A stretch of DNA of 64,000 nt from a virus (lineage: Duplodnaviria > Heunggongvirae > Uroviricota > Caudoviricetes). The stretch lies in IMG/VR virus record IMGVR_UViG_3300025326_000020; one strand, 5' to 3'. This document shows positions 1 to 64,000 of the stretch, in pieces. The first letter of the stretch is position 1; each line of letters opens with the position of its first letter. The position numbers were made by a program, and so were the translations under genes. The notes under the pieces are model-generated. The model worked only from the letters and a program-made list of their open reading frames with translations. It did not search any database and was not told the origin of the DNA.

Positions 1-31
1 TCTACGTACCTGGTCGTTTGCTTTCCGCAAC

Positions 32-325
32 TTGGTTGGTACTCAAGCTATTATACCTGATGACCCGCTAGAGGACTTCCTAAGAACTGAACTTGATCTA
101 CCACCAGCAGATCCTAGCACAGCACGAGTTATTGCAATGCCACAAGCACCGGGAGATTCTAGCTCTGGTGAAGGTGATGGTAATCCCAGTTCTAGGAATA
201 GCAAAGTAGATGAGCTTGCTAGTAATGTAGGACCACCCAGAGTTGGGCTTCCCCGCCAGAAAGCCAGCCCACCTGTGGGTACTCCTCAGCGTAATTCCGG
301 AACTGATCGTTCTGGTGGTAAGTGA
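32..325 (+). CDS. C-terminal part of an upstream virion/head-associated protein; the frame is open to the window edge and a TTG is the first in-window start
   Basis: ORF track; the reading frame has no stop back to position 2; Pro/Ser/Gly-rich tail. Confidence 0.4.
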   Translation: MVGTQAIIPDDPLEDFLRTELDLPPADPSTARVIAMPQAPGDSSSGEGDGNPSSRNSKVDELASNVGPPRVGLPRQKASPPVGTPQRNSGTDRSGGK

Positions 326-340
326 AGAAAGGAGTAGTAG

Positions 341-598
341 ATGCGGCAGAACGGCATTGTGTCAGCACGCCAACAGCGGCTGGAACAGCTAAAACCATCG
401 ATTGAATCAGTGCGTCAGAAAGCTGTCATAAGTCTGTCGGAGCGCACCAAAATGATGATAAAAAAGACTGCTAAGAGGATTGCCAAGCGTGGGCGGATGA
501 CCTACGATGAAGCCGTAGTCAGTCTCGTCGACACTCATCGTAGATCATCTGAGGTGGCGCGACGTAGAAATCCTCGACCTGATGATGAAAGAGGATAA
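341..598 (+). CDS. hypothetical small basic protein
   Basis: ORF with AGGAG-like RBS; Lys/Arg-rich. Confidence 0.45.
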   Translation: MRQNGIVSARQQRLEQLKPSIESVRQKAVISLSERTKMMIKKTAKRIAKRGRMTYDEAVVSLVDTHRRSSEVARRRNPRPDDERG

Positions 599-609
599 GG
601 AGATAACAG

Positions 610-1737
610 ATGACGAGAGCTAGTTATCTCGTTGACGTCGCAGGCTTAGCCTTCGATGAGCAAAATGGCGTAAAGTCATCTTGGGTACATGCACTTCCTA
701 TTGGTAGCTTTAAGCATCAAGTCTACGGTACTATTGATGTTAACGCAGAGCGAGCCAAGCGGTTTGCTGACAATGTTAATAACAATGTTCGTGGAATTGA
801 CCCAAGTATCAACTTCGTACACAACAACGCGGATGTTGCTGCTGGTTGGGTTAAGAAGGGTGAAGCTCGATCAGACGGTGTATGGCTGTTTGTCGAGTGG
901 ACCAATGATGCTGCTACTGCTATTGCAGAAAAGAAGTGGCGCTACTTCTCATCTGAATTTGAGGATGAGTGGGAAGACAACCAGGGTGTCAAGCACAAGG
1001 ATGTAATGTTCGGTGGAGCACTGACTAACCGACCATTCATGAAGAACATGGTACCAGTCAACCTAAGTGAAACTACGGTTGATATTGCCTTTGATCTCGT
1101 CTCTGCCATTACTGGCAAAGAAGTTGACGCCTTGAAGGGAGGGAATGGTATGCCACTAAGCGAAGATGATCTTAAGAAGATTGTGGAAGGTGTTGCTACT
1201 AAGTTGGCAGAAGGAAAACCGACTCCAACTCCAACACCAGAGCCTACTCCTAGCCTTCGAGAGATTCCTGAGCTAAAGCAGCTTGCAGAAGAGAACCCAA
1301 TGGTTGAACTTTTGATCAAGCACGTTGAAGCTCAGAAGGTTGAAGCTGCCCAGAGTGCAGTAGCACTTAAGGAAGCTGATGTACAGCGTAAGCTTTCTGA
1401 TTTCGACCGTTCCAAGATTGTGCTTACGCCGGTTGCGCGTAAGATTGCGGCTGAACTTGCAATGGAAATGCCAACCGCACTTAGTGAGCGGTTCTGGACG
1501 CTAATGACTGAGATGAAGCGCGGTTCTTCGTTCCTAGTGGAACTAGGTGAACGTGCTGGCGCTACGGTTAACTATGGCAACCAGAAGTCTGCGGTTAAGC
1601 TGTTCGAAGAACTATCTACTAGAGTTCGGGAAGAGCGTAAGATTTCTGCTGCGGATGCTTATGAAGCCGTTGCTAATGACAATCCAGAACTATACCGTCG
1701 CTACCGTCACGAGTTAATGGAAGGAGTGGCTAGCTAA
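610..1737 (+). CDS. prohead protease/scaffolding protein (Mu gpI-like fusion)
   Basis: N-terminal WVHALPIGSF...YGTIDV motif typical of phage prohead protease; coiled-coil Ala/Glu/Lys-rich C-terminus; sits immediately upstream of the capsid gene. Confidence 0.65.
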   Translation: MTRASYLVDVAGLAFDEQNGVKSSWVHALPIGSFKHQVYGTIDVNAERAKRFADNVNNNVRGIDPSINFVHNNADVAAGWVKKGEARSDGVWLFVEWTNDAATAIAEKKWRYFSSEFEDEWEDNQGVKHKDVMFGGALTNRPFMKNMVPVNLSETTVDIAFDLVSAITGKEVDALKGGNGMPLSEDDLKKIVEGVATKLAEGKPTPTPTPEPTPSLREIPELKQLAEENPMVELLIKHVEAQKVEAAQSAVALKEADVQRKLSDFDRSKIVLTPVARKIAAELAMEMPTALSERFWTLMTEMKRGSSFLVELGERAGATVNYGNQKSAVKLFEELSTRVREERKISAADAYEAVANDNPELYRRYRHELMEGVAS

Positions 1738-2147
1738 TGGCTAATTACATCGGCCTGGACAAAGGCTATCTAGTTCTTTCCACCTATAACACTTCGGCGG
1801 CTGCTGGTGTTTTAAACTATCGGTTTGTCAAGACTGGTGGTTCTCAGGGCGTCATTGACCTTAATGTGCTGGCAACTACAATTGTGCTAGGTGTGGTTCA
1901 GGAAAACATTGATGCGGCGAAGGTGCTAACTGGTAAGGCTGTTGCCAACGTTCGCATGGGTGGCATTTCTAAGATGGTTGCTGGTGCTGCTGTTACAGTT
2001 TACACCGAAATCATGTCAGACACCACAGGACGCGCAATTACTGCTGTTACTGCTTCTAACCGTGTGCAGGGTCTAGCGCTACAGACTGCTGGTGCTGCTG
2101 GCGACATTATTGATGTCTTCCTTGGTATCAACGGACGTATCATCTAG
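1737..2147 (+). CDS. small head protein (decoration/DUF2190-like) between scaffold and capsid
   Basis: gene order and size; start overlaps the previous stop (ATGA-style overlap). Confidence 0.5.
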   Translation: MANYIGLDKGYLVLSTYNTSAAAGVLNYRFVKTGGSQGVIDLNVLATTIVLGVVQENIDAAKVLTGKAVANVRMGGISKMVAGAAVTVYTEIMSDTTGRAITAVTASNRVQGLALQTAGAAGDIIDVFLGINGRII

Positions 2148-2170
2148 TTTTTGAAGGGAGGGAAAGGTAA

Positions 2171-3151
2171 ATGCCAGCTTACAATCCTACCGGTTCTGGC
2201 AACGTACACATTGATCAGGTTCTTACCCAGATCAGTGTTGGTTGGCCGAATAACGGATTAGTCGGAGAACGTTTGCTACCGAGCGTTAAGGTAGTAAAGC
2301 AATCTGACAAGTATTACATCTTTGGCCGCGAAGGTTGGCTGCCGGAGCAGGATGAGCGTGCGCCAGGTTCAGTGGCAAACGAGATTTCTGGACTTGCGGT
2401 CTCGCTTGACACTTACTATGCACGTGAGCACTCTCTTCAGATTGCAGTTACGGACGAGGAGCGGGAGAATGTAGATTCTCCTCTTGCACCGGACCGCGAT
2501 GCTACTGAGATGGTTACGTCTAAGATCATGCTCGGCCGTGAGGTTGCTATTAAGAACCTAGTTACCACAACTGGTAACTATGCTTCTACTCTTAGCACAA
2601 CTCTTGCCGGTGCCGCACAGTGGAACTCTGCCAACTACGCAACATCTGATCCTATTTCGGATTTGCGTACTGGTAAGGCTGCTGTGCACGCGCGTATCTT
2701 CATGGAGCCTAACACCCTAGTGGTGCCTTACCAGGTTATGACCGCACTAGAAGACCACCCGGACTTCCTAGAGCGTATTAAGTACAGTGAGCGCGCCATC
2801 TTCAGCCCAGAGCTTCTAGCTGCTGTGCTTGGATTTAGCTCGGTTGTTGTTCCTGGTGTTGGTATCAACACAGCAAACCTTGGTGCAACTCCTACCCTTG
2901 GTTACCTATGGGGTAAAGATGTTGTAATGGCATGGGTGCCACCACGAGCAGGACTCAAGATTCCAGCATTTGGATATGAGTATACTTGGGGTACGCAGTA
3001 TGTCGACCGCTGGCGCGAGGAACCACGTAAGTCTGATCTTATTCGGGCTGCGCGTCGTTATGACCTAAAGCTGGTGGCGCAAGGTGATACTGGTTCTGCG
3101 GACGCTGGTAAGGCTATTGCTGGTTACCTAATCAAAGCGGCCATCGCCTAA
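2171..3151 (+). CDS. major capsid protein (lambda gpE-like family)
   Basis: 326 aa with GGAAAGG RBS; N-terminal sequence and size resemble Phage_cap_E family; position follows protease/scaffold. Confidence 0.7.
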   Translation: MPAYNPTGSGNVHIDQVLTQISVGWPNNGLVGERLLPSVKVVKQSDKYYIFGREGWLPEQDERAPGSVANEISGLAVSLDTYYAREHSLQIAVTDEERENVDSPLAPDRDATEMVTSKIMLGREVAIKNLVTTTGNYASTLSTTLAGAAQWNSANYATSDPISDLRTGKAAVHARIFMEPNTLVVPYQVMTALEDHPDFLERIKYSERAIFSPELLAAVLGFSSVVVPGVGINTANLGATPTLGYLWGKDVVMAWVPPRAGLKIPAFGYEYTWGTQYVDRWREEPRKSDLIRAARRYDLKLVAQGDTGSADAGKAIAGYLIKAAIA

Positions 3152-3170
3152 TTGAAAGGGAGAAGCAATT

Positions 3171-3500
3171 ATGCCAAAGAAGCTCTTTGCAGTAACTAAC
3201 ATTAAAGTCGGAAATGATGCTGGAGAATTCTTCGTTGCAGGTACTGAGATTGATGTCGCAAAGTTTTCTCGTGAGACTCTATTAGAGTTGCACGAAGCTG
3301 GAGCAGTAGAAGTTCGTACAGTTGATGCGGAACCAGAAGCAGCACCACATGAGGATTTTGAGGCTGCTGTTGGTACTACTGAGACAGTAACCGCTACTAC
3401 TGGCGTTAATGTTACTACACCAGTAGTTCCTGCGGCAACCGTTGCAGCGCCTGCTACTCCTGCCAAGTCGACAGAAACGTCAAAGCCTGCTGATAAGTAG
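3171..3500 (+). CDS. hypothetical head protein with Ala/Pro/Thr-rich C-terminus
   Basis: ORF with RBS GGGAGAAG; low-complexity tail. Confidence 0.5.
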   Translation: MPKKLFAVTNIKVGNDAGEFFVAGTEIDVAKFSRETLLELHEAGAVEVRTVDAEPEAAPHEDFEAAVGTTETVTATTGVNVTTPVVPAATVAAPATPAKSTETSKPADK

Positions 3501-3516
3501 TAGAAATTGAGGAGTA

Positions 3517-3972
3517 ATGAGTATGCTGATTACTCCCTCTGACGCTCAAGGGTGGGCAGAGTCAACAAAGTTGGCTGTGTCCACTCTTGATGCGTCATTA
3601 GTGGGTCAAATTACAGCCGAGGTACTAGCTCGGCTAGCAACAACATACGATGTAACTACCTGGCTTGATCCTGCAAGTACTCCACTTGTGGTCAAGGTCA
3701 TTATTGCAAAGAGCTACGTTGCTTGGCTTTACGATAGACAATACAGTGAAAACCAGCAGGACGGCAATGATTACGCTGCGTTACTGCGTATTAACGCTGA
3801 AATGTTGATCACAGGTCTAATTGATGGAACCATTGATATTCCAGGTGTCCCGCCATCTGGTGGTTCTGGTGTGCCGTCATTCTATCCTAATGATGCATCT
3901 TCGGCTCAGGAACCAACATTTGATGATCCATCATTAGGCCCAGCCAAGTTCTCTATGGGTAAAGTGTTTTAA
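3517..3972 (+). CDS. head-tail connector/adaptor protein
   Basis: position and size in the head-tail joining block. Confidence 0.5.
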   Translation: MSMLITPSDAQGWAESTKLAVSTLDASLVGQITAEVLARLATTYDVTTWLDPASTPLVVKVIIAKSYVAWLYDRQYSENQQDGNDYAALLRINAEMLITGLIDGTIDIPGVPPSGGSGVPSFYPNDASSAQEPTFDDPSLGPAKFSMGKVF

Positions 3973-4701
3973 ATGCCTAAAACACCTGGATTTCCTAGAC
4001 CTAATGTTAGTACTATAGCTGCGGCAATTTCTGGTACTGGTCCTGGTGGTGCGGGTATTGGTAGAGGTTTTCGGGCTACCGGCATTGGAATGATGCATTT
4101 TCTAATCGATGATCATGGTAAATTTTATGGTGGCGCAGGGTTAAATGCAACCAGAATAGATAAACTCGGAATGAGTTTTAAGAGTTTTCAACCGGCTTTG
4201 AAAGCATCGTTAGATGAAGTCATCATTCCATCAATAAAACAGAACTTCATTGAACAAGGTAGACCAAAATGGCAAAAACTTTCGTCTAGAACAATAAAAA
4301 ATCGTCTATATGAAGGCTACCCAAGAGGACCTATTCTTGACAAAACAGGAGTATTGAAAAAGGCAGCAGGTAGAAAAAACAACTGGGAAATTCAAACACA
4401 TATACTTAAATTTCGATCTATATATTTCTCACAAAAGGTTCCATATGCTGGTTACCATCAAAAGGGATCAGCAACTAGAATGACTGGAGTCGCTGGATTT
4501 CTTAATGCCAGTTCGGCATTCCCAGAAGGAATGTGGAGTCATGCTAGTCAACGACCCAAAGGTGTACAAAGAATGCCAGCGAGGCCATTCCTACGGTTAA
4601 CAGATTCAGAAGTGACAGAAATTCATGGTATCTTCATAGCTTTCATGCTGGTGAAGGTAGAAAAATACTGGGGATCTGGAAGTGATGGTTTAGGCATATG
4701 A
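3973..4701 (+). CDS. virion morphogenesis/head-tail joining protein (gpS/Mu gpG-like)
   Basis: sequence resembles the phage virion morphogenesis family; gene order. Confidence 0.5.
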   Translation: MPKTPGFPRPNVSTIAAAISGTGPGGAGIGRGFRATGIGMMHFLIDDHGKFYGGAGLNATRIDKLGMSFKSFQPALKASLDEVIIPSIKQNFIEQGRPKWQKLSSRTIKNRLYEGYPRGPILDKTGVLKKAAGRKNNWEIQTHILKFRSIYFSQKVPYAGYHQKGSATRMTGVAGFLNASSAFPEGMWSHASQRPKGVQRMPARPFLRLTDSEVTEIHGIFIAFMLVKVEKYWGSGSDGLGI

Positions 4702-5156
4702 CTGGTCCACACACTGATGACGACACTGTGGTAGCAGAAGCTATCTATAACTTAATTGTGTCTAACCAGGCTGATCTCCAACTTGATGATGTATTATACG
4801 GAAATCATAATGTAATTCCTCGTTCTAGTGCAGCGGTGGTAACTGCTGCTGGACATCGACGGGAATTAGCTGGTGTATCTGCTCCAGGTGGTAGAACTGA
4901 AAATGGGTTAATGGTTATAATAGAACTACACTGGAGCAAAGTTGGCGATGAAGCCACAGAACGTCGGGCTTGTGATGCCAGAGGTAAATTACTAGAAAAC
5001 CTAATTCACACTGATACTACCATTGGTGGCCTCATTATTCACGGTTTTGTTACTGATGTTGACCGAGGCGAAACCCAAATTGCGAACAATAGTATGTTCA
5101 GATCAGTGCGAATGTCGTTCTTAGGAAAGACCAAGACATATCTATCTCCTAGTTAA
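4698..5156 (+). CDS. tail completion/neck protein (hypothetical)
   Basis: start overlaps upstream stop by 4 nt; position. Confidence 0.5.
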   Translation: MTGPHTDDDTVVAEAIYNLIVSNQADLQLDDVLYGNHNVIPRSSAAVVTAAGHRRELAGVSAPGGRTENGLMVIIELHWSKVGDEATERRACDARGKLLENLIHTDTTIGGLIIHGFVTDVDRGETQIANNSMFRSVRMSFLGKTKTYLSPS

Positions 5157-5165
5157 GGAAGTAGC

Positions 5166-5369
5166 ATGCATTTCGTGCTTGAGTCCGACCGTGACGTGCT
5201 TGTAGACGGTATAGGACTATTACCGGCTGGGCAGCCAGTAGATGTCACGGCTGAAGCTCAGCACATGTTCAAAACAATACATAATGTGCCTAAACTTGGT
5301 GGGGCAAACTTTCCACCATTTGTGTCAGTAACTGCGGTTATCGACACTGAGTCGGAAGGAGGAAACTAG
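5166..5369 (+). CDS. hypothetical small virion protein
   Basis: ORF with GGAAG RBS. Confidence 0.4.
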   Translation: MHFVLESDRDVLVDGIGLLPAGQPVDVTAEAQHMFKTIHNVPKLGGANFPPFVSVTAVIDTESEGGN

Positions 5370-6643
5370 TGACCATTGGCATTGGTGCGGGTGGTATAGC
5401 TGGACTGGCAATTGAACAATTGCCACCACCAGTACAAGCCACTGCCACAACCTCGACGTCTGGTGGTACTCTACCGACTGCATCACTATATCGGTACTAT
5501 GTAACTGCGATTAATGATAATGGAGAAACCACAGTCAGCAATGAGCAATCAGTTACTACTGGTGCTGGTGCTACTAACTCCAATACTGTTAACTGGGCTG
5601 CTGTAACTGGCGCAACCGGATATCGTATTTACCGCACGGCCGCCGCTGGTGCCTCAGGATCTGAGCTATTCCTGGTGGCTGTGGGTGTTGTGGTAACATA
5701 CATAGATACTGGTTCGTTGTCACCTGCTGGTGCTTATCCACTAACTAATACTGCGGTAACACCTGGTACCTATGTAGCTCCAACTAAATTCTTCCCATTC
5801 CTTAGTGAGTCAGTTAACTCTACCAATGAAACTGTTTGGCGTCGACCTATTCGTCAGTCAGCAGATATAATTGGTGCAGTGGCTGGCAATTATCACCCAG
5901 AGGGTGATCTGAGTATGGAAGCCATGGAGGATGTACTAATTTACTTCCTCTGGGCTAATCGAACAACTATTGTCAAAACTGGATCGGCGCCGGACTTTAC
6001 TTATACTATTACTCCGACCTCGGCCGCGGTAGCCAATAAGACGATGTCGTTAACAATCGTACGTAATGGCATCGTGTTTGGTTACACCGGCATTTGTACT
6101 TCTAACTTCAACTTTACCATTGAAGAAGGATTACTCAACTTCGGTACATCGCTAATGGGTAGGGATGAAGCGGTACAAGCAGTACCAATACCAACTTGGC
6201 CTACTACAGTGCCGTTCGGAGCTGGGCAGTATACTATTGAAATTCCAACGGGTAGCACGGTGCTTGACACTGATACCTTTGAATTCTCAGTTGAAGACAA
6301 CGCAACTCCACAGTTCCGACTAAAGTCTACTGGACGTGGGGCTCAGTTCATTCAGTATGGTGAGCGGTCTTCGACGATGACAATGGATCGAGACTTTGAA
6401 TCACGTGTTGATTATGACAACTTCAAAAATGTAACTGCGCAAAGTGTAACTTTGACCGCTAGCAAGGGCGCGAATAACTCGGTGTCGATCGTGGCTCCGG
6501 TGGCAATTAAAGACACGTTCGAGGTGAACCTGAGCGGTCAGGGCGACCTGGTTCGTGCATCCATTGCCTACCAAAATGTCATTGATGGTACTGGTAAGTC
6601 TTGGCAGCTTGTTATAAAAACGCAAGAGGACATTATTCCATAA
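5369..6643 (+). CDS. major tail protein with inserted FN3/Ig-like domain
   Basis: LYRYYVTAINDNGET...TGYRIYRT is an FN3-like motif; gene precedes the chaperone pair and tape measure. Confidence 0.6.
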   Translation: MTIGIGAGGIAGLAIEQLPPPVQATATTSTSGGTLPTASLYRYYVTAINDNGETTVSNEQSVTTGAGATNSNTVNWAAVTGATGYRIYRTAAAGASGSELFLVAVGVVVTYIDTGSLSPAGAYPLTNTAVTPGTYVAPTKFFPFLSESVNSTNETVWRRPIRQSADIIGAVAGNYHPEGDLSMEAMEDVLIYFLWANRTTIVKTGSAPDFTYTITPTSAAVANKTMSLTIVRNGIVFGYTGICTSNFNFTIEEGLLNFGTSLMGRDEAVQAVPIPTWPTTVPFGAGQYTIEIPTGSTVLDTDTFEFSVEDNATPQFRLKSTGRGAQFIQYGERSSTMTMDRDFESRVDYDNFKNVTAQSVTLTASKGANNSVSIVAPVAIKDTFEVNLSGQGDLVRASIAYQNVIDGTGKSWQLVIKTQEDIIP

Positions 6644-6652
6644 GAAGGCAAT

Positions 6653-7156
6653 ATGTTCGAAAAGGAAAACGTACTGAGTTGGCAGAATATTATTCATGTT
6701 ATAGAAATCTTGATTGCCTATTATTTTGGTAAGTATGTAGGTCGTAAGTACGCAGTAAGAGGAGCAAGAAAAATGCCTATCGGTGTTATAGTTAATAATG
6801 TGTCTGACAAGTTGCCATTGTTGACACTTCCGCCAGATGGATATGTTATTGTACGTAGGATGAACTACGGTGAAACCCTACAACGTTCTGCGATGGCTAC
6901 TAAGTTTATTGTAGGTAGCGACGCTAACAATAGCAAGAACTTCAGCGGTGAGATGGACATTCAAACTGAGGAAGTTGCGTTTTGGGATTTTGCTAACCTA
7001 GTTGTTGAGCACAACGTACAAGATAAGGATGGTAGAGTTCTAAACTTTAAAGATCGTCGAGATGTAGCTAAACTTGATGCCCCTGTGGGTACTGAGATCG
7101 GTAAGGTCATCGATGACTTTAATGCAGCAGAGGAATCAGATGCAGTAAAAAACTAA
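6653..7156 (+). CDS. tail assembly chaperone (G-like)
   Basis: immediately upstream of tape measure; ends in the slippery A_AAA_AAC-TAA sequence. Confidence 0.65.
   Translation: MFEKENVLSWQNIIHVIEILIAYYFGKYVGRKYAVRGARKMPIGVIVNNVSDKLPLLTLPPDGYVIVRRMNYGETLQRSAMATKFIVGSDANNSKNFSGEMDIQTEEVAFWDFANLVVEHNVQDKDGRVLNFKDRRDVAKLDAPVGTEIGKVIDDFNAAEESDAVKN
7147..7153 (+). promoter_or_regulatory. -1 programmed ribosomal frameshift heptamer A_AAA_AAC
   Basis: canonical X_XXY_YYZ heptamer with zero-frame codons AAA AAC followed by TAA; the -1 frame continues into 7156..7395. Confidence 0.6.
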
Positions 7157-7395
7157 TGCAAGAGCTACGCAAAATTATCTTAGTACCTAGTGCTAAGAAG
7201 GTAGCTCAAGAAACTATTGCAATCCTAAACATGGTTCGTATGTGTGAAAAATTTAATACATTTCCTCGTGCTGGTGGATTATTTGATCAGGATGCATTAT
7301 TTGTAACCATACTAAACTATATTATGGTATGCGATTACGAGCATGATCGGATGGAAGAGGCAAAGACAAACGCACGGGCCAGAAGTGGTCGTTAG
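7156..7395 (+). CDS. tail assembly chaperone frameshift extension (T-like); probably expressed as a -1 fusion with 6653..7156
   Basis: in the -1 frame relative to the upstream ORF; starts at the slippery site. Confidence 0.55.
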   Translation: MQELRKIILVPSAKKVAQETIAILNMVRMCEKFNTFPRAGGLFDQDALFVTILNYIMVCDYEHDRMEEAKTNARARSGR

Positions 7396-7407
7396 AGGAG
7401 AATCTTC

Positions 7408-10050
7408 GTGCCATTTAGCGCTACCCGCGATTTATGGTTGGTACTCAAAGCACGGGATGAAGGTACCCGGGCTATGCGAAGCTTTTCCCGAGATGTTCGT
7501 CAAGTTGGAGATACTGTAAGACAAGCACATTTGATGGCTGCCAGATCAGCACTACAACAGCAAATGGCGGTAGATAGATTAGCTGGTGCGTCAAGATCAC
7601 ATTTGCTGGTACAACAGCGTCAGTTGCAAACGATGGATGGTCAGATCTCCAAAGAGAAAATGGCCCGAGCCACGATGGAAGAACATCGTGTTTCGGCACA
7701 AAGACTATCTAGCACGTTTGGTGGTTTAGCAGCCGCAGCAGCAGCTATGGGTACAACAATGACGGTTGCTGGTGTACTTGGCTTAGTTGGTATGCATGGT
7801 CTTATCGAATCTGCAATTGACTATCAAAAACAATCATCGCTAACCAGAACACAGGTTGATAAATTTGCAGTTTCACTACGCGACATTGAAGATATTGGTC
7901 TTAGAGTTGCTGCTGCTATTGGTGTGCCATTTGAACAAATTCAAACAGCGTTGTTCGATATTTTCTCCTCAATGGAAGTCAATGCCAAAGATGCTGAAAA
8001 ACTTCTTATGATTTTTGCTAAGGCTGCTGTTGCTGGTCAAACAGATATTCAATCTGCTTCTAGAGCCACCATTGGTATTCTAAACGCGTTCCATTTGCCA
8101 TTATCTAAAGTTAACCATCTTATGGACTTGCAATTCCAACTAGTGCAGGAGGGTGTTGGAACATACGAGGAATGGACCCAACGTATTGGTCTAGTTACTC
8201 CATCAGCGGCTCGTGCTGGTCAGTCAGTTGAAACAATGCTTGCAGCTTTGGCTGCTACTACTCGTATGGGTATTTCGGCTGCTCGTTCTGGTACTGCTGT
8301 GGCTCGTGCCTTTGATGCCATGTCCAACCCAAAGACGGTAAAACAGTTAAAGCTACTTGGTGTTAACGCGGTTGACGCAAAGGGTAATTTCAGACCATTA
8401 ATTGATGTTCTTGGCGAATTTAGAACTGCAATTATGAAGTTGCCTAAGGCAGATAGAATTGCTAAGATTCTTGAAGTCTTCAAGGGTGCTGGTGGAACTA
8501 TTGAAGCTAGACGGTTCCTACAGAACATGCTATTGACGCCAGGAAACCTTGAATTATTCAAAACTATTTTTGATGAAATGAGCAAAGAGACTGGTTCATT
8601 CGAAAAAGCCTATGCAATTATGGCAGATACCGCTGCAACTAAGTCTGAGTTGCTAAAGAACAAGTGGCAGACTGTAAAAATTGCTGCTGGTGAAGCATTA
8701 ATTCCGACTTTCCTGAAGATCATAGATTTTATTGGTAGAATGCTAGACAAGTTCAACAAGCTTAGTCCAGCTACTAAAGAGTTTATTGTAAAAGGTTTGG
8801 CAATATTCGCTATATTCTCGTTGGTTGTTGGTGTGCTACTACTAGTTGTTGGTGGTATTCTAGCTTTTGCTGCCGCTATTGCGGTGGTTGGTGCACCAAT
8901 ACTGATTGCCATTGCTGCCGTTGGAGCGCTCGGTGCGGGTCTTCTTATCCTGGGTGGTTATTTTGTAACCGCCTATAAAAAGAGTCAAGATTTCCGGGAT
9001 AGGGTTTCTGAGGTATTTAAGCGTCTAAAAGCTGTTTGGGATGAAGTTGTCAAGCCAACTTTTGAGGGCATTAAGAAAGCCTTTGATGAACATCTAAAGC
9101 CCGTACTAGAATCATTGCAAAAAGTTATTAGAGAAAAGGTAATTCCGGTACTAGATGCACTATCAAAAAAGATTTGGGAAGAGTGGCTACCGGCACTTAA
9201 GGAACTAGGTCGTGATATTCAACAATATGCAATGGAAATTTTCCGTGCTTTTGGTATGCTGATCAAGCAATTCCTTATTCCAATCATCGAAAAGTTGATT
9301 GATTGGTACCATGAACATAAAGAAACTGTTGACATGGTTGTTGCTGGTTTGCTTTGGTTTATAAAGTGGATAATGAAGATAATTCTACTATTTATAGCCC
9401 TAACCATATTGATTAGTGGTAGTGCACTAATAGGTGCCCTAGCCGCTCTTATTACAATTTTTGGTCTTATTGCTGCGGCTGTCATTTGGGTCGTCGATCG
9501 AGTTCGAGATGTCATTACCTGGTTTAGGCGTTTAGGTGATCAGTCTCATCTAGTAAAAGCAAAAGTCATTACTGCCTTTGATGCCTTGGTAGCATATATT
9601 AAGAATATTCCTGGTCGCATTGTAGCGGTATTTGGCAGCGCAGCTACTATGCTTTGGAATGCCGGTAAAAACATAATTAATGGTTTGGTTGGTGGAATGA
9701 AGGAGGCAATTGCCGGAGGTGCTATTGCAAAGGCTGCCGCAGCAGCGGCTCAGCAGGTTGCCGACCATTTACCACACTCACCAGCCAAAATGGGACCCCT
9801 ATCAGGTAAGGGTAGTCCATTCAGATCTGGTCAGAATATTAGTAGAATGCTTTCTAATGGTATGATAAGTAAACTTGGTCTAATCAATAGAGCTAACAAT
9901 GCGGTAGCTGGTATGGCCGGCTTTGGTGCTGGTGGCGCAATTGGTGCTGGCGGCAAAAATATTCACCAAGAAATTACAATCAATACTCAGGAAATAAGTC
10001 CACGTCGGCAAGCTGCTGAGCTAGGTTGGCTTTTCGCGGGGAGAATGTAA
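7408..10050 (+). CDS. tail tape measure protein
   Basis: 880 aa; helical Ala/Gln-rich N-terminus; multiple hydrophobic transmembrane-like segments in the middle; Gly-rich C-terminus; classical position. Confidence 0.8.
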   Translation: MPFSATRDLWLVLKARDEGTRAMRSFSRDVRQVGDTVRQAHLMAARSALQQQMAVDRLAGASRSHLLVQQRQLQTMDGQISKEKMARATMEEHRVSAQRLSSTFGGLAAAAAAMGTTMTVAGVLGLVGMHGLIESAIDYQKQSSLTRTQVDKFAVSLRDIEDIGLRVAAAIGVPFEQIQTALFDIFSSMEVNAKDAEKLLMIFAKAAVAGQTDIQSASRATIGILNAFHLPLSKVNHLMDLQFQLVQEGVGTYEEWTQRIGLVTPSAARAGQSVETMLAALAATTRMGISAARSGTAVARAFDAMSNPKTVKQLKLLGVNAVDAKGNFRPLIDVLGEFRTAIMKLPKADRIAKILEVFKGAGGTIEARRFLQNMLLTPGNLELFKTIFDEMSKETGSFEKAYAIMADTAATKSELLKNKWQTVKIAAGEALIPTFLKIIDFIGRMLDKFNKLSPATKEFIVKGLAIFAIFSLVVGVLLLVVGGILAFAAAIAVVGAPILIAIAAVGALGAGLLILGGYFVTAYKKSQDFRDRVSEVFKRLKAVWDEVVKPTFEGIKKAFDEHLKPVLESLQKVIREKVIPVLDALSKKIWEEWLPALKELGRDIQQYAMEIFRAFGMLIKQFLIPIIEKLIDWYHEHKETVDMVVAGLLWFIKWIMKIILLFIALTILISGSALIGALAALITIFGLIAAAVIWVVDRVRDVITWFRRLGDQSHLVKAKVITAFDALVAYIKNIPGRIVAVFGSAATMLWNAGKNIINGLVGGMKEAIAGGAIAKAAAAAAQQVADHLPHSPAKMGPLSGKGSPFRSGQNISRMLSNGMISKLGLINRANNAVAGMAGFGAGGAIGAGGKNIHQEITINTQEISPRRQAAELGWLFAGRM

Positions 10051-10901
10051 TGGTTGTTAACGAACTAGAGTTCATGCTCAGTGCTACCGGAGTTGTGCTC
10101 AATGCTGACTCAGTATTACCGTATGTAGACATTATTCATGTTAGTGGCCTCGATTCACCGGAATTTCGTGAAACTATTAGAGATCATGAGGGTGTCGATG
10201 GTGGATACATGGATGCTGAATTTGAAAAGGGCAGAGATATAATTCTCGAAGGTGTTGTTTACGCTGATTCTGCCACCGCAGAGGTTTATCTAGATGCGTT
10301 AAAAGCGAATTTTGCTCCATCTACTGTACCAATTCCATTTTACATCTACCCACCTGGTGTTGGTGAAAGAGTTATCTTCGTCAAACCAAGGGGTGTAAGA
10401 TATGATTGGGAACAGCTACGTCGACTTGGTATTACTCAAGCTCAGTTCTTGATGTATGCAGAAGATCCGAGGGTATATACCAATTTACTTCAGGCAGTTA
10501 CAATTGCATTTGGTGGTCCAGCCACTACTGGTTTTGGCTTTAATTTAGGTTTTAACCTAAGCTTCGGCGCAACTGTACCAGTTACGGGCGGTACTGTGGT
10601 GGTTGGTGGCAATAGGCCCGTACCAGCTATTATGACTATTTCTGGACCAGTTACTAACCCACGAATAATTAATGTTACCGATAGCAAGTCACTAGATTTT
10701 ATTATAGAACTTGGTGCACTCGATACATTGTCCATTGATTTAGCAAATAGAACTGTAACATTGAATGGAAACATTAATAGACGTAATGCACTTCAAGAAC
10801 CTAACTGGTGGTTGTTTAATTCTGGTAGCACATTTGTTGTTTTTGGTGGCGGTGCTGGTACTGGCACCGTACTGATTGAGTATAGAGATGCTTGGAGATA
10901 G
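10026..10901 (+). CDS. distal tail protein (Dit-like)
   Basis: directly follows tape measure with overlapping start. Confidence 0.5.
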   Translation: MAFRGENVMVVNELEFMLSATGVVLNADSVLPYVDIIHVSGLDSPEFRETIRDHEGVDGGYMDAEFEKGRDIILEGVVYADSATAEVYLDALKANFAPSTVPIPFYIYPPGVGERVIFVKPRGVRYDWEQLRRLGITQAQFLMYAEDPRVYTNLLQAVTIAFGGPATTGFGFNLGFNLSFGATVPVTGGTVVVGGNRPVPAIMTISGPVTNPRIINVTDSKSLDFIIELGALDTLSIDLANRTVTLNGNINRRNALQEPNWWLFNSGSTFVVFGGGAGTGTVLIEYRDAWR

Positions 10902-12091
10902 TGATGGCTGTCGTTAATCCGCCAGGCTGGTTGCAAAATGCGGGCGCCACCCATACTGCTTCTCAGATGAGAAGTTACTTAGGTGGGATGATGGGTCCAG
11001 CTAGGGCTGCTCTATCACTTGTGCCAGCAGGAGGTGTTAATCAGCATCTTGGTAACAAACTTCAAGTTACTCAGACTGGTTCACCAACAATGGCCATTAT
11101 TGTAAAGTCTGGCATTGCCTGGCTACCTGGTACTGAGAATGGTACTCAAGGTCCATACGGAGCAATGAATGATGCCGACTTGACAATATCGGTTACTGCT
11201 GCTCATGCCACCTTGCCTCGAATCGATATTGTAGTCTTTAAGGTAGAAGACTCACAGTATTCTGGCGCGGTCGATACGGCATCCCTAGTGGTAGTAGCTG
11301 GTACTCCTGCTGGTTCTCCAACTGCGCCAGCAGTACCTGCAAATGGGCTAAAACTGGCTGATATTGCGGTGGCGGCTGCTGCTGCTAGCATCACTAATGC
11401 CAATATAACTGATCAGCGAACCTATCTTGGAACCGCTTCTGGGATTATCCTACCAGATGTTCAAGTGTTTACTGCTGGTGGAAGTTGGAACAAGCCCACT
11501 GGAGCACGATTTGTTCATGTACAGGTTCAAGGTAGTGGCGGCGCTGGCGGTGGTGGCGCTGCTGCTAGTGCTGGTCAGCATTCCAAAGGTTGTGGTGGCG
11601 GCGGCGGTGGCTACGCGGAGAGTATTCTAGATGCTAGCGTTTTAGCAGCTACTGTAACGGTCACTGTCGGTGCTGGTGGTGCTGGTGTTTCCGGTGGTGC
11701 TGGTAATGCCGGTAATACCTCATCATTTGGTGCTAGTGTTGTAGCTGCCGGTGGGTCTGGCGGTGCTACTTCCACTGGATCAGCAGCTTCGTATGGTACT
11801 GCTGGTGCTGCTGGTGGTATAGGTACAACTGGTCAAATTTTAACCAGAGGTGGCGCTGGAGGCAATGCCTATGGCGATGTACAATTATCAACTGGAGGCC
11901 CTGGCGGATCATCGCATATGGGTGGTGGCGGTATTGGTACCGCTACCGTTTCTGCTGGTCAATCAATTGCGGGTGGCACTGGTGGAGTATATGGTGGCGG
12001 CGGTGGGGGTGGATCAGTTGCAGGCACTGGTGCTGCCGCTACAGGTGGTACCGGCGGCGGTGGATTAGTAATTGTTACAACTTACTTCTAG
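10892..12091 (+). CDS. glycine-rich minor tail protein
   Basis: C-terminal two-thirds dominated by GGxGG/GGAGG repeats, as in actinophage minor tail proteins. Confidence 0.6.
   Translation: MEIVMAVVNPPGWLQNAGATHTASQMRSYLGGMMGPARAALSLVPAGGVNQHLGNKLQVTQTGSPTMAIIVKSGIAWLPGTENGTQGPYGAMNDADLTISVTAAHATLPRIDIVVFKVEDSQYSGAVDTASLVVVAGTPAGSPTAPAVPANGLKLADIAVAAAAASITNANITDQRTYLGTASGIILPDVQVFTAGGSWNKPTGARFVHVQVQGSGGAGGGGAAASAGQHSKGCGGGGGGYAESILDASVLAATVTVTVGAGGAGVSGGAGNAGNTSSFGASVVAAGGSGGATSTGSAASYGTAGAAGGIGTTGQILTRGGAGGNAYGDVQLSTGGPGGSSHMGGGGIGTATVSAGQSIAGGTGGVYGGGGGGGSVAGTGAAATGGTGGGGLVIVTTYF
11500..12080 (+). repeat. low-complexity GGN-rich coding repeats (Gly-rich tail protein)
   Basis: ggtggcggcggtgg-type periodicity. 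Confidence 0.5.
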
Positions 12092-12099
12092 GAGTAGTT

Positions 12100-12369
12100 A
12101 TGTCTGAGAACGTACAAGCGCTATATACAGGATTGTGCAGATACGGTCCATACCACACTCTAAGAATGACTTCTAAATATGTTGCCGGTTTCTACTTGGT
12201 TAGGCTGTCAGATAGTTGGGTGTGGGTTTATGACTACAATCAGCAACGAAAGTTGTTTACTGCACAATCTAACGAAGGTAGATTAGCAAACGAAGGTGAG
12301 ATAGACGAAGTAACATCTGGGGGCATTTGGGATTATAAGGTGTTCGCAGAACCTCCTGTTGGAGGATAA
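12100..12369 (+). CDS. hypothetical protein
   Basis: ORF with GGAG RBS. Confidence 0.45.
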   Translation: MSENVQALYTGLCRYGPYHTLRMTSKYVAGFYLVRLSDSWVWVYDYNQQRKLFTAQSNEGRLANEGEIDEVTSGGIWDYKVFAEPPVGG

Positions 12370-12371
12370 CA

Positions 12372-13466
12372 ATGGCTCAGTACCGGTATTACTTTGGCTC
12401 ACTACGGACCGAGGAGGTTATCGCAGAAATTGATTTATTTGGCACCTTCCTTGATCTAGAACTTAATATCGGTGGACAGTTCAATGGTTCTTATAAGTTA
12501 GATCAAACTGGCAAACGAAATAGAGATTTGTTAGAAGCTACCATTCCAGGCCGTTCGTTTGTAATATGTGAACGAAACGGTGTAGCTATTTGGGGTGGCT
12601 TTATTTGGAGTCGTACCTATCAAAGTCAAGCTAAAAACATTCAGATGTTTGGGTTGAGTTTTGAGCATTATCCATATTATCGAGTGTTGGAAAACGATTT
12701 CGCTCTATTTGGAGATCAAATTGATGTTTTTCGCCAACTGTGGCTTGACATGCAAGATGATTCATTATATCCTGGTGGTAATCTAAATATAATTGTGCCA
12801 TCGAATACATTCACTTCCACAGACAAATTCATTAATGCTCTTGGCACAGATAAAAGAATATTTGGTGAGTTGATGTCTGAACTTGCCGATGCTGTGGATG
12901 GATTCGATTGGTACATATCATGCAGTCGGAGTGGATCTACTTATAGAAAAGATTTGGTAATAGGATATCCTACTATAGGATCACCACTAGGACCTAATTC
13001 ACTAATCTACCAATACCCAGGTTCAGTACTGAACTACTACCAAGTCGAAAGCATGTCCGAAGCCGGTACTCATGTACAAGTTGTTGGTTCTGGCGAAGGT
13101 AATACGATGGTAGTTGGATATTCTAGAAATGAAGAAATGATTGCTCAGGGTTGGCCAAGATGGGACAAAGTTGTATCACGTAAGGATATCACCTCATTCT
13201 CTACAATTGATAAAATAGCAACTCAAGAGGGTATAACTAGACGACCACCAATGACAATGTTAAAAATTAGTATGAAAGCTGATGAAACACCAGAGTTTGG
13301 TGATTTTGGTATTGGTGATACCGTTAGGGTTGTCATTCAAGACGCTAGAAATGAAGACGAATTAGATTTTCCTGGTCGAATTGTAAAGTGGGAATTGAAT
13401 CCACCAACTACTGAGAATTCGGAAGAATATAATTTAATCTTCCAAGGCGATAACGAAACGGAGTAA
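12372..13466 (+). CDS. minor tail/baseplate protein
   Basis: 364 aa ORF in the tail module. Confidence 0.5.
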   Translation: MAQYRYYFGSLRTEEVIAEIDLFGTFLDLELNIGGQFNGSYKLDQTGKRNRDLLEATIPGRSFVICERNGVAIWGGFIWSRTYQSQAKNIQMFGLSFEHYPYYRVLENDFALFGDQIDVFRQLWLDMQDDSLYPGGNLNIIVPSNTFTSTDKFINALGTDKRIFGELMSELADAVDGFDWYISCSRSGSTYRKDLVIGYPTIGSPLGPNSLIYQYPGSVLNYYQVESMSEAGTHVQVVGSGEGNTMVVGYSRNEEMIAQGWPRWDKVVSRKDITSFSTIDKIATQEGITRRPPMTMLKISMKADETPEFGDFGIGDTVRVVIQDARNEDELDFPGRIVKWELNPPTTENSEEYNLIFQGDNETE

Positions 13467-13468
13467 CC

Positions 13469-14314
13469 ATGCCTGGCAAGTATAGGACAAATGAACCAGA
13501 TCTAATGAAGATAATTGCGGACTTAAGAAGTAGGATCTCTAAATTAGAGAGAACTCCACAAATACCTAATACTGGTATTAGTACCGGTGGTATTGTTGTA
13601 AATGGTGGATCTATTATTTGGTTTCGTCCAGGTGTGTTTGAATCTTTAGCCACTAACACTGAAGGTGTAATCAATATTGGCTCGAATATATCTATTAATG
13701 GTGAAGAAGGAATGGCTATCGTAATTAGTAGATCAGAAACTGTGTCAACTGATTATTTGTATCCAGATGGATCGCCAATACTAGGTGCATCACTAATGCG
13801 CATGGGCACAGTTGATGGAAGTATAATTGATCCGGATTTCGCTTTTCCTAGTTTTGAGATTTATGATAAAAGTGGTGATATATTAATAGCTGATAGTCTA
13901 AACGCCCGTAGAGGCTTTAGCGCTCCAGATTTTTCTATACCATTTACCGACAAAGTATTAGCCACAACCACAAGTGGTACTTACTCGGATATTGCTGGAT
14001 TAGAGTGGTATCAATATCATCCACACCTAAGATTCAGACTTGTTTACTTCAATGATGCTTCAACTACTGGTGAAATTTCCATCATTGAGGAAGACACGAG
14101 TCGAGAAGTTGTGGAAGCTATAATCACACCAGCTGGTGGACCAGCATATGTTGATATAGTTATGCGACGATCTAGATTGACAAATGGTGCAAGTCCAAAT
14201 GGTAATCCAACACTCTTAAATGTTAGGCATCGACGCGCCACCGGTGCTGGTACAGTAAGAACTAGAGTAGCTAGTATAGTTGGGATAGATTTATCTTGGT
14301 TCGAGGGCTTTTAG
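13469..14314 (+). CDS. minor tail protein
   Basis: 281 aa ORF in the tail module. Confidence 0.5.
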   Translation: MPGKYRTNEPDLMKIIADLRSRISKLERTPQIPNTGISTGGIVVNGGSIIWFRPGVFESLATNTEGVINIGSNISINGEEGMAIVISRSETVSTDYLYPDGSPILGASLMRMGTVDGSIIDPDFAFPSFEIYDKSGDILIADSLNARRGFSAPDFSIPFTDKVLATTTSGTYSDIAGLEWYQYHPHLRFRLVYFNDASTTGEISIIEEDTSREVVEAIITPAGGPAYVDIVMRRSRLTNGASPNGNPTLLNVRHRRATGAGTVRTRVASIVGIDLSWFEGF

Positions 14315-14363
14315 TATCTGTAGAGGTGTCTACATCCCTACGTCTCGGAAGTAAGAGGAATGA

Positions 14364-14579
14364 GTGTACAGGTGGGTAAAGAATGCGGTGATGCTTACCG
14401 CACTATGTATTTGGGCAGTATATATGCTCACATATCTCGTCAGAGGTATTCTACCTGACCCTGCACTATGGGGTGTGCCAGGTGCTATTTGGTTGGCCTT
14501 GAATCCGCCATTCATCAGTAACTTGGTGAGGAAGTCGAAGCAGACAACACCGTCGGAACCGCAGGAGTCAGAACAATGA
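14364..14579 (+). CDS. small two-transmembrane protein
   Basis: two hydrophobic helices with a charged C-terminus. Confidence 0.4.
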   Translation: MYRWVKNAVMLTALCIWAVYMLTYLVRGILPDPALWGVPGAIWLALNPPFISNLVRKSKQTTPSEPQESEQ

Positions 14580-14684
14580 CATATTTGTATCAAGCCATAT
14601 TATATACGATCATATTTGGTGTAGTTGGGGCAGGGGTAGGCGTAGGCGTAGCAAGTTGGTTCTTAGGAGGGAGACAAAAGAATA

Positions 14685-15053
14685 ATGGCCCTTGATACCA
14701 GAAAATGGCTTGGTAGTGATTCGGTAGAACTATTCCTCCGAATAATGGTTGCTGTTACAGTAATTATCTCTCTTATCCTTTTCATTCGACAAACTAGCTT
14801 TGCCGATTGTCAAACTAGATATAATCAGGCTCACGTTGAATATACATCCAACAATCAAGATATTGCTATATTAGACAATAAATTAGTTCATGATTTATTC
14901 AGATCTATCTATGATGCTGGTCAGCGACACAATGCACAAACAGCCAATGATATGAATGCAGCTTATATAAAGTACTTTACTACGGTGGATCTCATTGATA
15001 AGCAGCGATCAGCGAATCCACCCCCACCATTTCCAATAGACTATTGTGGGTGA
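14685..15053 (+). CDS. membrane-anchored hypothetical protein
   Basis: GGAGGGAG RBS; N-terminal transmembrane helix. Confidence 0.5.
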   Translation: MALDTRKWLGSDSVELFLRIMVAVTVIISLILFIRQTSFADCQTRYNQAHVEYTSNNQDIAILDNKLVHDLFRSIYDAGQRHNAQTANDMNAAYIKYFTTVDLIDKQRSANPPPPFPIDYCG

Positions 15054-15056
15054 AAT

Positions 15057-15425
15057 ATGACAATAACTACAGGTCTAGTAACAAAGCACGATATTGTTAT
15101 TAGACAGGGTTCTGTTTTCACTCTGAATATATCTGTGAAGAATAGCGACGGTACTATTATGGTGCTCACTGGTTATTCTGCTCAGATGCAGATAAGATCG
15201 ACAGTAGATTCTAGTATAGTTCTGCTGGAAGCATCAACAATTAATGGTATGATAACTATAAATGGACCTGCTGGAATAGTTATGATCAATGTCGATGCTG
15301 TTGTAACAGCAGCCTTGACCTGGAACACTGGTGTGTACGATCTAGAAGTATTTACTACCGCTGCCAATACTTTAAGAGTATTGGAAGGAGATGCGGCCTT
15401 GAGCCCGGAGGTAACAAGACCATGA
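15057..15425 (+). CDS. hypothetical virion protein
   Basis: ORF; beta-rich composition. Confidence 0.45.
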   Translation: MTITTGLVTKHDIVIRQGSVFTLNISVKNSDGTIMVLTGYSAQMQIRSTVDSSIVLLEASTINGMITINGPAGIVMINVDAVVTAALTWNTGVYDLEVFTTAANTLRVLEGDAALSPEVTRP

Positions 15426-16003
15426 TCGATGTAACCAAGATCCATGTTGTTGAACCAGATATGCGACGTTTGACTGATAATGGTGGGGATAGGGCTGAAC
15501 TCATTGATAACGTCCTCATCCAGTTGTTCGATAAGGAAGGCAAAATCAAGTATGAGCAGATGATTCACAATCTGATCACTGACGCTGGTGATCTATACTA
15601 CGCTGGTATGGCAATTGCTTTGGTCACGCCAGCAGCTCCTGCACAGCCGACAAAGATGACAGGTATGAAATTGGGTACGGGTGTCACTGCTGTTGCCAAG
15701 GCTGGCGCTGGCGCTGCTCTGGTTACGTATATTTCTGGATCGAACAATGCATTCGATGCGACATGGCCAGTAGTGCAAAACCTTGGTGCTGGTCTTGGTG
15801 TGAATGGTCAATATAAGACATCATGGCTCGCTGGCGATGTTACTAACGCAGCAATTACCGAAGCTGTCATCGTGAACGACGCTGGTACAGATGCCACCAC
15901 ATCGGCCGCAAACACAGCTCATCGAGTTGTATTCACTGCGATCAACAAGACAGCATCAGACTCGCTCGTGATCACGTGGAATGCTAAATTCCTTGGTGTG
16001 TAA
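15422..16003 (+). CDS. hypothetical structural protein
   Basis: ORF with overlapping start. Confidence 0.45.
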   Translation: MIDVTKIHVVEPDMRRLTDNGGDRAELIDNVLIQLFDKEGKIKYEQMIHNLITDAGDLYYAGMAIALVTPAAPAQPTKMTGMKLGTGVTAVAKAGAGAALVTYISGSNNAFDATWPVVQNLGAGLGVNGQYKTSWLAGDVTNAAITEAVIVNDAGTDATTSAANTAHRVVFTAINKTASDSLVITWNAKFLGV

Positions 16004-16026
16004 CAACTTAATGAGAGGACAGTTCC

Positions 16027-16293
16027 ATGGCATTACTGACGAACGATCAGGCCCAGATGGTCTACATGGATGGTGCATGTGGTCGTACCGCTTTGTACTC
16101 ACTGAAAAATGTCACTGCTGCTGATACAGTTGACGTCGCCGCCCATTTTAAAGTCGTCAAGAGAGCTGGAATTGTCAGTGATACTGGCACTACCATTGCT
16201 GCGATTGCTACAATTGTCGGAACGGTGATAACGATTCCGACTGGGCCTGCTGCTGATGGGGTGTGGCTGATTGTGGTGGGGGTGGCAACCTAG
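16027..16293 (+). CDS. hypothetical protein
   Basis: ORF with GAGAGGA RBS. Confidence 0.4.
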   Translation: MALLTNDQAQMVYMDGACGRTALYSLKNVTAADTVDVAAHFKVVKRAGIVSDTGTTIAAIATIVGTVITIPTGPAADGVWLIVVGVAT

Positions 16294-16724
16294 TGGCCCG
16301 TTTCGCGGTGGCCGGCCGCTCAACAGTGGCAGGGACAAACGTGCGCGCGTTAGCATCTATCTTTGCCACAACCGCTGTAACACCAATCATCTACGAGATT
16401 GGTGTATTCAATACGACCGCGACTGCTGTGGCTGTAGGTGTTGCGCGATTTACGAATGCGACTGGAGTTGGAGCTGGACTGACCGAAATAGCCCTGGGTG
16501 ACCCAGTTCATGTTGCCGTGGCTACTGGATTTGCTGGACATACTGCGGACGGGGCAATATCCGGCCTGGTCCGTGCAGCCGTTCTCGGTGCGGCAATTGG
16601 TTCAGGAGTTATCTGGACATTCGCTAATGGTCTAACAATTCCATCTGGCACTGCTAACGGCGTCGGAATCACCATTCCTACTGGAACCGGGCAGATTTGC
16701 GACTACTATATCGAGTGGGACTAA
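16263..16724 (+). CDS. hypothetical Gly/Ala/Thr-rich structural protein
   Basis: ORF. Confidence 0.4.
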   Translation: MADCGGGGNLVARFAVAGRSTVAGTNVRALASIFATTAVTPIIYEIGVFNTTATAVAVGVARFTNATGVGAGLTEIALGDPVHVAVATGFAGHTADGAISGLVRAAVLGAAIGSGVIWTFANGLTIPSGTANGVGITIPTGTGQICDYYIEWD

Positions 16725-16739
16725 GCCTGGAGGCAAGTC

Positions 16740-17492
16740 GTGTCGATCTCACACAGTGCATCATCTGGAATCGAGGCGGCCACTACTGCTAAAGGGTCAA
16801 CCTCGACAACGGTGGCGCATGTTGGCACGGCTGCTGGTCGACTGGCGATTCTAATGGTGACAGTCAAACCAGACACGGCCACGTGGGGAATTGACCCATC
16901 AGGTTGGCAGCAAGTGGTAAATACTACGGGTGGCACCGGCACTACTGGTGCTGATGTCGGGCTGACTCGTCTTGGCATATGGTGGAAGGTTCTCCTTGGT
17001 AACGAGGGCACCTCTAATGTAACCATCACCAACAGCGGTGGTAGCGCCACCGGCGGCGGGATGTCTGTCTATGCCGGCACTTTAGGTGCATGGGCCAATC
17101 CTATAGCTGTCACTGGAACAGATGCAGCTCATGGCACTGGTCGCACGTGTGTGTGCGGCGCGTGGGGATCTGCGCTCGCCGCTAGTGATTTGGTTGTAAT
17201 TGCTCACTCGTCCGACACCGACGCGGTTGGTGCAGTATCAGCATTCACAATTACCCAGACGTCGGCCACATTCGGAGCTACTGCAATTCGTAATCAACGG
17301 TTGTCTAGCAGTGGCAACGACTGCGGTTTGTACTCTGGTGATGCTGCTGTGACGGCTGGTAACGCTAATGCTCCTACCATCGGGTTTACCTACGCCACCA
17401 GCCAATGTGGGGCGGGGGCAACGGTTAGACTGCGTGAGCTCACACCTGGTGCAACTCCTAGTCTGGTCGCGGCAAGGTATGGCCGGCGGTGA
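16740..17492 (+). CDS. hypothetical structural protein (possible receptor-binding region)
   Basis: ORF. Confidence 0.45.
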   Translation: MSISHSASSGIEAATTAKGSTSTTVAHVGTAAGRLAILMVTVKPDTATWGIDPSGWQQVVNTTGGTGTTGADVGLTRLGIWWKVLLGNEGTSNVTITNSGGSATGGGMSVYAGTLGAWANPIAVTGTDAAHGTGRTCVCGAWGSALAASDLVVIAHSSDTDAVGAVSAFTITQTSATFGATAIRNQRLSSSGNDCGLYSGDAAVTAGNANAPTIGFTYATSQCGAGATVRLRELTPGATPSLVAARYGRR

Positions 17493-19246
17493 GTAATCTT
17501 CTACGAGTGCCCGTTGGTCGGGCTGCCCTACTTGTCAATGGTCCACCTCGGTTGATTGTACCACCGACTGAGTTGCCTGTTTACGATCCACCGACGTTTC
17601 CTGATGCTGTTGATTTAGCAGAAGCGGCAGGGACTAGGGCGTTTGGCTCGGTCACGACTGCTGCTGGTGACTATTTGGTCATAGAGATCATTGCCGAGCA
17701 GAATGGTGCTGGAGAGACATATCCACTCACTGGTGGAGGGCTAACCTATACTCAACAGACTGACAACGGAACTGGCAGCGGACACGTTCGTATTCTGCAA
17801 TCAACCGCTCCTGATGCTACAGGCGGCACCATAGTAGTCACCTGTACTCCATCCGATCCCAGCAGGTTGTGGCATGGTCGAGTTACCGTCGTACGAGGCT
17901 CTGCTGGTCCTAGTGGTGCTGCTGCTTCTTTGACCACGCAGACCGTGTCGATGGCTCGTACTGGTATTAACTCCGCCGTCTTTATGGCTGTTGGTGATTG
18001 GAACGTAGATGCTGTTGGAAGTCCTACGTGGATACCTGGTGGTGCGACCGTAGCTAGCCAGCAAGGTTCTGGAGCTACATACATTCTTGGTCGTTGGGAC
18101 AACGCGGGCGCTCCTGTCACTGAAGCACATGGTATCAGCTCACCGACATATACCACACCTTCATCAGCCGCACTAGAGATGCTAGGCATCTTGAATGAAG
18201 GTGACGGTACTACTTTTCCTGTTACTCAAACTGACTCCACAGGTCTCACTGACAATATACTAATTACACTAAACCTCGAACGTACCGATTCATCTGGCCT
18301 TACTGACAATCTAGCACTTACTCGCTCACTTGTTACCACAGACTCCGCAAACCTTGTTGACAGCGCACTCTTTACTCAAACACTTGAACGCACAGATTCT
18401 ATAGGACTTACAGACACATCAACACTAGAATTAGCCAAAACGGTTACGCAAACAGATTCTACAGGACTTACAGACAACGTACTGATTACTCAGAGTCTCA
18501 TACGAACTGACGATGTAGGGTTGACTGATACACCAATAGTACTACTAACTATTAATAGAACTTTTACAGATGATTCTGGACTGACAGATAATGTATCTGT
18601 TCAACTCGTTAAGCTTGTCACTCAGACTGATGACATTGGACCGACAGATAATATACTTTTCAGTGTTCAAAAGGTTATCACAGACGGTTCTGGATTAACT
18701 GATGTGGTTGTCTTCAATCAACAAAAATTAGTCACTGATAGTTCTGGTCTTACAGATACTGCTGCTATCCAGCTAGCTAAGCTCATTACACAAAGTGACA
18801 GTTCAGGTTTAACTGATAACGTTCTTCTCGGCATCCAAAAAGTTAATACAGATAGTAGTGGTCTCACTGATGTAACTACGACCTCATCAACATTCCCGAG
18901 AACCTTTACGGATTCCTCTGGATTAATTGATGATTTCGCAGCACTATTAACAAAAACTGTGACACAGACAGACAGTTCAGGTCTAACAGATACGTTCATA
19001 ACACAAATGGTAAAGATCATAACACAAACAGATAATGCTGGGCTTACCGATACGACGTTAATCGCACTAGTAAAATTAATCACGATCAATGATTCCGTCG
19101 GTCTGGTTGATACGTTTTCTGCTATAGGTCCACCAGTGGTGATAGACGTAATATCTAGAGTAGATAATAATACAGTTATAGTTACACTATCTTCTGATAT
19201 AAATGCAAGAATTCCAACAATAGATATAATTGCCACAATCAACTAG
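17489..19246 (+). CDS. tail fibre protein with ~17 tandem 19-residue repeats (TDSSGLTDN...)
   Basis: 585 aa; internal periodic repeat visible in both protein and DNA; last + strand gene before the terminator. Confidence 0.6.
   Translation: MSNLLRVPVGRAALLVNGPPRLIVPPTELPVYDPPTFPDAVDLAEAAGTRAFGSVTTAAGDYLVIEIIAEQNGAGETYPLTGGGLTYTQQTDNGTGSGHVRILQSTAPDATGGTIVVTCTPSDPSRLWHGRVTVVRGSAGPSGAAASLTTQTVSMARTGINSAVFMAVGDWNVDAVGSPTWIPGGATVASQQGSGATYILGRWDNAGAPVTEAHGISSPTYTTPSSAALEMLGILNEGDGTTFPVTQTDSTGLTDNILITLNLERTDSSGLTDNLALTRSLVTTDSANLVDSALFTQTLERTDSIGLTDTSTLELAKTVTQTDSTGLTDNVLITQSLIRTDDVGLTDTPIVLLTINRTFTDDSGLTDNVSVQLVKLVTQTDDIGPTDNILFSVQKVITDGSGLTDVVVFNQQKLVTDSSGLTDTAAIQLAKLITQSDSSGLTDNVLLGIQKVNTDSSGLTDVTTTSSTFPRTFTDSSGLIDDFAALLTKTVTQTDSSGLTDTFITQMVKIITQTDNAGLTDTTLIALVKLITINDSVGLVDTFSAIGPPVVIDVISRVDNNTVIVTLSSDINARIPTIDIIATIN
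18200..19140 (+). repeat. tandem ~57-nt coding repeats inside the tail fibre gene
   Basis: recurring gactc(c/t)(a/t)caggtct(c/t)actgacaa units. Confidence 0.6.
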
Positions 19247-19257
19247 TTTATAGATAA

Positions 19258-19300
19258 ATAGTGGGCTGGAACCTTTATGGTTCCAGCCCATTTCTGTGTC
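19258..19300. terminator. bidirectional intrinsic terminator between convergent modules
   Basis: 11-bp perfect stem gggctggaacc/ggttccagccc with loop ttta, flanked by T-rich tracts on both strands. Confidence 0.6.
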
Positions 19301-19753
19301 TCATCCTAGTTGCTCTTTTAGAACATAAAGTATTTCTTTGAACCATTTTTTATCATTCTTCATTCGATAGCTGAGTAATAATCTAGCTGCGTCCATGGCG
19401 TGAGGCTTACCAGGAACCCACAGGTGGAGCGACTTGATTTTTGTGTTGTCCCAAAACCCTTTACCATCACTAGGAGAAATCTCAAAAATTGGAATTTTCT
19501 TCTGTTGGGCATATAGTTTGAGGATGCCTATGTATTCAACGCCTGTAAATACTGCACCTGTTTGGCCTTGTCGGAATTGGAAAGCTTCATAGACAATGGC
19601 TTTAGGTTGTAATGAAACACATGACTCATAAAGCATATCATGCGGGCTTGGGTAATCATCAAATCTCATTTGGAAAGATCTGTATTTATCACCAGTTAGA
19701 GTAGTGATACCTGTGGTGACTCCAGGATCAAAGGCCGCAAGATCAACACTCAT
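19301..19753 (-). CDS. RuvC-like Holliday junction resolvase
   Basis: N-terminal DPGVTTGI motif similar to the RuvC/A22 resolvase start. Confidence 0.5.
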   Translation of the reverse strand: MSVDLAAFDPGVTTGITTLTGDKYRSFQMRFDDYPSPHDMLYESCVSLQPKAIVYEAFQFRQGQTGAVFTGVEYIGILKLYAQQKKIPIFEISPSDGKGFWDNTKIKSLHLWVPGKPHAMDAARLLLSYRMKNDKKWFKEILYVLKEQLG

Positions 19754-20088
19754 TGAATAGCATCCTGAAATAAATAGTTGAATGAGTCATCGTCAATAAT
19801 TGTTGCATCAACACCGTTTATGAGAACAATCCACTGACCTGGTTTGACCTTAGTATTTAAACCATTAACGTTAATAGTGAGCGTGATTTCACCAATGGTA
19901 GTTCCCTTTGGAGCAAAATCAATTTCAATCTTATTGAGCATTGATGAAATAGTTTCCATATAACTGTAACTAATTTCATTAACAGTTAACCATTCTAAAC
20001 ACTCAGTCTTGCGACTTTGATGCCATCTAAATGCTATTACGGAGCTTAATGGGTTGACGTCATAAACACCGGCATAACCATTGATCAT
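19750..20088 (-). CDS. hypothetical protein
   Basis: ORF. Confidence 0.4.
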   Translation of the reverse strand: MINGYAGVYDVNPLSSVIAFRWHQSRKTECLEWLTVNEISYSYMETISSMLNKIEIDFAPKGTTIGEITLTINVNGLNTKVKPGQWIVLINGVDATIIDDDSFNYLFQDAIQ

Positions 20089-20408
20089 TAAACCATATCC
20101 CTAGTCTTGGTGGAATAGAACACTCGACGGTTAACTATCCGCTGTGCATCACGTTCGTTATAGTCATTGACCTGTGCTTCACAGCTCCCACAACCACACA
20201 GTTCTGAAATGGGTTTAGTAACATGATCAGTCCAGCAGTGACCATCATTAGCTAGGCAGCACTTGCAGTTCTTGCACAAAGCCGTGAGAATTTCGCCATT
20301 CACAGTCTTAGTTACTTGCGGCTTCGGCTTTCTTGTCGACATTCTTATCCTCCTTCGTTGTGTCAACCCAACTAGGATCAGCACTGTTACCACCAAGCTG
20401 ACTACCAA
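20088..20408 (-). CDS. Cys-rich zinc-finger protein
   Basis: CKNCKCC...CGCGSC motifs. Confidence 0.4.
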   Translation of the reverse strand: MVVSLVVTVLILVGLTQRRRIRMSTRKPKPQVTKTVNGEILTALCKNCKCCLANDGHCWTDHVTKPISELCGCGSCEAQVNDYNERDAQRIVNRRVFYSTKTRDMV

Positions 20409-20850
20409 CTATGTTCTTAAGTAGAGAAGCTAAGGTAGTTGCTCCAACAGTGATGGCCTGAACCTTCCAATCCACATGGATGAACACACCACCAGTCAGC
20501 ACACCTAATACTGCCTGAGCAAAGGTTGATAGAACACGTTCTGCGGTGCGCTTCCAGAATGTCTTGGTGAATAGACCATTAACTGGTTCCATCTTGGCCT
20601 CCTTAATAATTGGACCGATGGCTTGAATCTTCTGAACATAACGTGCAAATTCTCCGGCCCCAGGATGTTCACGCCATGTTTCATAGAAAGCAAATCGGGC
20701 ATGGTCCTCGGTCAAACCCCACAGTTGGCTTGGTCTACTGACAAAGTGAATGGTATGATCGTTATGTGATACTTCATGTTGTCGACACCAAACACGGAAG
20801 TGATCATAATTCTTCGCAAAAACGTATGTGTGTTTAGTCATAGTACTCAA
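20308..20850 (-). CDS. hypothetical protein with hydrophobic C-terminal region
   Basis: ORF; overlaps 20088..20408 by 100 nt, so one start may be wrong. Confidence 0.4.
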   Translation of the reverse strand: MSTMTKHTYVFAKNYDHFRVWCRQHEVSHNDHTIHFVSRPSQLWGLTEDHARFAFYETWREHPGAGEFARYVQKIQAIGPIIKEAKMEPVNGLFTKTFWKRTAERVLSTFAQAVLGVLTGGVFIHVDWKVQAITVGATTLASLLKNIVGSQLGGNSADPSWVDTTKEDKNVDKKAEAASN

Positions 20851-21235
20851 CTACTCTTTCAATTATCAGATTAGCGTGTGGCAATCTTGGTCCACCGCCA
20901 TTACTCACTTTGTACCAGCCCTTACCATCTTCATCATAAAGATATGAGATGTGGTTATTGTAGTTGACTTCCACTGCTCGTACTAATTGCCCAACAAGAT
21001 ATCTGGCCCAGTATTGTGGAAACGCATTAGTATCCGCTACTTCTACCAGACATCGTTTTGCAATACAACGTTCGCCGTTCCACCTAGTAGTTGGAAACTC
21101 ACGTGGAATTGGTCGGGGCTGTGGGCACGGTGGAGTTGTGGATTCACCTAAGTGTACCCAACCAAACGCCTTTGTGCGATAGGCAGTTAGGTGACAATTG
21201 CGACATTCTGCTTCTTCATCATGTTCTACGCTCAC
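20834..21235 (-). CDS. hypothetical protein
   Basis: ORF. Confidence 0.4.
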   Translation of the reverse strand: MSVEHDEEAECRNCHLTAYRTKAFGWVHLGESTTPPCPQPRPIPREFPTTRWNGERCIAKRCLVEVADTNAFPQYWARYLVGQLVRAVEVNYNNHISYLYDEDGKGWYKVSNGGGPRLPHANLIIERVVEYYD

Positions 21236-21644
21236 GATTTACCACCAACTTCTCACCATTCCACATCATTCTGCATACCACTTTACTCAGTGATCTGGCA
21301 AGCTCAGCAGTCCAGCCAGAACCATTGGTTCTAGATTTGAAATGTTGAATGCATAGTAGATGAGTACAGGCGTTGGCAATAAGTATATTGCGTTGTCGAT
21401 AACCGTTAGGTTCCCACCGCTTGTTTGCAGGTAGTAATTCTTGCCAGCTGAATCCATGTTCCTTAGCAAGTTCAATGGCTAGCGTATCAATACCAATTGC
21501 ACCGCCAGAAATTACACAGTCAATTCTTTTGTCTGCTTTGATATAAAAATCATTAATGAATGTTCGTGCTACGTCAGTTGCAGTTTCGTCACCATCAAAT
21601 TTGGTGGCCCCCACTACAGCTAGAACAACTCTATTCGTCATCAC
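21219..21644 (-). CDS. SLOG/DprA-like Rossmann-fold protein (DUF2493-like)
   Basis: ISGGAIGIDTLA motif typical of the DprA/LOG/SLOG superfamily. Confidence 0.5.
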   Translation of the reverse strand: MMTNRVVLAVVGATKFDGDETATDVARTFINDFYIKADKRIDCVISGGAIGIDTLAIELAKEHGFSWQELLPANKRWEPNGYRQRNILIANACTHLLCIQHFKSRTNGSGWTAELARSLSKVVCRMMWNGEKLVVNRERRT

Positions 21645-21909
21645 CAGTCCTAGTGGTAATTTGATTATTTATTTGAAAATTGGCCATGTCTAGTAATCCT
21701 TGGATACGATACCAAGGAATGTCGCCATTTGGCATAAACATTGGGTAGCCAGTAGATACCGTGTCATTAGGACCGAGGCGTTCTACCGCAGTTACAATTA
21801 GATAATCACCGAGAATTGCGTTATCAATTCCATAAGCCTGCATACATTGTTGAATGGCATTGTAGATTGCATTGTCGGCTGCTACTTGTTTTTCAGTTCT
21901 ATTGTGCAT
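21631..21909 (-). CDS. hypothetical protein
   Basis: ORF. Confidence 0.4.
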   Translation of the reverse strand: MHNRTEKQVAADNAIYNAIQQCMQAYGIDNAILGDYLIVTAVERLGPNDTVSTGYPMFMPNGDIPWYRIQGLLDMANFQINNQITTRTGDDE

Positions 21910-22180
21910 TCTCTTCCTCGGTCCATGGTACTACATTCACCTTGTGATAGGTTACTAGACAATTAACCAACCAAGTATGAATGGTCTCATTTGGGCAAGT
22001 AGCTATTAATTCACGTCTACCCATCCAATCTTCGGTATAGATTTCTAAACCCTCAACTACTAGTTGCCGTATTGGCGTCATGAACATTTCCTCTCCTATA
22101 TTATAATAATCGGGTCTAGACTGAAGCTTAATAAAGTACTCATTACAGCTCCGACCATCTAGAACCAGTAGAAACATCAA
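21899..22180 (-). CDS. hypothetical protein
   Basis: ORF. Confidence 0.4.
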   Translation of the reverse strand: MMFLLVLDGRSCNEYFIKLQSRPDYYNIGEEMFMTPIRQLVVEGLEIYTEDWMGRRELIATCPNETIHTWLVNCLVTYHKVNVVPWTEEENAQ

Positions 22181-24464
22181 CTACGAATGGAACAAAATCT
22201 GTGAATATTAAACCAGCCGCAACCATTTCTTGCCGTGCAATCTCAATAACTTCTTCTTGATTGGCTCTATTGGTTTCGAAGATAAGAGCATCATGAATTG
22301 TTAGCCGGGTGGTAGCAAGGCTGTGTAGTCGCGGTTGCAGTTTAACAAGAGCGGAGACGCAGATATCACTAGCGATTGATTGTGGTAAAAAGCTGAGGGC
22401 TTCGTTGATAACTTCGGTTCGATTTTGGTCTGTAATAAGCCAGAAGGATCTTTTACGACCAAATGGAGTTGTAAGGTCTTGTCCGTCGAGTACTCTATGC
22501 TTGACAGCAGCTTGCCATGAGATGACGCTCGAAATGCGAGCGTTAAATTCCTGCATAAGAGTTCTAGTCTCTTCAAGCGTAATCTTTGAACCCTGCTGCT
22601 GTAGTTCCAAGGCAATTGCGGCCACTCCTCTACCATAAGCGTTACCATAGAAAATGGATTTCATACTAACACGATTCTCTTTAACCCATTGCCCGGCACC
22701 GTAGATGTCGTTACATAGTTCATCAAAGATATCGCGCTCTGGGTCTCGGAAGATGTTAGCTAAATACTCGTCGTGCGCCAGCGTTGTGATAACGCGACCT
22801 TCCGCTTGCTTGTAATCCAGTTGGATAAGTACATTATCTTCATGTTCAACGGTAAACTGATGCTTAATTCTCTTGTCCCGAACGATGTTTTGCATATTAG
22901 GATTCTTCGACGCAAGGCGACCAGAGGTAGTTCCATGTAGAGTATATGTCGTATAGACTTTCCCTTTGTGAAGTCTTTTTTGAAAGCCCTTGACGTAGGT
23001 ACCATTTAATTTAGTACGACGTCTATGAAGTAAAAGCTGATGGATGAATGTTTTGACTGTGCCATCAGGAATCCTAGCACTAAGAGTTTCAATAACATCG
23101 GCCTGGGTTGTTTTGAGATGTATACCCTGTTCGGTAAACCATCGTAAAATCTGCATGGGCGAACGAGGGTTGAGATCTCTACCAGTAGTTAGAGAAATCT
23201 CAGTCTCTAGTTTATCAAGTTCATCTTGAAGTAGTTGTTGTAATTCTAGACTATAATCAAGATCAAAGCTGATGCCTGCCATTTCCAAATTAACGATTGC
23301 GTTAGCTGCATTAACCAGGAATGCGTGCTGTTGGTGTTCACGTGCATTCATTCTCTTGTTGAACAAATCCCACAGGGTCCGAGTTACGTGCACGTCTTCG
23401 GCATTATATAAATACAATGCAGAACGTGGAGCGGTAGCATAGTTCTTGTGATCTTTCAATAATTTCTTAAATGCTTGCTTCCATGGTGGAGTACCAAGTA
23501 CTTCAATGCCCAACTTCTCTAGGGCATGCAAGCCTGGACGCTCATCCTGAGCATAAGATTGCAGCATGGTATCACCGGCTGCTCTTATGGCACCCATCAA
23601 TGGGAACAGTCCAGCGAGATCGGACTTAATATTATGTCCGACAACTTCCTTGGCAGCAAGTACTTGACCTAATGCTTTTATAACCGAGGCAAATTGTAAA
23701 GCATTATATCCAATGACAATGACCTTGCCAACAGCGTAGGATATACCTATACAAAGTAAGTCCTGTTGATCTGAGTGTTCGTACTCTTCGTCCTTATCGA
23801 ATCCAGTTTCGATGTCGATAACCAATGGACCATCGACTAACCACAAACGTCCGATAGCCTGTAGAGCATTGTCTTCACTATCGACTACTACATATTTTGC
23901 CGGCACCCAGGCGGAAACGTCGTACCTATTTCCGCGAAGCTTGCCAACGTCAGAAACGAACGATGGAAATGCATCCGGCGCGCGAAGACAGTAGGCAGGG
24001 TGCCAGGTTCCAACTACACTAACTTCAGAATTCTCAATGTACGGTTTGGGTGGTCCTATACGTAAGGACGAGATTTTCTTTTTCGGGTCGATTAGCACCG
24101 AGGCTGCGGTACCACCCACGGCTAAAATCTTCTCCACGCCGCTCTCAGCCAGCTCTGCGTCAAGCCTGGGCTTGCAGGCCACGATGGCTGCCTTAGGTGG
24201 ATCATCGTTATTTGCTGGTCTACATAAGCAAATGTTAGTTACCATCACATCTGCCCGACTGTAGCCATGGTGTGTAAGAACCTGGTCCAGCAGTCTACCA
24301 GATGGACCAGTGAACGGTATACCTTTAGCAGCTTCGTACGCGCCAGGTGCTTCACCACATACTGCTAGCTTCGCTCTTGGCTGTGGGTTCTGCGTAGGCA
24401 CGAACGGGGCTTTCTCGAATGGACAAGATTCACAGTTTGCCAATGGGGCTTTAGGTAATCCCAT
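22143..24464 (-). CDS. DNA polymerase I (family A) with N-terminal family-4 UDG-like domain and 3'-5' exonuclease
   Basis: N-terminal GEAPG...GIPFTGPSGRLL (UDG family 4 motifs); DIETG exo motif; DYKQAEGRV, FYGNAYG and IHDALIFE polymerase motifs. Confidence 0.8.
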   Translation of the reverse strand: MGLPKAPLANCESCPFEKAPFVPTQNPQPRAKLAVCGEAPGAYEAAKGIPFTGPSGRLLDQVLTHHGYSRADVMVTNICLCRPANNDDPPKAAIVACKPRLDAELAESGVEKILAVGGTAASVLIDPKKKISSLRIGPPKPYIENSEVSVVGTWHPAYCLRAPDAFPSFVSDVGKLRGNRYDVSAWVPAKYVVVDSEDNALQAIGRLWLVDGPLVIDIETGFDKDEEYEHSDQQDLLCIGISYAVGKVIVIGYNALQFASVIKALGQVLAAKEVVGHNIKSDLAGLFPLMGAIRAAGDTMLQSYAQDERPGLHALEKLGIEVLGTPPWKQAFKKLLKDHKNYATAPRSALYLYNAEDVHVTRTLWDLFNKRMNAREHQQHAFLVNAANAIVNLEMAGISFDLDYSLELQQLLQDELDKLETEISLTTGRDLNPRSPMQILRWFTEQGIHLKTTQADVIETLSARIPDGTVKTFIHQLLLHRRRTKLNGTYVKGFQKRLHKGKVYTTYTLHGTTSGRLASKNPNMQNIVRDKRIKHQFTVEHEDNVLIQLDYKQAEGRVITTLAHDEYLANIFRDPERDIFDELCNDIYGAGQWVKENRVSMKSIFYGNAYGRGVAAIALELQQQGSKITLEETRTLMQEFNARISSVISWQAAVKHRVLDGQDLTTPFGRKRSFWLITDQNRTEVINEALSFLPQSIASDICVSALVKLQPRLHSLATTRLTIHDALIFETNRANQEEVIEIARQEMVAAGLIFTDFVPFVVDVSTGSRWSEL

Positions 24465-24546
24465 TACTATCTCCTAGCATACTGTTCACCCACAGTTGGG
24501 AAATTTAGTGTTGCATATACACCAAATATTGTTAACTCAATTTCCT

Positions 24547-25089
24547 TCATCCACTTTCCCCGTGTTCGAATCTGGCGGATCGAGCTTTATTGTAAGCTAA
24601 TTGTATTACTGGTGACGCTTCTATGTCTTCTCTTAAGTTTAAATCATAATTATGTCCACATCCTAGATATGTTTTCCATCCGGCTCTAACAATATCTACT
24701 CTTCCGCATTCGATGCATGCATTCCATGCATCAAGTAAATCTATGTTGTCATGATTTCTTGGTATGTCTCCAGCAAATATAAAAGCCTTACTTCCGATAG
24801 TATGTTCCTTCACATATGCAAGTTTGTTGTACTCTTCCTGTGTTGGGAGTTCGCCCTTTATTTCTACCCAATATTGGTAGACTGAAAGCCAGAAATCTGG
24901 TAAGTAAAGTCCATATGGTGTTGCGAATCCCTGTGGCTCATATTGCCATTCAATGTGGAGAGTATCAAAAAATACTGCCCAACGTGCTTCTAGTCTTGAC
25001 CTAAATCTACAACCACCATAACTGGTTTCAATTGCCTTAATGGCCATTATTTGTCCAAACCAACAACGTGCATCCAATTCAAGAGCCAT
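24547..25089 (-). CDS. hypothetical protein
   Basis: ORF. Confidence 0.4.
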   Translation of the reverse strand: MALELDARCWFGQIMAIKAIETSYGGCRFRSRLEARWAVFFDTLHIEWQYEPQGFATPYGLYLPDFWLSVYQYWVEIKGELPTQEEYNKLAYVKEHTIGSKAFIFAGDIPRNHDNIDLLDAWNACIECGRVDIVRAGWKTYLGCGHNYDLNLREDIEASPVIQLAYNKARSARFEHGESG

Positions 25090-25171
25090 ATGGAGAAATG
25101 TGTACGGGCACTTCTGTTTCTCAGATTGAGACCAAAATTCACATATAGATTAAGCAAATCCATGGCACTCA

Positions 25172-25429
25172 TTATAGGTTCCAATGAAGTTGCCCTTCAT
25201 GTAGAATACAGTCACAACTTCCGTCAGAAAAGAATCTATGTCCAGTGCAATTATAATGAGGAAAATCACAAGTACAAGGCGGCCCAGGTGCAGGCCATGG
25301 TTCATTACATTCACTTGTTGGTTCGTGATGTTTGTATGATTGACGTACCCGTTTGGGTGCTAATCGTTCTCCACAGTTCTTACACAGACCATAGATCCAT
25401 TCTGTTTTGTTTCCCATAACCGTATCCAA
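25172..25429 (-). CDS. Cys-rich zinc-finger protein
   Basis: CKNCGERL...CTCDFPHYNCTGH. Confidence 0.4.
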   Translation of the reverse strand: MDTVMGNKTEWIYGLCKNCGERLAPKRVRQSYKHHEPTSECNEPWPAPGPPCTCDFPHYNCTGHRFFSDGSCDCILHEGQLHWNL

Positions 25430-25664
25430 AGATAGGATAGATCTTACCGAATAAGAATATCTTGATCATATCAACTACTGCACCTGCGTAGGCAATCGCG
25501 ATAGCTACTGGTGCTAGCAACATAATCAAAAGTTCAAAAACCTCGGCTTGGAAGTCTTGTTTAGATTTCGAATGCTTACTGGTGTGTAGATATCTTCTGT
25601 AATACCTGGTATCTAGATAATCTCCACCAGGCTTGTTAGCTATTGCATGAGTCATACTTGACAT
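25380..25664 (-). CDS. small membrane protein
   Basis: hydrophobic helix; overlaps the neighbouring ORF. Confidence 0.35.
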   Translation of the reverse strand: MSSMTHAIANKPGGDYLDTRYYRRYLHTSKHSKSKQDFQAEVFELLIMLLAPVAIAIAYAGAVVDMIKIFLFGKIYPIFGYGYGKQNRMDLWSV

Positions 25665-25975
25665 TCTTCATCTACCTTTGCTGCGCTAGCACTGTATATT
25701 GTTTCATTGTTGGAGTTAATTTCCACCTCCGCCCAGACCAACATGTTACCATCACAATAATGCTCTACGAGGTCATCTGCTAGCTTGTTGGCAGTGTCGA
25801 CCATATCGAAGGTGGAGTTGTATGTCCTCATTCTTTCCAAGACATACTTCTTCAAGAATGCCGGATCAGTGACAAAAGTATCTAATGGTCCGTGTAACTT
25901 GATCGTAATTAAATACTCTGCTTTAATCGTTTTATGCTTTACTCTAACACCTATATATGACATCTCAAGTCCCAA
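25652..25975 (-). CDS. hypothetical protein
   Basis: ORF. Confidence 0.4.
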   Translation of the reverse strand: MGLEMSYIGVRVKHKTIKAEYLITIKLHGPLDTFVTDPAFLKKYVLERMRTYNSTFDMVDTANKLADDLVEHYCDGNMLVWAEVEINSNNETIYSASAAKVDEECQV

Positions 25976-28178
25976 CGTATCTAGGTTGTCCGGCCAGTTG
26001 AATTACCATGACAAGCCTACGTTGTACGATAGTCGTAAGTAGGAGATCAGCACGTTTGGCATCCAACTTAAACTGTCTCATTATTGCTGATCGGTCAACT
26101 CCAATCTTGTCTGACTTAACTACCATATCAATAATAGCATCCATGGTACGCTCATCTGGACTCTTACCAACACCACTGACAATTTCACTAGCATAAGCGT
26201 GCCAGTGACGTCCGTAGTAAATTGCATGAATAACATCTTCTTCAGTTACAGTTATATTACCACCATCGCGAACTTGTGAGGCCGCGATCAGCATAGCTGC
26301 TTTCATAATAGATTTGGCTAGTCGGTCATATACTGGAGTAAGATGTGGGACACCCGTTTCAAGTGCAGCATTAGTTAATGAGCTTTCTAGTTTGTTATAT
26401 CTAGCCCATGCCTGTGGTGTCATTCGCGCATCAAAGTCTGGTTTGATGTGAGCTTGGGTTTTACCATCTGGCATTAGAATCAGACGCTCACGATTAAAGA
26501 AATCATAGATGTCGAATAGCTCATCTTTAATCTTTTGTTTGTCTTCTAGATTCACCACGGCCGGTGGACCTACAGGTCTAACTCTGGTTGGGTCAGCTAC
26601 GGCGGTAAGAAAGACAAACCGTGGAATGAATCCACTATTGATGTGCTCCTCGGTAAGCAGGTTTTGAGTCTTAGTTTTAATTCCACCAGCAAAGATAATA
26701 AAGACAGGATCATTTACTATGATCTCTTCTTTACGAAGAAGTCGCTTGATGGATTTACCATCATAAAGTTTGGTAAAATGCTCAGCCATACCTGCCATGT
26801 ACTCTTTGTGTGCAATGGCTTCTAGAAGTCCAGTAAACTCATCTCGTAAGTAGATAGATGGACGTCTAGCTCTACTCTTTAATGCTGTTAAAATACCTTC
26901 AGCCGAACCATCGTTTGCCATAATCGCATCTGGATTTATCTCGTAGAGCAAATCCATACCAATATCCATAGCGGTGGTCTTACGTGTCAAGGTGGTATCG
27001 GCAAGCAACATGAACCACATGTTAGGTCTTATGTTGCCGAATGAAGTTGGTAGTTGCACTGCACCAGCAACGATTGAACTAAGAATAATAAACGCGCCAG
27101 CTTGGTGATACTGTGGTGCAGCGTCTGTCAGTGAGGTTGCCCAGTTTATATAGCGTTCAACAAATGTTTCACGTCTTTGCACCATACGGATTTCTTCATC
27201 AGTGATAAAATCTGGAATGACTGTTGATGGTGTTGGTACCATATTGTGAGATTGCATGTGGAGCACAAAAGCTTTATTAACTTCAATCCACAGGGAGCTG
27301 TCTGGTCTGGAGTCGCGAGCATACTTGTTGCATTTTGCGTTCTTGACAATTGCAAAGACTTCGGCTGGAGTCATTCCAGCTTCGACGCAAATGTTAACAA
27401 GCTTCCATTGTTGTTTGCTCCAGTCCTCAACCATTTCTGGTTCTAGTGCATACAATCCGAATGCCTGTGGATTTAGCGTGGTGCGATATCTCTGTAGTAT
27501 TTCTGTTGGTTCTTCTTCTGGTGCATCGCCCAGGACGGGCATTGGGTTAGAAGCAAATTTTAAGGCATCATATTCTGGATAATCAACAAAGTCTTCAGGT
27601 CTATACAGCGCAGAGGTAGTAGTTAATACAACGACTATGGGTGCCGTCGTTAGATCGCCATACTTATAGTTAGGTGTGTATGGAACCCGAAGTAGCTGGG
27701 TTAAATCCCAACCACTACGATCGGCACCATGCTCGGCATGGTAATAAGCGATTCTTCTACTTAACGCTTCAGCCTCAATTGGCACCATGGTTTCTTGCAT
27801 GCGCCAAAGGGCTTGCCATCTTCCTGCGCTGGATTGAACCACAATAGAAGCGGGGACCTGCAACATTTGTGGATTACAGGTGTCTAGATCAGACCACAAT
27901 ACAGTGCACTTAGAAACGTTTTCCTTAATGCGTTTCTTGGTACTTAGTAATTGTGGACAGAAATAAACGTGTGTGAGAGTCTTGGAATTTGTGTCAATAT
28001 CCTCGCACATATCATCCAGTTGCTGTGGGTACTCAAAGTACTTCTCACGCATGGATCGGTCGAGGTGACTTTTATATGCTATGCAAACATAGCCCGTTTC
28101 ATTTCCAAAGACCAGTTTGAAAAAATCCTTGCGCCGCTCTGTTGTGTGTTCTACTGCATCCTGGAAGGTGGAGTACAT
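25965..28178 (-). CDS. DNA primase-polymerase (PrimPol) with C-terminal helicase-like domain
   Basis: N-terminal THVYF and LWSDLD (DxD) primpol motifs; long C-terminal DUF3987-like domain; adjacent to the polymerase. Confidence 0.6.
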   Translation of the reverse strand: MYSTFQDAVEHTTERRKDFFKLVFGNETGYVCIAYKSHLDRSMREKYFEYPQQLDDMCEDIDTNSKTLTHVYFCPQLLSTKKRIKENVSKCTVLWSDLDTCNPQMLQVPASIVVQSSAGRWQALWRMQETMVPIEAEALSRRIAYYHAEHGADRSGWDLTQLLRVPYTPNYKYGDLTTAPIVVVLTTTSALYRPEDFVDYPEYDALKFASNPMPVLGDAPEEEPTEILQRYRTTLNPQAFGLYALEPEMVEDWSKQQWKLVNICVEAGMTPAEVFAIVKNAKCNKYARDSRPDSSLWIEVNKAFVLHMQSHNMVPTPSTVIPDFITDEEIRMVQRRETFVERYINWATSLTDAAPQYHQAGAFIILSSIVAGAVQLPTSFGNIRPNMWFMLLADTTLTRKTTAMDIGMDLLYEINPDAIMANDGSAEGILTALKSRARRPSIYLRDEFTGLLEAIAHKEYMAGMAEHFTKLYDGKSIKRLLRKEEIIVNDPVFIIFAGGIKTKTQNLLTEEHINSGFIPRFVFLTAVADPTRVRPVGPPAVVNLEDKQKIKDELFDIYDFFNRERLILMPDGKTQAHIKPDFDARMTPQAWARYNKLESSLTNAALETGVPHLTPVYDRLAKSIMKAAMLIAASQVRDGGNITVTEEDVIHAIYYGRHWHAYASEIVSGVGKSPDERTMDAIIDMVVKSDKIGVDRSAIMRQFKLDAKRADLLLTTIVQRRLVMVIQLAGQPRYVGT

Positions 28179-28254
28179 AGGCTACCTACCTTTAGGATGG
28201 AATAGACAACGGCCCGTCGTTGACGAGCCGTTGTCTATTGTACTACATCACGGA

Positions 28255-28722
28255 CTATGGAAGAATGCTTGAGGTGGCAGCCTTAGCAGCACCTTGCTTA
28301 TTTGATGTCTTGTATCCCTTAATCTCAAAACGCTCAGGTAGATTAGTACCATCATCTAGCGTCGTTGGAGGGCGCTTAAAGCCCTTAACATTTACTGTCT
28401 TCCCAATGATGTCTTCTAGTGATGGAACCTCAAAGTCACCATCGTTTACGTCATAACCGAGGGCTCGCATCAACTGAGCAAAAGAGTAGAGTGCACCATC
28501 AAAGAGCATTACTGATGCATAGAAGCGCGAACCTGAGAACGCACCATCCTGTACGACTAGCTGTAGCTGCCAGAATGGACGGCCGACGTTCTTACGTCCG
28601 GGCTTTACAGACTTGATTTCGCCTTCAACAATGTTGACTACATACTCACCAGATGGTGGGACCTCACGTACAACGGAGGTAGCCTCTTCTGAGGTAAAAT
28701 TAACCTTCAACGGTGTTGTCAT
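28255..28722 (-). CDS. DUF669-family protein (Sak4 partner)
   Basis: size and position directly downstream of the Sak4-like ATPase. Confidence 0.5.
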   Translation of the reverse strand: MTTPLKVNFTSEEATSVVREVPPSGEYVVNIVEGEIKSVKPGRKNVGRPFWQLQLVVQDGAFSGSRFYASVMLFDGALYSFAQLMRALGYDVNDGDFEVPSLEDIIGKTVNVKGFKRPPTTLDDGTNLPERFEIKGYKTSNKQGAAKAATSSILP

Positions 28723-29461
28723 CGCTTGTCAATCCCCTGACTGCATTCCAGATACTTAACATTGTTGGGTCTTGTATAACCTGTGGTAGTTTGTCTGTGC
28801 GATCCTTGGCCACAATTCCTTCGGTAGCTCCACACAGTAGCATCCGCTTATTTTCGCCGTCAACCTCCTTGGTATACAGATAAGTCACGATATCAAGGAA
28901 GCCAGCAACTTCATCCGCTACTTTTCCTGATAGTGATGGTTTGCGTCGGGTGGCCCCTGTTCTTTTATCTTGGTCTGTTCTAGCTAGTGCCGTAAAGATA
29001 GTGTTTACAGGTAGATCACGGAATGCACGAACAAACTTCCTAGTCTGTTCAATGTTAATGTTCCATTCACGGATGCCGGGGACATCTGCATCACGTTCTT
29101 CATGCTGTTCTACAAGCCTTATCATTACTTGGTCCATCGACATTTTTTGTGTCTCAGTCAGACTGTCGATAACAATGGTGTTGTAGCCATGGCCACCAGC
29201 ATACAACTCATTGTATACTTCACTCATCTTGGCCCAAGTTTTTACACGTACAGATTCCACATTTGGGAATCTTGTCTTAAGCGAAAGAGTACCACCCTCA
29301 ACGTCAATGATTAACACACGACGCATCTCGGGGACCGCATCCGCTGATCCGGTTAATGTGGTTTTACCAGCCCCGGATTCACCATACACAAGCATGTTGA
29401 TGCTTATTGGTTGTTCCGCTACTTTGACAACTGGTAATCCTGCGATGGCAGCTAGAGACAT
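28700..29461 (-). CDS. Sak4-like RecA-fold ATPase (AAA_24)
   Basis: Walker A LVYGESGAGKTTL; Walker B VLIIDVEG. Confidence 0.7.
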   Translation of the reverse strand: MSLAAIAGLPVVKVAEQPISINMLVYGESGAGKTTLTGSADAVPEMRRVLIIDVEGGTLSLKTRFPNVESVRVKTWAKMSEVYNELYAGGHGYNTIVIDSLTETQKMSMDQVMIRLVEQHEERDADVPGIREWNINIEQTRKFVRAFRDLPVNTIFTALARTDQDKRTGATRRKPSLSGKVADEVAGFLDIVTYLYTKEVDGENKRMLLCGATEGIVAKDRTDKLPQVIQDPTMLSIWNAVRGLTSDDNTVEG

Positions 29462-29600
29462 CCAAAATCCTTAATAGGCGTTTTGTCCGAATTGCTACTT
29501 TAATCTTTCACTCTTAGTAGGTAGTCCAGTCTACCATCGCAGGATCTTGTGGCGCAAGAGTCAAGCAATTCAATTCTATCGATCGACCCAATGTCCGATT

Positions 29601-29891
29601 TTACTTAATTTCGTCGTCCGCATCTTCGTCATCATCTTCGTCATCATCTTCGTCTTCATCATAATCATCATCGTCTTCATCTTCAAGTTCAGTGGTAGGT
29701 TCTGTTCCCAAAACTACGTTTGGGTTTTCTTCGACCATTTTGTTGAAGATCTCTGGTTCTTCCATCTTGATATCCTCACCGATTTGATTTAATGGACCAC
29801 ACAGAAATGCATCTAAATCTTTTAGATCAATCTCGTTCTCTTTTAACAGGAGATCTTCCTGCACCTTGTCATCACTGAACAGGTTGCTCAT
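29601..29891 (-). CDS. hypothetical protein with poly-acidic C-terminal tail
   Basis: C-terminal EDEDDDDYDEDEDDDEDDDEDADDE. Confidence 0.5.
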   Translation of the reverse strand: MSNLFSDDKVQEDLLLKENEIDLKDLDAFLCGPLNQIGEDIKMEEPEIFNKMVEENPNVVLGTEPTTELEDEDDDDYDEDEDDDEDDDEDADDEIK

Positions 29892-30015
29892 CTATTGGTT
29901 CCTCTCGTTTGGTTACTTCGATTGGTAGTCTGTGAGCGCAATCGCACCACGTGCCACCACGACAGTTTTTTGGTTTACCATCATGAACAACACCAGTACA
30001 AGCCTTACACACCAT
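29872..30015 (-). CDS. small Cys-rich protein (start trimmed to internal Met to remove the overlap)
   Basis: MVCKACTG...CRGGTWCDCAH. Confidence 0.3.
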   Translation of the reverse strand: MVCKACTGVVHDGKPKNCRGGTWCDCAHRLPIEVTKREEPIDEQPVQ

Positions 30016-30034
30016 AACCGTGCTCCTTAGATTT

Positions 30035-30253
30035 TTATGGGGTTCGCATAACTGGTGGCTTTGTCCCAATTTTATCTCGTATGGATGTGACGTAGTAAGA
30101 CGTACCATCACCTTTTTGATTATCTGGAAGTTTACCAACTCCAATTGACAATTGATGGTGGTCGAAACTTGCTATATCTACACCGCTTGGCAGATTAGCC
30201 AATTTATCCAGTGCATCAGCAATGGAGCGTAGGTCATGAGGATATAGTTGCAC
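30035..30253 (-). CDS. hypothetical protein
   Basis: ORF. Confidence 0.35.
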   Translation of the reverse strand: MQLYPHDLRSIADALDKLANLPSGVDIASFDHHQLSIGVGKLPDNQKGDGTSYYVTSIRDKIGTKPPVMRTP

Positions 30254-30527
30254 TGGTGCCTCTTCTCTTTTTTAAATCATCACTCTGTGCTTTGCAACAT
30301 GTATGGCACCGACATGCATAGTTGTTGTATCCATTTAATCCATGCCTTTTATCGCCATCCTCCAATGTTGTTCGCATTCGATGGTAGAGTCTAAGATAGT
30401 ACTTAGCTGTAGCATGAGCCTCCTTACATCGTACACAACGACACTTGTGATTGTTGTAAGCATTATCGGTACCATGCCGCTCGTCACCATCACCGGGTTT
30501 GATCCGATTTACGACTACTCTTGGCAT
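30234..30527 (-). CDS. protein with two tandem HGxxNxYNNxxCRCxxC zinc motifs
   Basis: HGTDNAYNNHKCRCVRCK and HGLNGYNNYACRCHTCCK. Confidence 0.5.
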   Translation of the reverse strand: MPRVVVNRIKPGDGDERHGTDNAYNNHKCRCVRCKEAHATAKYYLRLYHRMRTTLEDGDKRHGLNGYNNYACRCHTCCKAQSDDLKKRRGTSATISS

Positions 30528-30732
30528 CCAATTGCGACCTTAACTTAGTTATCTCCTGACTCATATCAACAACAAGATTTGCCAGAGCATCTATGGGAGT
30601 TAGACCATCAGCAACATTATCTGATGCGCTTCGCGCTATCCAAAATGGTGTTGTATATCTTCCTGATGGCTCAGCATACTGTAGGGTGAAGTGTTCCCAT
30701 GATCTAAGTTCAGTCATTCGATGCTCACCCAT
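30490..30732 (-). CDS. hypothetical protein
   Basis: ORF. Confidence 0.4.
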   Translation of the reverse strand: MGEHRMTELRSWEHFTLQYAEPSGRYTTPFWIARSASDNVADGLTPIDALANLVVDMSQEITKLRSQLDAKSSRKSDQTR

Positions 30733-30859
30733 TGCTCCAACAAAGAAATTATAACTGACGATAGACTAAGCCCTTTAGATCTCGCCTTCACCTTTGCTCT
30801 ATCTATTATTTCGTGATGAACTTCTTTTATGTATAAGTTCAATGTTCTTGTTGGTTTGT

Positions 30860-32179
30860 TCATTCTGTACTCGCCGCTTTGATCTCCCAGTAGTATTGTG
30901 TCTCCTTGACGAACATAGTATCAAGTGTGTACTGATAATCTTCTCCCATATTCATTCCTAGACATGGTTGCTTAAAGAGGCACCAGTTACAGGAAAATCT
31001 ACCAGGTTGTGGGTAGATAGCAGGATCATTAATCATATCCAGAACTTCACGAGCAATAACTTCTCCAGCCATCTTAATCTCGTGTTCATTCTTATGGATC
31101 TGATGGCGCTGAGTAAACTTTGGACCTTCAAACTTGAGCCAGTCTAAGTAATCATCATACAAGCCCATTTGCCAGCCATCATGGTCATGGTGTTGGATTG
31201 ACTTGAGTGCAAGCTCTGGCGTAGTGAGGAATTGCTTATTTGTTGATACTATGCGTCCCTTGTATTTGCGTGACAGTACCTCTGGTGCCTGTGGGAAAGC
31301 CTTTTTAATCTCGACGTAGATGAAGCCCGCGCAGTGAATACCATACTGCTCAAGAGCCCACAGGTAGCCAGCAATTTGGTCATCTAATTGCAAGAAGGAT
31401 GCCTCCGCATCTTCATCTAACATCCTAGCTGTCGTTTTCCAGTCAGCCACCCAGTATCTTGCAAGCTCATCTTGGAACAACGCATCGAGTCTGCCGCCAT
31501 ATGTTACTGGAAGTCCATCCCATACAACCTCACGATATATTTTATCACTTAATCCTATTTCTCGTTCTTCCTCAGGTAGGCTTTCCTGCCACTTGTCGTG
31601 ATGTTCTATGCCATCCTTAGATTTCTTCCATCGCACCCAACATGGATTGCACTTGCACCACAATTGCTGTCCAGTATCAGGATGCTTGATTGGTACCTCA
31701 AAGGATACCTCGACCCGAATTGGAGTCCAGCGACGATCGTAGTGCGGTGACATGTTGTTGCAGTAATACCGAATCATGTTCAGACCCAATTCAAGACGTT
31801 CCTTGTATGAGTCTAGAACAGTTACATCAGGATCAGGGTTTAGCTTCATGTACTCTTTTAGCTGAGCACTACACTTACGTCGGAACGCGACCAAGGCTAG
31901 GTCAGTACGAATTTCTAGCGCTGAGCCCCACGTGCGTGGCTCGTAGAACACTTCCATTGCCTCATGGAAAGCAATACCAAACTCTAGCGGTGCTGCCTGC
32001 GTAACAGGCTGATACATGTCCCGATAAACCCAGGACCAACGACGTCGACAACTACGGAACGCACGCCGAGTAGAGTTGTGGGTCTGATGTGATAGATGTC
32101 TGTCTAGATACCATTGGATTTCTGGTTCAACTACTAATGTCATGTTCCATCCAAATCGTTGTGCCAAAAACCATCCCAT
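30860..32179 (-). CDS. PD-(D/E)XK exonuclease with C-terminal Cys cluster (Cas4/RecB-like)
   Basis: C-terminal CNWCLFKQPC (CxxCx5C) plus upstream CKCNPC; next to Sak4/DUF669. Confidence 0.55.
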   Translation of the reverse strand: MGWFLAQRFGWNMTLVVEPEIQWYLDRHLSHQTHNSTRRAFRSCRRRWSWVYRDMYQPVTQAAPLEFGIAFHEAMEVFYEPRTWGSALEIRTDLALVAFRRKCSAQLKEYMKLNPDPDVTVLDSYKERLELGLNMIRYYCNNMSPHYDRRWTPIRVEVSFEVPIKHPDTGQQLWCKCNPCWVRWKKSKDGIEHHDKWQESLPEEEREIGLSDKIYREVVWDGLPVTYGGRLDALFQDELARYWVADWKTTARMLDEDAEASFLQLDDQIAGYLWALEQYGIHCAGFIYVEIKKAFPQAPEVLSRKYKGRIVSTNKQFLTTPELALKSIQHHDHDGWQMGLYDDYLDWLKFEGPKFTQRHQIHKNEHEIKMAGEVIAREVLDMINDPAIYPQPGRFSCNWCLFKQPCLGMNMGEDYQYTLDTMFVKETQYYWEIKAASTE

Positions 32180-32733
32180 GATCTGCTGGCTGTTGGTCCC
32201 GATTGATCTTGATAGTGTGACCCTAATTCTTTATTTCCATATGAATTCCTAGCCCGTGAAGACAATTTTAGTACACACAATTGTCCAATTCTCATGTTTG
32301 GCCAGAGCATTATTGGAAGTCTAGATACATTTGATAATTCCAACGTAACGTTTCCCTTGAATCCGGGATCAATAAATCCAGCAGTCGAGTGTATCAATAG
32401 TCCAATTCTACCCAGACTGGATACCCCACCGATCATACCAGCAATACTTGTTCCCATCCTTATTGCTTCTAGCGTAGAAGCTAGTACGAATTCGCCCGGA
32501 TGTAGAATAAACGGCTTACCTATTACTATTATCTCAGAAGTCATGCCAGGTTGGGTTACAGATGGATCAATATGAGTATAGAAGTGGTTGTTGAAAACCA
32601 GAAACTTGTTACCAAGGCGCAAATCTATACTTGCAGGTTGCAACAGTCTGGGATTCCAGGGTTCTATTGACAATTCATCAGAATCCATGTGACCTAATAT
32701 CTCATTGTCAGAGAGTAACATCATCATAACCAA
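32140..32733 (-). CDS. dcd: dCTP deaminase/dUTPase-family protein
   Basis: beta-rich dUTPase fold signature GNVTLELSN...RIGQL. Confidence 0.6.
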   Translation of the reverse strand: MVMMMLLSDNEILGHMDSDELSIEPWNPRLLQPASIDLRLGNKFLVFNNHFYTHIDPSVTQPGMTSEIIVIGKPFILHPGEFVLASTLEAIRMGTSIAGMIGGVSSLGRIGLLIHSTAGFIDPGFKGNVTLELSNVSRLPIMLWPNMRIGQLCVLKLSSRARNSYGNKELGSHYQDQSGPTASRSWDGFWHNDLDGT

Positions 32734-33427
32734 ACGGCTTAGTAGGGAAATCTTGCATCATGTTTGGGACAAGTCTATTAAGCTCATTTAGTATGATTTC
32801 ACTAAACGCTAGGATTTCTAGATCGGCCGCTTCGTGCCAACGCTTCTTTAATAGATCGCGCCATGCTCGCACGTTAGCTGTTACTACAAATTTTGTCTCT
32901 GTCATGTTTGGTAACACCGCTCTGGCGGCCTCTCTGGCACGCTTTCTAGAAAGCCCAAGATCGGTGAGGGTTTTCACAATGTGTTTGTATGAAATCAAAA
33001 CTCTTTCGGCCACATCGCTTAGTGATAAGAGAGCTGATTGAGAAATGAGTTTAATACTTGGAGGTATAATTATTGATGCATCAGATTCATCTACGTAACG
33101 CTGTGACAGCACTGAGAGTGAGACATGTCGATGACGCTCTAATTCCGTTAACAACGATCGAGAGACGCCAGTTACATAGAACGTAGCTACTGCATGTTCT
33201 AGTACAGATTCATGTTGCTGCTTAAGAATCCTAGCGAGATAACCTTTGTTGGTTGCTGTAATAGGGTTTGGTTTTGACCACGATTGGTAGCAAGCTCGAC
33301 CAGCAAACTCTGCTAGTGCTTGCCCACCAGCAGCGTCTGTATTCCAACCAGTTAATTCATGCATAAGGTCGGAATCAATCTGTGTCCAGCCTATTAGGCG
33401 AACACTAAGATCAGCTACATTAGACAT
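32708..33427 (-). CDS. thyX: flavin-dependent thymidylate synthase
   Basis: ThyX signature RHRHVSLSVLSQRY (RHRxxSxxxxSxRY). Confidence 0.8.
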   Translation of the reverse strand: MSNVADLSVRLIGWTQIDSDLMHELTGWNTDAAGGQALAEFAGRACYQSWSKPNPITATNKGYLARILKQQHESVLEHAVATFYVTGVSRSLLTELERHRHVSLSVLSQRYVDESDASIIIPPSIKLISQSALLSLSDVAERVLISYKHIVKTLTDLGLSRKRAREAARAVLPNMTETKFVVTANVRAWRDLLKKRWHEAADLEILAFSEIILNELNRLVPNMMQDFPTKPFGYDDVTL

Positions 33428-33621
33428 GTTTCTCCCTAGTTAACAAAATTTTGAGTATGTACGTGCACATCTGTTCCAATGGGAACGTACATGCTCATGA
33501 TCTTGTCAGCAAGTGGCTTGATTGAGAAATGCACCGAATGTTACTAAAATCAGAGACATCGCATAAATGCATATCATGATAGTGATAACTATTGATAGCC
33601 AATCTTTTTCTTTCTTGTTAT

Positions 33622-33822
33622 CTATAAACTTAACCAGCTTTTAACCTTATTGCGTATGAACGATGTACTCCATAACAAGTACCATCCAAGTCCAAACCCA
33701 ATAAATAGTAAATACGCAGGAGCTTCATTATATGTAATTTTGGCCAGGACCCAGTTGGTCACCATTAATACAGTGAGCAGCCAACCAAGAAATCTCAGGA
33801 AGGCTATGTCTGTGTTGTTCAT
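33622..33822 (-). CDS. small membrane protein
   Basis: two hydrophobic helices. Confidence 0.4.
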   Translation of the reverse strand: MNNTDIAFLRFLGWLLTVLMVTNWVLAKITYNEAPAYLLFIGFGLGWYLLWSTSFIRNKVKSWLSL

Positions 33823-33922
33823 CTGCTCACTACTCCAATAATGTTTACTATCGCACTCACTATAAGTACTCCCATTGCCAATGCCAATACCGCTATAGCA
33901 ATCTTGAATATCAAATCATTCA

Positions 33923-34189
33923 TTAGTACAACTCACTATTATGACCCAGTGGTTCATCATCAAATACCGACACATCGTCTGCCTCACTGATTGGTACTTT
34001 GTGCTCAACGTAAGACTTGTATCCCTCACAAACGATTGGATCGGTAGCCCAAAAGTATTGACAATCGCAACCAGATTCGTTTCTCAGTGGGTTCCAGTTG
34101 CGAACTATATGTTCAAACCAATCATCCGACATGTTGTCGATCTTGAAGAATGATCGAATAAAGTCACGCCAAAGTTCCTGTGTTATCAT
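33923..34189 (-). CDS. hypothetical protein
   Basis: ORF. Confidence 0.4.
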   Translation of the reverse strand: MITQELWRDFIRSFFKIDNMSDDWFEHIVRNWNPLRNESGCDCQYFWATDPIVCEGYKSYVEHKVPISEADDVSVFDDEPLGHNSELY

Positions 34190-34508
34190 CTGGAGTTACC
34201 TCCTTCCAAACTATATTAGTTTCAGCCACATACAATCTAACATTCCTTATATATTCACCTGCTCTTACTAGGTCCATTAGTCCTCTGTATTGACTCATAC
34301 TGGCATGTTCACTAATTATTGTTTTCCAGTATTCATCGGGAATTTTATCTGGGTTATATGCTGGACTCTCACCATTATAGAATTGTGGATGGGAAACAGC
34401 GCTAACCATTTCCCACGTCACCTTTACACGTTGCTTTTCCATTGCTCTTGCTATTCCTTCATCGCAGACTTCGCAGGAAGAACGACCACAATGCTTAGGC
34501 AGCGACAT
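34164..34508 (-). CDS. hypothetical protein
   Basis: ORF. Confidence 0.4.
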   Translation of the reverse strand: MSLPKHCGRSSCEVCDEGIARAMEKQRVKVTWEMVSAVSHPQFYNGESPAYNPDKIPDEYWKTIISEHASMSQYRGLMDLVRAGEYIRNVRLYVAETNIVWKEVTPDDNTGTLA

Positions 34509-35910
34509 CTAAATCATCATCCATTTCCATTTGTGGATCAATATTTGTGTCACCAATTAGCCTTTTTATCCAGGCCCATTTGTTTTGAATTACCTTAATA
34601 CGACGAGCATCAATCGTGTCGTTGGCAATTATATCAATGACTTGTACCGCTGACTTTTGACCAATGCGATGTAGTCGATCCTCGGCCTGTAGATTGAGGG
34701 CGTTAGACCATGATCTATCAGTAAATATAATGGTACGCGCCGCCGTGAGCGTGATGCCAACCCCACCGGCGGCAATAGTTCCAGCAAATACTTGAATTCT
34801 ACCATCTTGAAACGACGATAATATTCTTGCGCGCTCATCAGTGGGGGTTGCTCCGATAAATTTTCCACAGGTGATGCCTTTCTTCTCCAGCCGTTTCGCC
34901 AGTAATTCAATTACCTGAGCAAATTGGCTGAACACGACTACCTGTTGCCCTGTGGATTCTATAACCTCCATGACTGCATCGAGCTTACTTGATGGTTCAG
35001 AGAGAATCATTTTTTCTTCTATACTACCATCACGCTTGGAATATTCAATTACCTCAGCGAACGCGGTAGCGAACTGTTGCAGCCTGGTGAGTTGCGCGAT
35101 AACGATTGGTGCCACCACAGGGGTGTGTTCGTTATCACCAATCCATGCGAGCATATTGTTTTTCATTGAGTTGTATGCTCGACGCTGCAATGGGTGAAGA
35201 TCAACGCGAATTTCGGTGTAATATTTTTCTGGCAGATCCAACAAAACATCCTCTTTACGACGGCGAACATAAAAACCCGCCATCTCTCTTTGGAGTTTCT
35301 CTGGATTGTTTACACCAATGACTGTCTTGTAGCCATTGTAGTTGTCAAAAATAATGTGGTCATTGTAGTACTTCCAATAGCTAGACCAATATCTGGGATA
35401 CAGCCAATGCAGAATACTCCACAGATCGTCCGGCTTGTCAAAGGCTGGCGTACCAGTAAGCGCACTCTTGTAACCAGCTTGCATTTCCTTGATAGCTACT
35501 GTTTGTTTTGACTTACGGTTCTGCATTGCATGTGCTTCATCAGCAATAACGTGAAACCATTTTACCTCAGCCAACTCAGGAATTCTACGAAGAATTGGCC
35601 AGTGACAGATGAACACATCATAGTTATCATCAGATAGCTCATCCACGAAGTGACTACGATCCTTGTTATTAATTGGTAGAATACGCAAGTCGGGTGCCCA
35701 CTGGAACCATGCCTTTGTCCAAGTAGATACCATAGACAGTGGGCACACGACTATTGTCTTTAAATGGTGATTCGGAAACTGCACTCTTCTTCTAACATCC
35801 AAGACGATTGCCTCTATAGTCTTCCCGAGGCCCATATCGTCTCCTATAAGTACTGCCTGTACTTTTTCCAGCTTATCAACACACTCAATTTGAAATGGAT
35901 AAAGCTGCAT
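34495..35910 (-). CDS. SNF2-family DEAD/H helicase
   Basis: LIGDDMGLGKT Walker A; DEAH box; helicase C-terminal motifs. Confidence 0.8.
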   Translation of the reverse strand: MQLYPFQIECVDKLEKVQAVLIGDDMGLGKTIEAIVLDVRRRVQFPNHHLKTIVVCPLSMVSTWTKAWFQWAPDLRILPINNKDRSHFVDELSDDNYDVFICHWPILRRIPELAEVKWFHVIADEAHAMQNRKSKQTVAIKEMQAGYKSALTGTPAFDKPDDLWSILHWLYPRYWSSYWKYYNDHIIFDNYNGYKTVIGVNNPEKLQREMAGFYVRRRKEDVLLDLPEKYYTEIRVDLHPLQRRAYNSMKNNMLAWIGDNEHTPVVAPIVIAQLTRLQQFATAFAEVIEYSKRDGSIEEKMILSEPSSKLDAVMEVIESTGQQVVVFSQFAQVIELLAKRLEKKGITCGKFIGATPTDERARILSSFQDGRIQVFAGTIAAGGVGITLTAARTIIFTDRSWSNALNLQAEDRLHRIGQKSAVQVIDIIANDTIDARRIKVIQNKWAWIKRLIGDTNIDPQMEMDDDLDVAA

Positions 35911-35923
35911 GATTCACCTCCCT

Positions 35924-36226
35924 TTAAGGTTCTTTGCAATCACATGGTGATAGTTTGTCCAAGTCGAAATTAACTTCCTTCAGATATATTCCAAAGTTAA
36001 GAATTTTTTCCATTACATCAGTCATTACAACGATTATGCGTTCTGTGTCTGTCCATTCTTCTGGTAGTTCTTTAGTAACCAGAGCCGTGGCTAACGCATC
36101 TTTGATTATTCCCTTAAATGCGTTAGCCACGGCTGGCTTGACGTGCGCTTGAATACGCTGTTGATTAAACCTTTGCCATAATTCAGATAATAGCAACCCT
36201 TCAGCTTCAATCGTAGTTTCATCCAC
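35924..36226 (-). CDS. hypothetical protein
   Basis: ORF. Confidence 0.4.
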   Translation of the reverse strand: MDETTIEAEGLLLSELWQRFNQQRIQAHVKPAVANAFKGIIKDALATALVTKELPEEWTDTERIIVVMTDVMEKILNFGIYLKEVNFDLDKLSPCDCKEP

Positions 36227-36527
36227 GACGTGTTTCGCCGCCTTTTAGTGTTTGCTCCAGTAGCCACTGATTATAGCTGTTAACAGCTTCGTCCGACCGT
36301 TCTGGTAGTGTTGGGAAGTTCTTTGGTCTACTGGTTACAGGTGGAGGAATGCTGCCATCTGCGTTTACTTGTACAACCCAAGTGGTAGCATTCCAACTGC
36401 ATCGATTATTTTCACACATGATGGTTCGAATAGAACTACCACGTGGACCTTTTACTGTACCAACTTCCTTACCAGGAAGTTCACATCTGGGGCAGCGTCT
36501 AGCTTCCTCAAAGGTAGTATCTGCCAC
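36219..36527 (-). CDS. zinc-ribbon protein
   Basis: CPRCE...CENNRCSW. Confidence 0.4.
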   Translation of the reverse strand: MADTTFEEARRCPRCELPGKEVGTVKGPRGSSIRTIMCENNRCSWNATTWVVQVNADGSIPPPVTSRPKNFPTLPERSDEAVNSYNQWLLEQTLKGGETRRG

Positions 36528-36535
36528 AATGTCTC

Positions 36536-37033
36536 CTACATTGATGAAGGTGGAAGATGCAAAGCAACTATAGATTCTAGTTTTGCAACTCTATCCTTTA
36601 GTTCAGCCAGTTCGTTCAATACCAACTGGGTCTTGCTTGGGGCAATTCGCTGACTAAGTTGACCAGATCTTTCTTTGAATTCTAGAAACTGTTCGTCGGT
36701 TGGTCGATATGATAGCAACACTATGCTAGGATGTTCTATCGCATTGTTGCGCCCGCCGCTGGCTTTAAGCATTGTTGCTGCTCGCATCGCATAAAGGATT
36801 GTACTAGCTTGCGTTGCGTTTGCTTTACTCAAACCAACTTCAGTGCCTGCTCTACTAATAAAACCTTTAAAAACTCGGATAGGTGTTTGATCTCCTTGTG
36901 GAAATCCCAAATCTAGTAGTTCCATTGGTGGGATTAATTTTGATTGCTCAAACATTCTATCATATAGAAGTAGAGCGTATCGAAGTGCCGCAGTATTAAG
37001 TCGTGGCACTCCATTTTCGTCATATTTTGGCAT
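36536..37033 (-). CDS. hypothetical protein
   Basis: ORF. Confidence 0.4.
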   Translation of the reverse strand: MPKYDENGVPRLNTAALRYALLLYDRMFEQSKLIPPMELLDLGFPQGDQTPIRVFKGFISRAGTEVGLSKANATQASTILYAMRAATMLKASGGRNNAIEHPSIVLLSYRPTDEQFLEFKERSGQLSQRIAPSKTQLVLNELAELKDRVAKLESIVALHLPPSSM

Positions 37034-37917
37034 TATTCAGAAACTTCCAATTCTGCTGCCTCAAGTGGCTTTGGGAAGATCTCCGTATTCCGCCAAGAAA
37101 TGCTAGAACGCCGTCGACCCAAGCAGAAATCATTCCAAGTCTTGATATATAGTGCCAAGTGCAGGTAAGCATCGCGACGGATGTTCTTAGCATTACGTGA
37201 TCTACCAAGATAGTTTCGTAGAATAAGTACAGGACTATCGGAAGCCAGTCCGGCACCCAATTCTAGAGCCTCAATGAAGTTTTCGTGCTCTCCACCAGGT
37301 AGAGCACGCTCACAAACAAAGTAGCCAGCGGCAGCAGCAGACCCGATAAAACCTATCGGAGTTAATTTGCTTACAGTAGGCATATATTCTTCTAGACGAT
37401 TGGATCGTACTGTATCTAAAACCTGACCGTTGGTGATTCCAGTCTTGCGCCAGTACTTATACTCGTAGTTATCGAATAGGTATACAAGTCGACCAACTGC
37501 TGCAAGCTTAAGTTGGTTCGAGTAACCAGCCATAGCCAATACTGTTGCACTGGTTCGGTTCTTACCTATGTCTAAGACTGGGAAGATGTCATCATCTAGA
37601 CCCCAAGTAACTTGCATCTTGATTGCGATTTTTGGTTGTGGTGGGATGATCTCATCACCATCAAAGGCACCCTCTTCTGATGCTTGTACAATAGCCAAAA
37701 GTCGGTGCTGTCCATCCTTAAGCTTACCATTGACCGAAAAAGCAATACCTTGGTGGGTTAGGCGCCAATTGCCTCTAAGCATTTCTTTGGCGTAGTTGTT
37801 GATCAAAGCCCTACTTAGTGGTCGGTTAAGATCCAATCCACCTTGTTCAAATGGTACATTGAGTTCAAGAAACTCACGTGCTTTCTTTGCGTTGATAACC
37901 GTTGTTTGGGTTTGCAT
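37033..37917 (-). CDS. ParB-like nuclease domain protein
   Basis: DGQHRLLA motif of the ParB/Srx N-terminal domain. Confidence 0.55.
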   Translation of the reverse strand: MQTQTTVINAKKAREFLELNVPFEQGGLDLNRPLSRALINNYAKEMLRGNWRLTHQGIAFSVNGKLKDGQHRLLAIVQASEEGAFDGDEIIPPQPKIAIKMQVTWGLDDDIFPVLDIGKNRTSATVLAMAGYSNQLKLAAVGRLVYLFDNYEYKYWRKTGITNGQVLDTVRSNRLEEYMPTVSKLTPIGFIGSAAAAGYFVCERALPGGEHENFIEALELGAGLASDSPVLILRNYLGRSRNAKNIRRDAYLHLALYIKTWNDFCLGRRRSSISWRNTEIFPKPLEAAELEVSE

Positions 37918-38113
37918 TCTTTGTACTCCAAGTTCTAATTAGCCAATAGATTGTGGTTCTATTAATTTTTGTAAGTTCTGCTAGCCGTGTTACTTGTTGA
38001 GTCTTAGCCGCAATTTCTAATAAGTCGGCAACTTCAGTTCTTGCTTCTTCAAATTCCTTTTCAGCTTTTCGTAATCTGTCAACAGCCTCCACAAGTGCGT
38101 GATTACTATACAT
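37874..38113 (-). CDS. hypothetical protein
   Basis: ORF. Confidence 0.35.
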   Translation of the reverse strand: MYSNHALVEAVDRLRKAEKEFEEARTEVADLLEIAAKTQQVTRLAELTKINRTTIYWLIRTWSTKNANPNNGYQRKEST

Positions 38114-38118
38114 TTCAA

Positions 38119-38886
38119 TCAGCTCCCATAAGCTTGCAGGAGATTTTGTACTGACTTCTTTACATCTTTTTCTGACATCGCCGCCACAGTAGCAAGGTAG
38201 CTAAACCTAAATGCATCTAGGTGATGTGATCCATTCATCCTCTGACGATCTGATAACATTCTTTGCCTGCGACCATGACGCATTTCCATATCAAGAGTTG
38301 TCACTTGATATGGAGCAATACCAAATTCGGTGAGATCAGCCATTGGATAATTATTCACTAGATAGTCATAGTCATTGTAATACTCTGCTGAATATACTGC
38401 TGCTGCATGACGCAGTCTTCTCTGTGTATCATATGAGTCGTATGTGTCCTGGTCACTAAACAAGAATGGAGCAAGGGCAATAATTCTAGCCTTTTCGGCT
38501 TTGAAACCTCTAGTGCCGAGAATTATCTTACCAGATGCTTCCACTACACCGGCCATTATGGTAGCTCCATACCAGCCTGGCACCGCATTGGGTGTATTCC
38601 CTATCAGATCTTCTAGATCTGATGGGTTGTATCTAGCGTGAATCCCACAGGTACAACCATGGACAGGAATCTGATCCTCCGGCCCATGTTCACCAACCGT
38701 ATCCCCGTTCCAGTTTATTCTAAGTGAACCAAGTATGCTGTTTAGACACTTGGCGACCATTTGATCATCTTTAGGCCAAATTGATTTTTGTACTAGGGCC
38801 TTAAGACCAGCACTGCTCAACTGCCACAAACGGAAACCACGCAGAGTGCTAGGCACCAGCGCTGGATCATGTACATTAGACGACAA
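38119..38886 (-). CDS. hypothetical protein
   Basis: ORF. Confidence 0.45.
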   Translation of the reverse strand: MSSNVHDPALVPSTLRGFRLWQLSSAGLKALVQKSIWPKDDQMVAKCLNSILGSLRINWNGDTVGEHGPEDQIPVHGCTCGIHARYNPSDLEDLIGNTPNAVPGWYGATIMAGVVEASGKIILGTRGFKAEKARIIALAPFLFSDQDTYDSYDTQRRLRHAAAVYSAEYYNDYDYLVNNYPMADLTEFGIAPYQVTTLDMEMRHGRRQRMLSDRQRMNGSHHLDAFRFSYLATVAAMSEKDVKKSVQNLLQAYGS

Positions 38887-39018
38887 CTGGTTCCTCCTGT
38901 AGGACTTCTTCCACTTCCTCTTCTACAACAAGAGGTTCAGTCTCGTCAATAGGTGCAAAGATTACTGTAGTAACTGTACTTCCGGTATCCATATTTTCTC
39001 CTTGTTGTAACAATAAAG

Positions 39019-39090
39019 TACCCCTGGTCAGAATCGAACTGACGACATTCTTATTAAGAGTAAGAAGCTCTACCACTGAGCTACAAGGGC
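39019..39090 (-). tRNA. tRNA-Lys (anticodon CTT)
   Basis: hand-folded cloverleaf: D-arm GCTCAGTGGTAGAGC, anticodon arm TCTTA-CTCTTAA-TAAGA, T-arm GTCAG-TTCGATT-CTGAC; 72 nt. Confidence 0.7.
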
Positions 39091-39308
39091 ATTTCGTTAG
39101 GAGCACAATACGATTGTGACAGATCTCCGTCACCGTGTCAAGCCCCCAACAATATTGATGTTTATCGATGGACACTAGCTAAGGACGAGACATAGTAGCA
39201 CAACCAACACAGTTAATACAATAGCTGTGACAGGAATTCGAACTACGTGTTCCTCACCTGTTTCTTTATTACGAAAACCAACTTCAATGTACTGCAATTT
39301 AGAACCAG

Positions 39309-39794
39309 TCACTTTACTTCTGGAAAATTAAGTTTAGCATGTTCCCCAAAAGCAATTATTGCTGCTCTATCATATGCCAATGCGGCCTCTTCTTCCAATA
39401 AATAATAACCTATATGCTGTCTTTTACCATTTACTTGCACTCTTACATACCACATCCTGTTTGTATTCGACCAAGTTACACCTTTGTACTTAGATAATCC
39501 TGGTCTACGTTTGATGCTATTGGCTCTATTCAACATATAGGTTGTTGGTCGAAGATTTATACGTCTGTTGTCAAGACCATCACCATTTTGGTGATCAGTC
39601 ATTTTAAATCCTGTAAGTAATATATGCATTTTTTGCATAGATTTTAAACCAGAAATTTTAGTTATACTTCTTAATGCATAAAAGATATTACCTTGTAGAT
39701 TACAATACCATTTATACTGTGATACCAGATCGTAGTCTTCATCGTCTACAAGAGCTGACTTATCACTCCTAAAGAGTTCAACTTGTTTTACCAT
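39309..39794 (-). CDS. HNH homing endonuclease with AP2 DNA-binding domain
   Basis: DHQNGDGLDNRRINLR HNH motif; C-terminal AP2-like YKGVTW...WYVRVQVNGKRQHIGYYLLEEEAALAYD. Confidence 0.75.
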   Translation of the reverse strand: MVKQVELFRSDKSALVDDEDYDLVSQYKWYCNLQGNIFYALRSITKISGLKSMQKMHILLTGFKMTDHQNGDGLDNRRINLRPTTYMLNRANSIKRRPGLSKYKGVTWSNTNRMWYVRVQVNGKRQHIGYYLLEEEAALAYDRAAIIAFGEHAKLNFPEVK

Positions 39795-39806
39795 AAGGAT
39801 TGCTCC

Positions 39807-40286
39807 TTAAAACCATGAGTAGTACGACCAACGGTCGTCATAGTGGATCAGTGTTGGTTCTATACCATTCTTAATTTCATGGCACCACATAAGCATTCGA
39901 CCAACCCTACCGTTACCGTCACGGAATGGATGAATGCGCTCGAATGATATGTGTGCCACTCTTGGACTAAGCTCTTGGCAATCCTCAATCCAATCCTTCA
40001 TTAGTTGTGGTACATATAGTGGGTTTGGACATGTGCGTCCACCAACTTCTACCCAACAATCGCGCCATTTACCAGGATCTTTCATCAGACTGCGCATAAC
40101 ATTCCAATGTAAATTCTTGATAGAAGTTTCAGTAACATCAAGATTTAACAATTCTTCAAACGCTTCCATTGAAGCTTGGTCTTGCGTTTTGTGATTTACA
40201 CCTTCAATAAGGTTTGATTGTCTAATATGTTCCATTGTAATTTCAGTCATTGTCATCCCAATCGAATCCATCGTCCGGGTCATCAT
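39807..40286 (-). CDS. Fic-domain protein (putative AMPylating/adenylyltransferase toxin-like)
   Basis: canonical Fic motif HPFRDGNGRVGR. Confidence 0.7.
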   Translation of the reverse strand: MMTRTMDSIGMTMTEITMEHIRQSNLIEGVNHKTQDQASMEAFEELLNLDVTETSIKNLHWNVMRSLMKDPGKWRDCWVEVGGRTCPNPLYVPQLMKDWIEDCQELSPRVAHISFERIHPFRDGNGRVGRMLMWCHEIKNGIEPTLIHYDDRWSYYSWF

Positions 40287-40548
40287 CGTCAGCCCAGTCT
40301 AATTCTTTACGTACCTCTTGCTTTGCTGCGTAATGTGCTTCGATCTCCACAATATCCTCTTCCTGCTTTGGCTGTGGGATTTGCGTAAGACCAAGCACGA
40401 GTCGATCATAGTTCATTTTACTAGGCTTGCGGCATCTAGTGCAAACCCACAGACCTGATGGTGGATCAAGTGAGAAACCATCTTGCTTTTGCCATTTACC
40501 AGTTGAGTGGCAGTTACACCACGGCTTAATGTTCATCTGAGTTATCAT
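40243..40548 (-). CDS. hypothetical protein with acidic C-terminus
   Basis: ORF. Confidence 0.4.
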   Translation of the reverse strand: MITQMNIKPWCNCHSTGKWQKQDGFSLDPPSGLWVCTRCRKPSKMNYDRLVLGLTQIPQPKQEEDIVEIEAHYAAKQEVRKELDWADDDDPDDGFDWDDND

Positions 40549-40579
40549 TGTTGTCCATTTCTAGTAATATTTGGAGGAG

Positions 40580-40652
40580 TACCCCTAGAGAGATTCGAAC
40601 TCCCAACCTACGCGGTAGAAACGCGCTGCTCTGTCCGTTGAGCTATAGGGGC
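40580..40652 (-). tRNA. tRNA-Arg (anticodon TCT)
   Basis: acceptor GCCCCTA/TAGGGGT; D-arm GCTCAACGGACAGAGC; anticodon arm GCGCG-TTTCTAC-CGCGT; T-loop TTCGAAT. Confidence 0.7.
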
Positions 40653-40655
40653 ATG

Positions 40656-40729
40656 TCTCATTGGAGAGATTCGAACTCTCAATCACCACACTTTGAATGT
40701 GGTCGCTTTGCCAGTTAGCGCACAATGAG
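40656..40729 (-). tRNA. class-I tRNA with leucine-type anticodon CAA (identity uncertain)
   Basis: perfect acceptor CTCATTG/CAATGAG; anticodon arm CCACA-TTCAAAG-TGTGG; 5-nt variable loop; T-arm GAGAG-TTCGAAT-CTCTC; discriminator A. Confidence 0.6.
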
Positions 40730-40736
40730 GATTCAA

Positions 40737-40991
40737 TTATGGGCATGTCCAACCATGGGGACCAGTTGGCATGCCCGCTTTTATGTAGCAACTATCACAG
40801 AGGAAGTGTCCATTATTTGGATTATAAGTACCTTCTTCTCTGATAACAGCTTTTATTCTCTTAGCTTGACGTTCCTCTTCCGTCGTTGCATTGTATGAAT
40901 CTTCATCTTCTGCCCATGTTCCATCATATGAAGTCATATCTCTTGCGTATCGTTCGCACATCGGATCGTATGGTTCAGGTATTTCATCCAA
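40737..40991 (-). CDS. hypothetical protein
   Basis: ORF. Confidence 0.4.
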   Translation of the reverse strand: MDEIPEPYDPMCERYARDMTSYDGTWAEDEDSYNATTEEERQAKRIKAVIREEGTYNPNNGHFLCDSCYIKAGMPTGPHGWTCP

Positions 40992-41172
40992 GGGTTTTTA
41001 TCAGCTCCTCAGTAGCCTTACAGTGTTCTAGTACAGCATCCATAGCTTCCTCTTGACTAGCAAGATCAAATCCTGATGTCTTATGAATTCGGCATAGCCA
41101 ACACCAACCACGATATTTCCATACTCGTAGCGGTCGGGCGACCTTATAGTTCTTCACACTGGTTTCATCCAT
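40984..41172 (-). CDS. hypothetical protein
   Basis: ORF. Confidence 0.35.
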   Translation of the reverse strand: MDETSVKNYKVARPLRVWKYRGWCWLCRIHKTSGFDLASQEEAMDAVLEHCKATEELIKTLG

Positions 41173-41378
41173 TGACCTGGTGTACTCTTTCCACAGTATA
41201 GACAGTAATCATGGTCTGGTATGCCACATTGGTCACGTTCTGGAAGATGTCCAGCGAATACGCAAAGTAGCTTTGGCAACCACGTTATGTGGTCATAAAT
41301 ATAATTAGTTAACCACTCTGGTTTACCATCCCAGATCCATAGCATTATTCTACGTCTTATTATGATATTCGCTCCCAC
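41154..41378 (-). CDS. hypothetical protein
   Basis: ORF. Confidence 0.35.
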   Translation of the reverse strand: MGANIIIRRRIMLWIWDGKPEWLTNYIYDHITWLPKLLCVFAGHLPERDQCGIPDHDYCLYCGKSTPGQWMKPV

Positions 41379-41541
41379 ATTACGCCGGAATCTTGGCCCA
41401 GATTAATAAATATCTTGTTCCAACGACCAGTGCAACGTCGACATCTATATAATGAGGTGCTACAAATCAATACTGGCTGTCTAGGTTCCATTATTCGTAT
41501 GCGAGCGTGTAGCCCAACCAGACAGAGAAGATTTGTCATAG

Positions 41542-41901
41542 TTATACCCGCTGAGGATCATATTCATCAGCAAACTTTTCCATCACACGGATAACTTCTT
41601 CCTTAGAAGAAGCCTTATGATCATTCCAGCCTGCAATACCGGAATCACTAATACCTGATGTTCTCATCCAGGTTTGAAATATTTGCATGGCTTGGTTTGC
41701 AAGACCAGTTCTAAAAAGATCACCATTGAAACCGTCTATATGTCCAGTAAGAGCAAACGCAATGACACCCATGGCACACATACCATCAGTAGGTGTACCT
41801 CGTGATCCTTTGATCCATTTTCTATCTGTTAGAACCTGAGCAGCCTTGCGGATAGCCCGACCAGCATTTTCCTCAATTGTTGGCTTCTTACGTCTAGTCA
41901 T
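41542..41901 (-). CDS. hypothetical protein
   Basis: ORF with RBS. Confidence 0.45.
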   Translation of the reverse strand: MTRRKKPTIEENAGRAIRKAAQVLTDRKWIKGSRGTPTDGMCAMGVIAFALTGHIDGFNGDLFRTGLANQAMQIFQTWMRTSGISDSGIAGWNDHKASSKEEVIRVMEKFADEYDPQRV

Positions 41902-42083
41902 TTTGTCTCCTAAGTTTTTAGATGGACACGGTGGGCGATGTCACTAAGTTGTGACGCAGACCATGATCGGTGCCCGTGAACTAATCATGCTGCCATTCCA
42001 TCCCATCCGTGCCCGTGATCTCTGGGTAGGGATTAGCCAACCGTTGACGTCATTGGTTTGGCCATCGTAGGGCGCCTCCCAGC

Positions 42084-42158
42084 GTTCTAGCGCAGAGGTT
42101 CGAACTCCAATTTCCAGATTCAGAATCTGGCGTCCTGCCAATTAGACGATGCTAGAAT
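42084..42158 (-). tRNA. tRNA-Gln-like (anticodon CTG); acceptor/D-arm registration is ambiguous
   Basis: anticodon arm CCAGA-TTCTGAA-TCTGG and T-loop TTCGAAC present; acceptor pairing TTCTAGC/GCTAGAA. Confidence 0.45.
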
Positions 42159-42164
42159 ATTTAG

Positions 42165-42389
42165 TTATTGTTCTCTCACATCTGGTAGTATTCCATGGTC
42201 CCTGTGGTTCTTTGCTACTTCAACCACAGCAACCAAATCATCTAGTTGCTCAGCATCTATAGTGATGTGCATGCCATGCGTAATTATCATATATGCGTTG
42301 CTAGCTAAATCATGAAATAGTCCGACTTCTTTCTTCCAAAAGAGACGAGTATAATTACGCATCGTAACACTTCTTTCCATCTTGTTCAA
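42165..42389 (-). CDS. hypothetical protein
   Basis: ORF. Confidence 0.35.
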   Translation of the reverse strand: MNKMERSVTMRNYTRLFWKKEVGLFHDLASNAYMIITHGMHITIDAEQLDDLVAVVEVAKNHRDHGILPDVREQ

Positions 42390-42600
42390 TGACGATAGTG
42401 TCTACCTGGCTTAGTCTATAAAATCCACTATCCTCATTGTATGGCATACCAGATGTTATATAATCTCTAGCTTCTTTTATGGTTTTGAACGATTTTATAG
42501 TTCGTCCACAACTTACTTGAAATGTTCTGAAATGCCACGGTTCTGGCGTTGTATATTTTGCATTGTGAGTCGTCACGAGCCAAGCGAGTGATTCGAACAC
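42355..42600 (-). CDS. hypothetical protein
   Basis: ORF; N-terminus overlaps tRNA-Thr by ~20 nt. Confidence 0.35.
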   Translation of the reverse strand: MFESLAWLVTTHNAKYTTPEPWHFRTFQVSCGRTIKSFKTIKEARDYITSGMPYNEDSGFYRLSQVDTIVIEQDGKKCYDA

Positions 42601-42649
42601 TCTACTCCTGTTTACAAGACAGGTGCTTTTCCCATTAAGCTAGCTTGGC
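42578..42649 (-). tRNA. tRNA-Thr (anticodon TGT)
   Basis: acceptor GCCAAGC/GCTTGGC; anticodon arm CCTGT-CTTGTAA-ACAGG; T-arm GAGTG-TTCGAAT-CACTC. Confidence 0.7.
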
Positions 42650-42657
42650 ATATTCAA

Positions 42658-43161
42658 TTATTCAAGCACCTTTTCGTATTGCTGTGGAAGTGTCCAACCT
42701 AGCAGTGATAGTCTACGCAGTGAGGTAGCAACCATACCACTACCTTGACCCGTAATTGGTGTATTGCCCATGACCTCTTCCATAATTCTTACGTAGTCAC
42801 GATCAATGATTAGGTATGGCAATAGGTTACTGACAATTACAACCATACCAGCACCAGTAACAGTCCATCGAGCTATTGCTGGAAGATAAAGATTTTCTAC
42901 TGGGACTTCACCTACGTGAGTGTGTGCATGTGGACAATGTTCTGAACATCCACGACGCATAAAATCTCTTACAGGTTGTGGTTTCTTTGCGTCAGCCTTT
43001 AAACCAGTTAGTACGCCAAGCTCTTGAATAACTGCAATCTCTTTACTTTCAACAGATAGTATAATTTGTGGAGTCGCTCGTTGCTTGTTGTGTTTACGCA
43101 GAAATCTTCCTTTTAAATCTATGACTCCTGCCATCCATCCTAGTTTAATATCTGGTATCAT
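42658..43161 (-). CDS. hypothetical protein with a degenerate LAGLIDADG-like motif
   Basis: GWMAGVIDLKGRF near the N-terminus; His/Cys cluster CSEHCPHAHTH. Confidence 0.4.
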   Translation of the reverse strand: MIPDIKLGWMAGVIDLKGRFLRKHNKQRATPQIILSVESKEIAVIQELGVLTGLKADAKKPQPVRDFMRRGCSEHCPHAHTHVGEVPVENLYLPAIARWTVTGAGMVVIVSNLLPYLIIDRDYVRIMEEVMGNTPITGQGSGMVATSLRRLSLLGWTLPQQYEKVLE

Positions 43162-43186
43162 CTTTATTCCTTTTTGTTGTCATGTG

Positions 43187-43261
43187 TACCGACGGTCAGA
43201 CTTGAACTGACAACCACTAACTTATAAGGTTAGCCGCACTGACCAATTGGCGTACGTCGGC
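43187..43261 (-). tRNA. tRNA-Ile (anticodon TAT)
   Basis: acceptor GCCGACG/CGTCGGT; anticodon arm CTAAC-CTTATAA-GTTAG; T-arm GTCAG-TTCAAGT-CTGAC. Confidence 0.6.
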
Positions 43262-43289
43262 TCGCCCCGAAGGGCTTTGTGCTTTTCTA

Positions 43290-43676
43290 TCAGGTGACTT
43301 CGACCCAGTACGACTCAACATCATCGTTGTGCCAGAATCCGAAGTTTGCAGACTGGTTTGGTGAAAGCGTCACAGAACCCTGACCAAACTGGTTCGAACA
43401 ACCAAGATTGTCGTGGAAGGTAATGTAGATTCCATTTCCGCCAGTCATCTTGTTAACAGCACTAGAGATAATGTTGCGCCATCCAGATGGAAGATTGGAA
43501 CATCCACCACCGCCAACGGAAATATCGTATCTACTGCCGTTACCACCAGAGTCAACATAAATGCAGGCCCGACCTGATGGGCAGGCAGAATATGATGCAC
43601 TAGCCGGTGACGCAATTACAATTACAAGTCCTAGTGAAACCAGGAGTGTTGCTAGAACTGCACGTACCTTGCGCAT
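43290..43676 (-). CDS. secreted small Cys-containing protein (beta/gamma-crystallin or I36 inhibitor-like)
   Basis: N-terminal signal peptide ...ASPASAS; paired Cys; Gly-rich beta strands. Confidence 0.5.
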   Translation of the reverse strand: MRKVRAVLATLLVSLGLVIVIASPASASYSACPSGRACIYVDSGGNGSRYDISVGGGGCSNLPSGWRNIISSAVNKMTGGNGIYITFHDNLGCSNQFGQGSVTLSPNQSANFGFWHNDDVESYWVEVT

Positions 43677-43740
43677 TTAAGCTCCTATTGTTATTATACG
43701 GATAACGGTGGTGTAATCCCACCCAAAGTTTACAGACTTC

Positions 43741-43953
43741 TCATATTAATTTTTCTAATTCTTCTCGAAAATATTCTGCTATTTCATCAATTGTTATTGT
43801 GCCTGCGTAGATAGCTTCTTCAATAGAACCCACAGGTAGCACAGTATCCTGTTTTCTGTCATCGTGTAACAAACTCCAGACTAACTGTGCTACCGTGCGC
43901 AATATTAATTCATGCTTTGTTCTACTCGCCCAGTTCTTTTTGTTCGAACTCAC
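43741..43953 (-). CDS. hypothetical protein
   Basis: ORF. Confidence 0.35.
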   Translation of the reverse strand: MSSNKKNWASRTKHELILRTVAQLVWSLLHDDRKQDTVLPVGSIEEAIYAGTITIDEIAEYFREELEKLI

Positions 43954-44122
43954 GCGAACCCATCACGAGTGTGTTGATTCTAGCTGCAAAATCTTGTGCC
44001 TCATGATCTCGCATTCTTAGAAATCCAGCATAAGCTCGGTGTTCCTCGTCAGGTCCGATATATACTCTAACCTCACGATGTTCACCTTGCAACTCAGTTA
44101 ACACTGCATGCATACTTGTCAT
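43922..44122 (-). CDS. hypothetical protein
   Basis: ORF. Confidence 0.35.
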   Translation of the reverse strand: MTSMHAVLTELQGEHREVRVYIGPDEEHRAYAGFLRMRDHEAQDFAARINTLVMGSREFEQKELGE

Positions 44123-44125
44123 GTG

Positions 44126-44413
44126 TTACTTCTTGCAGGTCGGATCATTTGGCACTACGGCAATGGCGCCATAGGGACTGTCACTATGGAAGAGTACATA
44201 CAAACGATTGCCATGATCACACTTAGTGGCCGCATTCGAGAATCCATCAGGCATGACAATAATATCGGCTGATTCAGTATTTTCAGTACCTGATCGTGGA
44301 GCATCGTTAAACGGTTCCTTTGCTTTGGCCCCACAACTAGTGGACAAGGCAACCGCAAGAATCCCAACAATTAGGCAAGCAAATAATGGTAGCAAAGACT
44401 TAATTTTAGTCAC
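44126..44413 (-). CDS. lipoprotein
   Basis: signal peptide with lipobox LSTSC. Confidence 0.55.
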   Translation of the reverse strand: MTKIKSLLPLFACLIVGILAVALSTSCGAKAKEPFNDAPRSGTENTESADIIVMPDGFSNAATKCDHGNRLYVLFHSDSPYGAIAVVPNDPTCKK

Positions 44414-45429
44414 TACTTGCCTCCGGCATTAGCACTAACAAGTACACCGCCACCAGCGGCCAAACATAGACCCGGCGGAACTCCCATCTTAACCGATTCC
44501 TCTATGCACTTGTTTTGTACATAAAGAGGTGTCAAAACCTGGGCTAGAAGGTCAGAAACGGCCTTTTCAGCCAGGGCGTTTGTCTTCTTCTGTGCTAGTA
44601 CTCTAGCCTGCGCGATAACATCCTGGAACTGCTGAATGTTCTTTTCAGTTTGTGCATCATGGTGTACTAGTGGAATGGATACAGTCTTGACATCTACCAG
44701 ACCGTCAAATGCCGTTACCAGCTTGTTCTTAACATCTGTTTGTAGCTGGGTACCATCAAACCCAACCTGACCAGTCTGTAGATTTACCTGAGACAGGGGG
44801 TTATAGGTTGCAAAAACGTCGTTAAGCGCGTTCTGAATAACTGTTTCATACAGATTGTTCTTAACATTATTGAAATCACCCTTGTAGTCAAGGAACAACT
44901 TAGGTGCACCAGTCTCAGTAACCTGTAGCTGGATCCTATTCTCTACACATGCAGTAGCAAGTGAGCCAATACGTACGGTAGTACAACCTTCCTTCCAATT
45001 ACCAAGATGGTTGATTGTGACTACAGACGCATCGAAGTCCTCAACACTCTGCCAAGGCCAAACGAAGTGCAAACCGCTACCTGTGGTGTCTCCAGTAGGA
45101 CGGTTGAACGTGCTAACAATACCAACATTCCGTACTGGCACAGTGTATGCACTAGCAAAGAACATTAATATAGCAGCTAACGAAGCTAGTGCAATTGTTA
45201 CTACCTTAGAGGAATTATGTTCAGCAGCAGCAGCAGATTCCATATCCTTCTTTGATGGGCGATCAACATAAGCTCGATAGTCGCTACTTGCGGTATCTGC
45301 TGCCACAGCCTTATCGTATTCACTTTTTGCCTCAATGAAATCTTTCTTTGCTGATTTCTTCCACAAAAAAGCAAGAACAGCAAGAACAGCAACAGTGATG
45401 CCTAGTACAAATTCCCAGCTCAATTTCAT
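44413..45429 (-). CDS. membrane-anchored SPFH/band-7 domain protein
   Basis: N-terminal transmembrane helix; VRNVGIVSTFNRP...GLHFVWPW resembles the SPFH core. Confidence 0.5.
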   Translation of the reverse strand: MKLSWEFVLGITVAVLAVLAFLWKKSAKKDFIEAKSEYDKAVAADTASSDYRAYVDRPSKKDMESAAAAEHNSSKVVTIALASLAAILMFFASAYTVPVRNVGIVSTFNRPTGDTTGSGLHFVWPWQSVEDFDASVVTINHLGNWKEGCTTVRIGSLATACVENRIQLQVTETGAPKLFLDYKGDFNNVKNNLYETVIQNALNDVFATYNPLSQVNLQTGQVGFDGTQLQTDVKNKLVTAFDGLVDVKTVSIPLVHHDAQTEKNIQQFQDVIAQARVLAQKKTNALAEKAVSDLLAQVLTPLYVQNKCIEESVKMGVPPGLCLAAGGGVLVSANAGGK

Positions 45430-45461
45430 TCCTTAAATAGTTGTCATTTTGACGTGTTACG

Positions 45462-45532
45462 TTCAAGCACCTAGATTCGAACTAAGACTACCATATCCAA
45501 AGTATGGTGGGCTACCCTTACCCCATGCTTGA
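45462..45532 (-). tRNA. tRNA-Gln (anticodon TTG)
   Basis: perfect acceptor TCAAGCA/TGCTTGA; anticodon arm CCATA-CTTTGGA-TATGG; T-arm CTTAG-TTCGAAT-CTAGG. Confidence 0.65.
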
Positions 45533-45710
45533 TTATATTGCAGAGTTAAATGCGGATATAACACGTGCTGGTTTACCATCTTCATTTGGGTCAGACACGC
45601 GTCTAATCGCTTCTGACAAAACACTGTCAGGATCTAACTTCCACAACTCATTGAGTGGAAGCTTAGTTATATCAACCAAACCATCAGGTTGATGTTCCAT
45701 ATGACACTCC

Positions 45711-46202
45711 TCACTTTATGTCGATGAGCTGATTTGTTATTGGTGACAGCACCTGTACTTCCAAGACACCATCACAACCAGAAACATATGCACGTAATCT
45801 ACCAAGAGTTATGTACCAAATGTCTTCTTTAATTTCCATTCTAGATATATCAGAAATCTCCGACCGTCGACTAAGAGCACGCTGAGTTAAATTGGCTGCT
45901 TCTCTAAGATTGACTATATGCTTAACTATCTCACCATTAAGATCGAATGCTCTGGCTCTGAATCTGTAGCCGAGTCCAATAGAATAACGTTTGATGTCGA
46001 CCATGAATAAATTATTGGGATCAGTGGTTTCTATTCTACCTATAGTGTACTTAGACACACCAATCTTAACCCCAAGTTCGGGCTGTGTTGGTATTTTTGG
46101 CGTTAGTGCCCGACGAAGTTCGCCGAGTAACATTTCTATCCTTTCACTAGGACCAAGAATTGGGCTGGTGATATGAAATTTCAAATTCCATAGTCTTGCC
46201 AT
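45711..46202 (-). CDS. helix-turn-helix DNA-binding protein
   Basis: HTH segment ELGVKIGVSKYTIGRIE. Confidence 0.45.
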   Translation of the reverse strand: MARLWNLKFHITSPILGPSERIEMLLGELRRALTPKIPTQPELGVKIGVSKYTIGRIETTDPNNLFMVDIKRYSIGLGYRFRARAFDLNGEIVKHIVNLREAANLTQRALSRRSEISDISRMEIKEDIWYITLGRLRAYVSGCDGVLEVQVLSPITNQLIDIK

Positions 46203-46329
46203 GGAACTGCGTGTTATATTCTATATCTTTAATATCAATACCGTCATTGTTTAACATAGCATGAAATATGGCTTCCGAAACAATCAACCATTCAGCAGCA
46301 CCGAATGGTTTTACGCTAAATACTTTCAC
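46147..46329 (-). CDS. hypothetical protein
   Basis: ORF. Confidence 0.3.
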   Translation of the reverse strand: MKVFSVKPFGAAEWLIVSEAIFHAMLNNDGIDIKDIEYNTQFHGKTMEFEISYHQPNSWS

Positions 46330-46330
46330 G

Positions 46331-46403
46331 TCCCCCCGACAGGACTCGAACCTGCGTCTATGCCTTAAAAGGGCACAGCTAATTCCATCTCAGCTACGGA
46401 GGG
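46331..46403 (-). tRNA. tRNA-Lys (anticodon TTT)
   Basis: acceptor CCCTCCG/CGGGGGG; anticodon arm GTGCC-CTTTTAA-GGCAT; T-arm GCAGG-TTCGAGT-CCTGT. Confidence 0.65.
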
Positions 46404-46411
46404 CTATTCAG

Positions 46412-46774
46412 TTATAATACTTCCCATAGTGCGCGGTGACGATGTCGAGGATTAATAGGTACCACGTCCTCGACATCGTCTTTGTCCATCTTGATTATAT
46501 CACGTGCCTGCATGCGCCAGGTATTACGTGCCTTACCGTTGTCTTCCTGAACATATGAATCAAGCCAACCGCCAGGACGACCATATAGTTTGCTGCCCAG
46601 AGTACTGTAGTAACCATATGCTGGTTTGTATCCACAGGTGATGTCACTGTAAAACTTGATGACCTGACCGTCGAAATCACAATCTTTGTTATGGTGATTG
46701 TGATGTTCAATACGGAGATTAGGATTCTTAGCAACCTGAATCTCCCAACGATCCGTCTTGTCTGTCATTGACAA
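46412..46774 (-). CDS. hypothetical protein
   Basis: ORF. Confidence 0.4.
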   Translation of the reverse strand: MSMTDKTDRWEIQVAKNPNLRIEHHNHHNKDCDFDGQVIKFYSDITCGYKPAYGYYSTLGSKLYGRPGGWLDSYVQEDNGKARNTWRMQARDIIKMDKDDVEDVVPINPRHRHRALWEVL

Positions 46775-46804
46775 GATTACCTTTCCACGTTGGACCTTCC
46801 AACG

Positions 46805-47188
46805 TTACCTTACAACATCATCGTCTCCTTTACCATCGAAGGCATCCTCTTGTAGGTGCCAGCAGTGTTCACAACCATCTTTCCAGCATGGTTCGTCTTT
46901 TTTAAAGATTGCCTTGGCAGCAACACATCCTGCTTCTACTGGTAGTACTAGCAATTCCTCTTGTTTTTTGCTCATCCAGTGAAATGTCTCTGTATATGAG
47001 CTATACCACCAAGATTGAAATTTTGTGTTCTCTTCTTTATTTCCAAGATGTTCGAATATCCACCCTGATACTCCACAGCAAGGACATATACGATCTGTTA
47101 GCCACTCATAGATATTAGACCACCATGGTGCTTCAACTATAGCAACGTGGTCGCCATCTTTGTGATACCAAACATGAACTCTTAACAT
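46805..47188 (-). CDS. Cys-rich hypothetical protein
   Basis: ORF. Confidence 0.4.
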   Translation of the reverse strand: MLRVHVWYHKDGDHVAIVEAPWWSNIYEWLTDRICPCCGVSGWIFEHLGNKEENTKFQSWWYSSYTETFHWMSKKQEELLVLPVEAGCVAAKAIFKKDEPCWKDGCEHCWHLQEDAFDGKGDDDVVR

Positions 47189-47225
47189 GTGTCCTCCTCG
47201 GACTTAGATACTGTCATTGTCCATG

Positions 47226-47432
47226 TTATATCACCACCTCACTACTGAAAGGATGACTTTCTCTAAGGTGAGCCTGCACAGCTTCCACAAGTCCTCTTAC
47301 ATAGTAACCACCAAGAACAGCAGGTAAGTCCTGTTCGAAATCTGGACATTCATCACAATATAAGAAGACCATTAATTCATCAAATTTACTTGACCATGGA
47401 ACTATTCGCATTGTATCTAAAATACTTGACAT
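47226..47432 (-). CDS. hypothetical protein
   Basis: ORF. Confidence 0.35.
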   Translation of the reverse strand: MSSILDTMRIVPWSSKFDELMVFLYCDECPDFEQDLPAVLGGYYVRGLVEAVQAHLRESHPFSSEVVI

Positions 47433-47433
47433 G

Positions 47434-47504
47434 CTCCCATACCTGGAATCGAACCAAGATCATGTGATTAACAGTCACAGGTTTTGCCATTAAACTATAC
47501 GGGA
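47434..47504 (-). tRNA. tRNA-Asn (anticodon GTT)
   Basis: acceptor TCCCGTA/TATGGGA; D-arm GTTTAATGGCAAAAC; anticodon arm TGTGA-CTGTTAA-TCACA; T-arm CTTGG-TTCGATT-CCAGG. Confidence 0.7.
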
Positions 47505-47533
47505 TTGACCACCACCGTAGTGATGGCTTGAAA

Positions 47534-48502
47534 TTATTCTGCGTGTAGTGAGGTGCTATTCAATGCAGCCTTACAAGCTGTAGTCACATCGTCAACAGTT
47601 AGACTGGTTGTTGGCAGCTTTGCGACGATAGCTGCCGCCAATGCTTCGATGTCTATTTCTATTGATTTTTCTGTGTTTAAATATGTACCATTCAACACAC
47701 CTAAAGTGGTCATTTCTGCTGGTATACCACGACCAGCATATTGCCACGGAATAGCCCGAAGTTGAGTTCTAATTATGTCATTGATTTCCTCTTTGCCAAT
47801 TAAGGCTCCAGCAAGAAACTTGTTGAACTCATCCTGTGTCATATTATCCTCCGAAGCGGCAATGAATTCCTGTAGTTGCACAAGCGTACCACGATATGCA
47901 TTGGCATCGCAAGTTGTTTGGTTGCCAATAGTTGTCATAGATCCATACTGTAGAATTTCTACCTTTTTACCTACAACAGGGTTCCAGCGCGAGGATGTGT
48001 CACCAGGGTAAGTCTTCTTATAGTGTGCTGTTGGGTTAGTTCCGTAGTTACTAGACCATAAAGGATACTTTAAATCTTTTAATTTATCGCCGTACAGCCA
48101 CGGGGGCGCGTACGCAAATATCGACGACGCAGGGCTGCCTGTACGGGCCTGCAAGGCCACTCCGAACGCGTTGACTTCCGCTATCGTCGGAGCGCGATCC
48201 ATGTACGGAAACTTCTCAGCATCAATTTGCCATATCCACGATACGTCTTTCCACCATGGTGTTTCAGCATTGACGATCTGTAAAAACCAATCTATCTGGT
48301 CAGTTACCGAGCCAGGATGATTAACATAGTAGGCACCAAGAACAGGAATACCAAGTCCTTTAGCTGCATTGAGTGCGGCTTTGTATTCGCTATCCTTGTA
48401 GCTGTGGTGACCCTCTGCACACTTGTGCGTGTAAAAGTCAATGCCATCTCTGACTGTTGGTGGTGCATCATAGTGACTAGTTTCGATCCCAGCCGTAAAC
48501 GG
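47534..48502 (-). CDS. endolysin, GH25 muramidase N-terminal domain + C-terminal domain; the annotated Met (48202) is internal and the catalytic region extends upstream without a canonical start in frame
   Basis: upstream in-frame translation ...GIETSHYDAPPTVRDGIDFYTHKCAEG...GLGIPVLGAYYV matches GH25 motifs; an ATG at 48504-48506 is in the +1 frame (MTVYGWDRN-stop). Confidence 0.55.
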   Translation of the reverse strand, partial: PFTAGIETSHYDAPPTVRDGIDFYTHKCAEGHHSYKDSEYKAALNAAKGLGIPVLGAYYVNHPGSVTDQIDWFLQIVNAETPWWKDVSWIWQIDAEKFPYMDRAPTIAEVNAFGVALQARTGSPASSIFAYAPPWLYGDKLKDLKYPLWSSNYGTNPTAHYKKTYPGDTSSRWNPVVGKKVEILQYGSMTTIGNQTTCDANAYRGTLVQLQEFIAASEDNMTQDEFNKFLAGALIGKEEINDIIRTQLRAIPWQYAGRGIPAEMTTLGVLNGTYLNTEKSIEIDIEALAAAIVAKLPTTSLTVDDVTTACKAALNSTSLHAE

Positions 48503-48522
48503 TCATGGTGGCATCACCTCTC

Positions 48523-48966
48523 TTAAGATAAGCCTCTGTGCTTATCACGTCTGATTTTAGCACACTTCTTACAAGTGCGCTTGTTCTTACTGTTCATCAG
48601 ATTGTCCTCGGTTAGAGGATGTCCACGCAGACAGAATTCTTTTTCAGAATTTATTTTACTGATACCATGTAAACCTTCGCGTGAAGCGTTGGCATTAATT
48701 GTTTTAGGTTCCATATGATATGGATTACAGCATATCGAGTTGTCGCACAGATGATCGATAACCAAACCATTTGGTATATCACCAATTAATAACTCATATG
48801 CAACACGATGAGCGTAGTAATGAAAACCTCTTAATCTAAAGTCGCCATACCCTTTACCTGCTGAGACTACACTCTTAGTCCAAGGCCAACAACCCTCTGG
48901 ACCAGTGAGATCTACCTTAGACCAAAAGGTAGAAATCTCAATGTACTCAATAGGAAAGGTCGTCAT
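48523..48966 (-). CDS. HNH endonuclease
   Basis: GLVIDHLCDNSICCNPYHMEP HNH core. Confidence 0.65.
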   Translation of the reverse strand: MTTFPIEYIEISTFWSKVDLTGPEGCWPWTKSVVSAGKGYGDFRLRGFHYYAHRVAYELLIGDIPNGLVIDHLCDNSICCNPYHMEPKTINANASREGLHGISKINSEKEFCLRGHPLTEDNLMNSKNKRTCKKCAKIRRDKHRGLS

Positions 48967-48967
48967 C

Positions 48968-49153
48968 CTACTCCTCGCTTGGCGCTGGAGTATGTCTGTT
49001 CCCGTCAGTCAGTACTTTGTGACAATTCACGCAGTCAAAGTAAGTTTCATCTGTTTCGTCTAAAGCTTCTTCTAATGTAATTGCTTTGTCGCCTTCAACT
49101 TCTTCGGTGCATAGAGCATGTAGCTTTGGTTCATCTAGTACATGAATTGTCAT
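48968..49153 (-). CDS. small zinc-ribbon protein
   Basis: CVNCHKV...C. Confidence 0.35.
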   Translation of the reverse strand: MTIHVLDEPKLHALCTEEVEGDKAITLEEALDETDETYFDCVNCHKVLTDGNRHTPAPSEE

Positions 49154-49159
49154 GTGTTA

Positions 49160-49235
49160 CCTCCTTGATTCAGTAGCAAGAATCGAACTTGCACATTGAC
49201 GCCGAGTAACCAGCCGCCTCTTCCATTTGGGCTAT
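49160..49235 (-). ncRNA. tRNA-like element or pseudogene with no foldable anticodon arm
   Basis: perfect acceptor TTCAGTA/TACTGAA and T-arm GCAAG-TTCGATT-CTTGC; 74 nt; central region fails to form a 5-bp/7-nt anticodon arm. Confidence 0.4.
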
Positions 49236-49368
49236 ACTGAACTTAGTAAGTTAAGGTTACTGCTAGCGACCTCCACAGCATACGTACGATACTGACGGAA
49301 CCCATTCGCCTGACCCGTATAGTCCTACTGCCATCGTGCCCGTCGACACTCCCTCACCTTAACTTACG

Positions 49369-49441
49369 CGCGATCGACCGGATTCGAACCGGCATACCCC
49401 ACCTTGACAGGGTGGTTCATTAACCATTATGATACAACCGC
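49369..49441 (-). tRNA. tRNA-Asp (anticodon GTC)
   Basis: acceptor GCGGTTG/CGATCGC (two G-U pairs); D-arm TCATAATGGTTAATGA; anticodon arm CCACC-CTGTCAA-GGTGG; T-arm GCCGG-TTCGAAT-CCGGT. Confidence 0.65.
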
Positions 49442-49557
49442 AAGTGAGTACTTCCGAATGATATGCCACAGTCAAACACATTCGGATTAGCATGACAATC
49501 GTACCTAGCTGTGGCCGGTATTCATGCCGTGACGGTACTCGCGCCAACTCTTAGGTG

Positions 49558-49854
49558 TTACTGGAATTTCTTGTGAAGCTTTATCTTAGCTAGTGTGTTA
49601 TTCCTGTTGACCATAGGCCCTGTGGTGCTTACGTGCAGGTCAGACAGAATCTCATCTATTACATCGTTGCGAATTTTATCCTCAACTCTGCTCCGATATG
49701 CTTTCATCACTGGTGTTAGTTTATCCAACATGTGATCACCTATACCAACAAAAAAGTCAGCTAGTGCATCAGCTTCTTCCGTTGTCATATCAGTATCACG
49801 GTGTGCATTTACCAGGAACTTGTTGCGTATCGCATCGGCTGTAACAGTTAACAT
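49558..49854 (-). CDS. hypothetical protein
   Basis: ORF. Confidence 0.4.
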   Translation of the reverse strand: MLTVTADAIRNKFLVNAHRDTDMTTEEADALADFFVGIGDHMLDKLTPVMKAYRSRVEDKIRNDVIDEILSDLHVSTTGPMVNRNNTLAKIKLHKKFQ

Positions 49855-50046
49855 TTATAACTCCACTAGTTCTATTCGTGTACTATAGTTGAATCATCAT
49901 ATTCAGTTGGCCCGTCCTTGTACAACTCACGGTACTGTTTGAGTCCAATTGAAAACTCGAACGCGCGGTCGCTATCACCTTTGATTTCCGCACGCTTTAT
50001 TTCAAGTAAGTATTCACGTTCAATAGTATCAAACTTCTTGCTCATG

Positions 50047-50119
50047 TGGACAGTATCGGATTCGAACCGATCGCCTTCGCATTGCAGGTGCGATGCTCTA
50101 CCTAATGAGCTAACCGCCC
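50047..50119 (-). tRNA. tRNA-Ala (anticodon TGC) with unusual C33
   Basis: D-arm GCTCATTAGGTAGAGC; anticodon arm TCGCA-CCTGCAA-TGCGA; T-arm ATCGG-TTCGAAT-CCGAT. Confidence 0.6.
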
Positions 50120-50216
50120 TAGTGAGTGCTGTTCTATGTAGTTAACACTACAGATCTCAAACTTTATGGAATACCTCGCGAGTACCCAATGGCTAGCACT
50201 CATAGCCAAGATTATA

Positions 50217-51218
50217 TCAGTTGATAAGCAGCAACTTAGTACCAGGAACCAACTTGCGGTTCACCGATGTTGATTGCACAAATACGTCGAACTTGTCATT
50301 ATCTTCTGGTGAAACTCGAACTTCTTCTGGACGCAAACCAAGCATATCACGAACCTGATCACCTGAGAAGACTCTGCCTGTGGATTTTTCTAGTACAGCA
50401 ATGTTCTTTTGTGGTTGAATAGATTCTCTCTTTGTAAGTTGGTAGTAAGCAATACCAAGGTAAAAGTTGTGTCCCTTGCCAATTACCCACTCACGAATAG
50501 GAGCAGCTTCATCAACATCAAGCATAGTGAATTTGGTTTTAGGCAGTGCCTTAAGCTTCGCTGCCTTGATGGTAGCCTTGTTTAGTGCAGTTGCATCCAT
50601 CTGGAATAAAGATCTGGAACCACGCACACCCGATGTTCGACTAACCATGAAATTTTCAGTTGCTTGTCTGATAGTCTTACCAACTTCAACAACACCTTGT
50701 GCACTGGTAGCATCCCAAATTGCGATGTTGTCTGCTGGGAAACCAAACTTCTTAGCTTCAAATTTGCACCGTTGATCAGGTACTAAGACAGCCACAGTCC
50801 AATGATCTGGTTGTGTTGCCAATCGGTTGAGTAGATCTGATGGACGTCGATGACTTGCATTTTCCTGTCCATCAGTAAGAACGTATGTTAGGAACGCGTG
50901 ATCTCCATAAAGTTCAGGAGTATGTCCTAGATCTTCTTGTGACTTTAGAGTTGCATCGATCAGTGCAGTCATTCCCGCCGTACGGTAGTGCTTTGCAATA
51001 GATGGCAGACGAAGAACATCCTTGTCGTATACCACGCACTGTACAGCATCGGAAAAGACATAAACACTAACTCTAGTTTCTTGATCCAATTCCTTAGATC
51101 GTTGTGCTAGGTATGCGGTTTGTGCATCTGCCACCTGAACAACTTCTCTTGACAAATCTCTCATGGAGTCAGATGCATCAAGAACAAGAGCAATGTGATT
51201 AATATAATTTGCTGACAT
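50217..51218 (-). CDS. von Willebrand factor A (vWA) domain protein
   Basis: N-terminal MIDAS-like LVLDASDSM...VYVFSD; 333 aa. Confidence 0.6.
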   Translation of the reverse strand: MSANYINHIALVLDASDSMRDLSREVVQVADAQTAYLAQRSKELDQETRVSVYVFSDAVQCVVYDKDVLRLPSIAKHYRTAGMTALIDATLKSQEDLGHTPELYGDHAFLTYVLTDGQENASHRRPSDLLNRLATQPDHWTVAVLVPDQRCKFEAKKFGFPADNIAIWDATSAQGVVEVGKTIRQATENFMVSRTSGVRGSRSLFQMDATALNKATIKAAKLKALPKTKFTMLDVDEAAPIREWVIGKGHNFYLGIAYYQLTKRESIQPQKNIAVLEKSTGRVFSGDQVRDMLGLRPEEVRVSPEDNDKFDVFVQSTSVNRKLVPGTKLLLIN

Positions 51219-51247
51219 GATATCCCTTTTGTTATAGTTTAATTGAG

Positions 51248-51319
51248 TAGTCCCATAGGGAATCGAACCCTATCCTACGCGGTGAAAGCGCGCAAAGCTA
51301 ACCAATACTCAATGGGACC
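51248..51319 (-). tRNA. tRNA-Glu (anticodon TTC)
   Basis: acceptor GGTCCCA/TGGGACT; anticodon arm GCGCG-CTTTCAC-CGCGT; T-arm TAGGG-TTCGATT-CCCTA. Confidence 0.65.
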
Positions 51320-51520
51320 GAATGCTCAGATGTACTTATTACCTACCATACCTTGTTGAGCTAGCTTACCTAACCGTCGCCAGGTAGAATGTACTTTCTG
51401 CAACTGATCTGGACGGTTAATTGTACTGGTAAACTTGTTCAGGAACTCACGTTCGATGGTACTATATGGCGTTTTAGTGCTGTATACCAGCGTGTTGTCT
51501 ACCATGAGCCCATTTCCTGT

Positions 51521-51709
51521 CTAGTCGAATACCTTGTTACAATTGGTACAAACCCATCGCCTCTTACCATTAATTGGTGGCAATGATTTTATATAGCTAA
51601 CAACCGGTATGGCATTGGGATCATGATGCCAACATCTTTGTTGAATTCTTTTTATAGTTGATATAGCAGTAATTGCGAATTTATACTTGAATACAACAAA
51701 TTCCATCAA
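51521..51709 (-). CDS. small zinc-ribbon protein
   Basis: C-terminal WVCTNCNKVF. Confidence 0.35.
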   Translation of the reverse strand: MMEFVVFKYKFAITAISTIKRIQQRCWHHDPNAIPVVSYIKSLPPINGKRRWVCTNCNKVFD

Positions 51710-52092
51710 GAACCAACCTGTTGACCGTCATTGTCCCAGTGAAACTCAACCACTGGTCGGTGCACACGACAGTTAACACAGTAAGTGGCACCGTAAAATT
51801 TTGGGTCACGAGCATAGGTTTCTGAAATCGATTGTGACATTGTTGTTACAACACCACAGTAATCGTGTACATAGCTGTTGCGGTAAGGTCTAACAAAACC
51901 CTTACCACGTTCCTCTTCGGACAGAACCAAATAAACCTCAGCCTGTGGTACTGGCGGCCCATCTAATGATTCTGCCCCACGTGTTAATCTAGGATCGCTA
52001 GGATCAGATGTTGTTCCTGTCATCGTATCTCCACTGGTGTCAGGTTGGCATGACCTCATCCCATACCAGCTTCTTAGTTCAGTGTTCCGCAC
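51706..52092 (-). CDS. hypothetical protein (YCVNCRVHRP motif)
   Basis: ORF. Confidence 0.4.
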   Translation of the reverse strand: MRNTELRSWYGMRSCQPDTSGDTMTGTTSDPSDPRLTRGAESLDGPPVPQAEVYLVLSEEERGKGFVRPYRNSYVHDYCGVVTTMSQSISETYARDPKFYGATYCVNCRVHRPVVEFHWDNDGQQVGS

Positions 52093-52175
52093 CTGAATAA
52101 TATAAGAAGCCGCTCTTTGAACCTCTAGTACTTATGCGGTCCGTACTGTGTTACGAGTCTAAGCTACACCTGACG

Positions 52176-52247
52176 TCGGGATAGAAGGAATTGAACCTTC
52201 TGCCTCTCGCTCCCAAAGCGAGCGTTCTTCCGATGAACTATATCCCG
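52176..52247 (-). tRNA. tRNA-Pro (anticodon TGG)
   Basis: perfect acceptor CGGGATA/TATCCCG; anticodon arm CTCGC-TTTGGGA-GCGAG; T-arm GAAGG-TTCAATT-CCTTC. Confidence 0.7.
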
Positions 52248-52387
52248 TATGTATTAGGAGGGGAATTAGTTTTGCTGGCGCTAGCAATTCCATGGATACC
52301 ATTGCACTCTTTGAGGAACCAGACAGCGATCAACTTGCTGGCGATGCATAGTCGTCAACTACATCCCCTGTCTAACACGACTACCTG

Positions 52388-52460
52388 TCGACTACTCAGG
52401 AGTTGAACCTGAATCTCCCATGTTATCAGCATGGTGCTTTACCTGTTAAGCTAATAGTCG
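52388..52460 (-). tRNA. tRNA-Ile (anticodon GAT)
   Basis: acceptor CGACTAT/GTAGTCG; D-arm GCTTAACAGGTAAAGC; anticodon arm CCATG-CTGATAA-CATGG; T-arm TCAGG-TTCAACT-CCTGA. Confidence 0.7.
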
Positions 52461-52631
52461 TTGGATGGTGATGAAAATTACCTCACATCCATGTTTCTAT
52501 CTAATCGGCCAGATCGTATAGCATGGATTCTTTTGGCTCTAATCAACGGAGTATGAACAGAACGGCTCACTTGTTAACATACTCTTTTACCATCTAGGTT
52601 TCCTATAGATCGTGCACTATCTACTGGTCCC

Positions 52632-52712
52632 GTGGGTCGGAAGGATTCGAACCTTCATCACCGGCATTGCTGCCCGCTCTACCATTTGAGCTACTAACCC
52701 TCGAACAGCGCA
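52632..52712 (-). ncRNA. tRNA-like element: canonical D-arm and T-arm, GNRA tetraloop hairpin (GGCA-GCAA-TGCC) in place of the anticodon arm, mismatched acceptor; 3' side ends in the CGACCCAC repeat
   Basis: D-arm GCTCAAATGGTAGAGC; T-arm GAAGG-TTCGAAT-CCTTC; no anticodon loop; 5'/3' acceptor strands not complementary. Confidence 0.45.
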
Positions 52713-52853
52713 ATCTTCGTCTTCCAGGACTAGGATACTATTGCTGCCGGTCCCCTGGAAAGGACTTGCACAGAACAGGATTATGAGTCCTGCCCAGTAC
52801 CTTTATCGTGGAGAGTGGTTAGCTCTCCACGCCCGGTTACCAGCCGGGAGCTA

Positions 52854-53087
52854 TTATGGCTTTACTACACCGTGCACAGTAATCTGCATTTGATCACTGT
52901 CTGTCGGTGTGTACTCTTTATGTTCCTGAACAGATACTCTACTTTCTGGAACCATGTTCTTACATTGTTCTACTAACCAACGTAGATCTTCTAGAGTTAT
53001 AGGTTCGTTTATAGATATATCAGTTTGTATTTTTCTACTCACGTGGGGAATCATGGATTTGAACCACTCGTTTGGATTCCGGCCCAA
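52854..53087 (-). CDS. hypothetical protein
   Basis: ORF; partly overlaps a degenerate tRNA-like element. Confidence 0.3.
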   Translation of the reverse strand: MGRNPNEWFKSMIPHVSRKIQTDISINEPITLEDLRWLVEQCKNMVPESRVSVQEHKEYTPTDSDQMQITVHGVVKP

Positions 53088-53122
53088 ACTTTACCGTGCG
53101 TGCACGTCTGCACATCCCCTAT
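53045..53122 (-). ncRNA. degenerate tRNA-like element (T-loop TTCAAAT, GGGG/CCCC ends)
   Basis: T-loop and partial acceptor only; no canonical D or anticodon arms. Confidence 0.3.
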
Positions 53123-53165
53123 GTCGTTGACATTCAGCCTAGCAAGCATGAGCAGCAATGTCAAG

Positions 53166-53381
53166 CTAGATTTCCTCTTGATCACTAGGCTGTCTATGTT
53201 GCTTACGCTTGTTCTTAATTGCGTAGAATGTCCTATTTAACCGTTTTGCTAGTTGCTGGATGCTTAGATCACCAGTGGCTATCAGTGCAATCTCCCAGTC
53301 TTCCCACGGTTGGTGGTTTCTGGTTGCATATGCTAACGATCTGGCTTGACGTGATTGCTCTATTGCTTTTCTTCTAGCCAT
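53166..53381 (-). CDS. small HTH DNA-binding protein (start moved to internal Met to clear the tRNA)
   Basis: LSIQQLAKRLNRTFYAIKNKR helix-turn-helix-like. Confidence 0.4.
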   Translation of the reverse strand: MARRKAIEQSRQARSLAYATRNHQPWEDWEIALIATGDLSIQQLAKRLNRTFYAIKNKRKQHRQPSDQEEI

Positions 53382-53411
53382 AATTTCCAAAGTTTCTACT
53401 ATTTTACGAAG

Positions 53412-53484
53412 TGCTCTCAGAGGGATTCGAACCCTCACTTATCAGGACTTAAATCTGATGCCTCTGCCGTTGGGCTATGAGAGC
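53412..53484 (-). tRNA. class-I tRNA with leucine-type anticodon TAA (identity uncertain)
   Basis: perfect acceptor GCTCTCA/TGAGAGC; anticodon arm TCAGA-TTTAAGT-CCTGA (one A.C mismatch); T-arm GAGGG-TTCGAAT-CCCTC; discriminator A. Confidence 0.55.
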
Positions 53485-53626
53485 TTGTGTTGGAATCATC
53501 GAACTTCTTAAAACATGCTTGACATTGTATAAACCTAGTATTATTTATTGCGACCCCTAAATAATACACCTCATCTTGACCACATTGCGGACAAGAGTAG
53601 GACATCTTCTTCATTTGAGTCTCCAA
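53435..53626 (-). CDS. small zinc-ribbon protein (C-terminal 16 codons run through the tRNA)
   Basis: CPQCG...CQAC. Confidence 0.35.
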   Translation of the reverse strand: METQMKKMSYSCPQCGQDEVYYLGVAINNTRFIQCQACFKKFDDSNTSSHSPTAEASDLSPDK

Positions 53627-53835
53627 TTCTTTTTACGTTGTGCTGCTCGTGCGCTCAGAATACCACCTACCGTAACTAGAACGTCATAGTTAGGTTCCTG
53701 CACTATGGCAACAATTAAGTTAGCTGCTTGTTGCTGATCCATACCATCTTCTATTAGCGCGATGAAACCAGCTATGACTTCATCAGTCATCCCCATCTGT
53801 CTGGCCTTAGCCACTATGTCATCAGTGCCTTGCAT
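53611..53835 (-). CDS. hypothetical protein
   Basis: ORF. Confidence 0.4.
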   Translation of the reverse strand: MQGTDDIVAKARQMGMTDEVIAGFIALIEDGMDQQQAANLIVAIVQEPNYDVLVTVGGILSARAAQRKKNWRLK

Positions 53836-53855
53836 GATTTCTCCTGATCATTGTC

Positions 53856-53936
53856 GGAACGGCGTAGGCCCCGGACTACATGCGGCTCTGGTGACTCGCC
53901 AGCAGCAAAGCTCCTGACACTTTCCTAGCCGTTCCT
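53856..53936 (-). ncRNA. candidate structured RNA: 8-bp terminal stem GGAACGGC/GCCGTTCC with bulged extension and internal hairpin
   Basis: inverted repeats enclosing ~65 nt in an ORF-free interval 3' of rsr. Confidence 0.3.
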
Positions 53937-54221
53937 TAGTTGACCTAACCCCTATCAACATGTTAGCCCTTTAACGTGGTGACCACTGGATCTATAAGCT
54001 AACTTCCCCACGGTGTTAAGGTGCTTGGCTCCATCGGTGAGTCAATATGCCAAGCCGCACGCTCATCGTGCCCGTCGTGATATAGCATCAGCAATCGTAG
54101 CTTTGCTGCCTCAGCCCCCAAGGCTACTATACCAGCCGTGTCAAACGCAGTTTTGAGTCTCCCTTCAAGGACCAACTCTAACTGGCTCACTAACCTATCC
54201 TATGTAACAAATAGGATAGAC

Positions 54222-54363
54222 TGCCTCGATCGCTGGACTTGAACCAACAACCTCCAACTTAGCATCCCAGATCACTGTGGCCACAGCTCCCCTTTGTCTA
54301 AAACATGTGTGTACACACATGTTTTAGTTTTGTCGGTGCTCTATCCAATTGAGCTAGATCGAG
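54222..54363 (-). ncRNA. candidate Y RNA (YrlA-like tRNA mimic): tRNA scaffold with ~75-nt insertion replacing the anticodon arm
   Basis: perfect 7-bp acceptor CTCGATC/GATCGAG; canonical D-arm TAGCTCAATTGGATAGAGC; T-arm GTTGG-TTCAAGT-CCAGC; insertion contains a 14-bp perfect hairpin CTAAAACATGTGTG/CACACATGTTTTAG and the 12-nt palindrome CTGTGGCCACAG; ~290 nt 3' of the Ro60 orthologue on the same strand. Confidence 0.5.
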
Positions 54364-54434
54364 TAGTGGCTCTCCTTTTTCTCACCAGTGGCGAGAGCCG
54401 TTCCACTAACCGGAATCAGTGCAGTCGCTGAACA

Positions 54435-54653
54435 CTAACCCGGGAGACTAGTTGTTATAGTACGTGAATACAATTCATCCAGCCTTGTATCAATAGGACG
54501 CTTGAAATAAAAACGAACACTACCAATGTGGGTTGCGAGTGGATGAGCTGATACCAATTCCCAACCCTGTAGACCTAAAGAATCTAAGATCTCTTGCTGG
54601 TTATCAGGGTGACGAGCAACTTCGGTTTTGTATTCCCACAACACGTGAATCAT
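54435..54653 (-). CDS. small DUF4177-like protein
   Basis: LGLQGWELVS motif; overlaps the rsr stop. Confidence 0.4.
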   Translation of the reverse strand: MIHVLWEYKTEVARHPDNQQEILDSLGLQGWELVSAHPLATHIGSVRFYFKRPIDTRLDELYSRTITTSLPG

Positions 54654-56281
54654 ATGTTACCAGCCGAGAATTGTGATACCAGTGCTGGTAGATTAGCGTC
54701 GCCACCAACTACGTCTAACATTCCACGATCGCTAGGATCTGCAATCGTAAAGTTGGTAGCAGATGCAGCCGCAACAATCAGCTTAGCATCAATACCTGTC
54801 TTCTGTCGGTACTGCTTTATTGCCTGGAATGGATGTACGTCACCAAACCAAGTCTCATTGTCAGTGTATATCATAAAGGTATCGACTGCAATGTTGTGCT
54901 TGGCAGCGTAAAGCATCGGCTGTGCACAATCCGTACGACCAAACGACATACTGTTAGTAATTCGCAGAACATCATCTAGACGCATTCCAGGAGAAATACC
55001 TAGATCCTTCATTACATCTGAGAAACCAAAGGCTAGATAGAATGGCTCAGTCTTAGCAACTGAAAGGACCATTGCCGCACCAAGTTCAGCAGCAGTCAGA
55101 TCTAGTCCTGATGCAGCCTGCTTCATTGAACCAGAAACGTCAAGACCAATGAAGAATCTCTTGTTCGATGGCTCAACATAACTAAAGGACTTGTAGAATG
55201 CATCGTTCAATGCATCCACAATTACTGGTGAAGTTGTCCAGTCCTTAGGCTTATAAGCTGCTGGACCACCGAAGCCCATAGGGTATTTATATCCACCCTG
55301 TGTCTCACGAGCAATTTGACCCTTAGTATGCACCATTAGTGCAAGCAAGAACTGAATAGGGTGTAGTCTGGTCTTCTGAATCATTGTCTCGTTAGTGAGC
55401 GCGGTTGCAATCTCACGAGCGAACACCATATCGTTGAACATACCCAATCTTGCAAAGCGAGTAATGTTACGAACAAGTGCCTGACCAGTGAGCTGTCCAT
55501 TGCGGTAAAGCTGATGCCAGACTCTCGGTTCCTTATGGTACTGAGTTGGCACAACTTCCCATGGTAGACCAGGAACAGCTTCTAGTACATTCAAAAGTTC
55601 TTCAACATTTGGTGCTGCCTGTGCAATCTTAAAACCTGCAACTAGTTGGTGTTCACCACTATCAAAGCCAGTCTTACCAAGGATGAACTCACCAATACCT
55701 GGTACAAAACTGCCCTTAACGTGTGATAGTCTAAACATATCACGATGAGTCCAACCGTCGCGCTGGCGATACTTAACCGCCTGGTAGGCTAGCTGGTCTG
55801 GCGTCTTGTGGGTGTACCAGTCAGCTACCGCACGGCGCTTGGTCTTGCCCCAACCACCACCACCGTAATAAGTTCCTAGGTACTTTGCGAACTCATACAG
55901 CATAGTAGATGTACGGCACACACGCTGCACCAAGCTAGATAGGTCACGCTTCTTACCATATTTACCAAGTGCCGCCACTACAAAGACAGCGTACTTGTTA
56001 CGGAAAGCACGACCAGATTCTGAAACTTCCAGAACTGTGTCAATAACTAGCTGCTCATCACGATCAATTAGATCAATTAGGAAGTTCACGTTTTCACGTG
56101 TAAGAGGCTTCTCATCCTGGTAGTAGGTACCTTTCTCAGTACCAACAATTAGGAATCTTTCAAGTCTAACCTTGTCTGATACAGCGAAGACAAACCCACC
56201 AGCATTGTTCTTAACCTGATCTAGTCGAGCCTGCTCACGCTGTGTTGATGCAGTAAGGCTGCGAGAAAATACGTCACTCAT
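54650..56281 (-). CDS. rsr: Ro60/Rsr orthologue (TROVE domain + C-terminal vWA domain)
   Basis: N-terminal VRLERFLIVGTEKGTYY aligns with the human Ro60 RLHRFLCFGSEGGTYY region; C-terminal vWA with MIDAS FFIGLDVSGSM; 543 aa, typical Ro60 size. Confidence 0.8.
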   Translation of the reverse strand: MSDVFSRSLTASTQREQARLDQVKNNAGGFVFAVSDKVRLERFLIVGTEKGTYYQDEKPLTRENVNFLIDLIDRDEQLVIDTVLEVSESGRAFRNKYAVFVVAALGKYGKKRDLSSLVQRVCRTSTMLYEFAKYLGTYYGGGGWGKTKRRAVADWYTHKTPDQLAYQAVKYRQRDGWTHRDMFRLSHVKGSFVPGIGEFILGKTGFDSGEHQLVAGFKIAQAAPNVEELLNVLEAVPGLPWEVVPTQYHKEPRVWHQLYRNGQLTGQALVRNITRFARLGMFNDMVFAREIATALTNETMIQKTRLHPIQFLLALMVHTKGQIARETQGGYKYPMGFGGPAAYKPKDWTTSPVIVDALNDAFYKSFSYVEPSNKRFFIGLDVSGSMKQAASGLDLTAAELGAAMVLSVAKTEPFYLAFGFSDVMKDLGISPGMRLDDVLRITNSMSFGRTDCAQPMLYAAKHNIAVDTFMIYTDNETWFGDVHPFQAIKQYRQKTGIDAKLIVAAASATNFTIADPSDRGMLDVVGGDANLPALVSQFSAGNI

Positions 56282-56329
56282 TCTCCGACCCCTTCCGGGA
56301 TATTTTAGTGTTAGTTTTGTTTGGTTAAG

Positions 56330-56422
56330 TGGAGGTATAAGGATTCGAACCTTATCTACACAGTTAGCTAAACTGCGCTCATTAGGTGGCTATCCTAATG
56401 GCCCGTGACCCCCAAGGTACGT
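56330..56422 (-). ncRNA. tRNA-like structured element 5' of rsr (T-arm plus two hairpins; acceptor not closable)
   Basis: T-arm TAAGG-TTCGAAT-CCTTA; hairpins CATTAGG-ATAGCCA-CCTAATG and CAGTT-TAGCT-AACTG. Confidence 0.35.
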
Positions 56423-56454
56423 TGGATATAATTTAAATATAGGCGTGCGCAGGA

Positions 56455-56560
56455 TCATGGGTTCCGATTTGAACGGAAGTTTCACATCTACGATGTGTGT
56501 CTTGCCACATTAGACGACCCTTGATAACCTATACTCGTCCGACCCAACGTAATGTTAGTA
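56455..56560 (-). ncRNA. tRNA-like member of the GTGGGTCGGA repeat family
   Basis: 5' GTTGGGTCGGA-CGAG-TATAGGTTATC; 3' T-arm-like TCCG-TTCAAAT-CGGA followed by ACCCA, which pairs with the 5' TGGGT. Confidence 0.35.
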
Positions 56561-56684
56561 TTCCCAACCACACCAACAATCTACTATTTCTTCTTTAGTC
56601 CATGGTGTGGTGTCATGCTTCAAAATCTTTTTTATCAGTTCAGTTTTACCTGAATTTGGATGGCCAATAACACCTATTGTTTGT

Positions 56685-57959
56685 TCAGAAGTTGAACGGA
56701 GTGGTTGTTCCGTTGGCGTTGAGGTAGGCATTTCCTGATTCCTCGTATCCTACGTTGCTTGGATACCATGAGTGCACTGGTCCTGAGTTACCACATCTAG
56801 CATGCCACAGCTTACCAAATCTGTTATCGAAATACCTTACATTCTTAGCGGTTGGACCACCAGTGTATGTGCAGTATTCGCCAGCAGCATTAAGCAAATT
56901 GTACCGGACTAGCACACCATCCATTGCACCTTCATCATACAGTGACAATGCTGACGAGCAGCCCTGTGGGCCTGGATCAGCAAATACCGCACGATAGCAG
57001 TTTAGGTTGTTGTGCCAAATCACAATGTTCTTGCCATAGTTCATCCCAACAGCCGCTTGGTGAGCACCTGTAGTGTAAACCATTCGCGTCACGTATGAGT
57101 CCGTGATACTTACGTTGTTTCCACCACCAATACCTGTTGAGGTATCATGTACGTAGCAACGTAGACAAGAGTAGTTATCACCATCAGCCACCGGCGCCGC
57201 ATTTGTAACGGCACTAGTGATCTCAACATCTATCAGCTTCAAACCACGATAGTTCTTGCTTGCTGACCAATGTGGTGAGATTGCACCAACAATAAGCGAA
57301 TTACGAATGGTGATGTTTCCTGCTACATCGTGCACCCGAAGAAATCCTTGACTACCTTGGAAAATGCAACCATCAAAAATCAGGTTGCCCTTTTCAAAGT
57401 GACCATCAAAGTTATCTGGGTTACTTGCCGGTGTGGCATCCTGCTCACTACAACGCTTAAGATCTGTCTTCGTCAATCCCGTATGCACATATCCAGTGCA
57501 ATTCTCATCCGGGAACGCTGGCCATGGAGCACAGAATAACACAGGACCAGGACCCGGAGGATCTGTTGGCGTAGGAGTTGGGGTCGTCGTTACTGTGGGT
57601 GTTGGTGTTGCTGTCGGGCTTGGTGTAATGGTAGGACCCACAGTAGGACTGGGTGTCGGAGTAGCAGTAACCGTAGGAGTTGGGGATGGTGTAGGTGTTA
57701 CCTCAGGCAGAGTAAATGCACTGACACAACGAACTAACCATTCTCGATCCGCTGCTGATAATGGTGCAGGATTATCAAGACGGTCCTGACAATCCTGACG
57801 GGCACTATCAGCAGTCGCTGCACTACTAGCACTAGCTCCGAACGACAGCGTGTTTGCGGTCGCTCCGACTACTAGAAACGCAGCGGCTACTGTTGTTACT
57901 AATTTTGCTTTTGTCAGCACTTGCTTGCCTCCTAATGTTGGCATCCCGTGACATGGCAA
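56685..57959 (-). CDS. secreted protein: signal peptide, Pro/Thr-rich linker, right-handed beta-helix (pectate-lyase-like) domain
   Basis: N-terminal hydrophobic signal; TPTPSPTPTVTATPTPSPTVGPTITPSPTATPTPTV linker; repetitive NxxIxN beta-helix-like C-terminal domain. Confidence 0.55.
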   Translation of the reverse strand: MPCHGMPTLGGKQVLTKAKLVTTVAAAFLVVGATANTLSFGASASSAATADSARQDCQDRLDNPAPLSAADREWLVRCVSAFTLPEVTPTPSPTPTVTATPTPSPTVGPTITPSPTATPTPTVTTTPTPTPTDPPGPGPVLFCAPWPAFPDENCTGYVHTGLTKTDLKRCSEQDATPASNPDNFDGHFEKGNLIFDGCIFQGSQGFLRVHDVAGNITIRNSLIVGAISPHWSASKNYRGLKLIDVEITSAVTNAAPVADGDNYSCLRCYVHDTSTGIGGGNNVSITDSYVTRMVYTTGAHQAAVGMNYGKNIVIWHNNLNCYRAVFADPGPQGCSSALSLYDEGAMDGVLVRYNLLNAAGEYCTYTGGPTAKNVRYFDNRFGKLWHARCGNSGPVHSWYPSNVGYEESGNAYLNANGTTTPFNF

Positions 57960-57969
57960 AATTGTTTAC

Positions 57970-58054
57970 GCGGTGAAGGTAGGATTTGAACCCACGGTGC
58001 TTTTACACACTTCCGCTTTCAAGGCGGATGCCTTAAGCCTCTCGGCCACTTCAC
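57970..58054 (-). tRNA. tRNA-Ser (anticodon TGA), type II
   Basis: perfect acceptor GGTGAAG/CTTCACC; anticodon arm TCCGC-CTTGAAA-GCGGA; long variable arm GTGTGTAAAAGCAC; T-loop TTCAAAT; 85 nt. Confidence 0.7.
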
Positions 58055-58105
58055 CAAACTTTATATATGTTTCCATGTTCTTCTAGCTATAAGTTCTCTT
58101 ATTAA

Positions 58106-58453
58106 TTACCAATCATGATCATCGGTTATCGGTGATAGATCATCAGGATCAGCACCAATGAGTTTACAAAGCTTAGTCCAAATTTTGAGCAAACAAATTT
58201 CACAATAATCACGACGGAACTGCTGGTGTACACATTGATCAGGATTGAGATAGATTGATAACTCAGACAGTTCAACATCACCGTCAGGTATTACTAAACC
58301 ACAACCATCGCATGTATAGTGTACAATCTGTATTGTCTGACTTACTTCTCTAGTTTCAACCCTTGTACTGTACCGTCTAGACATGATGCTCCTAGAGTGC
58401 TTTGGATATGTTATCGCAATCGTAAATGAGGCCCCACTTATACAACTATCCAC
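58106..58453 (-). CDS. hypothetical protein
   Basis: ORF. Confidence 0.4.
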   Translation of the reverse strand: MDSCISGASFTIAITYPKHSRSIMSRRYSTRVETREVSQTIQIVHYTCDGCGLVIPDGDVELSELSIYLNPDQCVHQQFRRDYCEICLLKIWTKLCKLIGADPDDLSPITDDHDW

Positions 58454-58578
58454 CGTGGTTAACGCTATCTTCCGTAGCTCCCACCAAATGATGCATAATC
58501 TAGTGTTAGAGTATGATCTCAGGGCTCTCTCGCGATGTAAGTTAAACGATTACTGCCGACCCAAAGCGAGTCTAGAAG

Positions 58579-59370
58579 CTAGCAGCTACGAATGGCAATA
58601 CCTCGTGCTCTAAGCCAAGGTGCTGGATTAATCTGATTCCATAGTCCCTTGTGCACTTCAAAGTGCAGATGTGGTCCGGTCGCATGACCAGTTGCACCAA
58701 CATAGCCTATGATTTGACCAGCCTTAACCCTTTGACCGTTGCTGACAATTTCACGGCTCATGTGTGCATAGTGAGTATATACGTTGCCACCATGATTAAC
58801 AAACACCGAGATACCATAGCCGGAATAAATCCAACCCGACTTATATATTGTACCGGCGGATACCGCACGTATCGGCGTACCTGTGGGCTTTGCCAGGTCT
58901 ACTCCCTGGTGCATACTACCCCATCGCATTCCGAAACATGAGGTAACGGCCGCACCCTTTAGTGGGTTGACCCATTTTGCTGAGCTAATCGTTGGTTTTG
59001 GCTTGGTTGCCGGTGCGACTGTCTTAACGGTAACACCTAATTTGGGAATCCACAACCGTTGGCCGTCCAAAATTATATTCGGATCGGCAACTCTACTCTT
59101 GTTTGCCTTGTAAATGGTGGGCCATAAACTAGCCTTACCATAGTAATGCTTAGCCATTCCAGACAAGGTACCATTAATAGACGGATAAGCTGTAACATTA
59201 GCCCAGAAGCCATCGGCTGATTGTGCTGCACTTATCTTTTCTACTGTGAATTCAACATTCGTTGGTTGTGCTGTGATCGATGCTGCGGTTGCGCTAGTTT
59301 CTGTTAGTAGGAGTGTGCCAATGGCGATTAAACCTGCAATAGTAATTGCGGCTAATCTGGTTCTCTTCAT
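58579..59370 (-). CDS. secreted LysM + M23 (LytM-type) peptidoglycan endopeptidase
   Basis: signal peptide; LysM-like HYYGKASLWPTIYKANKSRVADPNIILDGQRLWIP; M23 motifs HQGVDL and GPHLHFEV. Confidence 0.7.
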   Translation of the reverse strand: MKRTRLAAITIAGLIAIGTLLLTETSATAASITAQPTNVEFTVEKISAAQSADGFWANVTAYPSINGTLSGMAKHYYGKASLWPTIYKANKSRVADPNIILDGQRLWIPKLGVTVKTVAPATKPKPTISSAKWVNPLKGAAVTSCFGMRWGSMHQGVDLAKPTGTPIRAVSAGTIYKSGWIYSGYGISVFVNHGGNVYTHYAHMSREIVSNGQRVKAGQIIGYVGATGHATGPHLHFEVHKGLWNQINPAPWLRARGIAIRSC

Positions 59371-59736
59371 TAGATTCCTAACACTGTGCAGAAACAGACA
59401 GTAGTGCTAGGAATCGAATAAGAAGTCTGTTTCCGCTCCTATATGATTATTAAGTTGTAGCGAAACCTCTCAGCCCTTATGGTTTCATGGGAGCCCTCAA
59501 CAATTGTGCCGCTCCTACTACACACCATACCATTTCAGTGGCATCTGGTATGGCAGCCACCAACGTTAATACCTAACAAGTTCGGCGAAATCCTACGGGG
59601 GAGGAGCCGAACGATTCAGGTATTTCTACAGCCACCGTGACTCTAATAATAAGAACACATTAGTTGTTTCACACACTGATCCCTAAGGAGAGAGTTGTGT
59701 ACAGGTCTCCTGTACCACCATGACTAATGTGTTCAG

Positions 59737-59808
59737 TGCTTTCAACAGGACTCGAACCTGTGCACTCCCGGCTTCAACGGGATGCTCTACCAGCTAAGCT
59801 ATGAAAGC
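59737..59808 (-). tRNA. tRNA-Phe (anticodon GAA)
   Basis: perfect acceptor GCTTTCA/TGAAAGC; D-arm GCTTAGCTGGTAGAGC; anticodon arm TCCCG-TTGAAGC-CGGGA; T-arm ACAGG-TTCGAGT-CCTGT. Confidence 0.75.
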
Positions 59809-59950
59809 ATAACATTAGCTTCTCTTTTCAGAACTCTATGGAAGCTCTTGATGTCTCCAACATCTGTGATCGTATGTTTGACCACGTAGACACCAACGTT
59901 TGATACATAATCTTTTGTGTGGAAATTTTCTATTGAACCATGCTTTCACG

Positions 59951-60022
59951 AGACGCCAGTAGGATTCAAACCTACGTAGATTGGATTTGCAATCCAATGC
60001 CTAATCACTCGGCCATGACGTC
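59951..60022 (-). tRNA. tRNA-Cys (anticodon GCA)
   Basis: acceptor GACGTCA/TGGCGTC; anticodon arm TTGGA-TTGCAAA-TCCAA; T-arm GTAGG-TTTGAAT-CCTAC. Confidence 0.6.
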
Positions 60023-60029
60023 ATTCTTA

Positions 60030-60167
60030 CTAATCGTCAGTAAATGCAGTTGTTGCTAGTTCATCAAACTTCTCTACAATTTCTTTGCGCTTCTTAACTA
60101 CGACTAGAACTAGTGCAACTGCTGCTGCTGCTGTTGCCCCTGCTACTAGCCATACTACCTTAGGCAT
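60030..60167 (-). CDS. unannotated 45-aa single-transmembrane peptide (below the ORF-track size cutoff)
   Basis: ATG at 60167; hydrophobic WLVAGATAAAAVALVLVVV followed by KKRKE. Confidence 0.3.
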   Translation of the reverse strand: MPKVVWLVAGATAAAAVALVLVVVKKRKEIVEKFDELATTAFTDD

Positions 60168-60225
60168 AACTCTCCAATTGATTATAGCGTATGGATATGT
60201 TTATTGATATCGGATATCTTATGTC

Positions 60226-60251
60226 GTTAACCGATTTCATCCGACCCATAC
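60226..60251 (+). repeat. GTTAACCGA-N6-TCCGACCCA repeat copy
   Basis: matches 63892..63916. Confidence 0.5.
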
Positions 60252-60280
60252 GTGAGATACCATTCCCGTGGTTGATCTCG

Positions 60281-60352
60281 TGGTCATAGAAGGAGTCGAA
60301 CCTTCAGGGCTATTGCTTTACAGGCAACGCCAGACACCATATCAGTACGACC
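60281..60352 (-). tRNA. tRNA-Tyr-like (anticodon GTA) with short variable loop and atypical D-arm
   Basis: acceptor GGTCGTA/TATGACC; anticodon arm GTTGC-CTGTAAA-GCAAT; T-arm GAAGG-TTCGACT-CCTTC. Confidence 0.4.
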
Positions 60353-60531
60353 AATTTATTACGTAGTGTGAGGCCATATCATGTTCGGACAAGAACAAAG
60401 AATACACCGAAAAGGTGTCCCTGGATCAGTTGGATCAAGATTGAGTGTGTCATCTAGACGGTGATCATCGCTGCTATGTTCACAGCTTGTACAATTTTCA
60501 GGTTCCATAATCAACACTCACTTTCTTATAG

Positions 60532-60604
60532 GGTGTATGACGGGATTCGAACCCGCGAATGAATAGGATCACAACCTATTTCCTGATGCCCCCGGATCAT
60601 ACAC
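60532..60604 (-). tRNA. tRNA-His (anticodon GTG)
   Basis: acceptor GTGTATG/CATACAC; anticodon arm ATAGG-TTGTGAT-CCTAT; T-arm GCGGG-TTCGAAT-CCCGT. Confidence 0.55.
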
Positions 60605-60606
60605 AG

Positions 60607-60679
60607 TACCAACGGTGGGACTTGAACCCACACTTTACGGCACCTAAAGCCGTTCCCTCTGCCATTGGGGTACGTTGGC
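60607..60679 (-). tRNA. class-I tRNA with leucine-type anticodon TAG (identity uncertain)
   Basis: acceptor GCCAACG/CGTTGGT; anticodon arm ACGGC-TTTAGGT-GCCGT; 5-nt variable loop; T-arm GTGGG-TTCAAGT-CCCAC; discriminator A. Confidence 0.6.
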
Positions 60680-60968
60680 ATATGTACTGTCATCTGGCCT
60701 TCATCTTCCGATTAAGACTTCCACTATGTCACCAAGTGACAGTACACATCTAACACTTCGATTACAATGTACTTCCATGCCACGCATGGGACGAATCTCT
60801 GTGTCTACAACAACCTATGTTAGTTCAGTTGCGGTACAGGCCCTCGCCTATTGTAATCGACATTTATTGGTAACGAATACGTTGACAGTCAATACAAGCA
60901 AAACACCAAACACGCTTGTGCTGCCAACAAATACCTAAGTTACTTAGTCTACGGAAGAAGCGCATTTG

Positions 60969-61526
60969 TTAACTCCTCGTTGCAACGATTATAGTTATTA
61001 CTGTTGCAATGAAGCTTATTAAGCCTACGAGGTATCCCCAACCATCTTTCAGACCCGTGCCTCGTCCAGCGCGTGAAATGCTGTCATTCTTTAGTTCATC
61101 AATAGAAACCATTATACCTCTTACGTCTCTATCCATTCTTTCGGATAGAGATGTTGTTTCCCTGCCAATTCTTTCCGTCAATGAAGTAAGTCTTTGCTGA
61201 GCTTCTGATCTAGGCATTTGTTGTGAAATAACATCATTAACTAATTGACGGAACTCATTAACAGAATCAAAGCGCTTCTCAGCAGCAACTTCAGCTTTTG
61301 TTACAGCTTTTTCAGCAGCAGTTAAAGCTGTTTGCACCGCTTTTTCGGCAGCAAGAAGTGCAGCATCAAGAGCCTTAATTTGCGCATCATACCTTTGTTG
61401 ATAGCGCAAATCCATTTCACTCAGTAATGCCGTTATGTGCTTATCACGCTCGTCCAGTAATACTTTTACGTGGCTAAATACAGAAATTACATTACCAACT
61501 GTATCACTGGCGTCGGGAAACACCAT
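60969..61526 (-). CDS. coiled-coil protein with C-terminal transmembrane anchor (ElaB/DUF883-like architecture)
   Basis: start set at the internal Met preceded by GGAGAG; Ala/Glu/Lys-rich helical region; C-terminal GWGYLVGLISFIATVITIIV. Confidence 0.45.
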   Translation of the reverse strand: MVFPDASDTVGNVISVFSHVKVLLDERDKHITALLSEMDLRYQQRYDAQIKALDAALLAAEKAVQTALTAAEKAVTKAEVAAEKRFDSVNEFRQLVNDVISQQMPRSEAQQRLTSLTERIGRETTSLSERMDRDVRGIMVSIDELKNDSISRAGRGTGLKDGWGYLVGLISFIATVITIIVATRS

Positions 61527-61725
61527 TTTTAACTCTCCAATTAAGGGGAGCAAAAAGAAAAATGGTTCCGATTTGTTAACTAGAGTTTGGGAACCAAAAA
61601 CCATTTCTCCATCTACACTGAATTTTTACAGGCGCTTTAACGTCAGCCCAAAAATTATGTAGACTCAAACGTGGCGACGGTTAACCTTTACAAACCCGAA
61701 GGTTACAGTGTTAACAAACTGGACG

Positions 61726-61810
61726 CGAAAGATATAGGATTCGAACCTATGGAGGTTTTACCCTCAACGAGTTAGCAACTCGTCCCATTAAGCCACTCTG
61801 GCAATCTTTC
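61726..61810 (-). tRNA. tRNA-Ser (anticodon GCT), type II
   Basis: perfect acceptor GAAAGAT/ATCTTTC; anticodon arm ACGAG-TTGCTAA-CTCGT; variable arm GAGGGTAAAACCTC; T-arm ATAGG-TTCGAAT-CCTAT. Confidence 0.6.
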
Positions 61811-61896
61811 TCACTGGTATAGAATAATCTATACCAGCTAGTCACAAATGTTTGTCAGAATTTGTGACAACTCTATGCGCGGGTGCGAGCCTATCG

Positions 61897-61967
61897 AACG
61901 GCCTACCAGGATCGAACTGGCATACTCTGGGTGGAGGCCAGATTCCTTACCATTAGGATAAGGCCGC
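61897..61967 (-). tRNA. tRNA-Gly (anticodon TCC) with unusual C33
   Basis: acceptor GCGGCCT/AGGCCGT; D-arm TCCTAATGGTAAGGA; anticodon arm TCTGG-CCTCCAC-CCAGA; T-arm GCCAG-TTCGATC-CTGGT. Confidence 0.6.
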
Positions 61968-62149
61968 AAGTCCAAGGTAACACTGGCTCCAATGTTACCT
62001 TGGAGTAAAGTCCAGAGTAGTACAAGGGACGAGAAGTGTGGATGGGCAACCCGCCCAATACTACTCTGGAGTAAAGCCTAGCTAGTCCCAGAGGACAGCT
62101 AGGAGCTATGGAGTGTGGATATGTTATGAGATCGGGTTTGGACTAGGCG

Positions 62150-62223
62150 CCATGCCTTTTCGTCAGGAATCGAACCTGAATCGTCTGATTAATAGTCAGA
62201 TAACCAATACTCTTCCGACCCAC
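62150..62223 (-). ncRNA. tRNA-like member of the GTGGGTCGGA family (anticodon-like loop CTATTAA; no closable acceptor)
   Basis: 5' GTGGGTCGGA-AGAG-TATTGGTTATC; hairpin TCTGA-CTATTAA-TCAGA; T-arm TCAGG-TTCGATT-CCTGA. Confidence 0.4.
62199..62223 (+). repeat. GATAACCAATA-N4-TCCGACCCAC repeat copy
   Basis: matches 63577..63601 and 56523..56548. Confidence 0.5.
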
Positions 62224-62359
62224 ACTCTGAGTCACTAAATTGATAATGATGCATGACATTGGCTTATTAACGCATACTCCTCACATACTGCAAGGTATCT
62301 GTGTCCTGGGTCATGACTCCAGTTAGGCACCCCGGGCACCTATCATATACCAACATCAT

Positions 62360-62445
62360 CCGCAAAGGTGGAGAGATTCGAACTCTCATAATCGGTTTTG
62401 GAGACCAATCAGCACAACCTACGCTCACCGATAAGGTGGCCATCC
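62360..62445 (-). ncRNA. tRNA-like structured element (T-arm GAGAG-TTCGAAT-CTCTC plus long-range 8-bp helix TAATCGGT/ACCGATTA)
   Basis: no canonical cloverleaf. Confidence 0.3.
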
Positions 62446-62842
62446 ATTTGGTTAGCAAGGCGATGGCCTATTCCTTGTATTATAGCTTATCTACAGATCG
62501 CGTTTAGTTTTTTCAGTAGAGCTGACGTTTCATCATGGCTCAGCTAATTCCATGACTTCTATAGATAAACTGTTTTGAATAGTACAATCGAACGATCTGA
62601 CTAACCTTTAACAGGGCCAACTGTTTGCGTTCAGATAGTATGGTTACTCCGGCTAAGAGCCATAGCGTTTGATTGTACAATAGACTCGCCATTTCTGGCG
62701 TCGCAGTACAATCTTGTTTGCCAAGACTATACTACTAAAAGCTTTTCGTGGCCGGGGACGAGATCCCACGCTTCCACAACCATACACTGCAACTAATCGG
62801 CAAACTAGTGTTGCAAATGTACCAAGCCTCTTACTGGTTCCG

Positions 62843-62915
62843 TACCATTAGTAGGATTCGAACCTACAACCTCATGCTTCGGAAGCATTTGCTCTATCCA
62901 TTGAGCTATAACGGT
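62843..62915 (-). tRNA. tRNA-Arg (anticodon CCG)
   Basis: acceptor ACCGTTA/TAATGGT; D-arm GCTCAATGGATAGAGC; anticodon loop TTCCGAA on ATGC/GCAT stem; T-arm GTAGG-TTCGAAT-CCTAC. Confidence 0.6.
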
Positions 62916-63050
62916 GTACGCCCACCAACATTCTACAGCGTAAAGCTTGACAGGCTTCATATGCTTATGAATGGTAGGTAAAGGCAGGTCTCCATAAACC
63001 CTACGTTGCTCACTGCCTCTTTGCCCGTCACGGCATACCAACAGTGCATG

Positions 63051-63137
63051 TACCATCGGTAGGACTCGAACCTACATACCGTACAGCCGTCGCTGGCCTG
63101 CTAATACGCAGGTGCTCTGCCATTGAGCTACGATGGT
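63051..63137 (-). ncRNA. type-II tRNA-like gene with aberrant 6/8-nt anticodon loop (GTATTA)
   Basis: perfect acceptor ACCATCG/CGATGGT; D-arm GCTCAATGGCAGAGC; stem CCTGC/GCAGG; 21-nt variable region; T-arm GTAGG-TTCGAGT-CCTAC; 87 nt. Confidence 0.4.
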
Positions 63138-63195
63138 ATAAAAGCGGAGGCCAGAGGGAATATAAGCTAGACATCCGACTGGACCTCCGTTTAAG

Positions 63196-63267
63196 CACGC
63201 TTAGTAGGAATCGAACCTACATCCTTAGTTCCGTAGACTAAAGCTCTCTCCGTTGAGCTATAAGCGT
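63196..63267 (-). tRNA. tRNA-Arg (anticodon ACG)
   Basis: perfect acceptor ACGCTTA/TAAGCGT; D-arm GCTCAACGGAGAGAGC; anticodon arm TTAGT-CTACGGA-ACTAA; T-arm GTAGG-TTCGATT-CCTAC. Confidence 0.75.
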
Positions 63268-63394
63268 ATAGGCAGTGCAACATTCACAGTGCGGGATTGT
63301 TGCCCCGACTAGGTTCGTCAACCTCCCCTAGTTTATACGTTGCACTGGCTAGAAATCTTCCCTGCCAGGGAAGTTTGGTAGTTCGGATATATGT

Positions 63395-63530
63395 TTGTAA
63401 TCGAAAATGCCTTTCGGCAATGACAGTCGCTCTTCCACTGAGCTACAAGGAAGGATTCGAACCTCCGACATACTGTTTATCCGTTAATCGATTAGCTCCG
63501 ACCCGAACCAAAGCTAGATCCTGTGGATAT
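63395..63530 (-). ncRNA. composite tRNA-like region: D-arm GCTCAGTGGAAGAGC with GNRA hairpin TGCC-GAAA-GGCA, adjacent T-arm GGAGG-TTCGAAT-CCTTC
   Basis: tRNA modules present but not assembled into one canonical cloverleaf. Confidence 0.3.
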
Positions 63531-63576
63531 GTAACCTTCTATCAGAATTATTGTTGCCGCAAATTTTGTCGCGGTA

Positions 63577-63601
63577 AGATAACCAATAGAAGTCCGACCC
63601 A
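63577..63601 (+). repeat. GATAACCAATA-N4-TCCGACCCAC repeat copy
   Basis: matches 62199..62223. Confidence 0.5.
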
Positions 63602-63891
63602 CAGGGTACTTAACGATGTAATGACAGGCGACATCTACTGTTCGTTTAAGACTACCTTCTAAGGGAGAGGAATCCCTGTCATTACATCTTGTGGGTGGGA
63701 TTGGCTATTTCCCAACGATAATCGTCCAGACATGCCGGTGCTGGCCCACGTGGTTGTACTGTAAAAGCAATGGCGATGACCAATGCTTGTTAAATTTGTT
63801 CATAAGTGTTGTGGATATAAAGTAGACATCGGGTTATTGTGCTGACGTATCCGATAAATCAGATACGTTCAACATCATATCATCCCTATGA

Positions 63892-63916
63892 GTTAACCGA
63901 CGTCAATCCGACCCAC
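63892..63916 (+). repeat. GTTAACCGA-N6-TCCGACCCAC repeat copy
   Basis: matches 60226..60251. Confidence 0.5.
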
Positions 63917-64000
63917 AACTAATAAGTCCAGTGAACATGTTTGAGAATTGGAAATTTTTTACACCGACTACGTCGATGTTGTCACTCCCATGTGACTATT

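What the first reader, a model, noticed from the sequence alone, without database searches (positions are those of the whole stretch)
54650..56281. Ro60/Rsr (TROVE+vWA) orthologue inside a phage tRNA island
The 543-aa - strand protein carries the Ro60 signature region (RLERFLIVGTEKGTYY, against human RLHRFLCFGSEGGTYY) and a C-terminal vWA/MIDAS (DVSGSM). Ro60 proteins bind Y RNAs and act in structured-RNA quality control. Here the gene sits in a phage genome between tRNA arrays and tRNA-like RNAs. This suggests a virus-encoded RNA surveillance/processing module tied to the phage's own tRNA repertoire.
Basis: partly seen in the sequence, partly recalled or inferred. Interest (0 to 1): 0.8.

Follow-up and report, generated by a model that had tools for sequence, protein, structure and literature searches.

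The report
Phage Ro60 gene with Y RNAs
The gene is a genuine phage-borne Ro60/Rsr RNA-binding protein, a kind already annotated in hundreds of actinobacteriophages. New here are at least seven unannotated Y-RNA-like partner genes among the tRNAs and a copy of their protein-binding motif on the gene's own start site.

Summary
ORF 54650-56281 (-) encodes a full-length Ro60/Rsr orthologue: TROVE 5e-35, vWA_Ro60 2e-58, Rsr 2NVO 2e-91, Xenopus Ro60 1.5e-89, and a predicted fold with TM 0.82 to 1YVP. The MIDAS motif and K170/R174/H187 are intact. The window is a phage, and 27 tRNA genes share the gene's strand.

It is not new as a kind. 355 phage records carry a homologue, mostly annotated "Ro-like RNA binding protein". 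Streptomyces phages also place it inside a tRNA island. Phage Ro60 with Y RNAs was described in 2003, 2014 and 2025.

I add two things.
- Seven Y-RNA-like genes lie upstream on the same strand, and an eighth lies just past the window end. They share a covarying two-stem module carrying GGGUCGGA, close to the Ro60-contacted GGUCCGA. One of them is YrlA-like, with T and D arms.
- The rsr leader holds a hairpin-permuted copy of that module, ending 1 nt before the AUG. It is conserved in relatives, which suggests autoregulation.

The most likely mechanism is a Ro60-Y RNA particle that adapts a host exoribonuclease. A specific role in surveillance of the phage's own tRNAs is unproven.

The parts
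54650..56281 (-). rsr: Ro60/Rsr orthologue, 543 aa (TROVE HEAT-repeat ring plus C-terminal vWA with MIDAS D381-S383-S385...T450...D474)
56282..56306 (-). rsr 5' leader: hairpin AUCCC-GGAA-GGGGU flanked by ..AUAU and CGGAGA, directly before the AUG. It is a hairpin-permuted copy of the Y-RNA P0/internal-loop module and covers the ribosome-binding region.
56419..56552 (-). Y-RNA-like gene Yg. Its 3' end lies 138 nt upstream of the rsr AUG. The interior has a T-arm-like hairpin UUCCG-UUCAAAU-CGGAA.
   Evidence: R2 30.3 bits
58399..58569 (-). Y-RNA-like gene Yf (GGGUCGGC variant of the motif; 112-nt interior)
   Evidence: (R2 26.7 bits, E 6e-4)
60188..60254 (-). Y-RNA-like gene Ye, a minimal 67-nt form (P0, loop, P1, small loop)
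   Evidence: R2 67.1 bits
62112..62228 (-). Y-RNA-like gene Yd. The interior has a T-arm-like hairpin UCAGG-UUCGAUU-CCUGA.
   Evidence: partial tRNA hit 62162-62210; R2 38 bits
63380..63511 (-). Y-RNA-like gene Yc, the YrlA-type member: T arm GGAGGUUCGAAUCCUUCC, then D arm GUAGCUCAGUGGAAGAGC. It has no acceptor-like hairpin and carries a small GNRA hairpin GCC-GAAA-GGC.
   Evidence: Rfam YrlA RF02553, 32.2 bits; R1 100 bits; R2 33.5 bits
63520..63607 (-). Y-RNA-like gene Yb, 88 nt, with a simple hairpin interior
   Evidence: R2 69.9 bits
63808..63921 (-). Y-RNA-like gene Ya, 114 nt. A further copy lies beyond the window end, seen in the near-identical contig L006 at 1719-1786.
   Evidence: R2 45 bits

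Best explanation
The gene encodes a phage Ro60/Rsr ring protein that most likely works as a ribonucleoprotein with phage-encoded Y RNAs.

Shown:
- The protein is a full-length Ro60 orthologue with intact MIDAS and conserved K170/R174/H187.
- Seven small RNA genes on the same strand, 0.14-7.6 kb upstream of rsr and interspersed with the tRNA genes, share one module. It consists of a terminal stem P0 (9-10 bp, ending GGGU/AUCC), an internal loop (5' CGGA, 3' ACAU/UUAU), a second stem P1, then GGUUAWC, followed by a variable interior.
- Both stems covary.
- The 5' strand GGGUCGGA is one base from the GGUCCGA contacted by Xenopus Ro60 and one base from the bacterial GNCGAA(N)G motif.

Inferred:
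- Ro60 binds this module on its outer surface.
- The variable interiors (a tRNA-like T+D domain in one, T-arm-like hairpins in two, plain hairpins in others) act as adaptors for different partners.
- The best precedent is a host 3'-5' exoribonuclease such as PNPase, so the particle would redirect or restrain RNA decay and quality control in the infected actinobacterial cell.
- The Y RNA genes sit among tRNA genes because they share strand, transcription and probably processing, and because YrlA-type RNAs are tRNA-derived.
- The rsr mRNA leader carries a hairpin-permuted copy of the same module, ending 1 nt before the AUG. Free Ro60, not titrated by Y RNA, probably binds its own mRNA and represses translation.
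For: Protein identity. Residues K170, Y171, R172, R174, H187, D381, S383, S385, T450 and D474 are invariant in 23 homologues of 54-61% identity and align with the same-numbered Xenopus residues. H187S abolishes Y RNA binding according to PMC11277228.

Y RNA family:
- The regex GGTCGGA-N3-15-RTTAWC gives 7 hits, all on the - strand, against 0.05 expected.
- Seven sequences tested (six from the window, one from L006) fold by MFE into P0 + loop + P1; the seventh window copy, Yf, does so.
- On eight minimal members, 96.6% of cells are paired and 12 of 16 pairs change on both sides; slid controls give 32-48%.
- On 95 distinct model hits, 94.9% are paired and 16 of 16 pairs covary; slid controls give 28-49%.
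- All 106 hits of model R2 in 86 sources are on the Ro60 strand.
- In loci with about 10 kb on both sides there are 37 hits upstream and 0 downstream.
- Rfam YrlA hits occur at the syntenic place in three relatives.
- Positive control: R1 and R2 hit the roughly 400 nt upstream of gp220 of mycobacteriophage ET08, a phage in which Chen et al. 2014 reported a YrlA-like RNA. The same architecture is visible there (PMC4201824).

Mechanistic precedent: D. radiodurans and S. Typhimurium form Rsr-Y RNA-PNPase complexes (PMC4201824). Thermus phage phiLo Ro60 with Yrl1/2 binds host PNPase and lowers its activity by about 70-76% in vitro (PMC12135203).

Leader:
- The 5' flank variant (AUAUCC versus AUACUC) matches each genome's own Y-RNA 3' motif.
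- The motif starts 5-35 nt upstream of the Ro60 start in 27 of 83 loci, against about 2.2 expected.
- GGGTCGG occurs 8 times on the - strand: the 7 Y RNAs and this leader.
Against: - No expression or binding data exist; the phage is known only from metagenome contigs.
- The YrlA-type member scores 32 bits against Rfam YrlA (gathering score 69) and lies 7.1 kb from rsr, outside the 4 kb used by Chen et al.
- The motif is CGGA, not CGAA.
- No PNPase, RtcB or other RNase was found among the window ORFs scanned, so the effector would have to be a host protein or lie outside the window.
- The direction of the effect (activating or restraining decay) is unknown.
- For the leader, in many distant loci the motif reads CGAAAGGAG, which overlaps an ordinary Shine-Dalgarno context.
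- Several of the 27 positive loci are near-duplicates, so the binomial P is overstated.
- The 3' partners of P0 in alignment A5 were chosen by complementarity, and alignment A6 is fitted to the model, so both lean towards the structure.
Confidence: 0.6

Rival explanations
1. One reading: the phage Ro60 is a surveillance or processing factor dedicated to the phage's own tRNAs. It would bind misfolded or aberrant transcripts of the tRNA island through its central cavity.
For: The gene is embedded in the tRNA island, and this placement is conserved in relatives and in Streptomyces phages. Several aberrant tRNA-like genes flank it: 54224-54363 with a 66-73-nt insertion in the anticodon loop, a D-armless cloverleaf at 56330-56414, and an 88-nt tRNA-like RNA with a 6-nt anticodon loop at 63050-63137. 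Ro60 is known to bind misfolded small RNAs (PMC11277228).
Against: This rests on co-location only. In mycobacteriophage ET08 only two tRNA genes lie within 9 kb of the Ro gene, yet three Y-like RNAs sit within about 400 nt upstream of it. From background knowledge, bacterial rsr loci are not tRNA-linked. Shared transcription and processing, plus the tRNA ancestry of YrlA, explain the placement without a functional tie.
Confidence: 0.2
2. Ro60 acts mainly without Y RNA, as in heat-stressed D. radiodurans 23S rRNA maturation. It would help exoribonucleases trim host or phage structured RNAs. The Y RNAs would be inhibitory gates that only buffer its activity.
For: Chen et al. describe Y-RNA-free Rsr in rRNA maturation, with Y RNA inhibiting it (PMC4201824). 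A large number of Y RNA copies (7-8) would fit a titrating or buffering role.
Against: The diverse, conserved interiors of the paralogues are hard to explain if they serve only as lids. Nothing here tests this reading directly.
Confidence: 0.15
3. The small RNAs work independently of Ro60, for example as tRNA-mimic decoys against host tRNA-targeting defences or as regulators. Their linkage to rsr would be incidental.
For: Three of the seven carry T-arm-like hairpins, and they lie among tRNA genes.
Against: The shared, covarying part is not the tRNA-like part but the P0/GGUCGGA/P1 module, which matches the Ro60-contacted motif (PMC4201824). Hits are strictly on the Ro60 strand and upstream of it across very diverse loci. 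Four of the seven have no tRNA-like feature.
Confidence: 0.05
4. Sub-claim rival: the motif in the rsr leader is only a ribosome-binding context plus a stabilising 5' hairpin, or a remnant of Y-RNA duplication. It would not be an autoregulatory operator.
For: In many distant loci the motif reads CGAAAGGAG, i.e. it overlaps a Shine-Dalgarno-like sequence. ET08 has no clear hairpin there.
Against: In the window and its three closest relatives the leader reproduces both loop strands of the Y module, and the variant matches that genome's Y RNAs. The motif is enriched about 12-fold over background.
Confidence: 0.35

Closest known systems
'Ro-like RNA binding protein' of actinobacteriophages (Streptomyces phages such as Moab, Comrade and Coruscant of Stanwilliamsviridae; Mycobacterium cluster C phages Bxz1/ET08 gp220; PHROG 850)
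   Same: Same two-domain protein, up to 51.6% identical over 99% of its length. In the Streptomyces phages it is also embedded in a large same-strand tRNA island. Y-like RNAs of the same modular type lie upstream.
   Different: There is no nucleotide similarity to any deposited phage. The DNA polymerase is at most 30% identical to any cultured phage, so this is a different lineage. The Y-like genes are more numerous (8 against 2-6) and are scattered over about 8 kb rather than clustered directly upstream.
Bacterial Rsr with YrlA/YrlB or Yrn1/Yrn2 (S. Typhimurium, M. smegmatis, D. radiodurans; RYPER complex with PNPase)
   Same: The protein is an orthologue (2NVO, 2e-91). One RNA has the YrlA order of T arm then D arm. 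There is a 5' motif resembling GNCGAA(N)G / GGUCCGA. More than one Y RNA is present per genome, and some carry only a T arm, like M. smegmatis YrlB (PMC4201824).
   Different: It is phage-borne. The motif is GUCGGA. The YrlA-type member lacks the acceptor-like hairpin and has an added GNRA hairpin. It scores below the Rfam gathering score. No rtcBA neighbours were found in the window ORFs scanned.
Thermus phage phiLo phiRo60 with Yrl1/Yrl2 (PDB 9KOP, 9L5Y)
   Same: A phage Ro60 with phage-encoded Y-like RNAs upstream of the gene. It is the only phage system with biochemistry: it binds host PNPase and attenuates it (PMC12135203).
   Different: The sequence and fold relation is remote (16-17% identity, TM 0.55). 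phiLo has two Yrls, and no tRNA-island context is mentioned in the passages read.
Metazoan Ro60 with Y RNAs (Xenopus 1YVP, human 9NEN)
   Same: Full-length fold (TM 0.82). K170/R174/H187 and MIDAS are conserved. The 5'-strand motif GGUCGGA compares with GGUCCGA. Several Y paralogues share a Ro-binding stem and differ in their variable modules.
   Different: Metazoan Y RNAs have no tRNA-like domain. The partners differ: bacterial-type exoribonucleases are expected here.

Membership tests
Ro60/Rsr (TROVE + vWA) | N-terminal TROVE HEAT-repeat domain | tested here: met
   PF05731 at 5.4e-35, 121.9 bits against a cut-off of 23. A helical repeat region is predicted at 36-320.
Ro60/Rsr (TROVE + vWA) | C-terminal Ro60-type vWA domain with MIDAS motif DxSxS...T...D | tested here: met
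   PF25045 at 2.2e-58 over profile positions 1-164 of 165. D381, S383, S385, T450 and D474 are present and invariant in 23 homologues. The motif definition is from PMC11277228.
Ro60/Rsr (TROVE + vWA) | End-to-end similarity to solved Ro60 structures, and the ring fold | tested here: met
   2NVO 2.2e-91 (residues 16-542), 1YVP 1.5e-89 and 9NEN 6.8e-82. Foldseek gives 1YVP_A TM 0.82/0.84 over 556 columns.
Ro60/Rsr (TROVE + vWA) | Conserved RNA-binding residues (Xenopus K170, R174, H187) | tested here: met
   The KYRQRDGWTHRDMFRLSH block aligns with the Xenopus KYKQRNGWSHKDLLRLSH block with identical numbering, and these residues are invariant in alignment A2. The role of H187 in Y RNA binding is from PMC11277228. 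The roles of K170 and R174 are recalled from Stein 2005 and Fuchs 2006, which could not be read.
Ro60/Rsr (TROVE + vWA) | Physical binding of Y RNA and of misfolded RNA | not testable with these tools
   Needs EMSA or RIP.
YrlA (Rfam RF02553), for the RNA at 63380-63511 | Reaches the Rfam gathering score (69 bits) | tested here: not met
   32.2 bits, E 9e-4 in 13 kb and 5e-5 in 0.7 kb. Syntenic relatives score 33.9-49.5 bits.
YrlA (Rfam RF02553), for the RNA at 63380-63511 | tRNA-like domain with a T arm followed by a D arm, enclosed by a stem formed from the 5' and 3' parts | tested here: met
   GGAGGUUCGAAUCCUUCC, then GUAGCUCAGUGGAAGAGC, enclosed by P2, P1 and P0. There are compensatory changes in relatives.
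YrlA (Rfam RF02553), for the RNA at 63380-63511 | GNCGAA(N0-1)G motif near the 5' end | tested here: inconclusive
   The 5' motif is GGGUCGGAG (GUCGGA: one base off GNCGAA and one base off the metazoan GGUCCGA). A literal GCCGAAAG occurs, but in a 3' GNRA hairpin.
YrlA (Rfam RF02553), for the RNA at 63380-63511 | Encoded within 4 kb of the Ro60 gene (criterion of Chen et al. 2014) | tested here: not met
   It is 7.1 kb upstream. Other family members lie closer: 138 nt, 2.1 kb and 3.9 kb.
Y RNA (functional class), for all seven RNAs | Terminal stem with a conserved Ro60-binding element plus a variable effector module, genetically linked to Ro60 | tested here: met
   The P0/loop/P1 module covaries. 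Strand and upstream linkage to Ro60 hold in 86 sources. The same architecture is seen upstream of ET08 gp220, in a phage for which a YrlA-like RNA was published.
Y RNA (functional class), for all seven RNAs | Expressed as stable small RNAs bound by Ro60 | not testable with these tools
   No transcriptome is available, and the promoter/terminator scan was at background level.
rsr-yrlBA-rtcBA RNA repair operon (Salmonella type) | RtcB ligase and RtcA cyclase genes adjacent to rsr | tested here: not met
   No such domains were found in 30 window ORFs scanned with Pfam or in the ten ORFs near rsr (rsr itself included) scanned with PHROGs. ORFs under 110 aa elsewhere in the window and sequence outside the window were not scanned.

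The most novel reading that the evidence does not exclude
The phage runs an expanded Ro60 system. Eight Y RNA paralogues share one Ro60-binding module, but their different interiors would let one protein be plugged into several host or phage partners. Ro60 synthesis would be set by competition between these Y RNAs and a hairpin-permuted Y-RNA mimic that overlies the rsr ribosome-binding site. The same leader mimic, seen in many Ro60 loci of phages and bacteria, would be a general and so far undescribed autoregulatory operator of Ro60 genes.
Probability: 0.35. Interest if true: 0.6.

Novelty: new member of a known kind. Interest (0 to 1): 0.42.

Why it matters
The gene itself adds one more, rather divergent, phage lineage to a known family. 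The value lies in what surrounds it.

First, the GenBank records inspected for cultured actinophages (Moab, Coruscant, ET08) annotate the Ro-like protein but none of the Y-like RNAs found here. A simple two-stem model finds two to eight per locus. These RNAs are therefore an overlooked and probably abundant class of phage non-coding RNA, sitting in the 'empty' gaps of tRNA islands.

Second, a Y-RNA look-alike directly on the start site of the Ro60 mRNA gives a concrete, cheap hypothesis for how Ro60 levels are matched to Y RNA levels. No paper in the searchable library addressed this. It can be tested in cultured Streptomyces phages such as Moab, whose rsr leader carries the motif.

Tried and rejected
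- Nucleotide search of 12 kb against deposited phages found no match. The scan of IMG/VR with peptide patterns also found no match. Relatives had to come from the protein database and a metagenome scan.
- I tested whether the tRNA-like RNA just downstream of rsr (54224-54363) is the Y RNA. It is not: it has the normal tRNA order, no GGUCGGA/P0 module and no R1 or R2 hit. ARAGORN in intron mode calls it 'tRNA-Ser(GCU) with a 66-nt intron at 32/33', but the body is class I, and intron mode gave many obvious false positives on the loci. It is left unexplained.
- The 30-nt palindrome inside it is unique in the window, so it is not a repeated mobile element.
- Rfam's own alignment of the YrlA hit placed the CGAA motif on UAAUCGA. 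Comparison with paralogues shows that the homologous motif is GGGUCGGA further 5'.
- RNAalifold's outer stem (GGUCGGA with UUCGAUU) was rejected in favour of P1, which has compensatory changes.
- A relaxed scan (CGGA/CGAA preceded by a strand with an 8-bp partner) does not discriminate from shuffled sequence (17 and 15 hits against 11-25), so only the full module counts.
- The regex hit at 36279-36298 has no P0 closure and no R2 hit, and was rejected as chance.
- The promoter/terminator scan was at background level.
- Single-sequence folding z-scores are weak (0.14, -1.8 to -2.5). The case rests on comparison, not on folding energy.
- Stein 2005 and three reviews by Wolin and colleagues are not in the library, and the Chen 2014 supplements are not held.
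- The 72-aa ORF coupled to the rsr stop has no family and no homologue in the other loci.
Full report
1. The observation

The ORF at 54650..56281 on the - strand (543 aa, ATG) is present as described. It contains RLERFLIVGTEKGTYY (residues 39-54) and DVSGSM (381-386).

- Pfam gives two domains far above threshold: TROVE PF05731 (5.4e-35) and vWA_Ro60 PF25045 (2.2e-58, profile positions 1-164 of 165).
- Against all PDB sequences the protein aligns end to end with D. radiodurans Rsr 2NVO (2.2e-91, residues 16-542), Xenopus Ro60 1YVP (1.5e-89) and human Ro60 9NEN (6.8e-82).
- An AlphaFold model built on 23 homologues (pLDDT 81.5, pTM 0.77; the low-confidence segments are the N-terminus and a 327-340 linker) matches 1YVP over the whole chain (TM 0.82/0.84, Foldseek E about 1e-33). 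It also matches Rsr and, more distantly, the Thermus phage phiLo Ro60 (TM 0.55, 16-17% identity).
- The stated refutation test ('no TROVE hit and no similarity outside vWA') is therefore clearly failed: the finding stands.
- The MIDAS residues D381, S383, S385, T450 and D474 are invariant in 23 homologues that are only 54-61% identical to the query. So is the block K170-Y171-R172-x-R174...H187. This block aligns with identical numbering to the Xenopus KYKQR...H187 block.
- H187S is reported to abolish Y RNA binding (PMC11277228). The roles of K170 and R174 are from my memory of Stein 2005 and Fuchs 2006, which I could not read.

2. Context

The window is a tailed phage.

- Structural genes: prohead protease-like, tail tube, tape measure.
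- Replication genes: a UDG-fused family A DNA polymerase, primase, SNF2 helicase, PD-(D/E)XK nuclease, ThyX.
- From 39 kb to the window end there is a same-strand island of 27 tRNA genes interspersed with small ORFs. The Ro60 gene sits inside it, between tRNA-Ser(UGA) at 57970-58055 and tRNA-Leu(UAA) at 53411-53484.
- The phage has no nucleotide match among 50,697 deposited phages, and its DNA polymerase is at most 30% identical to any of them.
- Contigs encoding a 99%-identical Ro60, and identical over the 230 nt compared downstream of rsr, occur in three public assemblies.
- Relatives whose Ro60 is 56-60% identical show the same tRNA order around the gene: Val-Met-[YrlA]-Arg(ACG)-Trp-Gly-Ser-Leu-...-Ser(UGA)-Ro60-Leu(UAA)-Glu-Ile.

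3. Is it new as a kind? No.

- tblastn finds a homologue in 355 phage records: Mycobacterium 212, Streptomyces 115, Gordonia 11, Microbacterium 10 and others. Most are annotated 'Ro-like RNA binding protein'. The best is 51.6% identical, in Streptomyces phage Moab.
- PHROG 850 'RNA-binding protein' matches at 7e-80.
- In Moab and Coruscant the gene also lies in a dense tRNA island.
- Chen et al. 2014 cite Pedulla 2003 for Ro60 in mycobacteriophages. They report YrlA-like RNAs near Ro60 in 254 bacterial species and 22 phages (PMC4201824).
- A 2025 paper solved a phage Ro60 and showed that it binds two phage Y-like RNAs and host PNPase (PMC12135203).

4. What else is there: a family of Y-RNA-like genes

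Rfam at a relaxed threshold gave one YrlA hit at 63395-63494 (-). It scores 32 bits against a gathering score of 69, but covers the full model, with the T arm GGAGGUUCGAAUCCUUCC followed by the D arm GUAGCUCAGUGGAAGAGC. The three relatives each have a YrlA hit at the syntenic place, 4.4-5.6 kb upstream of Ro60 (33.9-49.5 bits). A covariance model built from the four (R1) finds the same kind of RNA in some 40 other Ro60 loci, always on the Ro60 strand, including Moab (52 bits).

A direct-repeat scan then showed a 30-nt family that is the 5' end of this RNA. Following it up:

- The pattern GGTCGGA-N3-15-RTTAWC occurs 7 times in the window, all on the - strand, against 0.05 expected.
- Six of these hits, plus one variant (GGUCGGC) found later by a model, have the same build. 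The parts are a terminal stem P0 of 9-10 bp whose inner end is GGGU/AUCC, an internal loop with 5' CGGA(N) and 3' (A)ACAU or UUAU, a second stem P1 of 7-10 bp, then GGUUAWC, and a variable interior.
- Seven sequences tested fold into P0 + loop + P1 by plain MFE; Yf does so.
- The P0 sequences differ completely between copies but stay complementary: UUGUGGG/UCCACAA, CUGUGGG/UCCACAG, GUUCGGG/UCCGAAC, GUGUGGG/UCCACAC, GUAUGGG/UCCAUAC, CGUUGGG/UCCAACG, CUUUGGG/UCCAAAG.
- On eight minimal members from five genomes, 96.6% of cells are paired and 12 of 16 pairs change on both sides. Slid controls give 32-48%.
- A second model (R2) recovers all seven window copies (26.7-69.9 bits) and nothing else in the window.
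- Over 86 sources R2 gives 106 hits, every one on the Ro60 strand.
- In the 17 loci with about 10 kb on both sides of Ro60 there are 37 hits upstream and none downstream.
- On the 95 distinct hits, 94.9% of cells pair and all 16 pairs covary. Slid controls give 28-49%. This alignment is model-fitted and so leans towards the structure.

The window copies are at 63808-63921, 63520-63607, 63380-63511 (the YrlA-type one), 62112-62228, 60188-60254, 58399-58569 and 56419-56552. An eighth copy lies just beyond the window end (L006 1719-1786).

Copy numbers elsewhere are: L002 eight, L003 six, L004, L012 and L019 five each, Moab five to six, Coruscant two. ET08 has three.

As a positive control, the roughly 400 nt upstream of gp220 in ET08, a phage in which Chen et al. 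reported a YrlA-like RNA, contain three tandem RNAs of exactly this build: P0-GGCCGA(N)-P1-GGUUAYC...CAUGUCU-P0'.

None of these RNAs is annotated in the GenBank records I looked at.

5. Why these are Y RNAs

- Chen et al. state that the 5' motif GNCGAA(N0-1)G resembles the GGUCCGA contacted by Xenopus Ro60, and that Ro60 mainly touches that 5' strand.
- The window motif GGUCGGA differs by one base from each.
- The architecture (a Ro-binding stem made from the two ends, plus a variable effector module) and the tight genetic linkage to Ro60 are the defining traits of the class.
- Paralogues with a full tRNA-like domain, with only a T arm, or with a plain hairpin parallel YrlA and YrlB of M. smegmatis.
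- Formally, the YrlA-type member fails two criteria: the Rfam gathering score and the 4-kb rule. I therefore call it YrlA-like rather than a curated member.

6. A copy of the module on the rsr start site

The 25 nt before the AUG read AAAAUAUCCC-GGAA-GGGGUCGGAGA-AUG (56306-56279). The stem AUCCC/GGGGU is P0 closed by a tetraloop. Its flanks ..AUAU and CGGAG are the two strands of the Y-RNA internal loop.

The three closest relatives have the same arrangement:
- L002: CAUACUCC-UGGAGA-GGGGUCGGAAC
- L003: CAUACUCC-UUGAAA-GGGGUCGAAAAC
- L004: ACAUAUCC-CUUUGAAA-GGGGUCGAA

The 5' flank variant (AUAUCC or AUACUC) is the one used by that genome's own Y RNAs. More distant loci, Moab included, have GCCC-loop-GGGCCGAAAGG in the same place.

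The strict motif starts 5-35 nt upstream of the chosen start in 27 of 83 loci, against about 2.2 expected (binomial 4e-22). This P is overstated because some loci are near-duplicates. GGGTCGG occurs eight times on the - strand of the window: the seven Y RNAs and this leader.

The simplest reading is translational autoregulation by molecular mimicry, as in many RNA-binding proteins. I found no paper on this for Ro60 in the searchable library. One caveat applies: in distant loci CGAAAGGAG overlaps an ordinary Shine-Dalgarno context, and ET08 shows no clear hairpin.

7. Mechanism

Shown: the orthology, the intact functional residues, a linked covarying RNA family carrying a Ro60-type motif, and a mimic of that motif on the start site.

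Inferred, by analogy with RYPER in D. radiodurans and S. Typhimurium and with phiLo: the Y RNAs tether the ring to a host exoribonuclease, PNPase being the precedent. They would also gate its cavity, changing which structured RNAs are degraded or spared during infection.

No nuclease, RtcB or RtcA was found among the 30 window ORFs of at least 110 aa scanned with Pfam, or in the ten ORFs near rsr (rsr itself included) scanned with PHROGs. The partner would therefore have to be a host protein or be encoded elsewhere in the genome.

The direction of the effect is open. Shared transcription and processing, together with the tRNA ancestry of YrlA, explain the placement equally well. ET08 also keeps the Y RNAs next to Ro60 with only two tRNA genes within 9 kb.

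8. Verdict

The finding is correct and well described, but it is a new member of a known kind. The added observations are modestly novel and readily testable in cultured relatives: an eight-member, unannotated Y RNA family spread through the tRNA island, and a Y-RNA mimic on the rsr start site that recurs in many Ro60 loci. They raise the interest above that of a routine annotation.

Noticed in passing
window 54224-54363 (-), with a hairpin at 54368-54399 (-): A tRNA-like gene (Rfam tRNA 38.8 bits; good acceptor, D and T arms; discriminator G) has its 7-nt anticodon loop replaced by 73 nt. The insertion contains a perfect 30-nt palindrome, CTAAAACATGTGTGTACACACATGTTTTAG, which is unique in the window. 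ARAGORN intron mode reads it as 'tRNA-Ser(GCU) with a 66-nt intron at 32/33', but the body is class I. It is preceded by a hairpin GGCUCUC...GAGAGCC. This hairpin is conserved, with a compensatory change, in relative L003 (11727-11765), where an 88-nt tRNA-Leu(AAG)-like gene follows instead. Its function is unknown, and it has no Y-RNA module.
   Followed up: partly
window 56330-56414 (-): Between the last Y-like RNA and the rsr leader lies a cloverleaf-like fold: a 7-bp acceptor-like stem UGGGGGU/ACCUCCA, two hairpins, and a T arm UAAGGUUCGAAUCCUUA. It has no D arm and is not recognised by Rfam tRNA or ARAGORN (MFE -30.7 kcal/mol, z -2.0). Its 5' GGGGGU could alternatively pair with the leader's AUAUCCC.
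   Followed up: partly
window 63050-63137 (-): An 88-nt tRNA-like gene (Rfam tRNA 50.3 bits) has a 6-nt anticodon loop and a long variable arm. ARAGORN cannot assign an anticodon. It sits where the three relatives have tRNA-Trp(CCA), and no tRNA-Trp, Val or Met was found inside the window.
   Followed up: no
window 52633-52700 (-) and 62363-62421 (-): Two further weak tRNA-like hits (35.3 and 29.0 bits) were not called by ARAGORN. The first contains CCGACCC next to a T arm.
   Followed up: no
window 54435-54653 (-): A 72-aa ORF has a start codon that overlaps the rsr stop (ATGA), which suggests translational coupling. It has no Pfam or PHROG family and no homologue in any other fetched Ro60 locus except the near-identical contigs.
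   Followed up: partly
window 49167-49241 (-) and 43186-43261 (-): tRNA genes with unusual anticodons were called by ARAGORN: Ser(ACU), with A at position 34, and Ile(UAU).
   Followed up: no
window 22143-24464 (-): A family A DNA polymerase carries an N-terminal uracil-DNA-glycosylase-superfamily domain and a 3'-5' exonuclease domain in one 773-aa protein. It is at most 30% identical to any deposited phage polymerase, so the phage belongs to an uncultured lineage even though its Ro60 is closest to that of Streptomyces phages.
   Followed up: partly
window 39807-40286 (-), 44413-45429 (-), 58579-59370 (-), 56685-57959 (-): Protein genes scattered inside the tRNA/Y-RNA island include a Fic/DOC-domain protein, an SPFH/Band 7 protein, an M23 peptidase with a signal-like N-terminus, and a 424-aa protein with a long Pro/Thr-rich linker and no family.
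   Followed up: no
L001 (Streptomyces phage Moab MT114162) 1619-3290; L089 (Mycobacterium phage ET08 NC_013650) 8596-8945; L090 (Streptomyces phage Coruscant MT711976) 8024-8217: Cultured, deposited phages carry 2-6 Y-RNA-like loci upstream of their Ro-like gene. They lie in gaps between annotated features, and none is annotated in the records.
   Followed up: partly
window 61971-62004, 62011-62070, 63615-63688 (inverted repeats): Several other long, near-perfect hairpins (12-16-bp arms) lie in the intergenic stretches between the tRNA and Y-RNA genes. They may be further structured RNAs or processing sites.
   Followed up: no
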